Below are positions 1-64,000 of a stretch of DNA of 64,000 nucleotides, one piece after another; positions within the stretch are counted from its first letter, which is position 1; each line of letters begins with the position of its first letter. The position numbers and the translations under genes were made by a program. The notes under the pieces were generated by a model, which saw only the letters and a program-made list of their open reading frames with translations, had not been told where the DNA came from and searched no databases. The stretch is taken from assembly GCA_963716755.1 (NCBI GenBank), contig CAVQUD010000009.1:15477-79476 (forward strand), written 5' to 3'. The stretch is from Blastocatellia bacterium (GTDB lineage Bacteria > Acidobacteriota > Blastocatellia > Pyrinomonadales > Pyrinomonadaceae).

Positions 1-418
1 TCGGCTACGTTGAAAGAGGGGAAATACCAGCCGGCATAGTGAAACTGTAGAAAATCGACCACGTAGCCGTATGCACAGGCGGTCGATCACGTTGCCGACG
101 GCGCCCGCCAGTATGCAGGACATGGCAAATGCGAACAGGCGCTGGCCCGGGTGCGACTTGAGCATCCAGAGGATGAACACGGCCGCACCGATGCCGATCG
201 CGCTGAAGAACCAGCGCTGCCAGCCGGAGGCGCCGGCCAGGAACGAAAAGGCCGCGCCTTCGTTGTGCACCCGCACCAGGTTGAAGAAGCTGGTGACCCG
301 TGGTGCTGTCGCCCAGGCGGTAGTAGCCCAGCACCATCAGCTTGCTGAACTGGTCGGCGATCAGGAGCAGCAGCGACAGGCCCAGCCACGGCAACATGGC
401 GCTCGCGCCAGCGCGCAT
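1..418 (-). CDS. lspA: lipoprotein signal peptidase II; 3' end runs off the window; frame broken by indels
   Basis: N-terminus [26 protein letters not shown] in ORF 5..487. A different frame at the window edge reads [22 protein letters not shown]. Lies directly downstream of ileS. Confidence 0.75.
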
Positions 419-429
419 ATCGCGCGACG

Positions 430-3301
430 TCACGCGAAGCTTCTCGTTTCGCCCGCGCCGAACAGGTTGCTGGTGCAGCGCCCGCATAGGCCCGGATGCG
501 CGGCGTCAACGCCGACGTCGTCGCGGTAGTGCCAGCAGCGCTCGCATTTGGCGTCGGTCACCGGCGTGGGCGTTGCGCGCAACTCGGCGCCCGGCAAGAC
601 GCTGGCTTTCGACGTGATGAACACGAAACGCAGGTCGTCGCCCAGGCTTTGCAGCGCGGCCAGCAACTCGCCGTGGCGTATCCGCGGGCACTTCGATCCG
701 GACCTGGGCCTGCAGCGACGAGCCCACCTTGTTGTCCGCGCGCAGGGCCTCGATCTCCTTGTTCGCGAGCTCGCGCATCGCACGGATGCGCGACCACTTG
801 TCCAGCAACGCGGTGTCACGGGCAGGCAGTTCGGCGAAGACGCTGGTAAAGATCGATACCCGTCGTTGCGGCGGGAGTCTTGCCGGCCGCGGACAACACG
901 CTCCAGGCTTCCTCGGCGGTGAAGCTCAGGAATGGCGCCATCCAGCGCAGCATGGCCTGGGTGATCTGCCACAGGGCGGTCTGGGCCGAGCGCCGCGCCA
1001 GCGAGTCCGGCTGCGGTCGTGTACAGCCGGTCCTTGAGGATGTCGAGGTAGAACGCGCCCAGGTCTTCGCTGCAGTAGATCTGCAGCTTGGCCACCACCG
1101 GGTGGAACTCGTACACCTCGTAGTGCGCCAGGATGTCGGCCTGCAACTGCGCCGCGCGCGACAGCGCGTAGCGGTCGATCTCCAGCATGTCGCCAGCGGC
1201 ACGGCGTGCCTGGCCGGATCGAAGTCGCTGGTGTTGGCGAGCAGGAACTTGAGCGTGTTGCGGATGCGCCGGTAGGTGTCGACCACCCGCGCCAGGATCT
1301 TGTCGTCGCCGGCGATGTCGCCCGAGTAGTCGCTGGCGGCGACCCACAGGCGGATGATTTCGGCGCCGAGCTTCTTCGCAGGTTTCCTGTGGGTCCACGC
1401 CGTTGCCCAGGCTCTTGCTCATCTTGCGGCCCTGGCTGTCGACCGTGAAGCCATGGGTCAGCAAGCCGCGGTAGGGTGCGCGCCCGACCATGGCGCAGGC
1501 GGTCAGCAGCGAGGAGTGGAACCAGCCGCGGTGCTGGTCGTGGCCTTCCAGGTACAGGTCGGCCTCGGGTCCCTCGGCATGGCCGCTGCCGGGGTGCGAG
1601 CCCTTGAGCACCGTGGTGTGCGTGGTGCCGGAGTCGAACCAGACCTCCAGGATGTCGTTGCTCTTGGTGTAGAGCGCCGCGTCCTGCGTCGCCGATGACC
1701 GATTCGGCGCTGGCCTTGCTCCAGGCCTCGATGCCACCTTGCTCGACCATGTCGGCGGCCAGGTCCAGGATCTCCATCGTGCGGGGATGCAGTTCGCCGG
1801 AGTCGCGGTGGATGAAGAACGGCAGCGGCACGCCCCAGCTGCGCTGGCGGCTGATGCACCAGTCCGGCCGGCCGGCGATCATGTCGCGCAGGCGGGTGCG
1901 GCCGTTCTCGGGGTAGAACGCGGTCTGTTCGATCGCGTCCAGCGCCAGCTGGCGCAGGGTCCTTGGGCGCCTTGTCGCGGGTGAATACGCCTTCGCCTTC
2001 GTCCATGCGGATGAACCACTGCGCCGCTGCGCGGTAGATCACCGGCGTCTTGTGGCGCCAGCAATGCGGGTAGCTGTGCGAGATGTGGGTGGTGGCGAAC
2101 AGGCGGTCCGACTCGGCCAGCACCTCGATGATGCGCGGGCAGGCCTTCCAGATGTTGAGGCCGCCAAACAGCGGCAGCTCGGCGGCATATTGGCCGTTGC
2201 CCTGGACCGGGTTGAGGATGTCGTCTAGCGCCATGCCGTGGGCGACGCAGCTGTTGAAGTCGTCCACGCCATAGGCCGGCGACGAGTGCACCAGGCCGGT
2301 GCCGTCGTCGGCGGTGGCGTAGTCGGCCAGGTAGATCGGCGCGAGGCGGTCGTAACCCTGCGTCGACATGGGCCAGCGGATGGTGGAACTCGATGCCGGC
2401 CAGGGCCTTGCCGAGGGTCGTGGCGACGACCGTGCCGGTCAGGCCGTAGCGCTCCAGGCAGGTTTCGACCAGGCTGGCGGCCAGCAGCAGCAGGCCGCGC
2501 TGGCGTGTCGACCAGGGCGTATTCCAGCTCGGGGTTGAGGTTCAGCGCCTGGTTGGCGGGAATGGTCCAGGCGGTGGTGGTCCAGATCACCGCGAAGGCG
2601 GGTTTGGCCAGCGCGTCCAGGCCGAAGGCCGTGGCCAGTTGCTGCGGCTCGGCGCACAGAAAACCGACGTCCAGCGTCTGCGATTTCTTGTCGGCGTATT
2701 CGATCTCGAACTCGGCCAGCGACGAGCCGCAGTCAAAACACCAGTAGACCGGCTTGAGCCCGCGGTAGACGAAGCCGCGTTCGACCACGCGCTTGAAGGC
2801 GCGGATTTCCTCGGCTTCGTTCTTGAAGTCCATGGTGCGGTAGGGGTGGTCCCATTCGCCCAGCACGCCCAGGCGCTTGAAGTCGGCCATCTGCAGCGCG
2901 ATCTGCTCGGTGGCGAAGGCGCGGCTCTTGGCCTGCATTTCGTCGCGCGGCAGGTTGCGGCCGTATTTCTTCTCGATCGCGTTCTCGATCGGCAGGCCGT
3001 GGCAGTCCCAGCCCGGGATGTAGCGCGCGTCGAAGCCTTCGAGCTGGCGCGCCTTGACGATCATGTCCTTGAGGATCTTGTTGACCGCGTGGCCCATGTG
3101 GATCTGGCCGTTGGCATAGGGCGGGCCGTCGTGCAGGATGAACTTGGGCGCGCCCGCGCGCGCGTCGCGCAATTGCTTGTAGATGCCTTCGTCGTCCCAC
3201 TCCCTGGCCCAGACCGGTTCGCGCTTGGGCAGGTCGCCGCGCATCGGGAACGGCGTCTCGGGCAGGTTGAGGGTGCTGCGGTAGTCGGTTTTCTCGGTCA
3301 T
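430..3301 (-). CDS. ileS: isoleucine--tRNA ligase, split over at least four reading frames
   Basis: Start [33 protein letters not shown] motif in [21 protein letters not shown] in [12 protein letters not shown]-terminal Zn finger [10 protein letters not shown]...CGRCTSNL. Consecutive segments lie in ORFs 2225..3319, 1503..2369, 926..1882 and 430..1737. Confidence 0.9.
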
Positions 3302-3457
3302 CGTGGTTGCAGCCGCCATGTGCGGCGCGTGTCGCTGAAGCTGGGGAGATCGGGACGGCCGGGAATGCCGGACGCCAGGGTCACTGGATTGTTAGCGTCC
3401 GGCGAAACACCTCGGGCCGGGTCGCCTGGTCGGCGGCCGGCTGAGGCCTTTCGCCCG

Positions 3458-4478
3458 CTAAATTCGGTCGCGTGTGGTTTGCCGATGGGTCTGCGCGTGC
3501 ATCGACGCGAAATACGCGCGTGCTGCCGTCGCGGTCCCTGGCGATGCCGCGCTCGAGCGCGTCCAGGCCATCGTACTTGAGTTCGTCGTGCAGTTTGTGC
3601 AGCAGTTCCACGCGGATGATTTTACCGTAGCCGCTGTCGTGTCCCCAGCCCGTCGGGCCAGTCCAGGCAATGGGTCTCGAGCAGTACGCGGCCGCCGTTG
3701 ACGTCGGCCGGGTCGAGCGATGGGCGGATGCCCAGATTGGCCACGCCCTGCAAGCGGGGCGTCTGCCAGCCCATGCACCAGCACGACGAAGATGCCGCTG
3801 GCGGCCGGTTTCCAGTGCGCAAAGCGCAGGTTGAGCGTCGGAAAACCCAGTTCGCGGCCCAGTTTGCGGCCGTGCACCACATGGCCGGAGATGCGGTACG
3901 GGCGGCCCAGCAGGCGTTCCGCGTCCGCCATCCGGCCTTGCGGCCAGCGCCTCGCCTGACCGTCGGAGCTCGACACCCGCAGTCCGTGCACCTCGTAGCT
4001 GTTCATGCGCGCCACGTCGAAGCCCGTGGCGGTCGCCTGCAGCGTCCAGCATGGCGTAGTCGCCCGACGCGCCGGGCACCAAAGCGGAAGTCGTCGCCGA
4101 CCAGCACGTAGCGGGCCCGCAGCCCGTGCACCAGCACCGTGTCGATGAACGCTCTGCGGCGCCTGGCCGGCCAGGCGTGCGTTGAACGGCATCACCACCG
4201 CCTGGTCGACGCCGCAATGCGGCCAGGTCGATCAGCTTGTCGCGCAGGCTGCCGATGCGCGCCGGCGCCAGATCCTGTTTGCCGGTGACGGCCGCGAAAT
4301 AGTCGCGCGGATGCGGCTCGAACGTCAGCACGCAGCTGGGCACGCCGCGCTGCGCCGCTTCGGCGCGCAGCAGCGCCAGCATGGCCTGATGTCCACGGTG
4401 CACGCCGTCGAAGTTGCCGATCGTGAGGGCGCACGCCGGCGCCAGGGTGGAGTGCTGCAGGCCGCGGAAGACTTTCAT
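3458..4478 (-). CDS. ribF: bifunctional riboflavin kinase / FMN adenylyltransferase, split over three frames
   Basis: MKVFRGLQHSTLAPACALTIGNFDGVHRGHQAMLALL in one frame. GRPYRISGHVVHGRKLGRELGFPTLNL in a second. GVANLGIRPSLDP..GRVLLETHCLDW in a third. Tail ..AARAYFA before the stop at 3458. Confidence 0.85.
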
Positions 4479-4652
4479 TCGGTCCGTATTTTTTTGATAG
4501 CAGGCGGTTGCGCCAGCGTCGGCGATTTGCCGGCGGCTGTCATGGAAAGCAGGTATATTGTGGCCCACCGCCGGTCGGCAACCGGACTGTCCGGCCGCAG
4601 CCGACCGACGCGATCGGTGTTGGCAACATCGTTCACCATTTCAGGAGGCGTA

Positions 4653-5214
4653 GTGTTGAAGGTCTTGAAGCTGTCAGCCCAGGGGCTGCCCCAGTCCTGG
4701 ATATCGCTCGAACAGGCCGTGATCCACTATGCGGCCGGAGGAGGTGCGCTGGGAGTCGGGCGGCGAGATCGCCGTGTTTCACGGCGGGCACAACGCGCGC
4801 ACCGGGGCGCAGTCGATCATCGCGGTCAACAGCATCATCGGCACCAAGGGCGTGCCCAACATCAATCCGTTCAACCTCAAGCCGGGTCTGACCAACAGCA
4901 AGCTGTTCGCGCGGGATCGCAACATCTGCGCCTACTGCGGCCAGCAGCACCCCGAAGAAAGCCTGACGCGCGAACACATCGTTCCGTTTGCGCAAAACGG
5001 CGTCGACGTCTGGATGAACGTCGTGACCGCCTGCCGCCCCTGCAACCATCGCAAGAGCAGCCGCACGCCGGAGCAGGCCAACATGCCGCTGCTGTACGCG
5101 CCCTATGTTCCCAGCCTGTGGGAGGACTTCATTCTGCGCAATCGGCGCATCCTGGCCGACCAGATGGAGTTCCTGATGACCCATCTGCCCAAGTCATCGC
5201 GCCTGATGTCCTGA
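4653..5214 (+). CDS. HNH endonuclease family protein, one frameshift near 4735
   Basis: AGGAGG at 4643-4648 followed by GTG at 4653. N-terminal LKVLKLSAQGLPQSWISLEQAVIHYAA in one frame, then ORF 4729..5214 with CAYCGQQ..TREHIVPFAQNG..NVVTACRPCNHRKSSRTPEQA (HNH with paired Cys motifs). Confidence 0.7.
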
Positions 5215-6544
5215 GGCGCGATCAGGCGGCGACGCGCTGGTGCGGGCCGCGCCACGCGTTCGGCATCGGCGCACGACCGCGCGGCGCGGTGCCATCGGTC
5301 GCGGGCCGAGCAGGAAAAAAGTGCGCATGGCCCCCTTGCCCTTGATCGCGACGCTGCCGCGGGACTCGAAATGGAATTCGTCCTGCAGCGCCTGGCGCAT
5401 ATGCTCGCTGACCTGGATCACGGCCGGCGTGCCCGGTCGACTCCATGCGGCTGGCGGTGTTGACGGCGTCGCCCCAGACGTCGTAGAGGAAGCGCTTGAG
5501 CCCGATGACCCCGGCGATGGTGGGACCGACATGCATGCCGGCGCGTATGTCGAGCGGGTAGCCGTGGCGCATGCCGGTAGGCTGTCATGGCGTCGAGCAT
5601 GTCCAGCGCCAGATCGCGCGACCGCCGCCGCATTGCCCTTGCCGATCACCATGTAGGCGTCGCCGATGGTCTTGATTTTTTCGACGTCGTGGCGGTCGAC
5701 CAGCGTGTCGAACTCGGTGAATATGTCGTTGAGAATCCGCACCACCGCGTCGGGTGACCGGCTCGGCGGAAAAACGGGTGAAGCCGACGATGTCGACGAA
5801 CAGGACCGCCATGCGCTGGTATTTTTCGGCCTTGACGGCGTTGTTGCTCTTGAGTTCGTCGGCGATCGACATCGGCAGCGCGTTGTACAACACCGTGTCG
5901 GCGCGGGCGCGTTCGTGCTCGACCAGTCGTTTTTCCCGGTAGAGCGCCTGGCTCAGGCGCATCAGGTGCCCGTCGAGCAGCAGCGCGACGATCGCCAGTG
6001 CGACCAGGTTGATGGCCGCGCCGCTGGTATAGAAGCTGCCGCCTGCCGTCGAACCAGTAGATGGCCAGCACCAGTGCCGCCGTGCTGGCGACGTTGAGCA
6101 CCCTGCGCAAACGGCCGGGATAGCTGAATACACACACCATCGTCAGCAGGAACATGGCATAGGTCGACAGGTCGCCACTGAGCGTCCAGGAGATGAAGGC
6201 GAACCACGGAGAACAGCGCCGCGCCAAGACTCAGGAACAGCACCAGGCCGCCTGGTGCGCTGTGCGTGGCCGGTGCCGGATCGGGCCCAGACCAGGAACG
6301 CCAGGAAATACAGCGCCGCGCATCCGTGCCAGGCGACCAGGCTGGCGTGTTGGGGGTTGGCGCCCCAGATGCCGTTGCGGTACAGGATGGGATCGACCAC
6401 CAGCAACATCAGCGCGACGACGACCAGGCCGATGCGGCACATCGGCGCCAGCATAGAGAACGAGCGCTGGATCAGCCAATGGTCGAATCCATCTCCATCG
6501 GTGTCGTGGAGATCCTGGGCAATGGAGCCGAGAACGCCAGCCAT
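5194..6544 (-). CDS. membrane-anchored class III adenylate/guanylate cyclase, at least three frame switches; 3' end uncertain
   Basis: Hydrophobic N-terminal part in ORFs 6143..6544 and 5646..6227. Cyclase motifs [28 protein letters not shown] and [36 protein letters not shown] lie in different frames. Confidence 0.7.
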
Positions 6545-6702
6545 GCAGCCTCCCTGCAGGCCGTGCGGCGAACCCGGGGGCCGGGTTGCATCAGTCGCAG
6601 GCCAGTGCCGATGGTGGCGCGGATTTCCCGTTCGTGCCGGTCAGCGCCGGCGAACCATGCTCAATATGGGTGAGCTATGCCAGGCTGGGCAATACGGCCT
6701 GT

Positions 6703-7828
6703 TCAGGCGAAGACGCCGGCGTTATCCTGCATCCTGGCGGACACTTCGCCCAGGTGGTGCAGGCTGTCGCCGAATGCCATTTCCAGCTGCGTCAGTTTCT
6801 TGAAATAGTGGCTGACGATGTATTCGTCGGTGACGCCGATGCCACCATGCAACTGCACCGCCTGCTGGCCGACGAAGCGCATCGACTGGCCCAACTGGTA
6901 TTTGGCGCGCGCCATTGCGGCGCGGCGTTCGGGAGCCGGAGCATTGAGCTTGAGCGAGGCGTAATAACTCATGGACCGCGCCAGCTCCAGTTGCATCTTC
7001 ATGTCGGCAACCCGGTGGCGCAGTGCCTGGAAGCTGCTGATCACGACGCCGAACTGCTTGCGCGTGTTCATGTACTCCACCGTGATCGCCAAGGTCTTGT
7101 CCATGACGCCGACGGCCTCGGCACAGGTCGCCGCGATACCGATGTCCACGCCATGTTCGAGCGCCGCCAGCCCGTCCTTGCTGATCAATTGCGCCGGCGC
7201 CTGTGTCAGATGCAGTTCGGCCGCTCGCGCGCCGTCCAGTGTGCCGTAGGCACGGACCTCGACACCTGAGCGCCGCTTTCTCGACCAGGAACAGCGCGAT
7301 CGCGCCGTCGATCATGGCGCTGACCAGGAACGCATCGGCCTGGTCGCCCGCCGCGACCAGGCTCTTGGAGCCGGTCAACGCCCAGCCGCCATCACGTGGC
7401 ACCGCCTGGGTCACGCATTTGTCGAGCCGGTAACGCGAGGCGCGCTCCAGATAGGCCAGAACCACCAGATGCTCGCCGCTGGCGACGCGCGGCGCCCATT
7501 CGGCGGCCAGCGCCTTGGGCGCGTATCCGCTCAAGATGGCCCCGCAAATCAGGGCCTGGGCCAGTGGCTCGAGCACGATGCCGCGGCCGAGTTCCTCCAT
7601 GACCACCATGCCTTCCACCGGGCCCATGCCCATGCCACCCAGCGATTCCGGCACGAACAGGCCGCACAGGCCCAGTTCCGCCAGTTCGCGGTAGGCGTCG
7701 GGGGAATATCCCCCTTCGTTGGCGATGGCGCGTCGGCGCTCGAAGGCATAGGCCTTGTCCACCCATTTGCGGACCGCGTCGCGCAATTGTTCCTGGTCGT
7801 CGCTGAAATCAAAGTCCATGTCTGTCAC
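6703..7828 (-). CDS. acyl-CoA dehydrogenase family protein, one frameshift near 7200
   Basis: N-terminal MTDMDFDFSDDQEQLRDAVRKWV...GLFVPESLGGMGMG in ORF 6722..7828. C-terminal ..YMNTRKQFGVVISSFQALRHRVADM..QLHGGIGVTDEY in ORF 6703..7188. Confidence 0.85.
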
Positions 7829-7909
7829 CTGGTTGTGTTGATGTTCGTCCTGGTCGCGTCGTACCGGGCATCCCGGCCTCTGGCAAGGGCAGGCGTCCCT
7901 CGGCAGGTA

Positions 7910-9089
7910 CTATCCCAGCACGAACTGGGACACGATGTTGCGCTGCACTTCGTTGGAGCCGCCATAGATGGTGGTCTTGCGCAGGTTGAGGTAGGTCGAC
8001 GCCAGCGGCGCGCAATGCAGCGCACCGACGGCGTCGCCCTGCCAGCCGGCCTCCATGGCTTCGTGGATCAGCGGCAAGGCATAGGGTCCGGCCGCCAGCA
8101 TCATCAGTTCGCTGTAGCGCTGCTGGATTTCGCTGCCGCGGATCTTCAGCAGTCCGGCGATGTCCAGCGACTGTTTGCCCGATTTTTCGGCCGCCAGCAC
8201 CCGCAGGACCATCATCTCGAGTGCGACGACGTCGACCTCGAGCCTGGCGATCTCGTCGCGGAAACGTGCGTCGTCGTAGACGCCTTCGGCCTTGGCAATG
8301 CGCTTGAGGCGTTCGAGTTCGCGTTTGGCCCGATTGACGTCGGCGATGTTGGTGCGTTCGTGGCTCAGCAGGTGCTTGGCGTAGGTCCAGCCCTTGTTCT
8401 CTTCGCCGATCAGGTTCTCGGCCGGTACCTCGACGTTGTCGAAAAACACCTCGTTGACTTCGACACTGCCGTCGAGCAGCTCGATCGGGCGCACGGTCAC
8501 GCCGGGCGACTTCATGTCGATCAGCAGGAAGCTGATACCGGTTTGCGGCTTGCCTTCGGTGCTGGTGCGCACCAGGCAGAAAATCCATTCGCCGTACTGG
8601 CCCAGCGTGGTCCAGGTTTTCTGGCCATTGACGATGTACTTGTCGCCGCTGGCGTTCGGCACGTGTCTTGAGCGATGCCAGGTCGCTGCCGGCGCCCGGT
8701 TCGCTGTAGCCCTGGCTCCACCACACCTCGCCGCTGGCGATGCCGGGCAGGAAGCGCGCCTGTTGCTCGGCGCTGCCGAACGCCATGATGACCGGCGCGA
8801 CCATCACCGGGCCGAACGGCACGACGCGGGGTGCGCCGGCAAGCGCGCATTCCTCCTCGAACAGGTGTTTCTGCACCGAGTTCCAGCCCGGACCGCCGAA
8901 CTCCTTGGGCCAGCCATGGCCGAGCCAGCCTTTCTTGCCCAGTATTTTTGCCCAGCGCTGCATGTCGTCGCGGGTCAGGTGCAAGGCGTTGTGCACCTTG
9001 TGCGAAATGTCGGCGGGCAGGTTCGCGGCAACCCAGGCGCGAATGTCATCGCGAAACGTCTGTTCTTCCGGTGTAAAGGCCAAATCCAT
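7910..9089 (-). CDS. acyl-CoA dehydrogenase family protein, one frameshift near 8660
   Basis: MDLAFTPEEQTFRDDIRAWV..GWPKEFGGPGW..WWSQGYSEPGAGSDLASLKTRAE inside ORF 7809..9500. Then YIVNGQKTWTTLGQYGEWIFCLVRT...TIYGGSNEVQRNIV in ORF 7910..8662. Confidence 0.85.
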
Positions 9090-9206
9090 AATGCGATCTC
9101 CAATCAGGCAGAAGGAGGTTGTAGCACGGGATACGCTTTGATTCCTGTCCGAACCGCGACAAACCGCGCGGGACGCGTGGCGTGGCGAGCGATAATTTTC
9201 GGATCC

Positions 9207-9798
9207 ATGAAGAATATCGTGATCCTGATCTCCGGCGCCGGCTCCAATATGGCGGCGATCGTGCGGGCGGCGCGCCGTGAGGACTGGGGCACGACGCTGC
9301 AGCGCCCGCGTCACTGCCGTGATCAGCAATCGCCCCGACGCGGGTGGTCTCGCGACAGCGCGGGAGCAGGGCATCGCCACCGAGGTGGTCGACCACCGTG
9401 GCTTTGCGAGCCGCGGCGAGTTCGACCGCGCGCTGGCAACGGCGATCGATCGGCATGATCCGCATGGGCGCCCTGCGCTGGTGGTGCTGGCCGGATTCAT
9501 GCGGGTCCTGACGGGGGAGTTCGTCGGGCATTACGCAGGGCGTCTGGTCAACATCCATCCTTCGCTGCTGCCGGCGTTCACCGGCCTGCACACCCACCAG
9601 CGTGCGCTGGATGCGGGCTGCCGCCTGGCCGGCGCGACCGTGCATCTGGTGACGACCGAACTCGACGACGGTCCGATTCTGGCGCAGGCCGCGGTTCCGG
9701 TATTGCCCGGCGACACCGCAGCGACGCTGGCTGCGCGGGTCGTCACGCAGGAGCATCGGATGTATCCACAGGCGATCGCGGACCTGCTCAGGCGCTGA
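9207..9798 (+). CDS. purN: phosphoribosylglycinamide formyltransferase, one frameshift near 9290
   Basis: MKNIVILISGAGSNMAAIV in one frame. Then VISNRPDAGGL..NIHPSLLPAFTGLHTHQRALDAG..GATVHLVTTELDDGPIL in ORF 9277..9798. Confidence 0.85.
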
Positions 9799-9897
9799 TC
9801 GGCCGGTAGACGGGTCGGATTGGCGCCAGGTCACGCGCGGCATGGCCTTGCTTGCCGGTCGATCCGGGCCTGTGTTGCACGAATACCCCATGGGACA

Positions 9898-10509
9898 ATG
9901 CCGGCCATGCATCCCAAACCCCTGCTGGACGCCTGCGCCGACCTTGTCGCGCTGGTGCTGAAGTTCGAACATCCGGCCGATGCTGTCGTTGCGCGGTTTT
10001 TTCGCGACCACCGGTCGCTGGGGCCGCGCGAGCGTGCGACGCTGTCGGAAACCGTCTACGCGGTGCTGCGCAAGAAGCAGTTGTTCGAGCATCTCGCGCC
10101 ATCGGGCAGTGGCTCCAGGGCACGCCGACTGGCGATCCTGGGTTTTCACGGATCGCGCGACTTCCTCGATGCGGCGCTCGAGCGAGCAGGAAAAAAGCTG
10201 GCTGACCGCGTGTGGCGAGGTCCGGGTCGACGAGCTCGATGGAGCGCCATCGCCACAATCTGCCGGAATGGCTGGCCCAGTTGCTCAAGGCCGAACGCAA
10301 GCAGGACTTCTGGCCGTTGGTCGACAGCCTCAATACACCGGTCGGTACGCTGGATTTGCGGGTCAACACGTTCAAGGCCAAGCGCGCCGAGGTGCAGAAG
10401 GCCCTGTCGAAGGCGGGCATCCGTGTCGATGCCGACGCCTTATTCTCCCTGGGGCCTGCGTATCGACGGGAAACCGGTGCTGAGCCGGCTGGACGGGTAC
10501 TTGAACGGC
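9898..10509 (+). CDS. rsmB: 16S rRNA m5C methyltransferase RsmB/Sun, N-terminal NusB-like part only; frameshifted and truncated at the breakpoint
   Basis: LVLKFEHPADAVVARFFRDHRSLGPRERATLSETVYAVLRKKQ, HRHNLPEWLAQ and TPYSPWGLRIDGKPVLSRLDGYLNG are present. The methyltransferase core (FEVQDEGSQ...) that should follow is absent. Confidence 0.7.
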
Positions 10510-10512
10510 GAC
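10500..10512. other. compositional and taxonomic breakpoint where two convergent genes are both truncated
   Basis: The rsmB frame becomes meaningless after ..LNG (10504-10509). The minus-strand DUF4349 frame becomes antisense rsmB after ..GALPLIVA (10507-10533). GC and indel density change here. Confidence 0.75.
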
Positions 10513-11391
10513 AATGAGCGGGAGGGCTCCTACGACGAACGTCACAAGACCGAGAATAAAACCTATCGCGATATCGAATCCATGGCCTAAGGATTCCGAC
10601 AGGCGATAGAAGAGCCCGGAAGAGTTCGCTGAAAAAGCCGCCGGTGTCTGCAGACGAATCTTGATCGTCGAGAGACTTGCTTGATTTTCCAGGAATCGCT
10701 TTCGGCCTTCGACCTTCTCGATCTCGCCTCGCACCTCGGCCAATTGCCGCTGAACGTTCAAAGCGTCTTCAACGTTGTTCGCCCGTTTCATTATCTCCAT
10801 GAACTGCTGTTCCAGGGCTCTTTTAGCTCCCAGACGAGCTTCGATATCGATAAATTCCTCGGTTACATCCTCGCCTTTGACGGTTTCCATGATCACCCGG
10901 CTCGCCGTCGCCCTGATCTCATCGATCGCTTCGGTAAATTTGTCGGCGGGCACGCGCACCGTCATCTGAACAGTGTCGCGTGTGTTCACCTTCACGTTGC
11001 TGCTGCTCTGTTGCGACTCGACAACGAATCCGCCCTTGCTTTGCGCTATGGTGGCGATCCGTTTTTGAGATTCTTCCGGTTGTTCGGATTCGAGGTTGAG
11101 GTCGGCATTCCGAACGATCTTTCGCTCGAGCGGTATCGGAGCTGTTTGCGAGAGTTGAGCTTGTGTGAGGGAGACCTTTTCTGCGAGTACACCTTCTGTG
11201 GTTTGGGTGTCGCCCTCTTTCCGTCCACCACCACCGCCGCCCGTCCCGCGATCAGCTAAGGATGGGAAAGTGTCAGTAGATGTCGAAAGCTGATCTGTCC
11301 TGTCAGAGCTTGTATTGGCTGATTTCGCTCCGCCGCAAGAAGCGGACACGGCGACGAGACTCACGATCGTTAAAAGAATGATGCGATGCAT
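10510..11391 (-). CDS. DUF4349-like lipoprotein, C-terminal end lost at the breakpoint
   Basis: Signal plus lipobox MHRIILLTIVSLVAVSASCGG. Central coiled-coil region EEFIDIEARLGAKRALEQQFMEIMKRA..QRQLAEVRGEIE. C-terminal TM IGFILGLVTFVVGALPLIVA. ORF 10372..11391 then reads through into foreign sequence. Confidence 0.7.
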
Positions 11392-11439
11392 ATTGCCCTC
11401 CGATGTATTAGACGTCCTAAAGGGAAAGAACGATCCAAA

Positions 11440-12066
11440 TCAGCCCGCCTTGCGTGCAACATCGGCAAAGCTATCGCCGCGGAAGAAGGCGGCGACGGCG
11501 CGGAAGAGCTTTCGCACGGCCCGCATAACCTTTGGAAAGAACCAGATAAAGAACAGCAGGAAGATGATCAGCACCGCCGCGATGACCATCGGTGCGAACA
11601 CCGCGAGCACCACGCCGATCAGGACGATGCCGTCCTCGACGAACGAAAGAGCCCAATTTGATACCGGCTCGGGCGAGAAATTCGCTCCGACGCGTGCCGC
11701 CGCCTTTGTGCCATGCGATGCAAATGCCAGAGAGCCGCCGACCAACGTCGCCGGTATCGTTATACTCGGATCGAGTTGATTCGTCGCCGCATAAGCAACT
11801 ATCGCCCCGGCCGGTACGCGGATGAAGGTGTGAACGACATCCCAAACGCTGTCGACATACGGTATCTTGTCGGCGAAAAACTCGACCAGATACAGCCCGC
11901 CCGCAAAACCGATGATCCACCAATTATCGAGCACGTCGAGGCCGCCGGGCAGTTTGGTCGCGCCGAACTTTTGCAGCAGGCCGAGGACGCTGACTGTCGC
12001 ATACAGGTTGATCCCGCTGGTCCAGGCGGTGCCGAGGGCTAAACTAATTGTTGAGAACCATTCCAT
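11440..12066 (-). CDS. DUF4126 family membrane protein
   Basis: Intact 208-aa ORF: MEWFSTISLALGTAWTSGINLYATVSVLGLL...LVEFFADKIPYVDSVWDVVHTFIRVPAGA. Several TM segments. Confidence 0.8.
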   Translation of the reverse strand: MEWFSTISLALGTAWTSGINLYATVSVLGLLQKFGATKLPGGLDVLDNWWIIGFAGGLYLVEFFADKIPYVDSVWDVVHTFIRVPAGAIVAYAATNQLDPSITIPATLVGGSLAFASHGTKAAARVGANFSPEPVSNWALSFVEDGIVLIGVVLAVFAPMVIAAVLIIFLLFFIWFFPKVMRAVRKLFRAVAAFFRGDSFADVARKAG

Positions 12067-12075
12067 AGCGTTCTA

Positions 12076-12104
12076 AGGGGCGAGGGACAAGGGACGAGGG
12101 CTAG
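12076..12104. repeat. arm of a 29-bp inverted repeat flanking the four-helix-bundle gene (four tandem GGGRCRA heptamers)
   Basis: AGGGGCGAGGGACAAGGGACGAGGGCTAG is complementary to 12487-12515 at 28 of 29 positions. Its CTAG end supplies the TAG stop of the 4HB gene. Confidence 0.9.
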
Positions 12105-12481
12105 TTGCTTCCCGCGGCGCGGGACATCAGCGACCTTCTCAATGCGTTAAGCATCTTCCTTACCTCTGTCATCAATTCGAAACAGGGAATCATTTCCTCG
12201 CGATTACAATACCCCAGTTCAACCGAAATGATTACTTGAGTGTCGAGCTCGGCAAGGGAACCTTCAGCGTTCGAAACGAAACGGACATAGTCGCCTGTCG
12301 TCCGACGCGCCTGCCCTTCGGCAATGTTCGACGGGACTGAGACAGCGGCACGGCGCATTTGCGAAGTGAGACCGAATTTTTCTTCGGATGGAAACGTGGC
12401 CGTAAGGCGGTAAGTGAGCTTCACGAGCGCAATGCTTTTTTGCCAAACAACCAGGTCCTTATAGCTCCCACCTTCAGCCAT
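12101..12481 (-). CDS. four-helix-bundle protein (23S rRNA intervening-sequence protein / Avd-like family)
   Basis: 126 aa. YKDLVVWQKSIALVKLTYRLTATFPSEEKFGLTSQMRRAAVSVPSNIAEGQARRTTGDYVRFVSNAEGSLAELDTQV is the typical signature of this family. Confidence 0.85.
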   Translation of the reverse strand: MAEGGSYKDLVVWQKSIALVKLTYRLTATFPSEEKFGLTSQMRRAAVSVPSNIAEGQARRTTGDYVRFVSNAEGSLAELDTQVIISVELGYCNREEMIPCFELMTEVRKMLNALRRSLMSRAAGSN

Positions 12482-12486
12482 GAAAA

Positions 12487-12515
12487 CTAGCCCTCGTCCC
12501 TTGTCCCTTGCCCCT
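12487..12515. repeat. second arm of the 29-bp inverted repeat
   Basis: CTAGCCCTCGTCCCTTGTCCCTTGCCCCT. On the minus strand it encodes the response-regulator tail EGQGTRDEG plus its TAG stop. Confidence 0.9.
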
Positions 12516-13851
12516 CAAGATCGTCTTTCTTGAAACCGAACTTCTCCAATCGATATTGTAGCGTTCTAAACGTCAATCCTAACAGTTTTGCGGACTTTGT
12601 GATGTTGTTATCAGTGCGTTCCATCGCCTGCATTATCAGGCTGCGTTCGACGTCCTCGAAGTTTACGCCGTCGGGCGGCAGGGTGAATAGATCGCCTTCG
12701 CCTGATGAGGCAGAGCGGGCGGTGCCGTTGGTCATCTCGGGCGGCAGGTCGTCCATGGTTACCTTGTCGTCCTCGCAAAGGAGGATCGCGCGTTCGAGGG
12801 CAGACTCAAGCTGGCGGACGTTGCCCGGATAAGAATAATCGTCGAGCAGCCGGCGAGCGTCGGGCGAGAAACTGATCTTTCGGCTCGTGCCGCGTGTGTG
12901 CTTTTTGACGAAATATTCGATCAGCACGGGCACGTCAGTGCGGCGTTCGCGCAGGGCGGGAAGCTCGATCGACAGGACGTTGAGTCGATAGTAGAGATCC
13001 TCGCGAAAGCGCTTCTCGCCGACCATGTGCAGCAGGTCGCGATTTGTCGCGGCAACGACGCGGACGTCAACATTCAGCTCGCGAGTACCGCCGACGCGGC
13101 GGATCTGTTTCTCCTGTAACGCACGCAATATCTTTGCCTGCAGCGAGATGTCTAGCTCTCCGATCTCGTCGAGAAAAAGCGTACCCTTATCGGCGATCTC
13201 AAACAGCCCCTTTTTGTCGGAAACCGCACCGGTGAACGAGCCTTTTTCATGACCGAACAGCTCGCTTTCGAGCAGGTTTTCATTGATCGCCGCACAGTTG
13301 ACGGCCTGAAACGCCTCGTTCGAACGCGGGCTGTTGGCGTGGATCGAGCGGGCGATCAGTTCCTTTCCCGTGCCCGATTCGCCGCGGATGAGGACGGTCG
13401 AATTTGATTTCGCGATCTTGAGGATCAGCTTCTTGATCTTGTCCATCTCCGGCGAGACCGAGATGATCTCAGCGTCGAGCGTGGTGAGCTTCTTTAACGC
13501 TCGCGAAACGGTATCGAGCAGCTTTGAGCTGTCGTAGGGTTTTTGGAGATACTCAAATGCCCCGAGCCGCATCGCGTCCACTGCCGAATCGACCGAACCG
13601 TGAGCGGTGAGCAGGATGACGATGATCGATTTGTCGTAATCGGTGAGGGACTTTAGCAGATCGAGGCCGCTCATGCCCGTCATCTTGAGGTCGGTCAGTA
13701 CGAGGTCGAAGTGCCGGTCGGCGACAAATTTCATCGCCGCTTCGCCCGACGAAGCGGTCGTCACATCGTAACCTTCGCCCGACAGGATCGTCTCGAGTAT
13801 CTCTCGCTGATTCTTCTCGTCATCGACGACGAGGATTGATTTTCTTGCCAT
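12487..13851 (-). CDS. sigma-54-dependent response regulator (NtrC family: REC + AAA+ + HTH)
   Basis: MARKSILVVDDEKNQREIL (REC). Walker A GESGTGKE. GAFTGA-type loop EKGSFTGA. C-terminal HTH NITKSAKLLGLTFRTLQYRLEKFG. Start chosen at ATG 13851 rather than the ORF-track 13896. Confidence 0.9.
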   Translation of the reverse strand: MARKSILVVDDEKNQREILETILSGEGYDVTTASSGEAAMKFVADRHFDLVLTDLKMTGMSGLDLLKSLTDYDKSIIVILLTAHGSVDSAVDAMRLGAFEYLQKPYDSSKLLDTVSRALKKLTTLDAEIISVSPEMDKIKKLILKIAKSNSTVLIRGESGTGKELIARSIHANSPRSNEAFQAVNCAAINENLLESELFGHEKGSFTGAVSDKKGLFEIADKGTLFLDEIGELDISLQAKILRALQEKQIRRVGGTRELNVDVRVVAATNRDLLHMVGEKRFREDLYYRLNVLSIELPALRERRTDVPVLIEYFVKKHTRGTSRKISFSPDARRLLDDYSYPGNVRQLESALERAILLCEDDKVTMDDLPPEMTNGTARSASSGEGDLFTLPPDGVNFEDVERSLIMQAMERTDNNITKSAKLLGLTFRTLQYRLEKFGFKKDDLEGQGTRDEG

Positions 13852-13860
13852 AAAAAGAGT

Positions 13861-13933
13861 AACCACGAAATGACACGAAATAGCACAAAATACCAAATCA
13901 CGGTTTAGTGGATTTTCGTGTTATTTCGTGGTT
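13861..13933. repeat. intercistronic palindrome with 10-nt periodic arms (CACGAAATRR units) between the HK and RR genes
   Basis: 13861-13881 AACCACGAAATGACACGAAAT pairs with 13912-13933 ATTTTCGTGTTATTTCGTGGTT (about 20 bp, one G-U). The HK stop at 13921-13923 lies inside one arm. The RR ATG lies 9 nt beyond the other arm. Confidence 0.8.
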
Positions 13934-15432
13934 TCTGCTTCCGCCTTCGGTAATTTTACCGTAAATTTCGTCCCCTCACCTTGCGTAGATTCCACTTCGA
14001 TCGTGCCGTGATGCACCTCGACGATCTTTTGGACGATGGCGAGGCCCAGGCCGGTGCCTGTTTCTTTTGTCGAGAAGTAAGGCTCGAATATCTTTGAGAG
14101 GCTTTCTTCGTTAATGCCGTTGCCTGTGTCGGCGACCTCGAACACGACGGCCTGTCCGTCATCGGACGGAGAGATCTTGACATTTAGGTGACCGCCGCCC
14201 GACTCCATCGCCTGGATGGCGTTGATGAAGAGGTTATTGAAGACGGATCGCAGGAACTCACCGTCGGCCAGGATCTGCGGCACATTCTCGTGCTCGATGA
14301 TACTTATCTTGATGTTCTTCTCAGCCGCTTGAGGCTCCGCAATCCTGAGGCTGTCGTCGATCACCTTGCGGGCGTCTGTCGGCTGAAGGTTTGCCTTTGC
14401 GGGCCGGGAGTAGTTGAGAAAATCTGATATCTGCTGATCGATCCGCGCGACCTCGGCCTTTAACTGCGAGGTCAGCTTTTCAAACACAGCCTTGTCCTTC
14501 TCGTCGCCCGGGGCGAACTTGAGCCGCATGTGGTCGAGCGTCAGGTTGATGTAGTTCAGCGGATTGCGTATCTCGTGGGCGATCGCGGAGCCGAGCCGAC
14601 CGACGACAGCGCTCTTCTCGGCCTGTTGGAGTTGGGCTTCGAGGTCGCGTTTCTTCTCGAGTTCACTGGTCATCTCGTTGAACCGCTGCGCGAGCCGCCC
14701 GATCTCATCGTTGCGGTCGGCGTCGGGCACGCGAACGTGCAGATCGCCGCCCGCGACCTGACGCGCGGCATCGGCGAGGTTCGAGATCGGCCGTCCAAAC
14801 CGCCAAACGAGAAGGAACGTGATGATCGACGACACCAGCAGCACGCCGAGCGTATAAACGAGCGGACGAGCGGCTCGCCAGCGGGCCAGCGTTTTGTCAT
14901 TTTTGAGCAGGACCATCACGTACCAGCGGCCCTGGCTGGTCTCGATGGGAATGGCGTGGGCCTCATCGGTCTGGTTTTTATTGTCGCCGGTCAGCGGATT
15001 TGGGAAATTCTTCAGGTCATCGCCGATGCGCGAGCTTTCCATGAGCGGCGGCAGGCCCTGGATGTCGCCGATCTTTTTCAAGACGATCTCGTCGTTCTCG
15101 CCGGTCTCGGGCAGATAGTTGGGATTCAGGCTGTCGGTGATCCGGAATTCATTATCGATGATGATTATGTCCTTGATCCGTTCCTTTGTGGCCGCGTCAA
15201 AATATGTCTGGTCGGTCTCATCGACGAGATCCTGGATACGCTTGTCCTTCATCGGTATCGACGTAAATCCGAGCGTAATGCCTGCGACCAGGGCCTGTTC
15301 CTGAGCTTCGCGCAGCTCGTTGTTCTCGTCCTGCGTCAGCAGGTTGAGGTAATACTGCACGCCGAGCGTCGCCATCAGCAGAACGGCGAGAATGAGCAGT
15401 AATCGACCGCGAAACGTGTTGAAGAAGGTCAT
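13921..15432 (-). CDS. sensor histidine kinase (two TM segments, HAMP, HisKA, HATPase)
   Basis: 503 aa. HAMP ISNLADAARQVAGGDLHVRV..EIGRLAQRFNEM. H-box GSAIAHEIRNPLNYI. N box FNNLFINAIQA. G boxes VADTGNGI and GTGLGLAIV. Confidence 0.9.
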   Translation of the reverse strand: MTFFNTFRGRLLLILAVLLMATLGVQYYLNLLTQDENNELREAQEQALVAGITLGFTSIPMKDKRIQDLVDETDQTYFDAATKERIKDIIIIDNEFRITDSLNPNYLPETGENDEIVLKKIGDIQGLPPLMESSRIGDDLKNFPNPLTGDNKNQTDEAHAIPIETSQGRWYVMVLLKNDKTLARWRAARPLVYTLGVLLVSSIITFLLVWRFGRPISNLADAARQVAGGDLHVRVPDADRNDEIGRLAQRFNEMTSELEKKRDLEAQLQQAEKSAVVGRLGSAIAHEIRNPLNYINLTLDHMRLKFAPGDEKDKAVFEKLTSQLKAEVARIDQQISDFLNYSRPAKANLQPTDARKVIDDSLRIAEPQAAEKNIKISIIEHENVPQILADGEFLRSVFNNLFINAIQAMESGGGHLNVKISPSDDGQAVVFEVADTGNGINEESLSKIFEPYFSTKETGTGLGLAIVQKIVEVHHGTIEVESTQGEGTKFTVKLPKAEAETTK

Positions 15433-15601
15433 TCAGTTCAGTAAGCGTTGATTATGGCATCTATAAAAAGAGCTTGCCTCGCCCTAACTTGGATGCTATA
15501 GTTTACGATAGTTTTTCTGTAAAACGCCTGAGACGGCTAACTTATCGGTTCCCGGCCGCCTCGCTCAATAACGATAAATCTCTTCCGACCTGAGGTAAAG
15601 C

Positions 15602-17228
15602 ATGAAATTTATGTTCCCGAGAGTGTCTTTTGCCGCATTTTTGATCGCGGTCGTCAGCCTTTTGTTCGTCGCGTCCGGCTCGGCATCGGCCCAGGCCCGA
15701 AAGTCGGCTAAGGACAATAAGAAGAAGGCGATAGCCGCAAAGAACGACAAAAAGGTAAAGGACACTAAGAAGGAACGGGCCAAACAGACGGCCAAGAATG
15801 CCCGGGACAAGAAGAGCAAGAAAGAGACCACGAAAGAGAAAGAACGCGGTCGCTTGGCAGATGCTAAGGCGAAGAAGGACACGAAAGGAAAGGACTCGAA
15901 GTCCAAGGTCTCGCGAGCTGAGCAACGCAAGGCCGAGGCCGAACGCCGTCGTAAAGATGCCGAGCGCCGTGCCGCCATCGAGGCCGAACGCCGTCGTAGA
16001 GAACAAGCTCGCCGTGAGGCAATTGCGAGAGCTATCGCTTTTGAACGCGGCCTGAGGACCGAGACTGTCGCAAACATTTCAAAAGACGCGACCGAGGGCG
16101 AAGACCTGAACATTCGCGCGGCGGCGGTCAATGCACTTGGTGAGAATGCGGGATCTGTCGTCGTGATGGAGGCCCAGACCGGCAAGGTCGTCACGATCGT
16201 GAATCAGGATTGGGCCGTGCGCAGCGGTATCAAACCGTGTTCGACGATAAAGCTCGTGACCGGTGTGGCGGGATTGAGCGAGGGCTCGATCAATAAAGAG
16301 GACGGCTCGCTAAAGACGCCGTCGCGGCTTGCCGCTTGACGACGCTCTCGCATTCTCAAACAACGGTTACTTTCAGCATGCGGGCGTGAAATTTGGCAGC
16401 GATAAGATGATCGGCTATGCCAAAAAGCTTGGCCTTGGCGAGCCCACGGGCATCAATCTAGAGGGCGAATACGCGGGCAAATTGCCCTACGGCAACAACA
16501 ATCCGCGGATCTATTCGCACGGTGACGATTTTGAGGTCACGGGCGTGCAGCTTGCGGTCATGGTCTCGGCGATCTCTAACGGCGGCAAGCGTGTGCTGCC
16601 GCGCGTGCCGCGTAACACGGTCGAAAAAGCCAATTTCCAGACCTTTTATCGAGCAAATGTTGAACTGCCGTCGCCTAATGTTCGTCGAGTGATCCCCGGA
16701 ATGATGGGTGCGGCCTCATACGGCACGGCCCGACGCGGAATGGACCAGAACTTTGGCGTCGCCGGCAAGACTGGTTCGTGCATTAGTAAAGGAACGTGGG
16801 TCGGCCTGTTTGCCTCGGTCGCTCCGATCGAGCAGCCGAAATACGCCGTCGTTGTTATCACGCGCGGCCAGCGTCAGCGCGGGCGGATCGCCGCAGGTGT
16901 TGCGGCCCGGATCTATCAGGCACTGAGCGGCAACATTATTCGCACTAACCGCAATCTCGCCCAGACCGAATTCAACATCCAACCGAAACGCACACTCGAT
17001 GTGACCACGGCCAAGATCGCCGACGAAGAAGATGACGACACGGCTGAAGGGCAGAATGTCGATATAGTGAATGGCGGCGTTATCATTGTACCGAGCGTTC
17101 CGCGCGAGACGGTGCCGAAAAAGCTCATCACCAAGACCGGCAGCTCGAAGCCCATTTTTTCGCCGGTCGTGATCACATACGACAAAGGGGGCAAAGAAAC
17201 GACGCAGTCCGGTCCGCAGAAACCATAG
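15602..17228 (+). CDS. penicillin-binding-protein-type transpeptidase with a Lys/Arg/Glu-rich N-terminal extension; frameshift near 16330
   Basis: Signal/TM MKFMFPRVSFAAFLIAVVSLLFVASGSASA. SxxK (CSTIK) in ORF 15602..16339. SxN (FSNNGYF) and KTG (AGKTGS) in ORF 16329..17228. Confidence 0.75.
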
Positions 17229-17258
17229 TCGCGGAACATAAGCGAAAGTTCATCTCAG

Positions 17259-17291
17259 CGTCCTCGGCGTGGCAGGTCCATGCCGAGGACG
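17259..17291 (+). terminator. stem-loop downstream of the transpeptidase gene
   Basis: CGTCCTCGGC (17259-17268) pairs with GCCGAGGACG (17282-17291). The following T tract is weak (TGTGGTTT). Confidence 0.5.
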
Positions 17292-17329
17292 TGTGGTTTA
17301 AATTTGCCTCAAGGACTTCGTGTTTCGGC

Positions 17330-17358
17330 TTGACAGGATAGTGGCCTTACGGGATTAT
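17330..17358 (+). promoter_or_regulatory. possible sigma-70-type promoter for the 17538 gene
   Basis: TTGACA (17330-17335), 17 nt, then GATTAT (17353-17358). This would give a ~175-nt leader. Identified by eye only. Confidence 0.3.
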
Positions 17359-17537
17359 ATTAGCTTTTCAAAAGTTTTCTTTTGATTGCAAATTTTATTA
17401 AATGATCGGAGCTTGCCCTGCCGAACTTTTAGCAACTTTTTCGATGGGGTTAACATCTGATTTGCTGCGGAATCGGGAAGCCAGTCTCCCCCGCGATCGA
17501 GTTTGAAATATTGGGATCCACCCGAGGAAGGAAGTAG

Positions 17538-18869
17538 ATGAAAACGATCTATAGATACGCGAATGTTGGCCTGTTAGTGGCCGTAATACTTGCACTGGGA
17601 GCTGTGGCGGGTATCGCACAGGACGCGTGCGGCGACGATGAAGCGACCGCCACGGCGCGAAACGCAGCAGGCGATAAGGTCCGCGCTGATTTTGCTGTGT
17701 ACGGTACGACCAAAAGCCTTGATGAGAAAGGCAAGATGATCGACAATGCGAAAGCATTTCTTGACAAATATCAGGCCTGCGCTCAGACGAAGGATCTCCT
17801 GGATTACCTCAAGCAGTACGTTCCGGGAATGGAGACCGCGCTTAAGGCAGCCCGACTTCAGGCGGAAAAAGATGCCGTGGTAAAGCCATTTACTGGAGCA
17901 CTTGACGCCAAGAAATGGGATGAAGCAATGGCCGCGGGCAAGAAAGTTCTTGAGAAATATCCTGAGGATTACCGCTCGGTCGAGATCGCCCTCGCTGCCC
18001 TCGCAGGTGAAGAAGCGACGATGAAGAGTAACTTCAAGTATGCCGAGGACGGGATCCGTTACGGTAAACTTTCGATTGCGGACATCGAGGCAGGAAAGTC
18101 TTTTGTAGTGGATAAAAAGACGCTGTATGGCCTTATCAAACCGGGCGTCTATAACTTCGGTTTCGCGACGAAAGAGGACGCTCTAGGGTGGCTAAATTAC
18201 TATATTGGCTACATCATGGCTGTCGGTCAGAAGAATAAGGCGGGAGCTTTGCCGTATCTCTACAAGGCCAGCCAGGCAGTCGGTTCCGAAACGTCGAAGA
18301 GGTCGTTTCCGTACGACGTGATTGGCGGCTTCTACTTTGAGCAGCTTGAAAAGGCCTTTGCCGAGAACAAGGCATTGATCGATTCCCAGAGCGATACCGA
18401 TACTGAAGAAGTTCGAAAACAGAAGATCGACGCGATTCAGGCTAACGTAGCAATGACAAAAGGGATCGCCGAACGTGCAATTGACGCGTTTGCCCGGGCC
18501 CACAATATGGAGAAGGATCCGGCCGTCAAGAAACTACTGAAGGCGAATGTCGAAAAGGCGTTCACCGTGCGGTTCGGTAAAACCGATGGGGTCGATGCGT
18601 GGATGGCAAGTGCTATCGCTAAACCATTCGTGAATCCGACGACACCGGTTACTCCGATCATCGAGGCTGCTCCGGCGGCAACGACACCGGCGACAACGAC
18701 ACCGGCGTCGACAACTGCGGGTCCAAAGACGACATCGACGGGCCCGGCGACGACGAAGCCAGCCGTGAGCCCGGCGACGAAGCCGGCGGCTTCGCCCGCG
18801 GGCAAGCCTGCCAGCGGCACCAAGCCCTCGGCGACGGTCAAAAAGGTGGTCAAGCGGAAGGCTGCGTAA
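17538..18869 (+). CDS. secreted hypothetical protein with a Pro/Thr/Ala-rich C-terminal tail
   Basis: Intact 443-aa ORF. N-terminal hydrophobic segment YANVGLLVAVILALGAVAGIAQ. Tail PTTPVTPIIEAAPAATTPATTTPASTTAGPKTTSTGPATTKPAVSPATKPAASPAGKPASGTKP. Purine-rich GGAAGGAAG lies before the ATG. Confidence 0.65.
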   Translation: MKTIYRYANVGLLVAVILALGAVAGIAQDACGDDEATATARNAAGDKVRADFAVYGTTKSLDEKGKMIDNAKAFLDKYQACAQTKDLLDYLKQYVPGMETALKAARLQAEKDAVVKPFTGALDAKKWDEAMAAGKKVLEKYPEDYRSVEIALAALAGEEATMKSNFKYAEDGIRYGKLSIADIEAGKSFVVDKKTLYGLIKPGVYNFGFATKEDALGWLNYYIGYIMAVGQKNKAGALPYLYKASQAVGSETSKRSFPYDVIGGFYFEQLEKAFAENKALIDSQSDTDTEEVRKQKIDAIQANVAMTKGIAERAIDAFARAHNMEKDPAVKKLLKANVEKAFTVRFGKTDGVDAWMASAIAKPFVNPTTPVTPIIEAAPAATTPATTTPASTTAGPKTTSTGPATTKPAVSPATKPAASPAGKPASGTKPSATVKKVVKRKAA

Positions 18870-18892
18870 CTCGACGGATCGCGTATCAAGTT

Positions 18893-18931
18893 AAAGCCGG
18901 ACGGCCAAAATGGCGTCCGGCTTTCTTTTTC
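18893..18931 (+). terminator. rho-independent terminator
   Basis: AAAGCCGGACG, a 10-nt loop, CGTCCGGCTTT, then CTTTTTC. Confidence 0.7.
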
Positions 18932-18948
18932 GCTAGAATTAGCACTCG

Positions 18949-19677
18949 ATGGAGGCGCGGCTCGCACGACTCGAAAGCAAGATCGGATACTCGTTCACGG
19001 ACATCCGGCTGCTTGAACGGGCCCTGACGCACCGGTCATGGGCCTTTGAGAGTTTGCCGGGGGCCGATGACGATCAGGTACGCGAGATCGAGAACGAGCC
19101 CATTGAGTTTTTGGGTGACTCGGTTCTGGGCCTCGCGGTCGCCGAGCATCTCTACAAATCGCGGCCTAACGCGAGCGAGGGCGACCTGACGCTGATGAAG
19201 CATGCCCTCGTCAGTACCGCGACGCTGGCGATCGTTGCCGACAGATTGAAATTGGGCGACTTTGTCCGCTTTGGCCGCGGCGAAGAGAAGACCGGCGGGC
19301 GCAAGAAGCAAGCGTTGCTCGCGAATACGCTTGAGGCGGTGATCGGCGCGATATTTATTGACGGCGGTTACGTGCCTGCGAGGCATTTTATCGCAACGCT
19401 CTTTGCCGAGGAATTGAAAACAGCGTCGCCAAAGACGTCGATGGATTTTAAGACGCTGCTGCAGGAGGTGCTGCAGTCGACCGGCGGCTCGACGCCGAGC
19501 TACAGCGTCGTAAAGACCGACGGGCCGCCGCACTCGCGCACCTTCTATGTCGAGGCCGTCTGGGATGGCGGCAAGGCCGACGGGTACGGCCCATCGATCA
19601 AGGCCGCCGAGATGATGGCCGCGTCGGAAGCGCTCGAAATGCTCAAAAAAGGTGGTAAACCAGAACGTGAGACCTAA
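18949..19677 (+). CDS. rnc: ribonuclease III
   Basis: ERALTHRSW, the RNase III signature NEPIEFLGDSVLGLAVAEHLY, and a C-terminal dsRBD (DFKTLLQEVLQ..GPPHSRTFYVEAV). Confidence 0.9.
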   Translation: MEARLARLESKIGYSFTDIRLLERALTHRSWAFESLPGADDDQVREIENEPIEFLGDSVLGLAVAEHLYKSRPNASEGDLTLMKHALVSTATLAIVADRLKLGDFVRFGRGEEKTGGRKKQALLANTLEAVIGAIFIDGGYVPARHFIATLFAEELKTASPKTSMDFKTLLQEVLQSTGGSTPSYSVVKTDGPPHSRTFYVEAVWDGGKADGYGPSIKAAEMMAASEALEMLKKGGKPERET

Positions 19678-19703
19678 GCCTTGCGTATCAGACATTAGGA
19701 CCT

Positions 19704-20534
19704 ATGACAGAAGGCAACATTGAAGCACCGACAGTAAAAGAGGTCGCACCAAAAGGGCCGCCAAAATCGACGATCCGCGAATATTTCGAATCGTTTGTGA
19801 TCACGCTGATCATGGCGATCTTTGGGATGACCTTTATCCTGCAAGCCGTGACGGTGCCGACCGGATCGATGCAGAATACGATCCTCGTCGGCGATTATCT
19901 GTTGGTGAATAAGTTCATCTTTACGCCGGGCGGCTATGAGTTGCCGTTCCTGCCGCAGCGTGAGATCCAGCGGGGCGACATCATTGTTTTTAAGTATCCG
20001 GGCAACAATGTCCACCCGGAAAATGACCGTTCGCGAAATCTGGTGCCGTATCAGATCAATTACGTAAAACGCGTGATCGGTCTGCCGGGCGAGACGGTCG
20101 AGTTTCGCGACAATCAGGTTTTTATCAACGGCGAACTGCTGCCTGAACAACGGTTGATAGGCGATGCTGACGACAATCTGTCGGCACTCGAGACGTCGGA
20201 GTTTGAGCCGGCTCGTGCCGACGCAAAGTACTCGGTTTACTATTCAAAAATGACGATGGATGCGATCAAATCGGGCCAGAGTCTCTCGCGGCGCGGTTAT
20301 GAATTCGGCGTTGCCGGCAAGACGATGCAGGTGCCGCCCAACAGCTTCTTTGTGATGGGCGACAGCCGTGACAACAGCGAGGACAGCCGTTATTGGGGCT
20401 TTGTGCCTCGCGAGCTGATCATCGGCCGGGCAATGTTCGTCTATTGGTCATGCGACCGCGGTGCGTCGAACGGCGATTTCTTCGGCTGTGTCACGCATCC
20501 GCGGATCAACCGCATCGGAAAACTCGTTAAGTAG
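19704..20534 (+). CDS. lepB: signal peptidase I
   Basis: PTGSMQNTILVGDYLLVNKF (catalytic Ser box), YVKRVIGLPGE (Lys box), GDSRDNSEDSRYWGFVP. Confidence 0.9.
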   Translation: MTEGNIEAPTVKEVAPKGPPKSTIREYFESFVITLIMAIFGMTFILQAVTVPTGSMQNTILVGDYLLVNKFIFTPGGYELPFLPQREIQRGDIIVFKYPGNNVHPENDRSRNLVPYQINYVKRVIGLPGETVEFRDNQVFINGELLPEQRLIGDADDNLSALETSEFEPARADAKYSVYYSKMTMDAIKSGQSLSRRGYEFGVAGKTMQVPPNSFFVMGDSRDNSEDSRYWGFVPRELIIGRAMFVYWSCDRGASNGDFFGCVTHPRINRIGKLVK

Positions 20535-20549
20535 CCGGTTGATGAATTG

Positions 20550-20659
20550 CCTCCACCTTCAGGTGGAGGTTGGCCAGCCTAAGAAACCCGGGCTTTAGCC
20601 CAATTTTTGGCTAAAGCCGGGACTGTTGAGTGGTCTGAACCCCCGGCTGAAGCCGGGGG
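20550..20659 (+). repeat. cluster of three GC-rich hairpins containing three copies of a GGCTRAAGCCGGG motif; the last is followed by a T-rich run
   Basis: Hairpin 1: CCTCCACC-TTCA-GGTGGAGG (20550-20569). Hairpin 2: CCCGGGCTTTAGCC-N8-GGCTAAAGCCGGG (20587-20621). Hairpin 3: CCCCCGGC-TGAA-GCCGGGGG (20640-20659), then CAATTTATTTTT. Confidence 0.7.
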
Positions 20660-20680
20660 CAATTTATTTTTGCGATCCAA

Positions 20681-21571
20681 ATGAAGCTCACTTTCAACGA
20701 CGAAGTGAATAACGCTCTGCGAGATAACAAGCCACTCGTCGCGCTCGAATCGACCGTCATCTCCCACGGCCTGCCATTCCCCAAAAATATCGAGACAGCT
20801 ATGGCGTGCGAGGCTGCGGTTCGCGCGGGCGGTGCCATTCCGGCGACGATCGCGGTGTTTGATGGCGATTTTCATGTCGGGTTGTCGTCCGATCAGATCG
20901 AGCGTCTGGCAAACGACAAAGACGTTAGAAAGATATCCCGCCGTGACCTGGCGATCGCAGTGGCGGGGAAACTGACGTGTGCAACGACGGTCGCTACGAC
21001 CGCGTTTATTGCTCATCGAGCGGGCATTCGCGTTTTTACGACCGGCGGCATTGGCGGAGTGCATCGGGGTTTTTCGGCGGACGTGTCAGCCGACCTGCCC
21101 GAACTTGCGCAGACGCCGATAACGGTCGTGTGCTCGGGTGCGAAGGCGATCCTCGATCTGCCCGCGACGCGCGAATGGCTTGAGACGCATGGCGTGACGG
21201 TGCTCGGGTGGCAATGCGACAGTATGCCAGCGTTCTATAGCCGCGAGAGCGGGCTCGAGATCGACCAGCGGGTCGATTTAGCCGAACAGGCGGCGGCGGT
21301 GGTACAGGCTCGGGATGAGCTTGGGCTCGATCAAGCGGTGCTGGTGACCGTGCCGGTGCCGAGCGATGTCGAGATTCCCTGGGCCGAGGTCGAGTCAATG
21401 CTCGCCGCGGTTCTCGAACGGGCTCGCGTCGAACAAATTAGCGGCAAGGCGATCACGCCCTTTCTTCTCTCAAAAATGTCCGAAATGAGCGGCGGACGCA
21501 CGTTGGCGGCAAATATCGCTTTGCTTGAAAACAACGCCAACGTTGCGGCCTCGATCGCGGCCGCGCTCTGA
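20681..21571 (+). CDS. psuG: pseudouridine-5'-phosphate glycosidase
   Basis: 296 aa. VALESTVISHGLPFPKNIETA, TTGGIGGVHRG, VVCSGAKAILDLPATREWLET. Confidence 0.9.
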   Translation: MKLTFNDEVNNALRDNKPLVALESTVISHGLPFPKNIETAMACEAAVRAGGAIPATIAVFDGDFHVGLSSDQIERLANDKDVRKISRRDLAIAVAGKLTCATTVATTAFIAHRAGIRVFTTGGIGGVHRGFSADVSADLPELAQTPITVVCSGAKAILDLPATREWLETHGVTVLGWQCDSMPAFYSRESGLEIDQRVDLAEQAAAVVQARDELGLDQAVLVTVPVPSDVEIPWAEVESMLAAVLERARVEQISGKAITPFLLSKMSEMSGGRTLAANIALLENNANVAASIAAAL

Positions 21572-21575
21572 AAAA

Positions 21576-22037
21576 ATGGAGATCCGGCTCGACGACATTA
21601 CCGATCCGCAGGTGCTGCGGTTGCTCAATGAGCACCGCGAAAGCATGTTCGATCATTCCCCGCCCGAGAGCGTGCATGCTCTTGATATTGAAGGACTTAG
21701 ACAGTCCGACGTGACGTTCTGGACGGCGTGGGAAGGCGAAGATCTGCTCGGCTGCGGTGCATTGAAAGAGATCGACACGCGGCACGGTGAGGTCAAATCA
21801 ATGCGGACCGCGACCGCGCATCTGCGAAAGGGCGTTGCGCTCTGCATTTTAGAACGCATCACGGACGAGGCTCGGGCGCGAGGTTACGAGCGGTTGAGCC
21901 TTGAGACAGGTTCGGCCGACGCGTTTGAAGCGGCGAGGCGTTTGTATGCGGCGGCGGGATTCAAGGATTGCGGGCCTTTTGAGGGCTATGTTGAGGACCC
22001 GTATAGCGTTTTCATGACAAAAAGGCTGGTGCAGTAA
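21576..22037 (+). CDS. GNAT family N-acetyltransferase
   Basis: MEIRLDDITDPQVLRLLNEH...LLGCGALKEIDTRHGEVKSMRT..LRKGVALCILERI..LETGS..FEAARRLYAAAGF. Start chosen at ATG 21576. Confidence 0.8.
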   Translation: MEIRLDDITDPQVLRLLNEHRESMFDHSPPESVHALDIEGLRQSDVTFWTAWEGEDLLGCGALKEIDTRHGEVKSMRTATAHLRKGVALCILERITDEARARGYERLSLETGSADAFEAARRLYAAAGFKDCGPFEGYVEDPYSVFMTKRLVQ

Positions 22038-22041
22038 CTTT

Positions 22042-22806
22042 CTACTTCGTAGCCGTCTTTTCCATCCTGACCTTCAGACTTTCAAGCCGCTTTTTCGCTT
22101 CCTGAGCCTCGGGCGAGGCGGCAAACCTCGATTCGATCTCTTTCCACGCGGCTCCGTCGTAGTGAAACTGGCGCGTTGACGGATTGAACAGAAAAACGAT
22201 CCCAAGTTTTCGATATCGGTCGAGGTAGCTGAAATTCAGGTAATAGCTGTGCATCGGCGCGGCGGAGGCGGCCATTTCGCGTCGGCTGAGGCGGCTTGCG
22301 GCGTCTTTTGAGAGCCTTGCGGCTATTTCCTCAAGCAGGTCGCCGTAGAGCAGCAGCAATGCCGGCCGCAGTTTAGAGTCTGGATAGAGAGCAAAGAATT
22401 GCTGGGCGATCTCGATCTGGTCAAAGCTGTCGGTGGCCTGAACGAGCTTTGAGAGCCGCTCCTGGTCCCCGACGCGAAACCGGCCAAAAACGGCATCGGC
22501 CTGCACCCAGCCAAAGTTCTTTGGCGGCACCGTTACCTTGTAAAACTTTACTCCGTCGGCCTCGGTGACGCCGAGGATCTGCACCTTTCGGCCGCGGCTC
22601 ATGCGGTGGACGGACTCGGAAAAGAGGCTGGGATTCTTCCGCAGCACCGAGAGCGTTTCGTCGATCACGACGGCGGTTTGGCCGATCTCGGGCGCTCTCG
22701 TGGACGCTGTCGGGCGCGTTTTCGCACCGGCCGGCGGCCGCCTTTGTGCGACTGCCGCCACGCTAAGTGCTGCTATCAGAATAAATACGAGTCCCAGCTT
22801 TCTCAT
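22042..22806 (-). CDS. secreted hypothetical protein
   Basis: Intact 254-aa ORF with signal peptide MRKLGLVFILIAALSVAAVAQ. Abuts the ruvC stop with no spacer. Confidence 0.6.
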   Translation of the reverse strand: MRKLGLVFILIAALSVAAVAQRRPPAGAKTRPTASTRAPEIGQTAVVIDETLSVLRKNPSLFSESVHRMSRGRKVQILGVTEADGVKFYKVTVPPKNFGWVQADAVFGRFRVGDQERLSKLVQATDSFDQIEIAQQFFALYPDSKLRPALLLLYGDLLEEIAARLSKDAASRLSRREMAASAAPMHSYYLNFSYLDRYRKLGIVFLFNPSTRQFHYDGAAWKEIESRFAASPEAQEAKKRLESLKVRMEKTATK

Positions 22807-23304
22807 TTATCTTGATGCTGTTAGGCGGCCTATCGGGCCGCAGTGGTGAAAATGACAGATCGCTATCGCCAACGCGTCGGCCGCATCGTGCGGCTTTGGC
22901 ACCTCTTTCATGGCTAGCAGAGCCTTGACCATCTGCTGGACCTGAACCTTTTCGGCGTTGCCATAGCCGACGACCGTTTGTTTTACGAGCCGCGGGGCGT
23001 ACTCGGCGATCTCAATGCCCCACTGCTCGGCGAGCAGCAGCATCGTGCCACGGACCTGGCCGAGTTTTAGCGCAACGCCGACGTTTACTGCATAAAATGT
23101 GTCCTCGACCGACAGCACATCGGGCGAATGGCGTTCGATGACGTCGGCCACGCCGTTGTAAATATTCAACAGGCGTTTTGAGAATGCGTGCTTCGGGTTC
23201 GACTTTACGGTGCCAAAATCGACGAGCGCATACTTCGTGCCGCTGCCGTCAACGACGCCCCAGCCGAGCGTTTCGCTGCCCGGATCGATACCTAAAACGC
23301 GCAT
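22807..23304 (-). CDS. ruvC: crossover junction endodeoxyribonuclease RuvC
   Basis: MRVLGIDPGSETLGWGVV, ..VEDTFYAVNV.., GYGNAEKVQVQQMV, HDAADALAIAICH. Confidence 0.9.
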   Translation of the reverse strand: MRVLGIDPGSETLGWGVVDGSGTKYALVDFGTVKSNPKHAFSKRLLNIYNGVADVIERHSPDVLSVEDTFYAVNVGVALKLGQVRGTMLLLAEQWGIEIAEYAPRLVKQTVVGYGNAEKVQVQQMVKALLAMKEVPKPHDAADALAIAICHFHHCGPIGRLTASR

Positions 23305-23465
23305 TCTCTCTTAAAATACTGCCCGAGATTTTATCCAAGATACTCCACAGTCGCGTTTTAAGGCAAACCCGCGATCGGGTGTGCCCTGTCGACCTTTGGC
23401 TTTGTCGGGCGAGGTTACCCCGTTTGGTAGAGGTAAACCGGCGATTGGTAAGGTCCTGAGCGGAA

Positions 23466-23482
23466 TCAAACGAATCGTTTGA
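23466..23482. promoter_or_regulatory. 17-bp perfect palindrome (8+1+8), candidate operator in a divergent promoter region
   Basis: TCAAACGA-A-TCGTTTGA. A 1-nt centre rules out an RNA hairpin. Lies between ruvC (start 23304, minus) and the 23572 gene (plus). Confidence 0.4.
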
Positions 23483-23571
23483 ATCTCACCGGCAATACTC
23501 TTATCATCGATGCGTATTGCCGCGTTGATGGACATATCCCAACCAGATGTCCTTACCTCGGTAGCGCGTTG

Positions 23572-24438
23572 ATGGCGGCGTCGATCGACTATGCTGGCCT
23601 GTTTCCACCGTCGTCTGTATCGATGCCTGAGGCGGTCATCAATTACGCGACCTATCGCAACAGTAATTACGCGTGGATGCTCGGGCGGTTTGTCGTGACG
23701 GCGGCGAGGCTGGATGAGTTTTACGAGAGCGCGAGGGATTTTATCTCGCGGGACGGCGGCAATGCGTGGCGAGTAGCGGTCGTTGTCGGCGACGACGTGA
23801 CGAAGACGATCGATCAGGTGAAGAATTTTAATGCGGCCAATGGTCCGGGCATCGTTTGCGACGTGCTTGAGATCAGGGCCGACTCGGCGGGGGCGATCGA
23901 GAATGCAGCTGCTTCAGTTCCGGACGATGTGACGGCGTATTTTGAATTGCCGCTCGATCAGACGCTGCCTGATCTGGTCTCAACGCTCGCCATCCGCGGC
24001 CAGCGTGCCAAGATACGCACCGGCGGCGTGACGCCTGAGGCGTTCCCCTCGACGCAGGCGATCATTCGGTTTGTAAAGACGTGCCTCGCGGCGAATGTGC
24101 CGTTCAAGGCCACCGCCGGGCTGCATCATCCGATACGGTGCTTTCGGCCGCTGACATACGAGGCCGACAGTGTAAAAGGCACTATGCACGGGTTTCTCAA
24201 CCTGTTCCTGATGACCGGCTTCGCCCGCGAAGGCTTTAGAGCGTCGCTGCTCGAGGACTTGATGGAAGAGGAATTTGACGAGGTCTTCGCATTCGAAGAC
24301 CAAGCCGCCGTCTGGCGTGACGAATACATCCTGAGCACCTGGCAGATCGAGAACTTGCGAAAGTTCGGCATACAGTCCTTCGGGTCATGCTCGTTCGACG
24401 AGCCGGTGGCGGATCTGCAAAAACTCGGAATCTTATAA
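23572..24438 (+). CDS. conserved-looking hypothetical protein upstream of fumarylacetoacetase
   Basis: Intact ORF, start taken at MAASIDYAGLFPP. Motifs RAKIRTGGVTPEAFP and FKATAGLHHPIR suggest an enzyme, but I recognise no family. Confidence 0.55.
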   Translation: MAASIDYAGLFPPSSVSMPEAVINYATYRNSNYAWMLGRFVVTAARLDEFYESARDFISRDGGNAWRVAVVVGDDVTKTIDQVKNFNAANGPGIVCDVLEIRADSAGAIENAAASVPDDVTAYFELPLDQTLPDLVSTLAIRGQRAKIRTGGVTPEAFPSTQAIIRFVKTCLAANVPFKATAGLHHPIRCFRPLTYEADSVKGTMHGFLNLFLMTGFAREGFRASLLEDLMEEEFDEVFAFEDQAAVWRDEYILSTWQIENLRKFGIQSFGSCSFDEPVADLQKLGIL

Positions 24439-24509
24439 CCGCGAAATACGCGAAAGATGCGAAAGAATCAAGATCCTTCTGTTTAGTCATTTTCGCCTTT
24501 TTCGCGGTT
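24437..24509. repeat. intercistronic palindrome with 9-nt periodic arm (CGCGAAATA CGCGAAAGA TGCGAAAGA)
   Basis: AACCGCGAAATACGCGAAAG (24437-24456) pairs with TTTTCGCCTTTTTCGCGGTT (24490-24509) with a few mismatches. The upstream stop is at 24436-24438. The fahA ATG lies 9 nt after the 3' arm. Confidence 0.75.
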
Positions 24510-24518
24510 AATTCTCTT

Positions 24519-25834
24519 ATGTACGAGATAAACGAAACACACGACCCGAACCTGAAAAGCTGGGTCGAGAGCGCCAACGATCCGGGGACGGATTTTCCGA
24601 TACAGAATTTGCCGTTTTGCGAGTTTGAAATCCTCGACAGGGAATTCCGAGCCATTGAAGGCGGCGTCGTCATCGGGAACAAGGTAATCGTCCTTGATAG
24701 GGCTAATGCGTCAGGAGTTTTTCCGCATGATCCCTGGGTCGTGGATCGCGTACGATATCAAGCTGACCTTACCCTGGAGTCTAGAACGAAGATCAGACGC
24801 TGGTTGGTCGAAGCGTTAAGGGAAGACGCCACAAGCGAACTAAAAGAAGTTGTCGAGCAAAGCTGGGTTGACATATCGAAGTGTCAATTCTATGTCCCCT
24901 TAGTCATCGGCGACTACACCGATTTCTACTGCTCGATCTATCACGCTACTAATGTTGGGTCGATGTTTCGGCCGGACAATCCGTTGCTGCCGAATTATAA
25001 GTATGTGCCGATCGGGTATCACGGGCGGGCTTCGTCGATCGTGGTGTCCGGGACCGACATCAAGCGGCCGCATGGGCAGAATCGGAGCGATGCGGAGAAG
25101 CCGCCGGTGTTTATTCCGGCAAGAGTCTCGATTACGAGATGGAGCTTGGGTTTTTTGTCGGGCAGGGAAATGAGCTGGGCACGCCGATACCGATCGGCGA
25201 GGCTGAGGAGCATATCTTTGGGATGTGTCTGGTCAACGACTGGTCGGCGCGGGACATACAGGCCTGGGAATATCAGCCGCTCGGGCCGTTTTTGGCGAAG
25301 AATTTCGCGACGACGATCTCGCCGTTTGTCGTGACGATGGAGGCACTTGCACCGTTTCGGACAAAGGCGTTCGAGCGCGAGGCGGACGATCCGCAGCCGC
25401 TCGATTATCTGAGCGACGAACAGAACCAAAAATTCGGCGGGCTGGACATCAATCTTGAGGTCTATATCCAGACCGAGAAGATGCGGAACGAAAATATCGA
25501 GCCGCACCTGCTTTCGCGTTCCAACACCAAAGACCTCTACTGGACCGTCGGCCAGATGCTGACGCATCACGCGTCGAACGGCTGCAACCTGCAGACCGGC
25601 GACCTGATCGCGACGGGCACGGTCAGCGGTCCGACCAGGGAGGAACGCGGGTCGATGCTTGAGCTAAGCTGGCGCGGAACGGAGCCGATCGATCTGCCGT
25701 CGGGCGAGCAGCGACGGTTTCTCGAGGACGGCGACGAAGTGATCATGAAAGGCTTTTGCGAACGCGAGGGCTTTCGCCGCATCGGTTTTGGCGAGTGCCG
25801 CGGCCGCGTCCTGCCCGCGGATGACGGCAAATGA
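24519..25834 (+). CDS. fahA: fumarylacetoacetase, one frameshift near 25116
   Basis: [34 protein letters not shown]... in ORF 24387..25334. [11 protein letters not shown]...[27 protein letters not shown]...[11 protein letters not shown] in ORF 25139..25834. Confidence 0.85.
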
Positions 25835-26091
25835 TATAAGTTTGAATACAAACTAATGAACGCAGAGCGATTGATCGACAAGATCTATGCAGAAGGTAAA
25901 GTGACTGGTCTGAGCGGGGCGATTCACTTGAAGTGGGGGGCGCTTATGGGCTCTCGACGTTGAGTATCTGCTGCGCCCTGCAAGGCCGCGAAGGCACGCT
26001 CCATACGATCGTCGATCCCCATCAGATGACGGATTGGGACGGGGTTGCGATAACATCTCCGGGTTGGCACCATGATCGTTTTTAGGAGGTC

Positions 26092-26895
26092 GTGTCTATA
26101 GACGCCTGCGTCCCTGGGTTGGATATGCTGTCAAAAAGTTTTATCGATGCGCACGACGCGGTCTTCGTTGTCACGGCGCCGCGCTATTACCAGCGGCAGC
26201 GTAATGTCGTCGAACAGCTCGGCGAGGGCAATTTCGAATTTGTCTATGGCGTGAATAAGGACGATGTTTCACTCGAGGAGCTGATCGCATCCGGAGCTTA
26301 CGACGAGACAAGGGCGAGGGAACTGGCCAGGAGCGGCAAGCCGATGTCGCTCGGCCAAGTCTGCTGCTCAGTGGGGCACAATAGGGTATACCAGACAATG
26401 GTGGAGCGGGGCACCGCGCGGGCTCTCATTTTCGAAGACGACGTTTACATTACTATCTCGGATGACAAGGAGATATCGCTGGTGTTGGCAGATCTGCCGG
26501 ACGGAGCCGAGTACATCTATTGGGACTGGGCCGGCGACGAATATCGTCCGTGGTTTGCCGCGATCAAGGAGCGGTTGTATATCATCGAACATCGGCTCGG
26601 CGTTTTAAACTGGAATCCGACTATGGTGGGCAACATGTATCCGCGTGACGTTAACAGGTCGTTCATGCTTGCCGGACGACATCACTACGCGAATGCGTAT
26701 TCCCTTACCCTGAGCGGCGCCCGCAAACTGTTGGAGTTTAATACGCCGATCGCATTGGTCGCCGATGATGCTGTCAGATACCTGAGGATGAATGGTCGGT
26801 TCAATGCCTATCTCTCGAAGACGCGGTTCTTTGGCCAGCATAGTCAAGGCGAGACCCGGGCAATGGAATCGTTGTTGTCCGATCGTGGGAATTGA
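26092..26895 (+). CDS. glycosyltransferase family 25-like protein, paralog 1 of 3
   Basis: AGGAGG at 26084-26089 followed by GTG at 26092; ATG 26125 aligns better with the paralog N-termini. LGEGNFEFVYG, MSLGQVCCSVGHNRVY, ALIFEDDV, IYWDW. Confidence 0.65.
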   Translation: MSIDACVPGLDMLSKSFIDAHDAVFVVTAPRYYQRQRNVVEQLGEGNFEFVYGVNKDDVSLEELIASGAYDETRARELARSGKPMSLGQVCCSVGHNRVYQTMVERGTARALIFEDDVYITISDDKEISLVLADLPDGAEYIYWDWAGDEYRPWFAAIKERLYIIEHRLGVLNWNPTMVGNMYPRDVNRSFMLAGRHHYANAYSLTLSGARKLLEFNTPIALVADDAVRYLRMNGRFNAYLSKTRFFGQHSQGETRAMESLLSDRGN

Positions 26896-26952
26896 AATAG
26901 AGACGATCTCGACATAAGAATCCGTCTAGCGCAAGTATTTATAGTGATCCAT

Positions 26953-27729
26953 ATGTTGTCACCTGCCTTACGTTCCTTTCACGACAAGGTCTATGTCCTC
27001 ACCACGCCCGCCGCTGCGGATCGCCATCAGAATTGCATAGACCAACTGGGTGAAGGAAACTTTGAGTTCGTCTATAGCCTCGACAAGAACACGGTAACCA
27101 TAGACGAACTGATACGCGACGGCGTTTACGATGATGAGGCGGCTATACAGGTCGACCGATGGGACCGTTCAATGACTCTCGGTCATATCTGCTGTGCGTT
27201 CGGACACAGGAAGATCTACCAGCAATTGCTCGAGTCCGGTCATGAGCGCGTCCTGGTCTTTGAAGATGACGTCGTTGATCTGGATGTTCCTGAGGACGAG
27301 ATCGCCGCGGCAATAGCAGCAGTCCCCGAAGACGGTGACATCATCTATTGGGGATGGTCACACGGCAAACTCTGGTCAGTGTTCGGCGAGCTACAGAATT
27401 GGGTGTTTCATGTGCGACGCGCTTTCGGCAGCTACAGATATACTCATCGTCAGATCAGAAACCTGTACATGCGGCCGTATAACGACCATTTTGATGTCTC
27501 CGCCGGGAATTATCTGCTACATTCCTACAGCATTACGCGTCGGGGAGCGGGCGTCTTAATAGACGCGAATACGCCGATCACGCGCGACGCCGACAACGTA
27601 CCGATATGGTCCATCCTGAACCGCGACATGAACGGCTACGTTACACGCAAGCAGTTCTTCGGGCAGCGGAGCAGGGATCCCAAGGATCCAATGGAATCAA
27701 GCACGGAGATACTAAGCTCAGCAACCTGA
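26953..27729 (+). CDS. glycosyltransferase family 25-like protein, paralog 2 of 3
   Basis: MLSPALRSFHDKVYVLTTP, LGEGNFEFVYS, MTLGHICCAFGHRKIY, VLVFEDDV, IYWGW. Confidence 0.65.
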   Translation: MLSPALRSFHDKVYVLTTPAAADRHQNCIDQLGEGNFEFVYSLDKNTVTIDELIRDGVYDDEAAIQVDRWDRSMTLGHICCAFGHRKIYQQLLESGHERVLVFEDDVVDLDVPEDEIAAAIAAVPEDGDIIYWGWSHGKLWSVFGELQNWVFHVRRAFGSYRYTHRQIRNLYMRPYNDHFDVSAGNYLLHSYSITRRGAGVLIDANTPITRDADNVPIWSILNRDMNGYVTRKQFFGQRSRDPKDPMESSTEILSSAT

Positions 27730-27765
27730 GCCGCGCCCGGCCGTTCTCCAGAATATCGATCAGTT

Positions 27766-28530
27766 ATGTTATCACCTGCATTACGCTCATTTCACGATAA
27801 GGTCTATGTTCTGACGACGCCGGACGCTGCCGAACGCCAGCGGGGTGTAGTAGAGCAGCTCGGTGAAGGCAATTTTGAGTTCGTTTACGGTCCCGACAAG
27901 AATCAGTTGAGTATCGATGAACTGATACGCTCCGGCGCGTACGATCCAGTTGAGGCTGCCGGTGTCGACCGCGTGTGGCCGGAAATGACGCTGGGACACA
28001 TATGCTGCTCGATCGGCCATAGAAATGTATATGACAGATTTCGTGAGTCCGGCGCCGAACGTGCGCTGATATTCGAGGACGATGTCGTAGCCTATGACAT
28101 TAACGAGAAGAATATTGCCGCCGCAGTACGGAGAGTTCCGTACGACGCCGAGATAATTTACTGGGGATGGTGGTTGGGCAGATTTCGCCCGTGGTCGCGT
28201 ATCGCGCAGCAGGGCATCGACGAGGTGCGCGCGTCGCTCGGGCTCTATCACCTGACCCGGCAGCAGGTACGGAGTAAATGGATGCGGAGATACAACCGGT
28301 ACTTTCACACTTCAGCATGGAATTACCTGCTGCATGCGTACACGATCACACGATCCGCCGCAGACACGATGATAGAGATGAACACTCCGATCATAATGAA
28401 CTCTGACCACGTGCCTATCAAAGCGATCGAGAGCGGACGGATACGCGGTTATGTCGCGGTCACGCAGCTCTTCTGGCAGCGCAGCCATGACACACGTGAC
28501 CCGGAAAAATCGATGACCAAGGAGGATTGA
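27766..28530 (+). CDS. glycosyltransferase family 25-like protein, paralog 3 of 3
   Basis: MLSPALRSFHDKVYVLTTP (the first 19 residues are identical to paralog 2), LGEGNFEFVYG, MTLGHICCSIGHRNVY, ALIFEDDV, IYWGW. Confidence 0.65.
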   Translation: MLSPALRSFHDKVYVLTTPDAAERQRGVVEQLGEGNFEFVYGPDKNQLSIDELIRSGAYDPVEAAGVDRVWPEMTLGHICCSIGHRNVYDRFRESGAERALIFEDDVVAYDINEKNIAAAVRRVPYDAEIIYWGWWLGRFRPWSRIAQQGIDEVRASLGLYHLTRQQVRSKWMRRYNRYFHTSAWNYLLHAYTITRSAADTMIEMNTPIIMNSDHVPIKAIESGRIRGYVAVTQLFWQRSHDTRDPEKSMTKED

Positions 28531-28554
28531 CACAGGTTTGGTAGAATCCAAGTT

Positions 28555-29424
28555 GTGAAACCAGCCGCAGCAAGTTCGCGAGTCCTTGAGCATCAGGTCA
28601 TAACGACCGACGGCGGCGAGGTCACCGACCTGTTGGCCGTCGAAGAGCCGCTCGAGATACGCCTCGGCCTGCCCGACAAAACTCATCGAGCCATATCGAT
28701 CACCATGCGAACGCCGGGCGATGACGGCGAACTAGCGGCGGGATTTTTGTTTACGGAGGGCATTCTCTCATCGCCAGAGCAGATCACGCAGATCCGCCAT
28801 TGCGGGCTGAAGATCCGTACGGGCAGAGGTGTGATCGACCGCACGTCGGCGCTCAATTCGAATACGATTCGCGTCGACCTCACTGACGGTGTCGAACTCG
28901 ACCTGAAGCGGCTGGAGCGGCATTTCTATACCTCGTCAAGCTGCGGCGTTTGCGGCAAATCCTCGATCGAGGCTCTGCGGACGGGCGTTAAATCATTGCC
29001 GGAGAATGGTTTATCGATCAACGGTGAGGTGGTCCACAGCCTACCGGCGAGGCTGCGCGAGACGCAATCGGTGTTTGACGAGACCGGCGGGCTGCACGCG
29101 TCGGCGCTGTTTACCGCCGACGGCGGCCTTGAGATCGTGCGTGAGGACGTTGGCCGGCACAACGCGGTGGACAAGGTCATTGGGCGGAAGTTTTTGGATG
29201 GGGAACTGCCTTTGTCCGACCGCATCTTGCTCGTCAGCGGCCGTGCGAGTTTTGAGCTTGTTCAAAAGGCCTTAATGGCGGGCATTCCCGTACTGGCCGC
29301 CGTCGGTGCGCCGTCGAGCCTCGCGGTAGAACTAGCGAATGCATATGGCATGACGCTGATCGGATTTGTGCGGGACGGGCGGTTCAATGTTTATTGTCGC
29401 GGGGAACGGATTCGGAATAACTGA
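28555..29424 (+). CDS. fdhD: formate dehydrogenase accessory sulfurtransferase FdhD
   Basis: EEPLEIRL, FYTSSSCGVCGK, GGLHASALF, VGRHNAVDKVIG, SGRASFELVQKA. Confidence 0.9.
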   Translation: MKPAAASSRVLEHQVITTDGGEVTDLLAVEEPLEIRLGLPDKTHRAISITMRTPGDDGELAAGFLFTEGILSSPEQITQIRHCGLKIRTGRGVIDRTSALNSNTIRVDLTDGVELDLKRLERHFYTSSSCGVCGKSSIEALRTGVKSLPENGLSINGEVVHSLPARLRETQSVFDETGGLHASALFTADGGLEIVREDVGRHNAVDKVIGRKFLDGELPLSDRILLVSGRASFELVQKALMAGIPVLAAVGAPSSLAVELANAYGMTLIGFVRDGRFNVYCRGERIRNN

Positions 29425-29482
29425 GAACTGATAGCTGGGAACTGATAACTGATCTATCAGTTATTAGTTATCAGTTATTCCG
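29413..29482. repeat. intercistronic palindrome built from heptamers (AACTGAK x5 facing ATCAGTT-type x3)
   Basis: Outer stem CGGAATAACTGA (29413-29424, containing the fdhD TGA) pairs with TCAGTTATTCCG (29471-29482). Inner stem 29440-29453 pairs with 29456-29469 at 13 of 14 positions. The downstream GTG lies 11 nt after the 3' arm. Confidence 0.8.
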
Positions 29483-29493
29483 AAATAGAAAAC

Positions 29494-31770
29494 GTGAAGG
29501 ATCCAGAACTCAAAGTTACTCCGCCGCCGCAGGTCTCGGCCGGCATTCACGCTGTAACGAATGCGCTCCGGCACGTCTTCGGTAAGATGGGCGTCGTCCG
29601 CGGGACACGTGGAATGCTCAAGCTCAACCAGAAGGGCGGCGTCGATTGCCAGTCGTGCGCGTGGCCCGATCCGGACCGGCGGACGATCAATGAGTTTTGC
29701 GAGAATGGGGCAAAGGCTCTGGCCGATGAGGGGACGACGAGGCGTATTGGACGGGAGTTTTTTGCGGAGTATTCTGTTGCAGACCTCGCATCGCGTACTG
29801 ACTTTTGGCTCAATCAGCAGGGCCGTCTGACCGAGCCGCTGGTACTCCGTGAGAGCGGCACTCATTATGAGCCGGTGTCGTGGGAGGACGCTTTCGCTCT
29901 CACCGCGGAGAAGCTCAATTCGCTCGCGTCATCCGATGAGGCCATCTTTTACACCTCGGGCCGTACGTCGAACGAGGCGGCGTTTCTCTATCAGCTTTTC
30001 GTGCGGCAGTTCGGGACGAACAACCTGCCCGACTGCTCGAACATGTGCCACGAATCGACTAGTGTCGCGCTCGCCGAGTCGATCGGCCTGGGCAAGGCGA
30101 CGATAAGGCTTGAGGATTTTGAAAAGACCGACCTAGTCATCGTCATCGGCCAAAACCCGGGCACTAATGCGCCGCGAATGCTCTCTTCGCTCACCGCCGC
30201 CAAGAACGCGGGTGCGAAGATGATCGCGATCAATCCGTTGGCTGAGGTCGGGCTGACAAGCTTTGTCGATCCTAATCCGCAACATGGCAATCCATTGTCG
30301 GTGTTGGGTTTACGTCCGGCGAAACTTGCGGACTTGCACTTACCGGTAAGGATCGGCGGCGACATGGCGGTGCTCAAGGGGCTGATGAAATCGCTGCTCG
30401 AACGCGAGCGTGCGGCCCCGGGGACGGTGTTCGATCACGAGTTCATCGCCGCCAAAACCGATGGTTACGGCGAGCTGATCGCGACTTTCGATGCGACTTC
30501 GTGGGACGACATAATCGCTGGCTCCGGCATCGGCCGCGCGCAGATCGATGGGGCGGCGGCAATGATCGCCGAGGCTCGATCGTTCATCACCTGCTGGGCC
30601 ATGGGCGTGACGCAGCACACCGAGGCGGTAGCCACCATTCAAGATATCGTCAATCTGCATCTGCTGAGCGGCGCCATCGGTCGTCCTGGAGCCGGATTGT
30701 GTCCCGTCCGCGGTCATTCGAATGTGCAGGGCGACAGGACGATGGGCATTTGGGAGTCGATGGACCAGACATTCCGCGAGAACCTGGAACGCGAATTCGC
30801 ATTTAAGACGCCCGAGCATGACGGCCTCGATACAGTGAAGTCCATCGCGGCGATGCGTGACGGGCGGGCGAAGGTCTTCTTCACGATGGGCGGCAATTTT
30901 GTCGCAGCCTCGCCCGATACCGAAGCGGTCGCGGCGGCAGTCGCAAATTGCGACCTCACCGTTCAGGTCATAACAAAGCTAAACCGCACGGCCCTGACAC
31001 CGGGCAAAGTGTCGCTGATCCTGCCCTGCCTCGGCCGGACCGAGATCGACAGGCAAGCGTCGGGCGTGCAGTTCGTCTCCACAGAGAGCACCATGCTGAA
31101 TGTTCAGATGTCGCGCGGGATATTCGAGCCCGGCTCGCCGTACCTCAGAAGTGAGGTTTGGATCGTCGCACAGATGGCTAAGGCCGTGCTCGGTTCTCGC
31201 TTCGGAGTCGATTGGGAAGCGATGGGCGGTGATTATGATCTGATCCGCGACGCGATCTCGCGCGTCGTGCCGAGTTGTGAGGATTACAACGAGCGGATCC
31301 GTGTGCCGGGCGGCTTTTATATGCCGAACCCGCCGCGTGAGGGGCGATTCACGACGCTGTCGGGCAAGGCACTTTTTCGCTCAAGTAAATTGTCGAAAGT
31401 CGACCTGCCGCCGGGCCGCCTTCTGCTGACGACGATACGCTCACATGACCAATTCAACACCACGATCTACGGCCTCGACGATCGGTATCGCGGCATCGAC
31501 GGCGACCGGCATGTGCTCTTTATCGGCGAGGCTGATATTCTCAAACACGGGCTGACGGCGGGCCGGAAGGTTGATATTACGAGCCATTTTGACGACGGTG
31601 AGCGACAGATTTTCGGTTTCACGGTCGTGCCGTACCTGATGCCGCCCGATTGCGTGGCGGCGTATTTTCCCGAGGCAAATCCGCTTGTTCCGCTCGGCAG
31701 CACGGCCAAACGCAGCGGCACGCCGACGTCGAAATGCGTGATCGTGTCGGTCACGCCCTCGCCCGTATGA
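29494..31770 (+). CDS. FdhF/YdeP-family molybdopterin oxidoreductase
   Basis: Intact 758-aa ORF. KLNQKGGVDCQSCAWPDP, typical of the YdeP family. NLPDCSNMCHESTS. Flanked by fdhD and mobA. Confidence 0.85.
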   Translation: MKDPELKVTPPPQVSAGIHAVTNALRHVFGKMGVVRGTRGMLKLNQKGGVDCQSCAWPDPDRRTINEFCENGAKALADEGTTRRIGREFFAEYSVADLASRTDFWLNQQGRLTEPLVLRESGTHYEPVSWEDAFALTAEKLNSLASSDEAIFYTSGRTSNEAAFLYQLFVRQFGTNNLPDCSNMCHESTSVALAESIGLGKATIRLEDFEKTDLVIVIGQNPGTNAPRMLSSLTAAKNAGAKMIAINPLAEVGLTSFVDPNPQHGNPLSVLGLRPAKLADLHLPVRIGGDMAVLKGLMKSLLERERAAPGTVFDHEFIAAKTDGYGELIATFDATSWDDIIAGSGIGRAQIDGAAAMIAEARSFITCWAMGVTQHTEAVATIQDIVNLHLLSGAIGRPGAGLCPVRGHSNVQGDRTMGIWESMDQTFRENLEREFAFKTPEHDGLDTVKSIAAMRDGRAKVFFTMGGNFVAASPDTEAVAAAVANCDLTVQVITKLNRTALTPGKVSLILPCLGRTEIDRQASGVQFVSTESTMLNVQMSRGIFEPGSPYLRSEVWIVAQMAKAVLGSRFGVDWEAMGGDYDLIRDAISRVVPSCEDYNERIRVPGGFYMPNPPREGRFTTLSGKALFRSSKLSKVDLPPGRLLLTTIRSHDQFNTTIYGLDDRYRGIDGDRHVLFIGEADILKHGLTAGRKVDITSHFDDGERQIFGFTVVPYLMPPDCVAAYFPEANPLVPLGSTAKRSGTPTSKCVIVSVTPSPV

Positions 31771-32402
31771 CTTCTATAGACATCGAAGCCTTTGTCCTCA
31801 TCGGCGGCCGCTCGTCGCGGCTCGGCGAGGACAAGGCGTTCATCGAGTTGGGCGGCATGACACTCGCCGAGCGTTCGGCCCGGATCATTGAGGCGGCGTT
31901 TGCGAATGTTCCAGTCAGGTTTGTCGCAGGTGCGGACGGGCAGTTTCCGGTAGATGTGCTCGCGGGGCTTGCTCGGCCGATGATCGCCGACCTCCGGCCC
32001 GGCTTCGGTGCATGGAGCGGCCTGCATACGGCACTCGCATATACACGCGGTGAATGGGTGTTGGTGCTGGCGTGCGATTATCCGTTCGTACCGCCTGAAC
32101 TCATCAGGTTGCTCGCTGGTTTTGCGACTGATGATAACAATGCCGTCCTGCCCGTACAGCCTGACGGACGGCTGCAGCCGCTGTGCGCGCTGTATCGCGT
32201 AAAGCCCTTTATTGGTGAGATCGAGGGCCTGATGGAACGCGCTGAAGCAATGCCGCCGCTCAGAGTCTTTCTCGATCGCCCACTGACGCGACGTGTCGAG
32301 GCGCACGAGTATGCCGCGATCGGCGATCCGGAGAGGCTTTTTCTTAATATCAACACGCCCGCCGATCTGGCCAAACTCGGCCACGAATCACAAGAATCAT
32401 AG
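31767..32402 (+). CDS. mobA: molybdenum cofactor guanylyltransferase
   Basis: ATGA start/stop overlap with the upstream gene. AFVLIGGRSSRLGEDKAFIELGG, WVLVLACDYPFV. Confidence 0.8.
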   Translation: MTSIDIEAFVLIGGRSSRLGEDKAFIELGGMTLAERSARIIEAAFANVPVRFVAGADGQFPVDVLAGLARPMIADLRPGFGAWSGLHTALAYTRGEWVLVLACDYPFVPPELIRLLAGFATDDNNAVLPVQPDGRLQPLCALYRVKPFIGEIEGLMERAEAMPPLRVFLDRPLTRRVEAHEYAAIGDPERLFLNINTPADLAKLGHESQES

Positions 32403-32444
32403 TTCTACTAATTCGTGTAATTCGTGTAATTCGTGGCTAATTTC
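32381..32444. repeat. intercistronic palindrome with 9-nt units (TAATTCGTG x3 facing CACGAATCA/CAAGAATCA)
   Basis: 32381-32399 pairs with 32418-32436 at 16 of 19 positions. Tandem 9-mers at 32409, 32418 and 32427. The mobA TAG at 32400-32402 directly follows the 5' arm. Confidence 0.75.
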
Positions 32445-32467
32445 TTTTTGTGGCAAAATAGCAACGG

Positions 32468-33860
32468 ATGCATATGGCGGACGACAAATTTCGCGAAGAA
32501 TGCGGCATATTCGGCATTTTTGGCCATGCCGAGGCGTCGACGTTGACGCAGCTTGGGCTTTTTGCGTTGCAGCATCGCGGACAGGAAGCGTGCGGCATCG
32601 TTTCGGCGGACGGGGACGATCTGATACAGCAACGCGGGATCGGTCTGATCGCGGATGTGCTGAATCCTGAGGTCCTTGCCAAACTGCCCGGGACGGCGGC
32701 GATCGGTCACACGCGGTATTCGACGGCGGGCAAGAACACGATCAAGGAAGTGCAGCCGCTTCGCGTAAAGTGCCAGCACGGCCTGATCGCGGTCTGCCAT
32801 AACGGAAATCTGCCGTTCGCCGAGGCTCGTCGTCAGGAGCTTGAACGCGACGGTGCCATCTTCTCGTCCACATCCGACACAGAAACGATCCTGCACGGCA
32901 TCGCTCGAACGAAGGCCCCGAATGCGGTCGAGGCGATCAAGCAAGTCCTTGCCGACACGGAGGGAGCATTTTCGCTGCTTTTCCTGACGACTGACGCACT
33001 GATCGCCGTACGTGACGCACGCGGATTCAGGCCGCTGGTGTTGGGGAAATTCAAAGATGCGTGGTGCGTTGCCAGCGGAACGTGCCGCGTTTGACCTGAT
33101 CGACGCCGAATATATCCGCGAGGTCGAGCCGGGCGAGATGATCATTATTGACAAGAACGGACTACGGCCTGAACGCCCGCTCGAAGAGAAACCTCACGCC
33201 GTGTGCACCTTTGAGCACGTCTATTTCTCGCGGCCCGATTCGATCATTTTTGGCCGATCGGTCAACCAGTCGCGGCACATGATGGGCCGGCACCTAGCTC
33301 TAGAACACCCCGCGGATGCCGACCTCGTGGTGCCGGTGCCAGACTCGGGCGTGGCAGCGGCGATCGGTTACGCGGCGCAATCGGAGATACCGTTTCGGCA
33401 GGCGATCATTCGCAATCACTACGTCGGGCGCACATTCATCGAACCTACGCAGAACATCCGCTCGTTCGGCGTCCGGCTCAAGCTCAATCCGATCAAGGAC
33501 CTCATCAAAGGCCGCCGCGTCGTGCTAGTCGACGATTCGATCGTCCGCGGCACAACCTCGAAAAAGATCGTTCAGATGGTCCGCGAGGCGGGTGCTGCCG
33601 AGGTGCACATGCGCATCTCGTGCCCGCCGACCACGCATTCGTGTTACTACGGCGTCGATACTCCTGACCGTGATCAACTGATCGCGTCGCAGATGTCTGT
33701 TGACGAGATCTCCCGCCAGATCGGCACCGATAGCCTCGGCTACCTCTCGCACGCGGGCATGCTCGATTCCATCGGCCTCGACGCAGCTTCAACTTGCTCG
33801 GCTTGCTGGACGGGCACCTATCCCACACTCATCGCCAACAGCCAAAGCGCCAAGCAGTAA
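32468..33860 (+). CDS. purF: amidophosphoribosyltransferase, one frameshift near 33085
   Basis: ECGIFGIFGH (Cys nucleophile after a short propeptide), VPVPDSG, VVLVDDSIVRGTTS, Cys-rich C-terminal region. ORFs 32468..33094 and 33012..33860. Confidence 0.9.
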
Positions 33861-33865
33861 GTCGA

Positions 33866-34690
33866 CTATTTAATGATGTAAGGGTCAAGCAGCTTGAGCC
33901 ATGAGCGTTCGGCGCGTTTGTATTCTTCACCACAACGCACGGCACGATCCTTTGGCAGGATATCGGGTGCGACCATCCACGCATTTTTCTTTTCGTTGCT
34001 GCCGTAAACGAGACAGATCATGTCGTAGAATCGCGTCTTGCTGAAAGAATGCTCATCCCAGTAGGCCATGTCATTCGGGTCCTGGTCGCGGCTCGCGATG
34101 TCGAATTCAAGGGCTGCATTGATCGTGCTAACGGTCCCCTCGTCCGACCCGTCCAGCATCAGGATCGTCGCCAATTGATCGACAGCGTCCTCTTCGCGGC
34201 CCGTCACCGGCAGGTCCCAGACGTCGATCAGGCAGTGGCCCAGCTCGTGAAACAGAGTCTGCACGAGCGTGTCCTCGACCATCGAGTCGACCTTCTCCTG
34301 GTTCTTTTCGATCGTTTTGAATTCTGCTTCGTACTGAGCGATCAGCTCGTAGCAAAAGGTTATCTCCGACGTTTCAGGACTGTAATATGCATTTGGCTCG
34401 CCGCAGGCATCCATATTGATGTAGATGTCCCTGGGCATGGCGAGAAACGCATTCAGCTCGTCCGCAATTCCCTGAAAGATCTCCTTCTCTTCCTTTGGCA
34501 TGTCCTTTTTCGGGTTCTTTGCCTTTGTCTTTGGCGAGAAACCGACCTTGAAATCGCCCTTGTCCAGCGGGTGTTTTGAAGGCGGCTTGGTCGGGGATGC
34601 TGTTGAGCCCGGCTGGCCCGCAGCCGTGCCGATGCCGAGAATCGAGAAAAAAGCAATGGTAGAGAATATGCGAGTGATCGTCGTCCTCAT
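33866..34690 (-). CDS. DUF4344-type putative metallopeptidase, secreted
   Basis: Signal MRTTITRIFSTIAFFSILGIGTAAG. HExxH in LFHELGHCLIDVWDLPVTGREEDAVDQLATILML. Confidence 0.7.
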   Translation of the reverse strand: MRTTITRIFSTIAFFSILGIGTAAGQPGSTASPTKPPSKHPLDKGDFKVGFSPKTKAKNPKKDMPKEEKEIFQGIADELNAFLAMPRDIYINMDACGEPNAYYSPETSEITFCYELIAQYEAEFKTIEKNQEKVDSMVEDTLVQTLFHELGHCLIDVWDLPVTGREEDAVDQLATILMLDGSDEGTVSTINAALEFDIASRDQDPNDMAYWDEHSFSKTRFYDMICLVYGSNEKKNAWMVAPDILPKDRAVRCGEEYKRAERSWLKLLDPYIIK

Positions 34691-34870
34691 TTTGTTGGGG
34701 AAGACTCCTTAGTTGAATGGTTATTTCCGAGCGAGTATAGCCAACTTGACCCACGAGTGCAATTACCGCGGGCCCCGAACGCGGTCAACGCGATCCTTCC
34801 AATTCTCATCTTAATAACGTAGACTTACGGTCTGCGATGGCGGGCGTTGGATGCTCGCTGTTTTCGCCTT

Positions 34871-35243
34871 GGGGGCGACAGGCTTCGACAGGGGCTTGTA
34901 TAGATCTTTGAGTGCACGTCGGGCTTGTATGGTTAGCTCGTTAAAACAACTATACAAAACACAAATGCTAATCAAGAATTAGCTCTCGCTGCCTAATTAA
35001 ACCTAGGTTAAGCGATGTCTCACCGGAAGTCTGTCTCTTGCGACCGGCCGAGGCATAACACAGTAGAGGCTCGGGCGCGTCCACCACCTGCGGGCGCGGC
35101 TTAAAGTCAGCCAGGTTAGCTGCCGATGAGGTCTTGTCGATTCATCTGCTCATCAGTGGCGAAATTCAAGTGAATCGACTAAACGTGTAGATCTCACTGG
35201 TCGCAACCTTTGGATGCGGGTTCGATTCCCGCCGCCTCCACCA
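34871..35243 (+). ncRNA. ssrA: transfer-messenger RNA
   Basis: 5' GGGGGCGACAGGCTTCGACAGGGG. 3' GGATGCGGGTTCGATTCCCGCCGCCTCCACCA. Internal tag frame GCT AAT CAA GAA TTA GCT CTC GCT GCC TAA (..ANQELALAA stop) at 34967-34996. Confidence 0.85.
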
Positions 35244-35298
35244 TTTTTCCCTTACCTTGGACTTGCTCTAACAAGGCGGTATCCTCATTATTTCTGTA

Positions 35299-36171
35299 GT
35301 GGGGAACGCTGAACTACCAATAGGCATTTTTGACAGCGGCGTGGGCGGGCTGACGGTTTATCGCGCTTTGCATGACCGGCTGCCGAATGAGCATTTCATT
35401 TATCTCGGCGATACCGCGCGGGTGCCGTATGGGACGAAATCGCTGGCGACGGTCGAGCGGTATGCGATCGAGAATTCGCAGTTTCTCGCGTCTCGCGGCA
35501 TCAAGATGCTGGTCGTGGCTTGTAACACGGCGTCGGCGCTCGCTTTGCCGGCGATCAGAGAAAAGATCGGCCTTGATGTGGCTGGCGTGATCGGGCCGGG
35601 CGGGCGAAAGGCGGTCGAGATGACGCGGGACAAAGAAGCTCCGCGGATCGGTGTGATCGCGACCGAGGCGACGGTCGCGAGCGACGCGTATCTCGAAGCG
35701 ATACGGCGAGCGTCGGAAAGTGCTGAAGTGCTGCAGGCGGGCTGCCCGCTGTTTGTTCCGCTGGCCGAGGAGAACTGGACGCGCGAGCCTGAGACCTTCT
35801 CGATCGCCGCAAAATATCTCGAAGGGATGAAACGGTTTGCACCTGACGCACTCGTGCTCGGCTGCACGCATTATCCGATCCTTCGCGACGTGATCCAGCA
35901 GACCGTCGGCGAGAATGTTAGACTCGTAGATTCGGGTGAGGCGACAGCGGATGAGGTCGCGGCGTTATTGAAGGAAAAAGGCCTCGAGAATCCGAACCAG
36001 ATTACCGGCCGCCGGGAACTGTGCGATGACCTCGACCATTTTTACGTGACCGACGCGGCCGACAGATTCGCCCGCGTGGCCGAACGATTTTTAGGTGTCA
36101 AACCGGCAAAGCTCGAGGCGATCGAGGTTTACGGCGGCGACCGAATACAAAGTGAAAACGTGAAAAAGTGA
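35299..36171 (+). CDS. murI: glutamate racemase
   Basis: IGIFDSGVGGLTVYRAL, LVVACNTASA, LVLGCTHYP. Confidence 0.9.
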   Translation: MGNAELPIGIFDSGVGGLTVYRALHDRLPNEHFIYLGDTARVPYGTKSLATVERYAIENSQFLASRGIKMLVVACNTASALALPAIREKIGLDVAGVIGPGGRKAVEMTRDKEAPRIGVIATEATVASDAYLEAIRRASESAEVLQAGCPLFVPLAEENWTREPETFSIAAKYLEGMKRFAPDALVLGCTHYPILRDVIQQTVGENVRLVDSGEATADEVAALLKEKGLENPNQITGRRELCDDLDHFYVTDAADRFARVAERFLGVKPAKLEAIEVYGGDRIQSENVKK

Positions 36172-36242
36172 AAAGGTGAAAAAGTCCCGTCCGCCGGCAC
36201 AGCTTTTTGACACCTTCACTTTTTCACCTTTTCACCTTTCAC
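36152..36242. repeat. intercistronic palindrome built from octamers (GTGAAAAN x4 facing its complement)
   Basis: GTGAAAACGTGAAAAAGTGAAAAGGTGAAAAAG (36152-36184) faces CTTTTTGACACCTTCACTTTTTCACCTTTTCACCTTTCAC (36203-36242). The murI TGA at 36169-36171 lies inside the 5' arm. The rph ATG lies 1 nt after the 3' arm. Confidence 0.8.
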
Positions 36243-36243
36243 T

Positions 36244-36963
36244 ATGACTTATACAAGATCAGACAATCGAACTCACGACCAGATCCGTCCGACTAAGATC
36301 ACGCCCAACATCTCACCGTATGCCGAGGGGTCGGCGCTGATCGAGGTTGGCGGAACCAAGGTCATTTGCACGGCGAGTGTCGAGGACCGCGTGCCGATGT
36401 TTATGCGCAACAAAGGGCTCGGTTGGGTCACGGCCGAGTACGCGATGCTGCCGCGGGCGACAAATACTCGCACGCAGCGTGAGACACAGCGTCCGTCGGG
36501 CCGGACGGCCGAGATCCAACGCCTGATCGGCCGCAGTATGCGGGCAATTGTGGATACAAAGCTGCTCGGAGAGCGACAGATCTATCTCGATTGCGACGTT
36601 ATTCAGGCGGACGGGAGCACGAGGTGCGCTTCGATAACGGGAGCGTACGTCGCGCTTGCCCTGGCCTGCCGCAAGCTCGTCAAAACGGGCGTCATCAAGA
36701 CGAATCCGATCCTTAGCGAGGTCGCTGCCGTCAGCGTCGGCATCATCGAAGGCACGCCGATACTCGACCTCGCATACGTTGAGGACAGCGCGGCCGACGT
36801 CGATATGAACATCGTCTGCACCGGCGAGGGTAAATTCATCGAACTCCAAGGCACCGCCGAGCGAGAACCGTTTTCACGCGATCAGATGGACGAGATGCTC
36901 GTGATGGCGGAGAAGGGGATTCATGAACTGTTCACCATTCAGCGTTACGCTCTGAATGGATGA
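36244..36963 (+). CDS. rph: ribonuclease PH
   Basis: [69 protein letters not shown]. Confidence 0.9.
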
Positions 36964-37001
36964 CTATTGAGAAACGCGGGATGACAGCGTAAAATCGACC
37001 T

Positions 37002-37199
37002 ATGACAGAGACTGTGCAGGAAATCCTCGCGACGTTTGACCATCTGCCGCTTAACGAACAAAGGGAAGTGACGAAGGTAATTCTTCGGAGATCGCTCGAC
37101 ACCGAAACTCCAAGTCTCACGGACGTTGAACTGATTCTACAAGCAGAAGAGTTATTCCTCGAGCTCGAAAAACAAGAGGCTGAAGATGGCCGAGCCTGA
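37002..37199 (+). CDS. putative type II antitoxin (small helical acidic protein)
   Basis: 65 aa. Overlaps the toxin start by 14 nt. ILATFDHLPLNEQREVTKVIL resembles small addiction-module partners. Assignment rests on context. Confidence 0.5.
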   Translation: MTETVQEILATFDHLPLNEQREVTKVILRRSLDTETPSLTDVELILQAEELFLELEKQEAEDGRA

Positions 37200-37501
37200 A
37201 CGCGGTGAGGTCTGGCTGGTTGACCTCGGTTACGCAGCGAAAGTTCGCCCGTGTCTTGTGCTGAGCATTCCTGCGGAGATCGTCGACAGGGCTTTAGTCA
37301 CCCTTGTACCGCACACTACCAGCACGAGGGGTTCTCGCCTCGAAGTGAACTTACGGGTCCGCTATCTGCGTGAGGGCGCGATTCGATGTTCAGAACCTGG
37401 TCACGATCCCGCATGCAAGGCTAATTAGAAAGCTGGGCTCGTTGATGCCAGGACAACTAGCAGAAGTTGAAGACCGAGTCAGATTTTGGCTCGGTCTATG
37501 A
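37186..37501 (+). CDS. PemK/MazF-family toxin, one frameshift near 37380
   Basis: RGEVWLVDLGYAAKVRPCLVLSIP..ALVTLVPHTTSTRGSRLEV in ORF 37186..37428. Continues in another frame as FDVQNLVTIPHARLIRKLGSL..., ending at TGA 37499-37501. Confidence 0.65.
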
Positions 37502-37517
37502 CCTTTTTGGAGGGATA

Positions 37518-38270
37518 GTGACGAAGGATTTTAATGCAAAGGCAGCAATCGTAACTGGCGGCACACGTGGAATAGGAAAAGCGATCGTGCTTGAACTAGC
37601 GAGGCGCGGGGCGAATATCGCGTTCAACTATTCAAAGAGTGCGGACGAGGCCGAGGCTTTAAAAGCTGAGATCGAGAAGCTCGGCGTGCAGGCGATCGCT
37701 GCGCAGTGTGATGTTGCGAATACTGAGGCAGCGGCGGAGTTTGTCGGGCAGGTAAAGGAAGCGTTTGGGACGGTCGACTATCTGATCAACAACGCGGGGA
37801 TAACGCGCGACACGTTGATACTGCGGATGAAGGAAGAGGATTGGGACGCGGTGATCGATACGAATCTGAAAGGTGCGTGGAATTTCAGCAAAGCGGTACT
37901 CAGGCCGATGATGCGTAATGAGAATGGCGGATCGATACTGAATATCACGTCGATCTCCGGCGTGGTTGGAATGCTCGGGCAATCGAATTATTCGGCTTCG
38001 AAGGCCGGCATGATCGGCCTGACGAAATCTCTCGCCAAAGAGGTCGCGAGCCGCAAGATAACCGTCAACGCGCTCGCCCTCGGTCTGGTCGAGACCGATA
38101 TGGCCGCGGAGATGAACGAGGAATACCGCGAAAAATTTCTCTCGATGATCCCGCTCGGACGGCTGGGTCAGACCGACGAGGTTGCCCAGATCGCGTGCTT
38201 TATGCTCTCTCCCGCCGCCGCATACATCACCGGTCAGGTTGTGCAGGCCGATGGCGGTCTGGCAATGTAG
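37518..38270 (+). CDS. fabG: 3-oxoacyl-ACP reductase
   Basis: GGAGGG at 37509-37514 followed by GTG at 37518. AAIVTGGTRGIGKA, NNAGITRD, SISGVVGMLGQSNYSASKAG. Confidence 0.85.
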   Translation: MTKDFNAKAAIVTGGTRGIGKAIVLELARRGANIAFNYSKSADEAEALKAEIEKLGVQAIAAQCDVANTEAAAEFVGQVKEAFGTVDYLINNAGITRDTLILRMKEEDWDAVIDTNLKGAWNFSKAVLRPMMRNENGGSILNITSISGVVGMLGQSNYSASKAGMIGLTKSLAKEVASRKITVNALALGLVETDMAAEMNEEYREKFLSMIPLGRLGQTDEVAQIACFMLSPAAAYITGQVVQADGGLAM

Positions 38271-38277
38271 GCATTCA

Positions 38278-39015
38278 ATGTCATTCACTTATCAATCAGA
38301 AGAAGAACAGCCCTCGCAGCCGCTGGACGAGGACGTAGTCGAGGCGTATCAGCCGACGCCGTTCTATACGATCATACTGGTCGCAGCGATCGTCATAGTG
38401 GCGTTGACGCAGTTCGCGACGGGACTTGAGTTGTCGATAATGGCGGCGGGATTTGATAAACCCGCGTTCCTTATCGGTCACGAATATTGGCGCATCCTGA
38501 CCGGGGCGACCGTACACGGCGGCCTGATGCACGTGGCGATGAACTGCTACGCCTTCTACAGCTTCGGCCGCATCGTCGAGATGCTCTCAAATCGCGCTCA
38601 TTTAGCGATAGTCTTTTTGCTTTCGGCTCTCGGCGGCGGCGTACTGAGCCTTATGTTCGTTCCCGACGGTCTTTCGGTCGGGGCGTCGGGTGGTGTTGTC
38701 GGACTGGTCAGTTATCTGCTGGTTTACGCTTTTCGTCGCAGGCGGTTCATCTCGCCGGAGTTTCGTAAGAGCCTGCTCATCAACATTGGCTTCATCCTCG
38801 TCTTTGGCCTCGTTCTGTTCCAGGTGATCGATAATTTCGGTCACATCGGCGGACTTATCACCGGCGCGATCTATGGGCTTATCCAGATACCAACTGACGA
38901 ATATGCCGACCCGCGAAACGCAGGTCCGATCACGACCGTTGCAGGACTGGCGGCGATGGGCATTTATCTTGCGGGCTGCGCGATGAGCATTCTCCTCATT
39001 CTCCGAATTATCTAG
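38278..39015 (+). CDS. rhomboid family intramembrane serine protease
   Basis: WRILTGATVHGGLMHVAMNCYAFY, GASGGVVGL (GxSG), GHIGGLITG. Start taken at ATG 38278. Confidence 0.8.
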   Translation: MSFTYQSEEEQPSQPLDEDVVEAYQPTPFYTIILVAAIVIVALTQFATGLELSIMAAGFDKPAFLIGHEYWRILTGATVHGGLMHVAMNCYAFYSFGRIVEMLSNRAHLAIVFLLSALGGGVLSLMFVPDGLSVGASGGVVGLVSYLLVYAFRRRRFISPEFRKSLLINIGFILVFGLVLFQVIDNFGHIGGLITGAIYGLIQIPTDEYADPRNAGPITTVAGLAAMGIYLAGCAMSILLILRII

Positions 39016-39020
39016 TTTCA

Positions 39021-39645
39021 ATGGGCCGCGTCAGAGTTCACCAACACGTAAATCCGCTTGCGCCGCATTTTCGCCGCTCGCCTGAGCCGGTCGATCTGGC
39101 CCGTGTTTTTGCCGATCCGTTGCGGCCTCTGCATCTCGATATCGGATGTCGCACGCGGGCGGTTTTTGCTGCGGATGGCCGGCGTGCAGCCCGAATGGAA
39201 CTATCTCGGCGTCGAGATCCGCGAAGCTCTCGTAACCGAGGGCAACAGGCTCGCGGCCGAGGCGAATTTATCGAACCTTCACTACGCATTTTGCAATGCC
39301 ATGATCTGGCTCGAGAGGCTCATCGAGGGAGTCCCGCCCGGCCTGCTGCAGATGGTCACGATCCAGTTTCCCGACCCGTGGTTCAAGAAGAAACACGCGA
39401 AGCGGCGAATGGTGAATCAGGAAATGGTTGCCGCGATCGCCCGAAACCTCACGTCCGAGGGCCGCGTGTTCCTGCAAACCGACATCGAGTTTCTCGCAGA
39501 AGAGATGTTCGACCTGTTTAGGGCTGACGGGCGATATAAAGAGCTCGGCACTCGCCCGAATCCGTTCCCGGTCAAGACGGAACGCGAAAAGGCCGTTGAG
39601 GACAAGGGATTATTGGTGTTTCGGACCGTGTTTGAGAAGAAATGA
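39021..39645 (+). CDS. trmB: tRNA (guanine-N7)-methyltransferase, one frameshift near 39150
   Basis: RVHQHVNPL..PLHLDIGC in ORF 39021..39521. GRFLLRMA..VTIQFPDPWFKKKHAKRRM..FLQTDIEF in ORF 39058..39645. Confidence 0.85.
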
Positions 39646-39673
39646 GAAGGGCCGGCGTTTCGGTCGGCCCTTC
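39645..39673. terminator. bidirectional stem-loop between convergent genes
   Basis: AGAAGGGCCG (39645-39654) pairs with CGGCCCTTCT (39664-39673). Lies between the trmB stop and the stop of the 39682 gene. Confidence 0.6.
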
Positions 39674-39681
39674 TGCGCGAT

Positions 39682-40788
39682 TTACCATTCAAGGTCGAAT
39701 ACGTACCTATCACCACCGGCCTCCACGTCATAGACCTGGACGACTGCGGTAAAATTGTTCATCACCGAAGGCTGTTGGATCAAGGTTATCTGACCGCGCC
39801 CTTCGCGGCGACGCAGTGTCACGTTGACCGCACGACGCGGAAGCTGGCCATTAAGTCTGAAGTCCACGTTGTCGAGGCCCAAGTTCGACGTATCGCGGCT
39901 CTGGACGTCGCGGCCGCTGATACTGATCTCGGCCATGTGCTCGACCGTTCCGCTCCAACGCAGGCTGTTCGAACGGATGTTAGGATCAATAGTCGAACCG
40001 CCCGCCCAACTGATCTCGACGCGATAGATATCCGTGCCGCCACGCGCGTCATAGACCTGAACGATCGCAGTAAAATCGTTGCCTTGATTGGGCTGTTGGA
40101 TGACGTTGACCTGGCCGCGTCCGTCGAGTTTCCTCGCGGAAACGGTCGTCGCTCGTCGGGGCAGATCACTGTTCATTGTCTGCGAACTGACGATCGTTGT
40201 GTTGCCGCTAATCGTTTGCGTTTGCATCGTGTTGCCGCGAATGATGATATTCGTCCGGTCGTCCACGCGTGCGGTCCAAACAGCAGTGCCGACCGAGCCG
40301 CCCGTTCCCGGGTAGGTCGGAGCGTTGCCGACCGCTACGTTGTATTGACGCGGGCGGTTGTTAAATCCGTCGTCGTAGCCTTGCTGATAAAACGCTCCGA
40401 TGCCCGGATCGTAACGGCCGCTGATGACGCCTTCGATCCCGCGGCCGGCGGTCCGTCGATCGCTCTGTCCCTGCGAATAGCCGGCGTCGTAGGCATTACG
40501 CTGAGCAGTGGTCCACCGAACGGTCGGCCTTACACTCTGATAACCAGCGTCATACCCGCGGCTGTAGAAATTTTCGTACTGGTTGGTGCTCGAATATTTG
40601 CTTCGATAACGCTTGTAGTCATTGCTGCGATTGGACTTAGCGTCCTGAATGCCGTCCTGATAGCCCTCATCATAAAACCCGCACTTGATCGGCGAAGCCG
40701 TATTGATGTCGCATTGGGCCGAGGCAGTGATGGTGCCAAAGCCCACAAAGCATAGAACTAATACGCTGATAATAAATAGTTTTTTCAT
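39682..40788 (-). CDS. secreted hypothetical protein with GY(D/Q)xG repeats and two tandem ~92-aa domains
   Basis: MKKLFIISVLVLCFVGFGTITASA signal with AGGAGGA before ATG 40788. Repeats ..LPRRATTVSARKLDGRGQVNVIQQPNQGNDFTAIVQVYDARGGTDIYRVEISW and ..LPRRAVNVTLRRREGRGQITLIQQPSVMNNFTAVVQVYDVEAGGDRYVFDLEW. Confidence 0.65.
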   Translation of the reverse strand: MKKLFIISVLVLCFVGFGTITASAQCDINTASPIKCGFYDEGYQDGIQDAKSNRSNDYKRYRSKYSSTNQYENFYSRGYDAGYQSVRPTVRWTTAQRNAYDAGYSQGQSDRRTAGRGIEGVISGRYDPGIGAFYQQGYDDGFNNRPRQYNVAVGNAPTYPGTGGSVGTAVWTARVDDRTNIIIRGNTMQTQTISGNTTIVSSQTMNSDLPRRATTVSARKLDGRGQVNVIQQPNQGNDFTAIVQVYDARGGTDIYRVEISWAGGSTIDPNIRSNSLRWSGTVEHMAEISISGRDVQSRDTSNLGLDNVDFRLNGQLPRRAVNVTLRRREGRGQITLIQQPSVMNNFTAVVQVYDVEAGGDRYVFDLEW

Positions 40789-40888
40789 TTTTCCTCCTGG
40801 CGGCGGCCGAATGCAGCTGGTGACCGGATCGGCCCGTGGCACGATCCGCGCTCTAAGATGAGCACATGATCGCCGCCGATGCCATAAA

Positions 40889-41381
40889 TCATTCCCAACG
40901 TTTCTCTTTCTTAAACCTTTTCACTACCATGTCTCGCCGTAATTTTGGCAAGTGGTCGATAAATAACTTACCGTCGCAATGGTCTGTCTCATGCAGGAAC
41001 GCGCGGGCCGCGTAGCCCTCGGCTTCGCTCTCGAACCATTGCCCATTCTCGTCCTGTGCCCTAAGCGTTGCGCGCTGCGGACGAACTACAACAGCCGGCA
41101 CTTTGCCGACCGAGAGGCAGCCTTCCTGACCGGATTGCTCGCCCTCGGTCGCGATGATCTCGGGGTTTGCGGCGACCAGCTTGACGCCTTCGCAGTCCAT
41201 AACGAAGAGGCGGCAGATCCAGCCCGATCTGCGGCGCGGCCAGCCCGACGCCTTCGGCTTCGTACATCGTGTCAAACATATCGCGGCAAAGCTCAGCAAG
41301 TGCGGCATCGAACTCCGTCACCGGGCGGCCACGCGTTGCCAATACCTCGGCCGGATATTCCGTTATATCCCTTACGGCCAT
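40889..41381 (-). CDS. def: peptide deformylase, one frameshift near 41220
   Basis: GVGLAAPQIG in ORF 41061..41381. EGCLSVG and HETDHCDG in ORF 40889..41308. Confidence 0.85.
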
Positions 41382-41383
41382 CG

Positions 41384-41590
41384 CTATCGCGGGATCACGC
41401 CGCGGCGCGAAGCGCGGTGGAAATCGGGCTTTGCATTAAAGCCTTTTTCCTCACGCGCGAGGCATTGCCAACAGACGACGCTCGTCTCACTGGCCGGCGA
41501 CATGAACGTATTGTAATGCTCGACCTCAGTATCACATTCCGAGCACCGGGCCGTCGGCTTATTCATGGTTTTAGGGTCGAGTGGCATCAT
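41384..41590 (-). CDS. small zinc-ribbon-like protein abutting def
   Basis: 68 aa with CSEC-N22-CWQC. Its stop lies 2 nt before the def ATG. No family recognised. Confidence 0.45.
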   Translation of the reverse strand: MMPLDPKTMNKPTARCSECDTEVEHYNTFMSPASETSVVCWQCLAREEKGFNAKPDFHRASRRGVIPR

Positions 41591-41733
41591 GGGTCTTTTT
41601 CCTTAGCAGGTATAGCGTCCCGAAATAGAATTCTCTTTCGATAACAACAGTGTAATTCGCCCGTGTAAAATTTTCCAACGGCACGGGGCGTCGGTCAGGT
41701 AAAGTAGTTAAGGCTCTGTATAATCTTTCGTTG

Positions 41734-43137
41734 ATGAAGCGTCCATCCCTATTGTTCACCTGGCCGCGGGTTTTGCTGTTCACGGCGGCCTTTGTGGCGG
41801 TGACCGTTATCGCGCAAAGAAGCCTGCGATACGTGTGCAATAACTGGATCGCGTTCGACTGTACGTACTACTGGCCGGTCAGTGTCTTTAATTTTCGCTT
41901 GCCATCGATCACAAACGTGCTCGTCGCGGTCGCCGTGTTGATCGCGTTCTATCTGCTGATGCGTGTTCTTGAGGCGAGGCTGTATGACGTGCGGATTGTT
42001 GCGCTTTCGGGCGTTATCCTGATCTGCGGTCTTACGTTGACGCAAGGAGTCGATGTAGGGTTCGTTGCACCGATCGCCGGGGACGCTCAAACGGGCATCC
42101 TTGTTCCGAATTCTCCCGACGGCCAGGAGTACTACCACGACGCGCTCAAGGTCACCGATCCGTTGGATTTCTTTCAGCGCTATAACGAGCTCCAGCCGAC
42201 GCTCAACCGGCACACGCACACGCACCCGCCGGGAGCGGTTCTTGTCTTCTACTTTTTGCAGAAACTGTTTCAGAGCCCGGCCATCATCGCGTTGTTCATC
42301 ATGGTCGTTTCGACGGTCACGACAGTCTTCTTTTTCCAGCGGCTGATCAGAACGGAGCTAAGCGAAGCGACGGCGAACTATGTCGCTTTTTTGCTGGTTT
42401 TGCTGCCCGCGATCCAGGTCTATTATCTCGCCACGCTCGATGCGATGATCGTCGCCCTGCTGACCGGAACGCTCTATCTGTGCTGCTTTGGCAAGGGCCG
42501 AAGCTCGCTCGCTGGGGCGATCGTCATGCTGTCCTCGTCGTTTCTGCTTACCTTTGTCAGCCTCTTTATCTTGCCTGTTTTGGTGGGCTTTGATCTGCTC
42601 GTAAGGCGCAGTATAAAGCGATCGCTCATTGTGATCGCAGGGGTCGCCGCCGTCCATCTGCTGCTATTCGCGTTTACCGGTTACGACGCCTGGCACTCAT
42701 TCCGTACGGCCTCGTTGTACGAGAATCCGAATGGCTTCATGCTGCTGGTCGACCCGGTGAATTACCTCTTTACGCGTCTAGAAGACGTGGCAGAGATCAT
42801 TTTCTTTTTCGGGCCGTTCCTGTTGGTTCTTTTGATCCGCGGGCTTAGGTCGAATGTTCGACTTCGTCCGCTCAAGGCTTTGGGCGAATTGACCGCGCGG
42901 CCGCTGCTTGTGCTGACCATTCTCGGGTGCGTATCGCTGTTGGGCATGTACGCGGTTGGAGCATGGCGGACGGGCGAGACGGCCCGGGCGTGTGCCTGGA
43001 TCTACCCTTATCTCTTGTTCCCTGTCGCGTATTATTTGGAAGATTCAAACGTTGGGGCCGGCGAACGTATCCAACTCGCCTCGCTCGTGTTTGCCCAATC
43101 AGTGGGAATGCAGCTATTCGGTAATTACTTCTGGTGA
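41734..43137 (+). CDS. polytopic membrane protein, possibly a GT-C (PMT_2/ArnT-like) glycosyltransferase
   Basis: At least 10 hydrophobic segments. The loop motif NRHTHTHPPGAVLVFYFL resembles the HPPL box of PMT_2-type enzymes. Lies in the polysaccharide locus. Confidence 0.5.
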   Translation: MKRPSLLFTWPRVLLFTAAFVAVTVIAQRSLRYVCNNWIAFDCTYYWPVSVFNFRLPSITNVLVAVAVLIAFYLLMRVLEARLYDVRIVALSGVILICGLTLTQGVDVGFVAPIAGDAQTGILVPNSPDGQEYYHDALKVTDPLDFFQRYNELQPTLNRHTHTHPPGAVLVFYFLQKLFQSPAIIALFIMVVSTVTTVFFFQRLIRTELSEATANYVAFLLVLLPAIQVYYLATLDAMIVALLTGTLYLCCFGKGRSSLAGAIVMLSSSFLLTFVSLFILPVLVGFDLLVRRSIKRSLIVIAGVAAVHLLLFAFTGYDAWHSFRTASLYENPNGFMLLVDPVNYLFTRLEDVAEIIFFFGPFLLVLLIRGLRSNVRLRPLKALGELTARPLLVLTILGCVSLLGMYAVGAWRTGETARACAWIYPYLLFPVAYYLEDSNVGAGERIQLASLVFAQSVGMQLFGNYFW

Positions 43138-43147
43138 TCGTTGCCGG

Positions 43148-44648
43148 TCACGGCAGTTGATAGACCTTGTAGGTCTCCGTTCGAAACAGTACGGGGAACG
43201 GGTAGTCTGTTCGCGTGACGAGGTGAGTCGTCGAGTAGGTTCGACGCAAATCCTCGATCTGAGTCGTCGAAAGCTGAGCGAATGCCGCATCGATCTCGCG
43301 CCTCGAACTGGCACGGTCAGTGATCTGCACGTCGGAGGTCAGGTCGCCAATTCGGCTTCGCCATTCAGAGAGGCGGTCATACCGCGGATACATATATGAG
43401 ACGATCTGCGAACGCTGTGAATGATGCCAAAATTCGCGGCCGAGCGGAGCGGTGAGTATGACGGCATCCTCGGGCGTATTCTCCGCGACCCACTTCAACG
43501 AGACCTCGCGGTCATCAGCCTTGGCGACCCAACTCGCCTTAAGTTCACGCAACCGTCCGATGCCCGCATCAAATGGCTGCAGCAGGCCGAGAATGACCAG
43601 CACGTAGGCGGCGGCGAGAGCCTTTTTCGGCCAACGCTCCAATTTCTCGACAAAGTAGAACGCCGAGAAGACGAAAAACAGCGGCGTCAGTATCGGAAAC
43701 AGCCGCATCGGCATAAAACGCAGCAGCGGGTAGAGTTCGAACGCCCTCAATACGATCCCAAGGACGAAGAAGCCGGCGATCGCGATCTGAAAATTGCGAA
43801 GAAAACGCAGTGCAGAACTCTCCGCTCTTTCGTAACGCAATGAGTTGAAGATCAGCATCAACCCCAACAGCACCATCCCGAGGGTCGAGAAGTAGAACGG
43901 ATCGAAATGAAAGGGCATGTGCTTCGTGACGATGAATTGCCAGTCGTCATACGACGCAGGCTGTGCGCTGAGTTGATCACCGATCAGTGGAATAATTCCG
44001 GGCAATGAGAATAAGAGCGTCAGGCCGGCAACCTTTGCCAGGTCGCGAACCGCGACGCGTTCCGCAAGAAGAGCCAGGCCGACGGCGGGAATGGCCCACA
44101 GGCCGACCGCCGGATGAAAACTAAACGCGAGGCCGAGCAATATCGACTCCGCGAGCGAACCTTTCATTTGCAAAGTCGCTAAGGGCGAACAGCAGGCAAA
44201 AGTATGCGACGGTCTTTGCTTCAAAGGTGCCGATCATCCATTCGGCATTGACCACCGCTTGGCCGATGGCCAGCCAGAATCCGATCGAGAAGGCGATCGC
44301 CCAGTACGGGATCTTCCAGTTTTTGCCCAGCTTGATGAGGCCGGCCAGGCAGAGGATCCAAACGAGGACCCTTCCGCCCCAGCCCATAACTTCGATCGAG
44401 ACGAAGTACGCAGGTAGGCTGAAGATGAAATTGAAGAGCCAATGCTCGTTGGCAGTACCGGCGAATGACCAGTCGTTTAGCGGGACGTAGGGCCCGAGGC
44501 GCAACAGGTAAATAAACTCGTTGCCAAACGGGACGGGCTTCGCGTGAAACGCCAGAACTACAAGAAACAGAAAGCCGAGACAGAGCAGGAAGCCGGTCGT
44601 TGAGTCCCGGTCGCGAAGAAAGTTTGCAACGTGCTCCGTTTTAAACAC
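43148..44648 (-). CDS. large polytopic membrane protein of the polysaccharide locus, frameshift at ~44150-44220
   Basis: ORFs 44121..44720 and 43148..44224 are both strongly hydrophobic and collinear. GTG 44648 is taken as the start because it avoids overlap with the upstream deacetylase. Soluble C-terminal ~130 aa. Confidence 0.5.
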
Positions 44649-44658
44649 AACGGGAACC

Positions 44659-45624
44659 TTACAGCAGAACCTCGGTTTGCGGAACCGCGGCCGGTGCATT
44701 TTGGCGAAAGCGCTTCGCATGCTCGCGGATATTGACTATTTCAAACTTCGCCCCATAGGAGCCTATCACACTGTCCATGAGTTCGAGTTTCTTTTCCGTA
44801 GGTACGTTCATACCGGGAAAGAACTTCAATTCGGGTATGTCCTCACCGCTCAGGAAATCGAGCGGATGCAGCAGCATCGAGGGCTGAACACCAGTCACTG
44901 AACATGCCGCAATAGCTGACCGCCAGTATGCCTTTGCCAGCGGAGCCGAAAAGGCCGACAGGTAATGCAGATAGGTCGCGTGTATCGGTATTTTTATGAT
45001 GGGGAATGTCGTTACCGGTATCTCGACCAGATGTCGCCCCCCAGCTTCGACAAGATGCGGACTAAGTGTCTGAAAACCGTCTGCGAATTTGCCGAACAGT
45101 TTCTTGAGCTTCTCGCGTTCGTCGGCACTCATCGCAGGCGATCTGAGAAAATAGACCGCGCGTGCGATCGGCGCGAAATAGGTCGGCAGCGTCGAGCAGT
45201 CATACTCGTATCCGCGGACCCCGAGAACGTCGATGACCGTTGGCGAAAGGCTGAAGCCGGGCCCGCGAAATCCGACCGGCCGCGTTCCGCATACAGTCTC
45301 CAGTGCGGCCTCGGTCTTCTCGAATTCCTCGACCAGTTGTTCTCGCGAATAGAGGTGCAGCCACGGTTCGTGGTTAAAGCTGTGGTTCGCGATCTCGTGC
45401 CCTGCGTCGGCGATCGAACGGATCGCTTCGCGGTTCTTTTCGAGAGCCACGTCCTGGCCAATTATGAAGAACGTGATCTTAAGGCCGCGTTCGCGCAAAA
45501 AATCCAAGATACGCGGCACCGCGACATCGAGATAGCTGGGAAAATCTTCCCATCCCGCATCGCCATGCGTTTTCATGTAAGACCACTGATTATCGAGGTC
45601 TAATGACAGACTTGCGATTTTCAT
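44659..45624 (-). CDS. polysaccharide deacetylase family protein
   Basis: LDLDNQW, KITFFIIGQDV, AGHEIANHSFNHEPW (NodB-type His motifs). Confidence 0.8.
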   Translation of the reverse strand: MKIASLSLDLDNQWSYMKTHGDAGWEDFPSYLDVAVPRILDFLRERGLKITFFIIGQDVALEKNREAIRSIADAGHEIANHSFNHEPWLHLYSREQLVEEFEKTEAALETVCGTRPVGFRGPGFSLSPTVIDVLGVRGYEYDCSTLPTYFAPIARAVYFLRSPAMSADEREKLKKLFGKFADGFQTLSPHLVEAGGRHLVEIPVTTFPIIKIPIHATYLHYLSAFSAPLAKAYWRSAIAACSVTGVQPSMLLHPLDFLSGEDIPELKFFPGMNVPTEKKLELMDSVIGSYGAKFEIVNIREHAKRFRQNAPAAVPQTEVLL

Positions 45625-47088
45625 TTTGCTCCTGCGGCGTCCTCGCGGAAGAAACGCTCGGCTAGCTGCACCGTTTCATTTATGTTGAGCGTGCCGTTAA
45701 CAATATGTGAGGAGTTAACGACATGCACGCCGTCGACAGACGACTTCATGCCGGATAACTCGGTCGAATAATCTACTACCGGGATCGGAAATACCTGACG
45801 CACCCGCGAGATCTTGAAGGTCACGACGTCTGACCGCTTGAAGTGCGGATACATCTGCTCAAGCGCGTCCAAAAAGATCTTCTCGATCTCATCGTCCGTT
45901 TTATCGAACAGCTCATCGTCGGGGGCTACGTATCTCGGAAGGTAAACCAGCGCGTTATTGTTAAATTCTTCCTTATCGACGATCGCCGACATCTCGATGA
46001 TGCCGGTGAATGGCGTGTCGTCCGTAATATTCGTGACGTAATAGTCGGACAGTGAACATTTGAGCATCACCGACGCACAGACGATTCCCTGATAGCGGAT
46101 GCCGCGGAGCAATTTGCGTTCTGTCGGGTCGAGGTCAGTGAGCATCTTCTCCGCCGCGTTCGAGGGGCAAGTGAGGATCACTCGGTCAAACTGTGTTACG
46201 GCCTTGTCCTCAGGGAACTGCACGACCGATCCGAGCTTGATCTGCGGTTCCGATATAAAGGCCCCTGAGAACCCAGGAGCAACGGCAGCCGCTGCCTGGA
46301 ACGTCGCGTACTTCGTCTGTTGGCGGACGACGTTGGGTTTAACGTCTCTATTTCTCCGGGCCACCACCGTCGATACGCAGACCTTGCCGTTCGCGAGTTT
46401 TTCGATCGACTCGACACGCGAATTCAACCTGATCTCGACGCCTTTATCGATGAGGACATCGCTAAAGCGTTCGAGCACGCGGGCATAGCCGCCGCGTACG
46501 TAGCCAAACATCTCGCGCTTCATTCCTGAGTTGCGTGCCGAGTACATTCGCTGGATCGAGGCCCAGATGAACGATGCCGCCGTCTCTTTGTACGCGTCGC
46601 CGAGCTTCGCTTTGAGGAGCGGCTTCCAGATCTTTTCAAATGTCTTGCGGCCCGACCAACGTGTCAGCCATTTCTCGACCGTCAGCTTTTCCAGCCGCCG
46701 CCAGTTCTTTACCTTTGACGCGTAGAAGATCGTGGCCCCGAGGCGAAGCCTGCTGATCAGGCCGATCGCGGGGAAGGTGAGAAACTCCGTCGTGTTCGAC
46801 ATCGACAGCAGCTTCGCCGTCGGTATAGAAGCCTGTTTTCGTCTCGACCCATCGAAATTCGTCGCCGAGGCCGATCTCCTCGATCAGGTTCCGTGTGTGC
46901 CGGTCGGACGCGAGGATCACGTGATAGTGCTTGTCCCAAACGATGTCGCCGATCTCCCAGACCGAGGCGAGCCCGCCGATCTCGGGGGCCGACTCAAAAA
47001 GCGTTACGTCCGCGCCCGCGTCGGCGTAACGCATGGCGAGCGTCATGCCGAGAAAGCCTGAACCGACGATCGCGATCTTTTGCTGCAT
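45621..47088 (-). CDS. NAD(P)/FAD-dependent oxidoreductase (amine oxidase / phytoene desaturase superfamily), frameshift near 46800
   Basis: MQQKIAIVGSGFLGMTLAMRYADAGADVTLFESAPEIGGLA (Rossmann GxGxxG) in ORF 46636..47136. The remainder is in ORF 45621..46802. Confidence 0.75.
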
Positions 47089-47185
47089 CTTGTTATTGGC
47101 CGGATGGATGAGGTCGGTCGCGAGTGACGCTCGCATATCGGATATGCGGCATTACTCCGTTCGATCGGCACATCTGCCGGAGTTT

Positions 47186-48892
47186 TTATTTGCGGAATTC
47201 TTCCGATGCCGGCGTGAGCTCCGCTGGTGATAAAGAAGGTTGAATTGTGCGGGATTTCCCAAAGAAACGCAGCATTGCGAGGTGAGAGAGAAGCTTGACG
47301 GTGCCGACGATCGTTTTGAGCGTGTTCATCTTCGAGGCACCGAAGAGACGGACAGCGAGGACGGTCGGAAATTCGACGATCTTGCCGCCATCGAGATCGA
47401 GCAAGCCGAGCATTTCCGGTACGCCGTGGAAGCCGGGAGCCGTCGGGTTGATATTTACCATCGAGCTTCGGCGAAAGACGCGGAAGCAGCTCGTGTACGA
47501 CGCGATCTTGGTCCGCAGCACCCGCCGATACAGCACAGATGCACCCTTTGAGAGCAAAAGCCGCCATCCGGGCACGTTCTGCACGCCGCCGTCCTTGTGA
47601 TAAGGCGACGCGGTGACCATGTCCACGTCCGGCTTCATCAGCGGGATCATTTTGGCCAGTTCGTGCGGGTCAAACGTGCAGTCGCAGTCGATCGAGCAGA
47701 CCAACTCGGTCCTCGCCGCCCTGATGCCGGTCATAATACCGCCGGCCACGCCCTTATTGACCTCGTGCTGCAGGATCTGGATGTTCTTTCGGTCGCCGAA
47801 GAGTGAATGCATCACGTTCAACGTGTCGTCCTGGCTCCTGTCGTCAACAAAGATAAGCTCGGACGTGAATCCGATGTCGTTTAGCCGTGATTCGACCGAG
47901 GTGAGCGTTTTAGCGAGATATGGCAGAGATTCCTGTTCGTTGTAACAGGGAATGACGATCGATACCGGAGTCAGATCTTTAGATGGTTTCGCTGCGACCT
48001 CGGTAACCTGTTCGCGGGCCGCAAGTTGAGGCACGGCAGGGCGGATCTCCTGACTTAGGCCGAGGTGCGACGCTATGCCGTCACAATCGTACAGGGCGAG
48101 ATTCTCGTTGAGGATCCACTCCATCTTGTCGAGCTTGCGATAGTGGCGGATGCGATTGATCCTCGACGCCGCAGAGATGCGCGGCTGTTCCGGGTCGAGT
48201 TCCCAGACGTGAAAGTAAAACACGAACGGGTCGTCCTGACGTTTGTGCCAATTTCTGACCGCTTTTCGCAGCAGCGTGTAGGGAAGTTGGCGAACATAAT
48301 TGCCGCCCGATATCGGCAGCAGACCGACGCCGAGATCCGTTGTTGAATAGGGAAATTCCCAAATCGTTCTTCCGCCCGTGCTTATCTCATGTGCGACGCG
48401 TTTAGATTTCTCCGTCTTTGAATTCGGCAAAAATGAGGCATCGTACGTGAAGCCTTCATCTGCAAGCGTGTCGAGCACCCAGCCGCTTTGATCGAACGCC
48501 AGCTTTTCTGCGGCACGATAACCGATGACCTTTTGTCCGCAGGCTTCCTCGATAACGTCGTTGGTTCGCCGCAGGTCCTCGCGAAATTCGTTGGGCGTCA
48601 GATTCCGTGGGCTGCGGTGGTAGAACCCGCGGCTTGCCACCTCGTGTCCGCGTGCGATGATCTCGCGGATCAGGTCAGGACTGCGTTCGGCGATCCAGCC
48701 GAGCACAAAGAATGTCGCGGTGGCATTGTAGCGGTCAAGTAGGTCAAGTGTCTTGAGCGTGTTTTGTTCGTAACGCGGCTCAAAATTAGACCAATTTCGC
48801 TGCTGTATCAGGCTCTCGAACGCGCCGACATGGAAATAGTCCTCCACCAAAATGGTGAGAAGGTGCTTATTGGCTTGTGTCGGCGGAGTCAT
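47186..48892 (-). CDS. fusion protein: DUF3473-type polysaccharide deacetylase (N-terminal) + family 2 glycosyltransferase (C-terminal)
   Basis: N-terminal: LLTILVEDYFHVGAF..ATFFVLGWIAERSPDLIREIIARGHEVASRGFYH. C-terminal: VSIVIPCYNEQESL..IFVDDRSQDDT..CSIDCDCTFDP. Start taken at ATG 48892. Confidence 0.75.
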   Translation of the reverse strand: MTPPTQANKHLLTILVEDYFHVGAFESLIQQRNWSNFEPRYEQNTLKTLDLLDRYNATATFFVLGWIAERSPDLIREIIARGHEVASRGFYHRSPRNLTPNEFREDLRRTNDVIEEACGQKVIGYRAAEKLAFDQSGWVLDTLADEGFTYDASFLPNSKTEKSKRVAHEISTGGRTIWEFPYSTTDLGVGLLPISGGNYVRQLPYTLLRKAVRNWHKRQDDPFVFYFHVWELDPEQPRISAASRINRIRHYRKLDKMEWILNENLALYDCDGIASHLGLSQEIRPAVPQLAAREQVTEVAAKPSKDLTPVSIVIPCYNEQESLPYLAKTLTSVESRLNDIGFTSELIFVDDRSQDDTLNVMHSLFGDRKNIQILQHEVNKGVAGGIMTGIRAARTELVCSIDCDCTFDPHELAKMIPLMKPDVDMVTASPYHKDGGVQNVPGWRLLLSKGASVLYRRVLRTKIASYTSCFRVFRRSSMVNINPTAPGFHGVPEMLGLLDLDGGKIVEFPTVLAVRLFGASKMNTLKTIVGTVKLLSHLAMLRFFGKSRTIQPSLSPAELTPASEEFRK

Positions 48893-48899
48893 TAACAGG

Positions 48900-50048
48900 T
48901 TAGAAAAGTTTGCCTTGGGCGGCTCGTTCTCGCAGCGATTTAGACGCGAGCTTTTCCTCAATGATCTTAACTATACGGGCTGCGGATCGACCGTCGCCGA
49001 ATGGATTGGCGACTTCCTTGACCGATCTGATCCAAGTGTCGACCGAGTAGTTTTCCTCGAGCATTTTCTTGAGCGAGCCGGGACTTGTGCCGACCAGTTT
49101 TGAAACTCCCGCTCTTATCGCCTCGGGCCGTTCGGTGTTCTCTCGCAGAACCAGAAGCGGTTTGCCGAGGCTCGGTGCTTCCTCCTGAACGCCGCCTGAA
49201 TCTGACACGATCAGCCAGGAGGCCTTCATTATTGCTAGAAAGTCCGAATAGTCGAGCGGCTCCAGTAGATGTATGCGCTCGCGGCCGCCGAGTATCTCGT
49301 TCGCGATGCCTTTGACGTTAGGATTAGGGTGAACAGGGAAGAACAGGCAAACATCCGGCCGTTGTTCGACAAAATCGCGGATCACCTTGAGATTTGAGGT
49401 CATCGTTTCGCCAAAGCTCTCGCGCCGGTGCGTGGTCAGCAGGAGCCGTTTCTTGCCCTTTGTCGATTCGATCAGCTCTGTGATCGCGGGCGAGACGGTC
49501 AGATTCTTGAGCATGAACTTCATCGCGTCGACGACAGGGTTGCCGGTGACGAATATCCGCTCGCTCGGCACGTCCTCGGCGAGCAGATTGCGGCGGTTCT
49601 TTTCGGTCGCGGCGAAGTGGAATGAAGCGACCTGTGATGCGACGCGGCGGTTCATTTCCTCGGGAAACGGGCTCATCATATTACCGGACCTCAGGCCCGC
49701 CTCGACGTGGCCCACGGGAACCTGTCGGTAGAAGCCGGCTAGAGCGCCGGCAAGCGTTGTCGTCGTATCTCCCTGAACGAGAATGAGATCTGGTTTTTCT
49801 CGGGCGATTATCTTGTCGAGCTTCGCCATTACACGCGAACAGACCTCGGCCGGTGCTTGATTCGGCTTCATCACACCGAGGTCGAAGTCGATATCGATCC
49901 CGAGGCTGTCGAGAAAGGGCAGCAACAGCCCCTTGTGCTGGCTTGAGCAGACGACGACCGTCTGGAAGGATTTCTTCCTCAGTTCGTGTATCACGAGTGC
50001 CAGCTTAATGGCCTCGGGCCGGGTACCGAATAGAACGAGCACCTTCAT
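48900..50048 (-). CDS. wecB: UDP-N-acetylglucosamine 2-epimerase (non-hydrolysing)
   Basis: MKVLVLFGTRPEAIKLA, GHVEAGLRSGN, SDSGGVQEEAPSLGKPLLVLRENTERPE. The start could also be an upstream ATG (50108/50114). Confidence 0.85.
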   Translation of the reverse strand: MKVLVLFGTRPEAIKLALVIHELRKKSFQTVVVCSSQHKGLLLPFLDSLGIDIDFDLGVMKPNQAPAEVCSRVMAKLDKIIAREKPDLILVQGDTTTTLAGALAGFYRQVPVGHVEAGLRSGNMMSPFPEEMNRRVASQVASFHFAATEKNRRNLLAEDVPSERIFVTGNPVVDAMKFMLKNLTVSPAITELIESTKGKKRLLLTTHRRESFGETMTSNLKVIRDFVEQRPDVCLFFPVHPNPNVKGIANEILGGRERIHLLEPLDYSDFLAIMKASWLIVSDSGGVQEEAPSLGKPLLVLRENTERPEAIRAGVSKLVGTSPGSLKKMLEENYSVDTWIRSVKEVANPFGDGRSAARIVKIIEEKLASKSLRERAAQGKLF

Positions 50049-50193
50049 CCGCCGCTCGACGATGGATCGCAGTTCGGTGTCGTTGCCGTTAGTTGTCGTA
50101 TCGAACATAGACATTCCGACGAAAAATACCCGCTTGTTGTGACGTGATACTATACATCTAAACATTCTCACGTTCCGTTTTGCAACGTTTTTT

Positions 50194-52209
50194 ATGCGTC
50201 CGACTGCCTTGATATTCGCGTGTTTTTGCCTATTTCAGGCGGTTCGCGGCCAGCAGCCGTCGCCTCCGCCGTCGATCCATGAAGAGGTCACCGTGACCGC
50301 TGCGGGCACCGAGACACGCGTCGGTGAAACGCCCGCAAGCGTTGCCTCGCTGTCACGAGCGGACATTGAGGCATCTGCCGCACCTGTTCTGGATGATGTG
50401 CTGCGGCAGGCGGTCGGATTCTCAATATTCCGCCGCTCATCTAGCCGCAACGCTAACCCGACGACACAGGGCGTTTCGCTTCGCGGCGTCGGTTCGAGCG
50501 GGGCGAGCCGCAGCACGGTGCTGTTCGATGGCGTGCCGCTCAACGACCCGTTCGGCGGCTGGGTGCAATGGAACCGAGTATCGTCCGTCGAGATCGGCTC
50601 GGCCGAGGTCTTTCGCGGCGGTGCGTCGGCCCTCTACGGTGACAGTGGACTGAGCGGTGCGGTCAATCTCTTGCGGCGAACTGAAATGGGAGAACATCTT
50701 GCTTTTGAGGTATTTGGCGGCGGCCAGCGGACATACTCCGGCTCAGTATTTGCCGGGTTCGGGGCAAAACGATGGCAAGCGGACGTTGCGGCCGCAAGGT
50801 TCAGCACACGCGGCTTTGTGCCGGTCGAGTCCGCGTCGGCAGGCCTCGTCGATACGCCTGCGGGCGTACAAAGCTGGCTCATCCGACCGAGATTCGGCTA
50901 CTTCGTTGGTAAACGAGGCTCGATCTTTGCCGAGCCGTCATACTTTACCGAGGCCCGGACGAATGGCACGCCGCTGCAAACGAATCGCACGCACATCAAC
51001 GGTCTCGTGATCGGTGGCGACATCGCCGGAAGGGTAAATACTCGGTGGCGCTTGTTCGGAGGCCGACAGGTGTACGACCAGGCCTTCTCGGCGGTCGACG
51101 CATTACGAACTACCGAAGCTCTAATCCGCATCCAGCGTGTTCCGGTGCGAAGTATCGGCACCTCGTTCCATTTGGACGCAGTCGTCGGGCGGCACACGCT
51201 TGTCACTGGATTTGATGCGCGGAATGTTCGTGGTGAGAGCGACGAGACGGCTTATTCGGCGGGCGTTCCATCGGCGATAACAAATTCTGGCGGGCGGCAG
51301 ACCACCTTTGGCTTGTATGCTCAGGATATGTTGACGGTTGGAAAGCGGGTCGTGCTGATCGGTGGTGTGCGGTTTGATAAATGGAGCAACTATCGCGGGT
51401 TTTCTGCGACAACAATTCTCGCCTCTGGCCAGACGGCGGCAACGGCGTTCCCCGATCGCGGCGACTCGGCCGTCAGTCCGCGTGGCTCGGCACTTGTGCG
51501 TCTCGACGATCGCATCTCGCTATACGCGGCCGCGTCGGGCAGTTTTCGTTCGCCGACGCTGAACGAGTTATATCGCGGCTTTCGCGTCGGTAATGTTGTC
51601 ACGCAGGCAAACGTTGATCTGGCCGCGGAAACGGCGGTGAACCTCGAAGGCGGTGTGTTGTTTGGCCGAGGGCAGACATTCTTGAGGGCAAATGTTTTTA
51701 CCGCCAATGTCCGAAATGCCGTCGCAAACGTGACGCTCAGCGTCACGCCGTCGCTCATAACGCGGCAGCGGAGAAATGCCGCCGAGACGCGCTCGTCAGG
51801 TGCCGAGATCGAGGCCGAGAGGCGCTTTTCGCGCGTCACGGTCACGGGCGGGTACCTGTTTGCCGATTCTACAATCACGGAGTTTCCGTCAGATCCAACG
51901 CTCGTAGGGCGGATGGTGCCACAGGTCCCTCGGCATCAGTTCACGCTGCAGGCACGCTATTCACGCGGCAGATGGCTGGCCTCGGGACAGTTTCGCGCTT
52001 CAAGCAGCCAATTTGACGACGACCTTAATCAGTTTCGTCTGGAGCCGTATGGTCAGCTCGACGTGTTTGTCTTACGCAGCATCGGCGAACGACTCCGCGT
52101 CTTCGCCGCGGTCGAGAACGTGTTCAACTCGCGCTACTCGGTCGGGAAAACGCCGATCCGAACGGTCAGCTCGCCTGCCCTGATGAGGGTTGGGATAAGG
52201 TGGAATTGA
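50194..52209 (+). CDS. TonB-dependent receptor
   Basis: Signal MRPTALIFACFCLFQAVRGQ. Plug DVLRQAVGFSIFRR..GVSLRGVGSSGASRSTVLFDGVPLNDPFGG. Long beta-barrel with alternating pattern. Confidence 0.85.
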   Translation: MRPTALIFACFCLFQAVRGQQPSPPPSIHEEVTVTAAGTETRVGETPASVASLSRADIEASAAPVLDDVLRQAVGFSIFRRSSSRNANPTTQGVSLRGVGSSGASRSTVLFDGVPLNDPFGGWVQWNRVSSVEIGSAEVFRGGASALYGDSGLSGAVNLLRRTEMGEHLAFEVFGGGQRTYSGSVFAGFGAKRWQADVAAARFSTRGFVPVESASAGLVDTPAGVQSWLIRPRFGYFVGKRGSIFAEPSYFTEARTNGTPLQTNRTHINGLVIGGDIAGRVNTRWRLFGGRQVYDQAFSAVDALRTTEALIRIQRVPVRSIGTSFHLDAVVGRHTLVTGFDARNVRGESDETAYSAGVPSAITNSGGRQTTFGLYAQDMLTVGKRVVLIGGVRFDKWSNYRGFSATTILASGQTAATAFPDRGDSAVSPRGSALVRLDDRISLYAAASGSFRSPTLNELYRGFRVGNVVTQANVDLAAETAVNLEGGVLFGRGQTFLRANVFTANVRNAVANVTLSVTPSLITRQRRNAAETRSSGAEIEAERRFSRVTVTGGYLFADSTITEFPSDPTLVGRMVPQVPRHQFTLQARYSRGRWLASGQFRASSSQFDDDLNQFRLEPYGQLDVFVLRSIGERLRVFAAVENVFNSRYSVGKTPIRTVSSPALMRVGIRWN

Positions 52210-52229
52210 TCGGATGAAAGCGCAAAAAA

Positions 52230-52249
52230 AAGACGGCCGCAGCCGTCTT
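52230..52249. terminator. bidirectional terminator between convergent genes
   Basis: AAGACGGC-CGCA-GCCGTCTT, with an A run upstream (52224-52231) and CTTCTT downstream. Confidence 0.65.
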
Positions 52250-52255
52250 CTTGGA

Positions 52256-52552
52256 TCATTCAGGTGGTCCCTGACATTTTGGCCCCATTAGGGCTGGGAC
52301 CTTGGTTGAGATGATCGGATAATTTTCCGCCTCGGCATTCTTCTCCATCCACTCGGCGTATTCCGGTGGGTATGACATATCGGAATAGATCGCCTCGACG
52401 GGGCACTCAGGCAGGCACGCGTCGCAATCGATGCAGGCGTCCGGATTGATCAGCAGCCGGTCGGGCGTTTCGTGAAAGGCCTCGACCGGACAGACAGCGG
52501 CGCAGTCAGTGTATTTGCAGTCGATGCAAGGCGTTGTGACGATATAGGTCAT
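52256..52552 (-). CDS. fdxA: ferredoxin, 7Fe (3Fe-4S + 4Fe-4S) FdxA type
   Basis: MTYIVTTPCIDCKYTDCAAVCPVEAFHE..CIDCDACLPECPVEAI. Confidence 0.9.
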   Translation of the reverse strand: MTYIVTTPCIDCKYTDCAAVCPVEAFHETPDRLLINPDACIDCDACLPECPVEAIYSDMSYPPEYAEWMEKNAEAENYPIISTKVPALMGPKCQGPPE

Positions 52553-52701
52553 TGATTCAGGTCCTCGCGCGTCGGATCAAAGTTCGCGACAAACTAAAAC
52601 CGTAATATCCGCAAGAGTATATTGTCAAATCAGAGTTAACAAGTGGTAAAATGCCCCTTGCTAGCTCGAAAATCCCGAGATCATTTAACGAACGGAGTCT
52701 G

Positions 52702-53745
52702 ATGAAAACCATCAAAGCTGAACGAGACCTTTCGCTCGATTTTCTGCGTGTCACCGAGGCCGCGGCCATTGAATCGGCCAAGACCATGGGCCAGGGCGAC
52801 CGTAAATATTCCGACCACGTCGCCGTCGAGGCGATGCGCGAGGTAATGGACACCGTGCCCATGCGCGGGCGCATCGTCATCGGCGAAGGCGAACGCGACG
52901 AGGCGCCGATGCTCTACATCGGCGAAGAGGTCGGCGGCGGCATCTTCTCTGATGATGCCAGAACCGAGTTTCCTGAGGTAGATATCGCGGTCGATCCGCT
53001 CGAGGGCACGAATCTATGTGCGCTCGGTGCCAACAACGCCATAGCGGTGCTTGCGGCCGCGGAACGCGGCGGTTTGCTCTACGCGCCGGATGTTTATATG
53101 GACAAGATCGTTGTCGGTCCGTCGTGTCGCGGCTCCGTCGATATCGATGCTCCGGTGGAAGACAATCTCAAGAATATTGCCCGTCGTCTGGGCCGCGACA
53201 TAGAAGACCTGACCGTGATGTGCCTCGAGCGGGCGCGGCACAAGGCTTTGGTTGACGAGGTCCGAGCCGCAGGTGCCCGCATCCGACTGATCTCTGACGG
53301 TGACCTTTCGGCGGGTATCTCGGCGGCAGTTGCAGGAACAAATATTCATGCCCTGATGGGAATCGGCGGTGCTCCCGAAGGCGTAATCACGGCCGCCGCG
53401 ATGAAATGCCTGAACGGCGAGATACAGACGAAGTTTGTTTTTGATCCCGAGCGTCTCGGCGTCGATAAGTCGAAGGTGCCGCCTCTTGACGAGCTGATGA
53501 AACGCCTCGGCGAAATGGGCATCACAGATCCATACAAGACTTTCGACACGAACGACCTGGCACCGGGCAAGAAGATCATATTCGCCGCGACAGGCGTGAC
53601 TGACGGCTCGCTGCTCCGCGGCGTCAGGTTCTTTGGTGCGGGCAAACGCACACATTCGGTGGTTATGACGACCGACAGCAAGAGCATCCGATTTGTCGAT
53701 ACCGTTCATGTCGATGGCGGGCCCGACGCGGTTATCCGTTTCTAA
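52702..53745 (+). CDS. glpX: class II fructose-1,6-bisphosphatase
   Basis: [78 protein letters not shown]. Confidence 0.9.
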
Positions 53746-53769
53746 CAAGGTTTTTTGGGGAGGCTAGTT

Positions 53770-55577
<1,808 letters not shown>

Positions 55578-55581
55578 AAGT

Positions 55582-58029
55582 ATGACGGCCGAGACACCTT
55601 ATGTCCTGGACCTCTCACAAGTCAGTGCGGACGATGTCGCGCTCGTCGGCGGCAAGTGCGCGAGTCTGGGCGAACTGTTTCGCGAGCTTACAACGCAGGG
55701 CGTGCGTGCGGTTGACGGTTTTTCGACGACAAGCCACGCCTACCATTTACTTCTCGACACCGACGATCTGCGCAAGCGGCTAAAGGCATTACTTAAAGGC
55801 CTCGATATCAACGACCTCGACGAGCTCGCTCGCGTCGGAGCGGAAGCTCGGCGGCTGATGCTCGAGACGCCGTTTCCCAAAGATGTCGAGACGGCAATAA
55901 TCGAGTCGTATCATCGGCTCGGCGAACGCTTTGGAAAGAAGAATCCCGAAGTTGCCGTGCGTTCATCCGCCACAGCCGAGGACCTGCCTGATGCATCGTT
56001 TGCGGGCCAGCAGGACACTATCCTAAACGTCCGCGGCGAATCACGGCTTATTGAGGCCTGTCATCAATGCTACGCGAGCCTCTGGACCGACCGCGCGATC
56101 TCTTACCGCACGGCTAAAGGATTTGACCACTTTGACGTCGCTCTCTCGATCGGTATCCAGCCGATGGTGCGCTCCGATATGGCGTGTTCGGGCGTGATGT
56201 TTACGCTCGATACGGAGAGCGGATTCCGCGACGCGGTCGTGATCAACGGTGCGTGGGGCCTGGGCGAGGCCGTCGTGCAGGGAATGGCCACGCCGGACGA
56301 GTGGATCGTCTTTAAACCGACGCTCAAACTCGGTTTTCGGCCGATCGTCACACGAAAACTCGGCGTCAAAGAGGTCAAGATGGTCTTTAACGACGACGGC
56401 GTAGGCACGGTCGTGCGCGACGTTGTTGAAACGCAGCGTAACCGCATGTGCCTTGCGGGCTTCGAGGTCCTGCAGCTTGCCCAGTGGGCGTGCGCGATCG
56501 AGGACCACTATTCGATCGCTCGCCGGAAAAGAGCAGCCGATGGACATCGAGTGGGCCAAGGACGGCATTACCGGGGAACTGTTCATCCTGCAGGCCCGGC
56601 CTGAGACCGTTCACGCACAGCGTACAGAGAATTTCATCGAGAAGTACAAATTGACAGGCACGCATGGAGCACCGCTTGTTTCCGGCGTCGCCGTCGGCGA
56701 AAAGATCGGTCACGGCACGGCCCACGTCATGCTCGATTCGGCGAAGCTCAATACGTTCAAGGAAGGCGAGATTCTCGTGACCTCGATGACCGATCCGGCG
56801 TGGGAGCCGATCATGAAACGCGCGTCGGCTATCGTTACCGACCGCGGCGGCCGTACGTGCCACAGCGCGATTATCAGCCGCGAGCTTGGAATTCCATGCA
56901 TCGTCGGAGCAGGCAATGCGACCGAACAGATCAAGAACGGTGCGCCGATCACAGTCTCGTGTGCCGAGGGCGAGCGCGGCAACATCTATTACGGCAAGAT
57001 CGATTTTAAGGTCGAGAAACAGAAGATCACCGACAACGACCGGCCGCAGACACAGATAATGATGAATGTCGGCGACCCTGACCACGCGTTCGACGTATCG
57101 CGGCTGCCGAACGACGGCGTCGGGCTCGCTCGGCTCGAGTTCATCATCAACAACCACATCGGCATTCACCCGATGGCGTTGGTGAATTACCCGAACCTCA
57201 AGAACCGCAAGACGATCGACTTTATCGCGGCGCGCATTCTCGAGGAGGATCCGAAAGAGTTTTTTGTCCGCAGCCTGTCAGAAGGCGTCGGCCGCATCGC
57301 GGCGGCGTTTTATCCAAAACCCGTGATCGTTCGCATGTCCGATTTCAAATCGAACGAATACGCGATGCTCGTCGGCGGAAAGGAATTTGAGCCTGTCGAA
57401 GAGAATCCGATGATCGGCTTTCGCGGGGCGTCACGATATTACGACGACCGCTATCGCGCCGGCTTTAAGCTCGAATGTCAGGCGATGCTTCGTGCCCGTG
57501 AGGACATGGGCCTGACCAACATCAAGCCGATGATCCCGTTTTGCCGTACCGTTGAGGAAGGTGAAAAAGTTATCGCCCTGATGGCCGAATACGGCCTCGT
57601 CCAGGGCGAAAACGACCTCGAGATCTACGCGATGTGCGAACTGCCGGCTAACGTAGTTTTCGCCGACGAGTTTCTCAAGGTCTTTGACGGCTATTCGATC
57701 GGTTCCAACGACCTGACGCAGCTTGCCCTCGGCCTCGACCGCGACAGCGAGATGGTCGCGCATCTCTTTGACGAGCGTAACGGCGCGGTCGAAAAGATGG
57801 TCGCGATGGCAATCGAAGCGGCACAGCGCAGCGGCAAAAAGATCGGCATCTGCGGCCAGGCACCGTCGGATTATCCCGAATTCGCGGATTTCTCGTGCAG
57901 AAGGGCATCAATTCCATTTCGCTCAATCCCGACACCGTCCTCCAAACCACCGCCCACATTCTCGCGACCGAACGCTCGCTTGGCATCGGTAGCGAAACGG
58001 CCAGCCCAAAACTACGCGCGGTGAAGTAA
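55582..58029 (+). CDS. ppsA: phosphoenolpyruvate synthase, frameshifts near 56510 and 57895
   Basis: LVGGKCASLGELF, SSATAEDLPDASFAGQQDT, TDRGGRTCHSAIISRELGIPCIVG (phosphohistidine), GICGQAPSDYPEFA. True tail ..LVQKGINSISLNPDTVLQTT.. in a third frame, ending at TAA 58027-58029. Confidence 0.9.
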
Positions 58030-58072
58030 AGAGCGATCGCTTGTATTCACTTGGGGAGCAGGTTTTCTCGCC

Positions 58073-58100
58073 GAGACGGAAAAGCTGTCTTTTCCGTCTC
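58073..58100 (+). terminator. rho-independent-type terminator after ppsA
   Basis: GAGACGGAAAAG-CTGT-CTTTTCCGTCTC, a perfect 12-bp stem. Confidence 0.7.
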
Positions 58101-58296
58101 GTCTGTATTACGATTCGCGGCTATGCCGTTATCACGGCCGTAACCGACGGCGGCCCAGCCGCGACCTCAATTGAAAAGCTTACGGAAAAGCACAGCATTT
58201 CCGCTCGGCGAAAAGAAGACTTTTTATTGCATAATGTGGACTGAACAGAATGGATCGGTGGAAATTCGATTTTTCTAAGTTGGATAGTGGTTAGTC

Positions 58297-58834
58297 GTGG
58301 AGAACACTCAGGAGTACATTCCAGTATCGATCTCGGCCCGCTTTCGTCGTCAGGCGTGGAAGGCTTGGGCCATTGGCCTCGCCGTTGTTGCGGTTTGGGT
58401 ATTTGCTTATCGTCCTGGCCCCGCTTGCAAAGGCCAATGGCATGACGGGCTTATCTTCGCCGCTATACACATTCTTCAGGTTTCTCTGTCATCAGCAGTC
58501 TGAGCGTTCCTTTCACCTATTGGCCGAGCAGTTTGGGGTTTGTTCGAGGTGTTTTGGCGTCTATTTCGGCATTTTGACTGGGTTTCGCGATTTATCCGTT
58601 CTGGCGGCGGATCGACGAGATCGAGCCGTTATCAAAGGTCTGGCTTTTTCTTTCGCTGATACCGATCGGTATCGACTGGTCGCTGACTTTTTTTGGGTAT
58701 TTGGGAGAATACTCAGCTATCGCGGTTTCGTTACCGGCCTGATCCTCGGCGTTGCGTGTGCGACGTTCATTGTTCCGGCGATCGTTGAAATTACTCGTAA
58801 TCTGACGCGCAGGCGAACTTTCGTTGACTCGTAA
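58297..58834 (+). CDS. DUF2085 family membrane protein, about three frameshifts
   Basis: FLCHQQSERSFHLLAEQFGVCSRCFGVYFGILTGF in ORF 58373..58834. N-terminal part in ORF 58297..58503. Middle TM part (AIYPFWRRIDEIEPLSKVWLFLSLIPIGIDWSLTFFG) in a third frame. Confidence 0.6.
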
Positions 58835-58870
58835 GCGTAAAACATCCAAGATTAGAAAATACAAACGGCC

Positions 58871-59149
58871 ATGAGCTTTACCCGTGAATCTGCTGTCGAA
58901 CGTGCAAAAAACGACCTCGCCGCACGTTTAGGTATTGAGGCCGGCGACGTGACGGTGAACGGCGTCACTGACAGGGAATTTCCCGACGCCTCACTCGGGG
59001 CACCGACGAAAGGCGAGATGTCGGCGATGATGATATCGAGCGGTTGGCAGATCGATCTGGACGCGAAGGGCAAAAAGTTTGAGTATCGCGGCGATAAATA
59101 TCAGCTTCGGCTGGTCGGATTTGAAAGCGGCAATCACATAGTTAATTAG
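58871..59149 (+). CDS. small hypothetical protein upstream of the S8 peptidase
   Basis: Intact 92-aa ORF, 15 nt upstream of the peptidase start. No recognisable motif. Confidence 0.45.
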   Translation: MSFTRESAVERAKNDLAARLGIEAGDVTVNGVTDREFPDASLGAPTKGEMSAMMISSGWQIDLDAKGKKFEYRGDKYQLRLVGFESGNHIVN

Positions 59150-59164
59150 GTTCGGAGCAGTACC

Positions 59165-60613
59165 ATGAATCGCAGTAATATTTGGATACACGTCACGTTG
59201 GCAGTGGTTTTGATCGCGTTTGCGGCTGTGCTCGGGCAGATCGACCGCTGGCGAGCGGCGCTAACGGTGCCGACGACTCAGCCGCAGATTCGCGCCGTTC
59301 GCACGGGTGCGGACGATCCGATCGTCAAGACGGGCGTGCCCGAAGTCTTAGTGCGATTCAAGCCCGGTGTTACGCTCGACAAGATCCGCGAGATCGCCGC
59401 GAAGAATAACGACAAGCTTGCAGATGAGATCGAGGCTGTAAAAGGCCTGACCAGCATCGACGATCTCGACAACGCCGATGCGACGACGGTCGCGGCCCAG
59501 TATGCCGCGATGAGCGACATAGTCGCCTACGCCGAGCCTAATTTCGAGATCAAACTCAACGATCCCGTGCAGAACGAGACGCCGCGTGACCTGGTCCATC
59601 GTGAGACGGCAACGGACGGCCCGAACGACCCGATGTTTGCCGATCAGTGGGCACTCAACAATTTAGGCCAGGATGGCGGCACTCGCCGTGCAGATATCGA
59701 TGCACTCGAAGCCTGGCAAACGACGACCGGCAGTGAAGAAGTAGTTGTCGCCGTGCTCGACACGGGCGTCGATTACACGCATGAAGACCTTCGCGAGAAT
59801 ATGTGGATGAGACCGTCGAATGTTCCGGCCTACAGTGACGACGAACTCGGCGAGTTCAACGATCTGCGCGGCTACAACGGGACGGACGCGGCGGCCGATC
59901 CGATGGACGACAACGGCCACGGAACGCATTGCGCGGGCATTATCGGCGCGGAAGGTGATAATAACATCGGTGTCACAGGCATCAATTGGAAGGTCAAGAT
60001 CATGCCGCTCAAGTTCTTGGGTCGCGGCGGTTTTGGTTCGACCGACGATGCGATTGCGGCGATCAATTACGCCATCGACCGCAAAAAGGCCGGCGTAAAC
60101 CTCCGCGTCATCAGTGCGAGCTGGGGCTCGCGTTCGCGGTCAAAAGCGCTTGAAGATGCTATCCGTGCAGCCGGCGAAGCGGGCATTTTATTTATCGCCG
60201 CTGCCGGCAACGACGGAACTGACAACGACAAGCGACCACATTTCCCCTCAAATTATGATCTCCCGAATGTGCTGAGTGTCGCTGCACTCGACCGAAGTGA
60301 CGCACTTGCATCATTCTCCAATTTCGGCGGCAAGACCGTTCACGTTGCCGCTCCGGGCAAGGATATTCTTTCGACGTGGCTTAACAACGGTTATCGCGAA
60401 GCGTCAGGCACCTCGATGGCCACGCCGTACGTCTCCGGCGTCGCTGCGTTGATCATCGCCAACGACCCGAACATCTCGGTAAAGGACCTTCGCAAGCGTG
60501 TGCTAGAGACGGGTGACAAGCTCGCCGTTCTGAACGGTCGCACCGCCTCCGCCGGCCGCATCTGCGCCGCTAACGCATTGGCGGGACGCACTCAGAACCA
60601 TCTGGCACACTAA
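59165..60613 (+). CDS. S8 family (subtilisin-like) serine peptidase with N-terminal anchor and propeptide
   Basis: Catalytic triad VAVLDTGVDYTHEDL (Asp), HGTHCAGIIGA (His), GTSMATPYVSGVAAL (Ser). N-terminal TM IWIHVTLAVVLIAFAAVL. Confidence 0.9.
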   Translation: MNRSNIWIHVTLAVVLIAFAAVLGQIDRWRAALTVPTTQPQIRAVRTGADDPIVKTGVPEVLVRFKPGVTLDKIREIAAKNNDKLADEIEAVKGLTSIDDLDNADATTVAAQYAAMSDIVAYAEPNFEIKLNDPVQNETPRDLVHRETATDGPNDPMFADQWALNNLGQDGGTRRADIDALEAWQTTTGSEEVVVAVLDTGVDYTHEDLRENMWMRPSNVPAYSDDELGEFNDLRGYNGTDAAADPMDDNGHGTHCAGIIGAEGDNNIGVTGINWKVKIMPLKFLGRGGFGSTDDAIAAINYAIDRKKAGVNLRVISASWGSRSRSKALEDAIRAAGEAGILFIAAAGNDGTDNDKRPHFPSNYDLPNVLSVAALDRSDALASFSNFGGKTVHVAAPGKDILSTWLNNGYREASGTSMATPYVSGVAALIIANDPNISVKDLRKRVLETGDKLAVLNGRTASAGRICAANALAGRTQNHLAH

Positions 60614-60737
60614 CTTACCATTTGGTCTAATCGGGACAGAAAACGTCGAGAACGGCCGTTCTGACCGCAATCTTCATTTCTCTTAACACATTCTAAATAC
60701 TAGACTTAGCTGCTCTGCGACGTCTCCGCATCCGGTT

Positions 60738-60752
60738 TGGCACACGTTTTGC
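60738..60752 (+). promoter_or_regulatory. candidate sigma-54 (-24/-12) promoter
   Basis: TGGCAC-ACGTT-TTGC matches TGGCAC-N5-TTGC in both blocks and in spacing. Lies ~60 nt upstream of ATG 60813. The 14-bp palindrome AGAACGGCCGTTCT lies ~85 nt further upstream. Confidence 0.5.
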
Positions 60753-60812
60753 CCTTACCCGTAGTGAGCAATGGCCAGAATCATTGCCTAGTACTACCAA
60801 TGGGAGAAAACA

Positions 60813-61376
60813 ATGAACAGAGTTAAGAGAATTATAGGATTGATGGCATTTTCCTTGATGATCCTGGGCTTGCCGGCCATCGCTTCGGCCCAGTGGCGTA
60901 ATGATGACGATTACAACCGGAATGGCCGCAACGGCGGCTACGGGAACGGCCAGTACGGCGGATACGGTAACACGAGTTCGACGGTCCGGAACCTGAAGCG
61001 CAAGTCGAACCAGTTTGAACGGACTGTCGATCGCGAACTCGACCGCAGCCGTTACAACGGGACAAACCGTGAGGACCAATTCATGGACCTCGTGCGTAGC
61101 TTTGACAACGCGGTTGACGACCTCAGCACCAGTAACAATAGACAGAATGCGAACGAAGTTCAGAATGTGCTTCGGATCGGTTCGCAGATCGACAGGTCGA
61201 TGGCTCGGCTTCGCCTCAGCGGCCATTCGGTCCAGCTGTGGAACGCGATCGAGTATGACCTGAACGCCCTCTCGAACGCTTACGGCTACAACAACGGTCG
61301 CCGCAATCGAGGTTGGGGCAACGGACGGGGCAACGGCAATACGGGCAACAACCTGCCGAGCTGGTGGCCCTTCTAA
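60813..61376 (+). CDS. secreted hypothetical protein with Gly/Asn/Arg-rich termini
   Basis: Signal LMAFSLMILGLPAIASA. GRNGGYGNGQYGGYGN near the N-terminus and GRRNRGWGNGRGNGNTGNN near the C-terminus. Followed by a strong terminator. Confidence 0.6.
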   Translation: MNRVKRIIGLMAFSLMILGLPAIASAQWRNDDDYNRNGRNGGYGNGQYGGYGNTSSTVRNLKRKSNQFERTVDRELDRSRYNGTNREDQFMDLVRSFDNAVDDLSTSNNRQNANEVQNVLRIGSQIDRSMARLRLSGHSVQLWNAIEYDLNALSNAYGYNNGRRNRGWGNGRGNGNTGNNLPSWWPF

Positions 61377-61402
61377 GAGAAACCTGCTCCACAATTTCCT
61401 AG

Positions 61403-61438
61403 GCCCGCATCCATTCAGGATGCGGGCTATTTTTGTTT
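61403..61438 (+). terminator. rho-independent terminator
   Basis: GCCCGCATCC-ATTCA-GGATGCGGGC followed by TATTTTTGTTT. Confidence 0.8.
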
Positions 61439-61473
61439 AGAGTGCAGGCTTCAAGCTTGTATACTCTGAACAC

Positions 61474-62301
61474 ATGCCTGGAACGCTCTACCTCGTCGCA
61501 ACGCCGATCGGCAACTTGCAGGACATCAGCCTGCGGTCGCTCGACGTGCTGCGCGCCGTAGACCTGATCGCGTGCGAGGACACGCGGCACACACGGAACC
61601 TGTTGAACTACTTCCGCATATCGAACCGCACGATCAGTTATCACGAGCACAATGAACAGGAACGGGCCGAAGAGCTTGCCGACCGTTTGGTCGCGGGTGA
61701 ATCGATCGCGATCGTCTCAGACGCGGGAACGCCTGGGATCTGTGACCCGGGCTTTAGGATAATTAAACGTGCGGTCGAGATTGGCGCTCAGGTCGTTGCT
61801 GTGCCAGGTCCGGTTGCGTTCGTCGTCGCGGCCGTGGCATCAGGTTTGGCAACAGACTCCGTATTTTTTGGCGGGTTTTTGCCGTCAAAAAAGGGTGAAC
61901 GCCGACGGCGTCTCGAAGACGTCCGGGACATTCCGGCGACGCTCATTTTTTATGAGGCACCACATAGGCTCGCTAAGTCGCTCGACGACTGTGTCGACGT
62001 TCTGGGTGATCGAGGGGCTGTCGTGGCAAGAGAACTCACCAAACTCCATGAAGAGGTCGCTCGCGGCACATTGCAGGAACTGGCCGACCGCTATAGGGGC
62101 CAAAAGGTCAAGGGTGAGCTGGTGCTCATCATCGGTCGTAGCACAAATGACGCACAGAGGCATCCTCCGGACCTGACGCTTGCGGAGCGCATCGAGCAGT
62201 TAGAAGCGGACGGCCTTGATCACAAAGCCGCTCTGAAGAAGGCTGCCAAGGAATTCGGCCTCAGAAAGTCCGAGGCCTACCGTCGCGTTAACGATCTCTA
62301 A
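61474..62301 (+). CDS. rsmI: 16S rRNA (cytidine1402-2'-O)-methyltransferase
   Basis: LYLVATPIGNLQDISLRSLDVLRAVDLIACEDTRHTRNLL, IAIVSDAGTPGICDPG. Confidence 0.9.
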   Translation: MPGTLYLVATPIGNLQDISLRSLDVLRAVDLIACEDTRHTRNLLNYFRISNRTISYHEHNEQERAEELADRLVAGESIAIVSDAGTPGICDPGFRIIKRAVEIGAQVVAVPGPVAFVVAAVASGLATDSVFFGGFLPSKKGERRRRLEDVRDIPATLIFYEAPHRLAKSLDDCVDVLGDRGAVVARELTKLHEEVARGTLQELADRYRGQKVKGELVLIIGRSTNDAQRHPPDLTLAERIEQLEADGLDHKAALKKAAKEFGLRKSEAYRRVNDL

Positions 62302-63929
62302 CGTTGCGTCAGATCAGGCGGCAATTTCTTATCGACTGCCGGCCGCTTTTTCAGGTTTGTCAGTTCCCACAAAGTAAGCATGATCGTCCGCGTCACTTTT
62401 TCCATCTTTTGGTAATCGATCTTGTCAGCGTGGTCGCCGGCCCCGTGATAATCCTCATGCACACCGTCGAACCAGAATGCGACGGGAATTCCGTTCATTG
62501 CATAGTTAAAGTGATCTGAGCGGAAAAAGAAGCGATTCGTGTCCTTCGGATCGTCGTACATGGTGTTGTAGCCAAGGCCAAGGTAGGCCTTGTTCGTGCC
62601 GTCAACGATCGAGCCGAGCGTTGAGCTCATCATGTCCTTACCGATGACATAGATGTCGTTCTCGCCGGTGAGGTCTTTGTTTTTGGGATTCGTATCGTCC
62701 GCCTTTCGGCTGCGGCCGATCATGTCGATGTTCAACTGCACGATGACGTTTTTGATGTCGACAGTTGGGAACTTATTAAAGTACTCGCTGCCCCACAGCC
62801 CCTTCTCCTCGCCGCAATGCCATACAAATAGTACCGAGCGTTTCGGCCTGATCGACGACCGGGCGAGGGCCTCGGCGATGCCAAGCACCGCGACCGTACC
62901 GGAACCGTCGTCATCGGCCCCATTGAATATTTTATCGTCTCCCGGCGCATTAGGATTGATCCCGACGTGGTCGTAGTGTGCACCGACGGCGACCATCTCT
63001 TGCTTCAGAACAGGATCGCTGCCTTCCCAGATGGCAACGACATTCTGCGACCACTTTGTATCCTCGACGCCTGCACTGTTCATCCGGGCGGTTTTGGTCA
63101 GCGCAAACGCTGTAGCCGAACCTTTATCTCCCGCCTCACCGGCAAGGATCGCATCACCGGCAGATGCTGAGATCAGCATCATAGGGAAGTCGCCTACTTC
63201 CTGTCCACGAAGCTTCGTTGGCACAGTGCTTCCGCGACCCATAAAATTACCCAACTGGGGCCAAAAGCCCTGCACCTGAGGCGAGGCGATGACCAGCATT
63301 CCGACCGCGCCGTTCTGGCGGGCGTATGCTACAGGATCGGCCCAATCAAGGCCCTTGGTGCCTTTGACGTCGTCGTCGGTGACCCCGGCCGGCCGGCCGG
63401 TAGGGCTCGCCGGCCGCGGCAATCCGTCCCCGTACACGACGACTATTTTGCCTTTCACATCGACGCCGCGATGAGCGTCAATGTTCTTAGAACGGACCAT
63501 CCACCCGTCACGGACGAAAACGAGCGGCGCGTCGAGCCGCGCGTTACCCGAGAGGCGAAAGAAATCCGCGATCATCGAAAAACTTCGTTCGCCGACCGCA
63601 AGTGACGTATTTTCCGCATCAACCTTGCCCGAACTGATTGCGATCTTTTGAAAAAAAGTACCGTTGTCGCCGGCGGGCTTAAAGCCCCAACGTGACAGGT
63701 TCATTGCGATGAACTTGGCGGTCAGGTCGAGGCCTCGGGATGGTGTGTCGCGGCCTTCCATTTCGTCGGATGCGACGAAATGCAGGTAATCGCTAAGTTG
63801 TTTTGCCGTGACACCCTCGGCCATTTTGCGTTCAGCATGACTTAGGCGGACGACCGGGGCGGACTGGGCAAAAAACGTTTGAATTAACAAGGTCCCTGTC
63901 AGCAGGACCGCGATTGTGAACTTTCTCAT
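62298..63929 (-). CDS. M28 family peptidase with PA domain, secreted
   Basis: Signal MRKFTIAVLLTGTLLIQTFFAQS. AHYDHVG, GADDDGSGTVAVLGIAEAL, HCGEEKGLWGSEYF. Its stop overlaps the rsmI stop (convergent). Confidence 0.85.
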   Translation of the reverse strand: MRKFTIAVLLTGTLLIQTFFAQSAPVVRLSHAERKMAEGVTAKQLSDYLHFVASDEMEGRDTPSRGLDLTAKFIAMNLSRWGFKPAGDNGTFFQKIAISSGKVDAENTSLAVGERSFSMIADFFRLSGNARLDAPLVFVRDGWMVRSKNIDAHRGVDVKGKIVVVYGDGLPRPASPTGRPAGVTDDDVKGTKGLDWADPVAYARQNGAVGMLVIASPQVQGFWPQLGNFMGRGSTVPTKLRGQEVGDFPMMLISASAGDAILAGEAGDKGSATAFALTKTARMNSAGVEDTKWSQNVVAIWEGSDPVLKQEMVAVGAHYDHVGINPNAPGDDKIFNGADDDGSGTVAVLGIAEALARSSIRPKRSVLFVWHCGEEKGLWGSEYFNKFPTVDIKNVIVQLNIDMIGRSRKADDTNPKNKDLTGENDIYVIGKDMMSSTLGSIVDGTNKAYLGLGYNTMYDDPKDTNRFFFRSDHFNYAMNGIPVAFWFDGVHEDYHGAGDHADKIDYQKMEKVTRTIMLTLWELTNLKKRPAVDKKLPPDLTQR

Positions 63930-64000
63930 TGCTTCTCCAAAAAAAAAGATGTGCTCAATAATAGCCGACGATTCTACGCGTTTTGCGGGGATTTTGTTTC

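Follow-up and report, generated by a model that had tools for sequence, protein, structure and literature searches.

An IVS-type four-helix-bundle gene cassette framed by inverted heptamer arrays in a bacterial operon spacer

In a 64,000-nucleotide stretch of the genome of a Blastocatellia bacterium (assembly GCA_963716755.1, contig CAVQUD010000009.1, positions 15,477 to 79,476; hereafter the window), a small gene of the four-helix-bundle (4HB) family PF05635/TIGR02436 occupies the loop of a hairpin of about 30 bp built of 7-base repeats, in the spacer between a sigma-54-dependent response regulator (RR) gene and a DUF4126 gene. The same layout surrounds this gene family in many bacterial phyla and in the 23S rRNA intervening sequence (IVS) of Coxiella, which links that element to the unexplained heptamer repeats of bacteria. 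The feature is read here, with moderate confidence, as one copy of a widespread IVS-type accessory cassette living in mRNA spacers, which leaves gene-less ("solo") periodic hairpins when the gene is lost. Cleavage of the stem by RNase III and the mode of mobility of the cassette are inferred rather than shown. Among the papers searched, which did not include the original description of the Leptospira IVS (PMC47033), none was found that describes the link between these genes and their repeats.

Architecture of the cassette and its host operon

The preliminary description of this locus, which reported a 29-bp inverted repeat complementary at 28 of 29 positions around a single 126-aa gene, was checked in every detail and confirmed, although the inverted repeat runs slightly further than reported. 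The extended arms of 31 nt match at 30 of 31 positions (97%) and are separated by 378 nt (Table 1). Tandem Repeats Finder calls period 7 in both arms, at 3.7 and 3.6 copies. Each arm is about four GGGRCRA heptamers, and the innermost unit, GGGCTAG, is divergent. On the minus strand, the 5' arm encodes the RR tail EGQGTRDEG, and the TAG of its CTAG end provides the RR stop codon, which is followed five nt later by the ATG of the 126-aa open reading frame (ORF). The stop codon of this ORF is in turn the TAG of the CTAG that opens the 3' arm. The RR itself most likely starts at the ATG at 13851 (MARKSILVVDD...) and not at the TTG at 13896.

Chance is excluded as the origin of this arrangement, since the pattern GGGRCRAGGGRCRAGGG occurs 4 times in 64 kb, all within the two arms, against 0.11 expected from shuffles. 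An assembly artefact is likewise excluded by a near-identical independent contig (L169; L numbers designate the loci compared in this work). The window protein itself is not on record, and a 97% relative (P0001/L169) was used instead. When folded, the 471-nt transcript closes the long stem, with a minimum free energy of -191.3 kcal/mol (z = -5.1).

Table 1. Features of the window, with coordinates counted from its first nucleotide.
Feature	Coordinates	Strand	Remarks
5' arm (transcript sense)	12485..12515	-	AGGGGCAAGGGACAAGGGACGAGGGCTAG(TT), about four heptamers; encodes the last 9 codons and the stop of the RR; holds the only SD-like GAGG ahead of the 4HB ATG
4HB gene	12101..12481	-	PF05635/TIGR02436, 126 aa
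3' arm	12076..12106	-	(AA)CTAGCCCTCGTCCCTTGTCCCTCGCCCCT; begins at the 4HB stop codon and ends 9 nt before the DUF4126 ATG
Upstream host gene	12487..13851	-	Sigma-54-dependent RR; C-terminal tail written by the 5' arm
Downstream host gene	11440..12066	-	DUF4126 membrane protein
Solo periodic hairpin	13861..13933	-	Fills the HK-RR spacer; unit CACGAAAT/AA
Solo periodic hairpin	24436..24510	+	Unit CGCGAAAGA, period 9; starts at the stop codon of ORF 23479-24438
Solo heptamer hairpin	29411..29484	+	AACTGAT/ATCAGTT, the TAACTGA type; between FdhD and a molybdopterin oxidoreductase
Solo periodic hairpin	36149..36239	+	Unit AAAGTGAA, period 8; between an Asp/Glu racemase and RNase PH
RNase III gene (rnc)	18949..19677	+	Candidate enzyme for cleaving the stem

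The gene identities hold in profile searches. The cargo matches PF05635 (E 2e-38; 131.1 bits against a cut-off of 33.8), TIGR02436 (123.1 against 24) and NF008911 (138.2 against 137), the RR carries Response_reg, Sigma54_activat and HTH_8 domains, the downstream gene matches DUF4126 at E 7e-56, and the rnc product matches PF14622/PF00636 plus dsrm. The AF2 model of the cargo (pLDDT 89.8) has four helices, at 7-27, 32-58, 62-88 and 94-124, and resembles the crystallised Xanthomonas protein Xcc0516 (PDB 2GSC), with a Foldseek TM of 0.83-0.9, 53% identity and a sequence E-value of 5e-31. The protein is under purifying selection: dN is 0.22, although dS is saturated in 42 of 45 pairs, so that only the bound dN/dS << 1 can be stated. 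A PADLOC profile search gave no defence-system match for the 4HB protein.

Foldseek also returned the DGR accessory protein Avd (4DWL, 8UB7), which shares the fold and is a distant homologue. However, scores are below the Avd family cut-offs (bAvd, 27.7 bits against 40; DivGenRetAVD, 24.2 against 80), and no reverse transcriptase, template repeat or variable repeat lies next to the gene.

Occurrence across phyla and turnover in orthologous spacers

The preliminary description proposed an IVS-like, possibly mobile or RNase III-processed cassette, and the comparative evidence supports this interpretation. In 57 of 80 homologous loci from at least seven phyla (Acidobacteriota, Verrucomicrobiota, Chloroflexota, Planctomycetota, Methylomirabilota, Spirochaetota, Kiritimatiellota and Firmicutes are represented), the gene is bracketed by an inverted repeat of score >=14, built of inverted arrays of about four heptamers with the consensus AGT/AGG plus four variable bases. 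Markov shuffling of the same 515 kb reduced the inverted repeats from 155 to 6 and the periodic ones from 101 to 0. Of 94 4HB ORFs, 72 have a period-7 array on at least one side, with a median length of about 30 nt, and copies on cyanobacterial plasmids look the same. About a quarter of 4HB genes nevertheless have no detectable arrays, and one (L164) has arrays in direct orientation. Proteins 60-70% identical, with the same GTGACRA arms, occur in different phyla, pointing to horizontal spread.

Orthologous operons show every state of the RR-DUF4126 spacer. Many have a bare spacer of 31-42 nt with no hairpin, relative to which the cassette is an insertion, whereas others carry the loaded cassette, an internally deleted gene inside intact arms (L084), or arms alone (L102/L103). 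Relatives with the gene at the same site keep complementary arms even though the arm sequences differ, and the distribution on the RR tree is patchy. In close relatives (L003, L004, L019 and L087), the cassette sits in the neighbouring HK-RR spacer instead. There it takes the place of a solo hairpin which, in the window, is orthologous to the CCACAGAG...CTCTGTGG hairpins of relatives and which in L002 holds a gene of the GxxExxY family. This unrelated family, with a PD-(D/E)XK nuclease fold and only a weak Cas4 match in PADLOC, uses the same layout with its own 8-10-mer repeat. Free-standing selfish genes (toxin-antitoxin modules, HNH genes) occupy the very same RR-DUF4126 spacer in relatives, but those inserts have no periodic inverted arms.

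The reverse order of events, in which host-owned intercistronic hairpins (mRNA stabilisers, processing sites or attenuators) exist first and passively capture small genes in their loops, is considered unlikely. Periodic hairpins do fill many operon spacers without any gene, including four in this window and most HK-RR spacers, and the GxxExxY gene of L002 sits in arms that match the gene-less hairpin of L158/L005 at the same site. On the other hand, the bare spacers show that the hairpin is not needed at the RR-DUF4126 site, L084 and L103 show the direction from gene loss to solo hairpin, and the arms travel with the cargo family across phyla. Moreover, where 4HB occupies the HK-RR spacer, it brings heptamer arms instead of the local CCAC...GTGG type.

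Action at the RNA or the DNA level

Several features suggest that the cassette depends on host expression. Its neighbours are co-directional in 47/56 (upstream) and 45/56 (downstream) cases, the upstream stop codon mostly lies within +-20 nt of the arm edge, and in the orthologues the RR stop lies 0-7 nt before the 4HB ATG. A scan found no promoter-like or terminator-like site at the cassette, whose 3' arm is followed by TAGAACGCT. The cassette is inferred to have no promoter of its own and to be transcribed with the operon, its arms pairing into a stem of about 30 bp that loops the insert out and is a substrate for RNase III. As the RR stop codon and the SD/ATG of the cargo lie in or next to the 5' arm, the cargo would be translated by termination-reinitiation when a ribosome finishing the RR has opened the stem, while untranslated transcripts would be cleaved instead. 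Cleavage inside the 5' arm would, however, cut the RR mRNA upstream of its stop codon, which looks costly.

The analogy with ORF-bearing 23S rRNA IVSs is closer than the preliminary description indicated. The helix-45 IVS of Coxiella burnetii carries the same cargo family (S23p/4HB), is of the same size (428-444 nt against 440 nt here), has a terminal 28-bp stem (29-31 bp here), and bears tandem heptamers directly upstream of its ORF (GACAGAT x3 plus a degenerate unit, against GACAAGG/GACGAGG here). Its unit copy number varies between strains, and RNase III cuts were mapped in the stem (PMC4990558). The IVS, however, interrupts a 23S rRNA helix and its excision fragments the rRNA, whereas the present element lies between two protein-coding genes, overlaps the end of the upstream ORF, and has no rRNA hit in its surroundings (9000-40000). 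Furthermore, the Coxiella protein seems not to be made and is decaying. A covariance-model search of the same interval with Rfam matched neither the stem nor the solo hairpins; only tmRNA reached threshold, together with a sub-threshold chance hit on the 13861-13933 hairpin.

Selection on the RNA helix received no support from a wobble-pair test. Mismatches that would be G.U on the sense strand of the cargo were not more frequent than A.C, either in 58 cassettes (25 against 36) or in 70 (46 against 58; p = 0.28), although a stem maintained purely by selection on that RNA should favour G.U. Complementarity may therefore be kept at the DNA level. The purine-rich 5' arm is uninformative in this respect, since an inverted repeat reads 5'-A...rc(A)-3' on both strands. 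Because slippage of the heptamers makes column alignment ambiguous, complementarity in cis was compared with that in trans in place of formal covariation. The difference is clear for the HK-RR hairpins (13.6 against 6.6) and weak for the 4HB arms (16.4 against 12.8), because all of the latter share the same units.

These observations leave room for a less likely alternative, a DNA-level mobile element resembling a MITE/REPIN with cargo, whose arms are terminal inverted repeats made of binding sites for the cargo protein or for a recombinase encoded elsewhere, and whose RNA stem is a by-product. In agreement with this view, arm grammar is specific to the cargo family and conserved across phyla (7-mers AGT/AGG+4 for 4HB, 8-10-mers C[AG]CAGAG[RA] for GxxExxY), repeat units change in concert in both arms, unit copy number varies in Coxiella, and solo hairpins outnumber loaded ones, as REPINs outnumber RAYTs. 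Nevertheless, no transposase or integrase lies in or next to the cassettes, no target-site duplication is evident in the aligned filled and empty sites, and within the 64-kb window there is no second copy of the arm sequence and every hairpin has a different sequence, unlike copy-and-paste elements. In addition, 4HB/Avd proteins are not known to be enzymes, and a DNA transposon does not need the strong co-orientation with host genes. Mobility thus rests on comparative patterns only, and presence or absence could also spread by homologous recombination between relatives. REP/REPIN elements with their RAYT transposase are similar in that a small gene is flanked by inverted copies of a short hairpin-forming repeat, with many gene-less copies in intergenic spacers (one RAYT-like case was seen in L056). 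Here, however, the cargo is not an HUH transposase, the arms are tandem arrays rather than a single palindrome, and the gene-less hairpins are not copies of one sequence.

A TRAP-like riboregulation, which can coexist with the favoured reading, is put forward only tentatively. In this model, a homopentameric 4HB ring would bind the 4-5 tandem heptamers as single-stranded RNA, one unit per subunit, in competition with stem formation, and so control its own translation, RNase III access or expression of the flanking genes; solo hairpins with the same unit would be trans targets. The closest solved relatives, 2GSC and 2RLD, have five chains each, as has Avd, whose pentamers bind structured RNA in the DGR RNP (8UB7). 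Arrays typically comprise 4-4.5 units (mostly 4 in Xanthomonas and 4-5 in Geobacter), and positions 1-3 of the unit (A-G-T/G) are conserved in 18-24 of 25 distinct unit types while positions 4-7 vary, although the rotation used to align units favours the reference unit. Xcc0516 is itself preceded by a GGGAATC x4 array, the unit of about 186 arrays in that genome, and a divergent 4HB (L023) has a different unit, CCGAAAT, shared by solo hairpins in other loci. The correlation between protein and unit is, however, confounded by common descent, and the model lacks any binding data. Units within one array differ at 2-3 positions, the GGGACRA unit of the window occurs nowhere else in 64 kb, and the GxxExxY family has the same layout without being a 4HB.

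Relation to intergenic heptamer repeats and significance

The arms also correspond to the intergenic tandem heptamer repeats of Xanthomonas (GGGAATC), Nostoc/Anabaena (STRR, GGGGA(C/T)T), Beggiatoaceae (TAACTGA) and Geobacter metallireducens (heptanucleotide sites), which are arrays of mostly 4 units, lie between co-directional genes, abut or overlap the upstream stop codon, and are of unknown function. Xanthomonas genomes contain 70-75 convergent pairs each, and Xanthomonas transcripts begin or end in heptamer repeats more often than in controls. In those genomes one unit dominates, whereas here each hairpin has its own. The corresponding papers treat the repeats as G-quadruplex or regulatory motifs, and none of them mentions 4HB genes. 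A G-quadruplex, as proposed for the GGGAATC repeats (PMC4692102), would fit the present arm, in which G-runs separated by CAA, ACAA and ACGA satisfy G3+N1-7 four times. As a general explanation it is very unlikely, since most family members use AGTGACG, AGTGGCT, AGTTTCA and similar units with no G-runs, and the partner arm is always present in inverted orientation, which a G-quadruplex does not need.

A more far-reaching possibility, still speculative, is that the 4HB proteins and, in parallel, the GxxExxY proteins are the cognate partners of bacterial short-tandem-repeat hairpins, each subfamily recognising its own unit (7-mers AGT+4 and 8-10-mers CAC-AGAG-RA, respectively) and either propagating the hairpins or regulating through them. 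Loaded cassettes would then be the autonomous form, and the hundreds of solo periodic hairpins the non-autonomous or relic form, including the four repeat classes above and ORF-less rRNA IVSs. That would be a new class of element, analogous to REP/RAYT but living in transcribed spacers and rRNA helices.

If, as the comparative data suggest, these are parts of one element type, three long-standing puzzles would become one testable problem: what rRNA intervening sequences are and where they come from, open since 1990; what the very large 4HB family does, with more than 7,900 close relatives hit in one search, scattered through operons including cas and RNR operons and without known function; and why bacteria as different as Nostoc, Xanthomonas, Geobacter and Beggiatoa carry hundreds of intergenic heptamer arrays. 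The finding also matters for annotation, in that 4HB genes inside cas operons are probably hitch-hikers rather than Cas components, and C-terminal tails such as DEGQGTRDEG are written by the repeat and not by the host gene.

Anatomy of the cassette and its genomic setting

The minus strand of positions 11900-12700 of the window agrees in every detail with the preliminary description, which had placed a lone four-helix-bundle (4HB) gene in the loop of a heptamer-built inverted repeat between two operon genes. The response regulator (RR) ends ...DDLEGQGTRDEG-TAG, and its last nine codons and its stop lie inside AGGGGCAAGGGACAAGGGACGAGGGCTAG. Five bases later the 126-codon ORF begins, whose TAG is part of the CTAG that opens CTAGCCCTCGTCCCTTGTCCCTCGCCCCT, and nine bases after that arm the DUF4126 gene starts. 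A repeat search extends the arms to 31 nt with 97% complementarity and 378 nt between them, and Tandem Repeats Finder gives period 7 in both. A degenerate two-and-a-half-unit pattern occurs four times in the 64 kb, in each case inside the arms, against 0.11 expected. The 471-nt transcript folds in silico with the long stem closed (-191.3 kcal/mol, z = -5.1).

The ORF encodes a PF05635/TIGR02436 protein. Its AlphaFold model (pLDDT 89.8) has four helices and superposes on Xcc0516 (2GSC) with a TM of 0.83-0.9, the next matches being BT_0352 (2RLD) and then the DGR protein Avd. The neighbours are a sigma-54 RR, DUF4126, a HAMP histidine kinase (HK) and DUF4349, and an RNase III gene is also present in the window (see the table).

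The window itself is a join or chimera. GC is 64-68% up to about 10.4 kb and 52-61% afterwards, and similarity to L169, a contig from a near-identical strain, stops abruptly in the middle of the DUF4349 gene, whose C-terminus is replaced by unrelated sequence. In L169 the arms are identical apart from one C-to-T change. Interestingly, substitutions between the window and this 97%-identical strain are clustered in one patch of about 45 nt in the middle of the 4HB gene, while the arms and flanks are almost identical, which may reflect gene conversion from a paralogue.

Coordinates of features in the window and in comparison loci (handles beginning with L denote loci from other genomes or contigs)
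Sequence	Position	Strand	Feature	Repeat unit or remark
Window	1-10510		Part up to the join or chimera	Similarity to L169 stops at about 10,505-10,510
Window	12076-12106 / 12485-12515	-	Arms enclosing the 4HB gene	Period 7
Window	12225-12270		Patch of substitutions relative to L169	Within the 4HB gene
Window	13861-13933		Gene-less hairpin, HK-RR spacer	CACGAAAT
Window	18949-19677		RNase III gene
Window	24436-24510		Gene-less hairpin	CGCGAAAGA
Window	29411-29484		Gene-less hairpin	AACTGAT
Window	34871-35243	+	tmRNA gene	RF00023, 167 bits
Window	36149-36239		Gene-less hairpin, racemase / RNase PH pair	AAAGTGAA
L002	1121-1600		GxxExxY gene in hairpin loop
L002	2944-2997		Heptamer array translated as C-terminal tail
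L022	5747-6155		GxxExxY gene in hairpin loop	Verrucomicrobiota
L056	5447-6067		IS200-like (RAYT-like) transposase ORF with inverted repeats	Non-periodic, GC-rich; Acidiferrales MAG
L067 and L069	around 2340-3690		4HB cassettes and extra heptamer arrays	Within or next to a methyltransferase-motif ORF
L164	1380-1960		4HB gene with arrays in direct orientation	Pseudanabaena galeata

Inverted heptamer arrays across the protein family

The protein has thousands of relatives (7,971 hits at E <= 1e-10 among 8,000 candidates scored), the named ones coming from Pyrinomonadaceae and Chloracidobacterium. Eighty loci with homologues (50-75% identity) were collected from species-representative genomes of Acidobacteriota, Verrucomicrobiota, Chloroflexota, Planctomycetota, Methylomirabilota, Spirochaetota, Kiritimatiellota and Firmicutes. 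For each locus, the best ungapped complementary match between the 5' and 3' borders of the gene was scored, and most score far above same-geometry controls taken elsewhere in the locus (control mean about 7, maximum 9-13). The arms are almost always tandem heptamers. Upstream (AGTGACR)n with downstream (YGTCACT)n is the commonest type, and variants include AGGGACR, AGTGGCT, AGTGGAT, AGTTTCA, AGTAGGC, AGTTTTT and AGTTCTC.

A blind survey of all 515 kb found 155 inverted repeats (score >= 14, up to 900 nt apart) against 6 in Markov shuffles, and 101 of these had periodic arms against 0 in shuffles. Loop lengths are bimodal, under 100 nt and 350-500 nt. In 57 of the 80 loci such a repeat brackets the gene, and 77 of 99 loop ORFs are 4HB. 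One contrasting case is found in L056, where a RAYT-like transposase ORF is flanked by non-periodic inverted repeats in a classical REP/RAYT arrangement. Of 94 4HB ORFs in all loci examined, 40 have period-7 arrays on both sides, 32 on one side and 22 on neither, with array length centred on about 30 nt, or 4-4.5 units. Among 25 distinct unit types, positions 1-3 are A (21), G (24) and T or G (18 + 5), whereas positions 4-7 vary; since the rotation was chosen against AGTGACG, this gradient is suggestive only.

Copies on cyanobacterial plasmids show the same anatomy. Nostoc edaphicum has (GTAGGGA)x8 and (TCCCTAC)x5, Geminocystis has (AAGGGAA) and (TTCCCTT), Picosynechococcus has (GGAGATA) and (TATCTCC) between cmr2 and cmr3, and Anabaena 90 has (AGGTGAC)n between cas6 and cas4. 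Pseudanabaena is an exception: in P. galeata (L164) the gene is flanked by very long arrays in direct, not inverted, orientation, (AAAGCTA)x16 upstream and (AAAGCCA)x10 downstream. Among the plasmid cassettes (L161, L162, L164 and L168), some lie between cas6 and cas4 (type I-D) and between cmr2 and cmr3 (type III-B), while one lies on the opposite strand between the two ribonucleotide reductase subunit genes. 4HB genes inside cas operons had been noted without explanation (PMC3936711), and these placements probably explain the reported association of the family with cas loci.

The cargo is co-directional with its upstream neighbour in 47 of 56 cases and with its downstream neighbour in 45 of 56, and the upstream stop codon mostly falls within +-20 nt of the outer edge of the 5' arm. 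In the orthologous set the RR stop lies 0-7 nt before the 4HB ATG. No sigma-70-like promoter or terminator-like site lies at the cassette, and the only SD-like sequence for the cargo (GAGG) is in the last unit of the 5' arm. The heptamer array is translated as the C-terminal tail of the upstream protein, three units giving seven residues (e.g., SDEGQGA repeated in L002), and low-complexity acidic tails of host proteins at such sites are therefore written by the repeat. In L067 and L069, array-encoded peptide repeats (ASGQWLVASK...) are in frame with an ORF that has a DNA methyltransferase motif (PACGSGHIL), which may represent an insertion inside a restriction-modification gene.

Insertion, loss and gene-less hairpins

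The operon HK-RR-[4HB]-DUF4126 recurs in L001, L002, L005 and L017, whereas in L003, L004 and L019 the 4HB cassette lies in the HK-RR spacer instead. A metagenome scan with DUF4126 gave 80 more orthologous operons, whose RR-DUF4126 spacers show a complete series. A bare 31-42-nt spacer with an SD and no hairpin is found in L085, L086, L092, L093, L104, L106, L114, L147, L155 and L158, where the RR ends ...DDGTEEGDDS. The loaded cassette is found in 11 loci, where the RR tail is rewritten by the heptamers (e.g., ...DEGQGASDEG). In L084, intact arms enclose a 4HB gene with an internal deletion of about 265 nt, of which the first codons (MNEGGDYKSLIV) and the last (RKMLNALRRSL...) are kept, and L102 and L103 have arms only, with a 7-nt loop. 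Other periodic hairpins also occur. The spacer is a hot spot for accessory genes, as further small inserts, none with periodic arms, occupy it in relatives (L083, L094, L107, L122-L124, L127, L131, L140, L141 and L159): a MazF/PemK-like toxin with a small partner ORF, a MazF-independent HNH-like gene with a partner; there are also larger inserts.

On a neighbour-joining tree of the RR the loaded state is patchy. L086 (bare) is sister to L088 (loaded), and the window is sister to L087, which carries its 4HB in the HK-RR spacer. Cross-phylum pairs share 60-70% protein identity and the same arm unit, while the host RR drops to 42% identity already at a more distant locus (L060). Gene and arms therefore move together between lineages. 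The protein is constrained, with a dN of 0.22 and dS saturated in 42 of 45 orthologue pairs, compared with a dN of 0.10 and a dS of 1.6 for the RR.

The window holds four further hairpins whose arms are short tandem repeats of periods 7-10, each with a different sequence. All lie between co-directional genes, and each fills an intercistronic spacer from the upstream stop codon to just before the next start codon, at roughly one per 10 kb of the Pyrinomonadaceae-like part of the window. The tmRNA gene lies just upstream of the pair that carries one of them. The hairpin of the HK-RR spacer is orthologous across about 26 operons, and all these hairpins begin (A/G)CCAC and end GTGG(C/T). The unit, however, is CACAGAGnn, CACGAAAnn, CGCGGAGA or CATAGAnn, and it changes in concert in all repeats and in both arms. 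Complementarity within a locus averages 13.6, against 6.6 between loci.

Intriguingly, in L002 the same hairpin holds a 136-aa GxxExxY protein (TIGR04256, E 6e-46; PF13366, PD-(D/E)XK fold; weak similarity to Cas4). GxxExxY genes in Bacteroidota (L170, L172), Verrucomicrobiota (L022) and Gemmatimonadota (L171) have the same C[AG]CAGAG[RA] arms, made of 8-10-mers. Two unrelated small proteins therefore use the same layout, each with its own arm grammar. Where 4HB occupies the HK-RR spacer it brings heptamer arms, and L121 and L088 carry gene-less heptamer hairpins at that site.

Relation to known elements and possible mechanism

The Coxiella burnetii IVS is a 428-444-nt element in helix 45 of 23S rRNA (PMC4990558). 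Its terminal repeats form a 28-bp stem, and it holds an S23p (4HB) ORF. Three tandem GACAGAT heptamers, plus a degenerate fourth, lie directly upstream of the ORF, and different strains have 2-3 copies. RNase III cuts were mapped in the stem by RACE, with the 5' cut at the start of the first repeat.

Intergenic heptamer arrays have also been described in several bacteria. Xanthomonas has GGGAATC arrays, mostly of 4 units, with 70-75 convergent pairs per genome; they abut the upstream stop codon, and transcripts start or stop in them more often than in controls (PMC4692102). Nostoc has STRR repeats, Beggiatoaceae have TAACTGA repeats (PMC4679880), and Geobacter metallireducens has heptanucleotide sites (PMC2700814). 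None of these papers mentions 4HB genes. In the Xanthomonas supplement, however, the crystallised Xcc0516 is listed directly behind a GGGAATC x4 array that lies 6 nt after accB and overlaps the Xcc0516 start. No paper linking 4HB or GxxExxY genes outside rRNA to flanking inverted tandem arrays was found, although the literature searched lacks most subscription journals and this is absence of evidence only.

Taken together, the comparisons show an IVS-type cassette of arms plus cargo, inserted at a gene end in an operon, which is under selection for its protein, is horizontally shared, is gained and lost, and decays to solo hairpins. By analogy with Coxiella, and from the anatomy, it is inferred that the arms pair in the polycistronic RNA, that RNase III can cut the stem of about 30 bp, and that a ribosome finishing the RR opens the stem and reinitiates on the cargo ATG 5 nt downstream. 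Two points count against a purely RNA-based reading. In 70 cassettes, sense-strand G.U mismatches (46) do not exceed A.C (58; p = 0.28), and a cut in the 5' arm would remove the RR stop codon. The concerted unit changes and the cargo-specific arm grammar fit a DNA-level process, or recognition of the arms by the cargo, at least as well, and both are retained as rival explanations. The correspondence between an inferred pentamer and 4-5 units is the basis of a bolder, tentative reading, in which the proteins are partners of the repeats.

The preliminary interpretation of an IVS-like cassette is supported. The element differs from the known ORF-bearing rRNA IVS in that it lies in an mRNA spacer, and it is a member of what appears to be a large, undescribed class that also accounts for many periodic intergenic hairpins.
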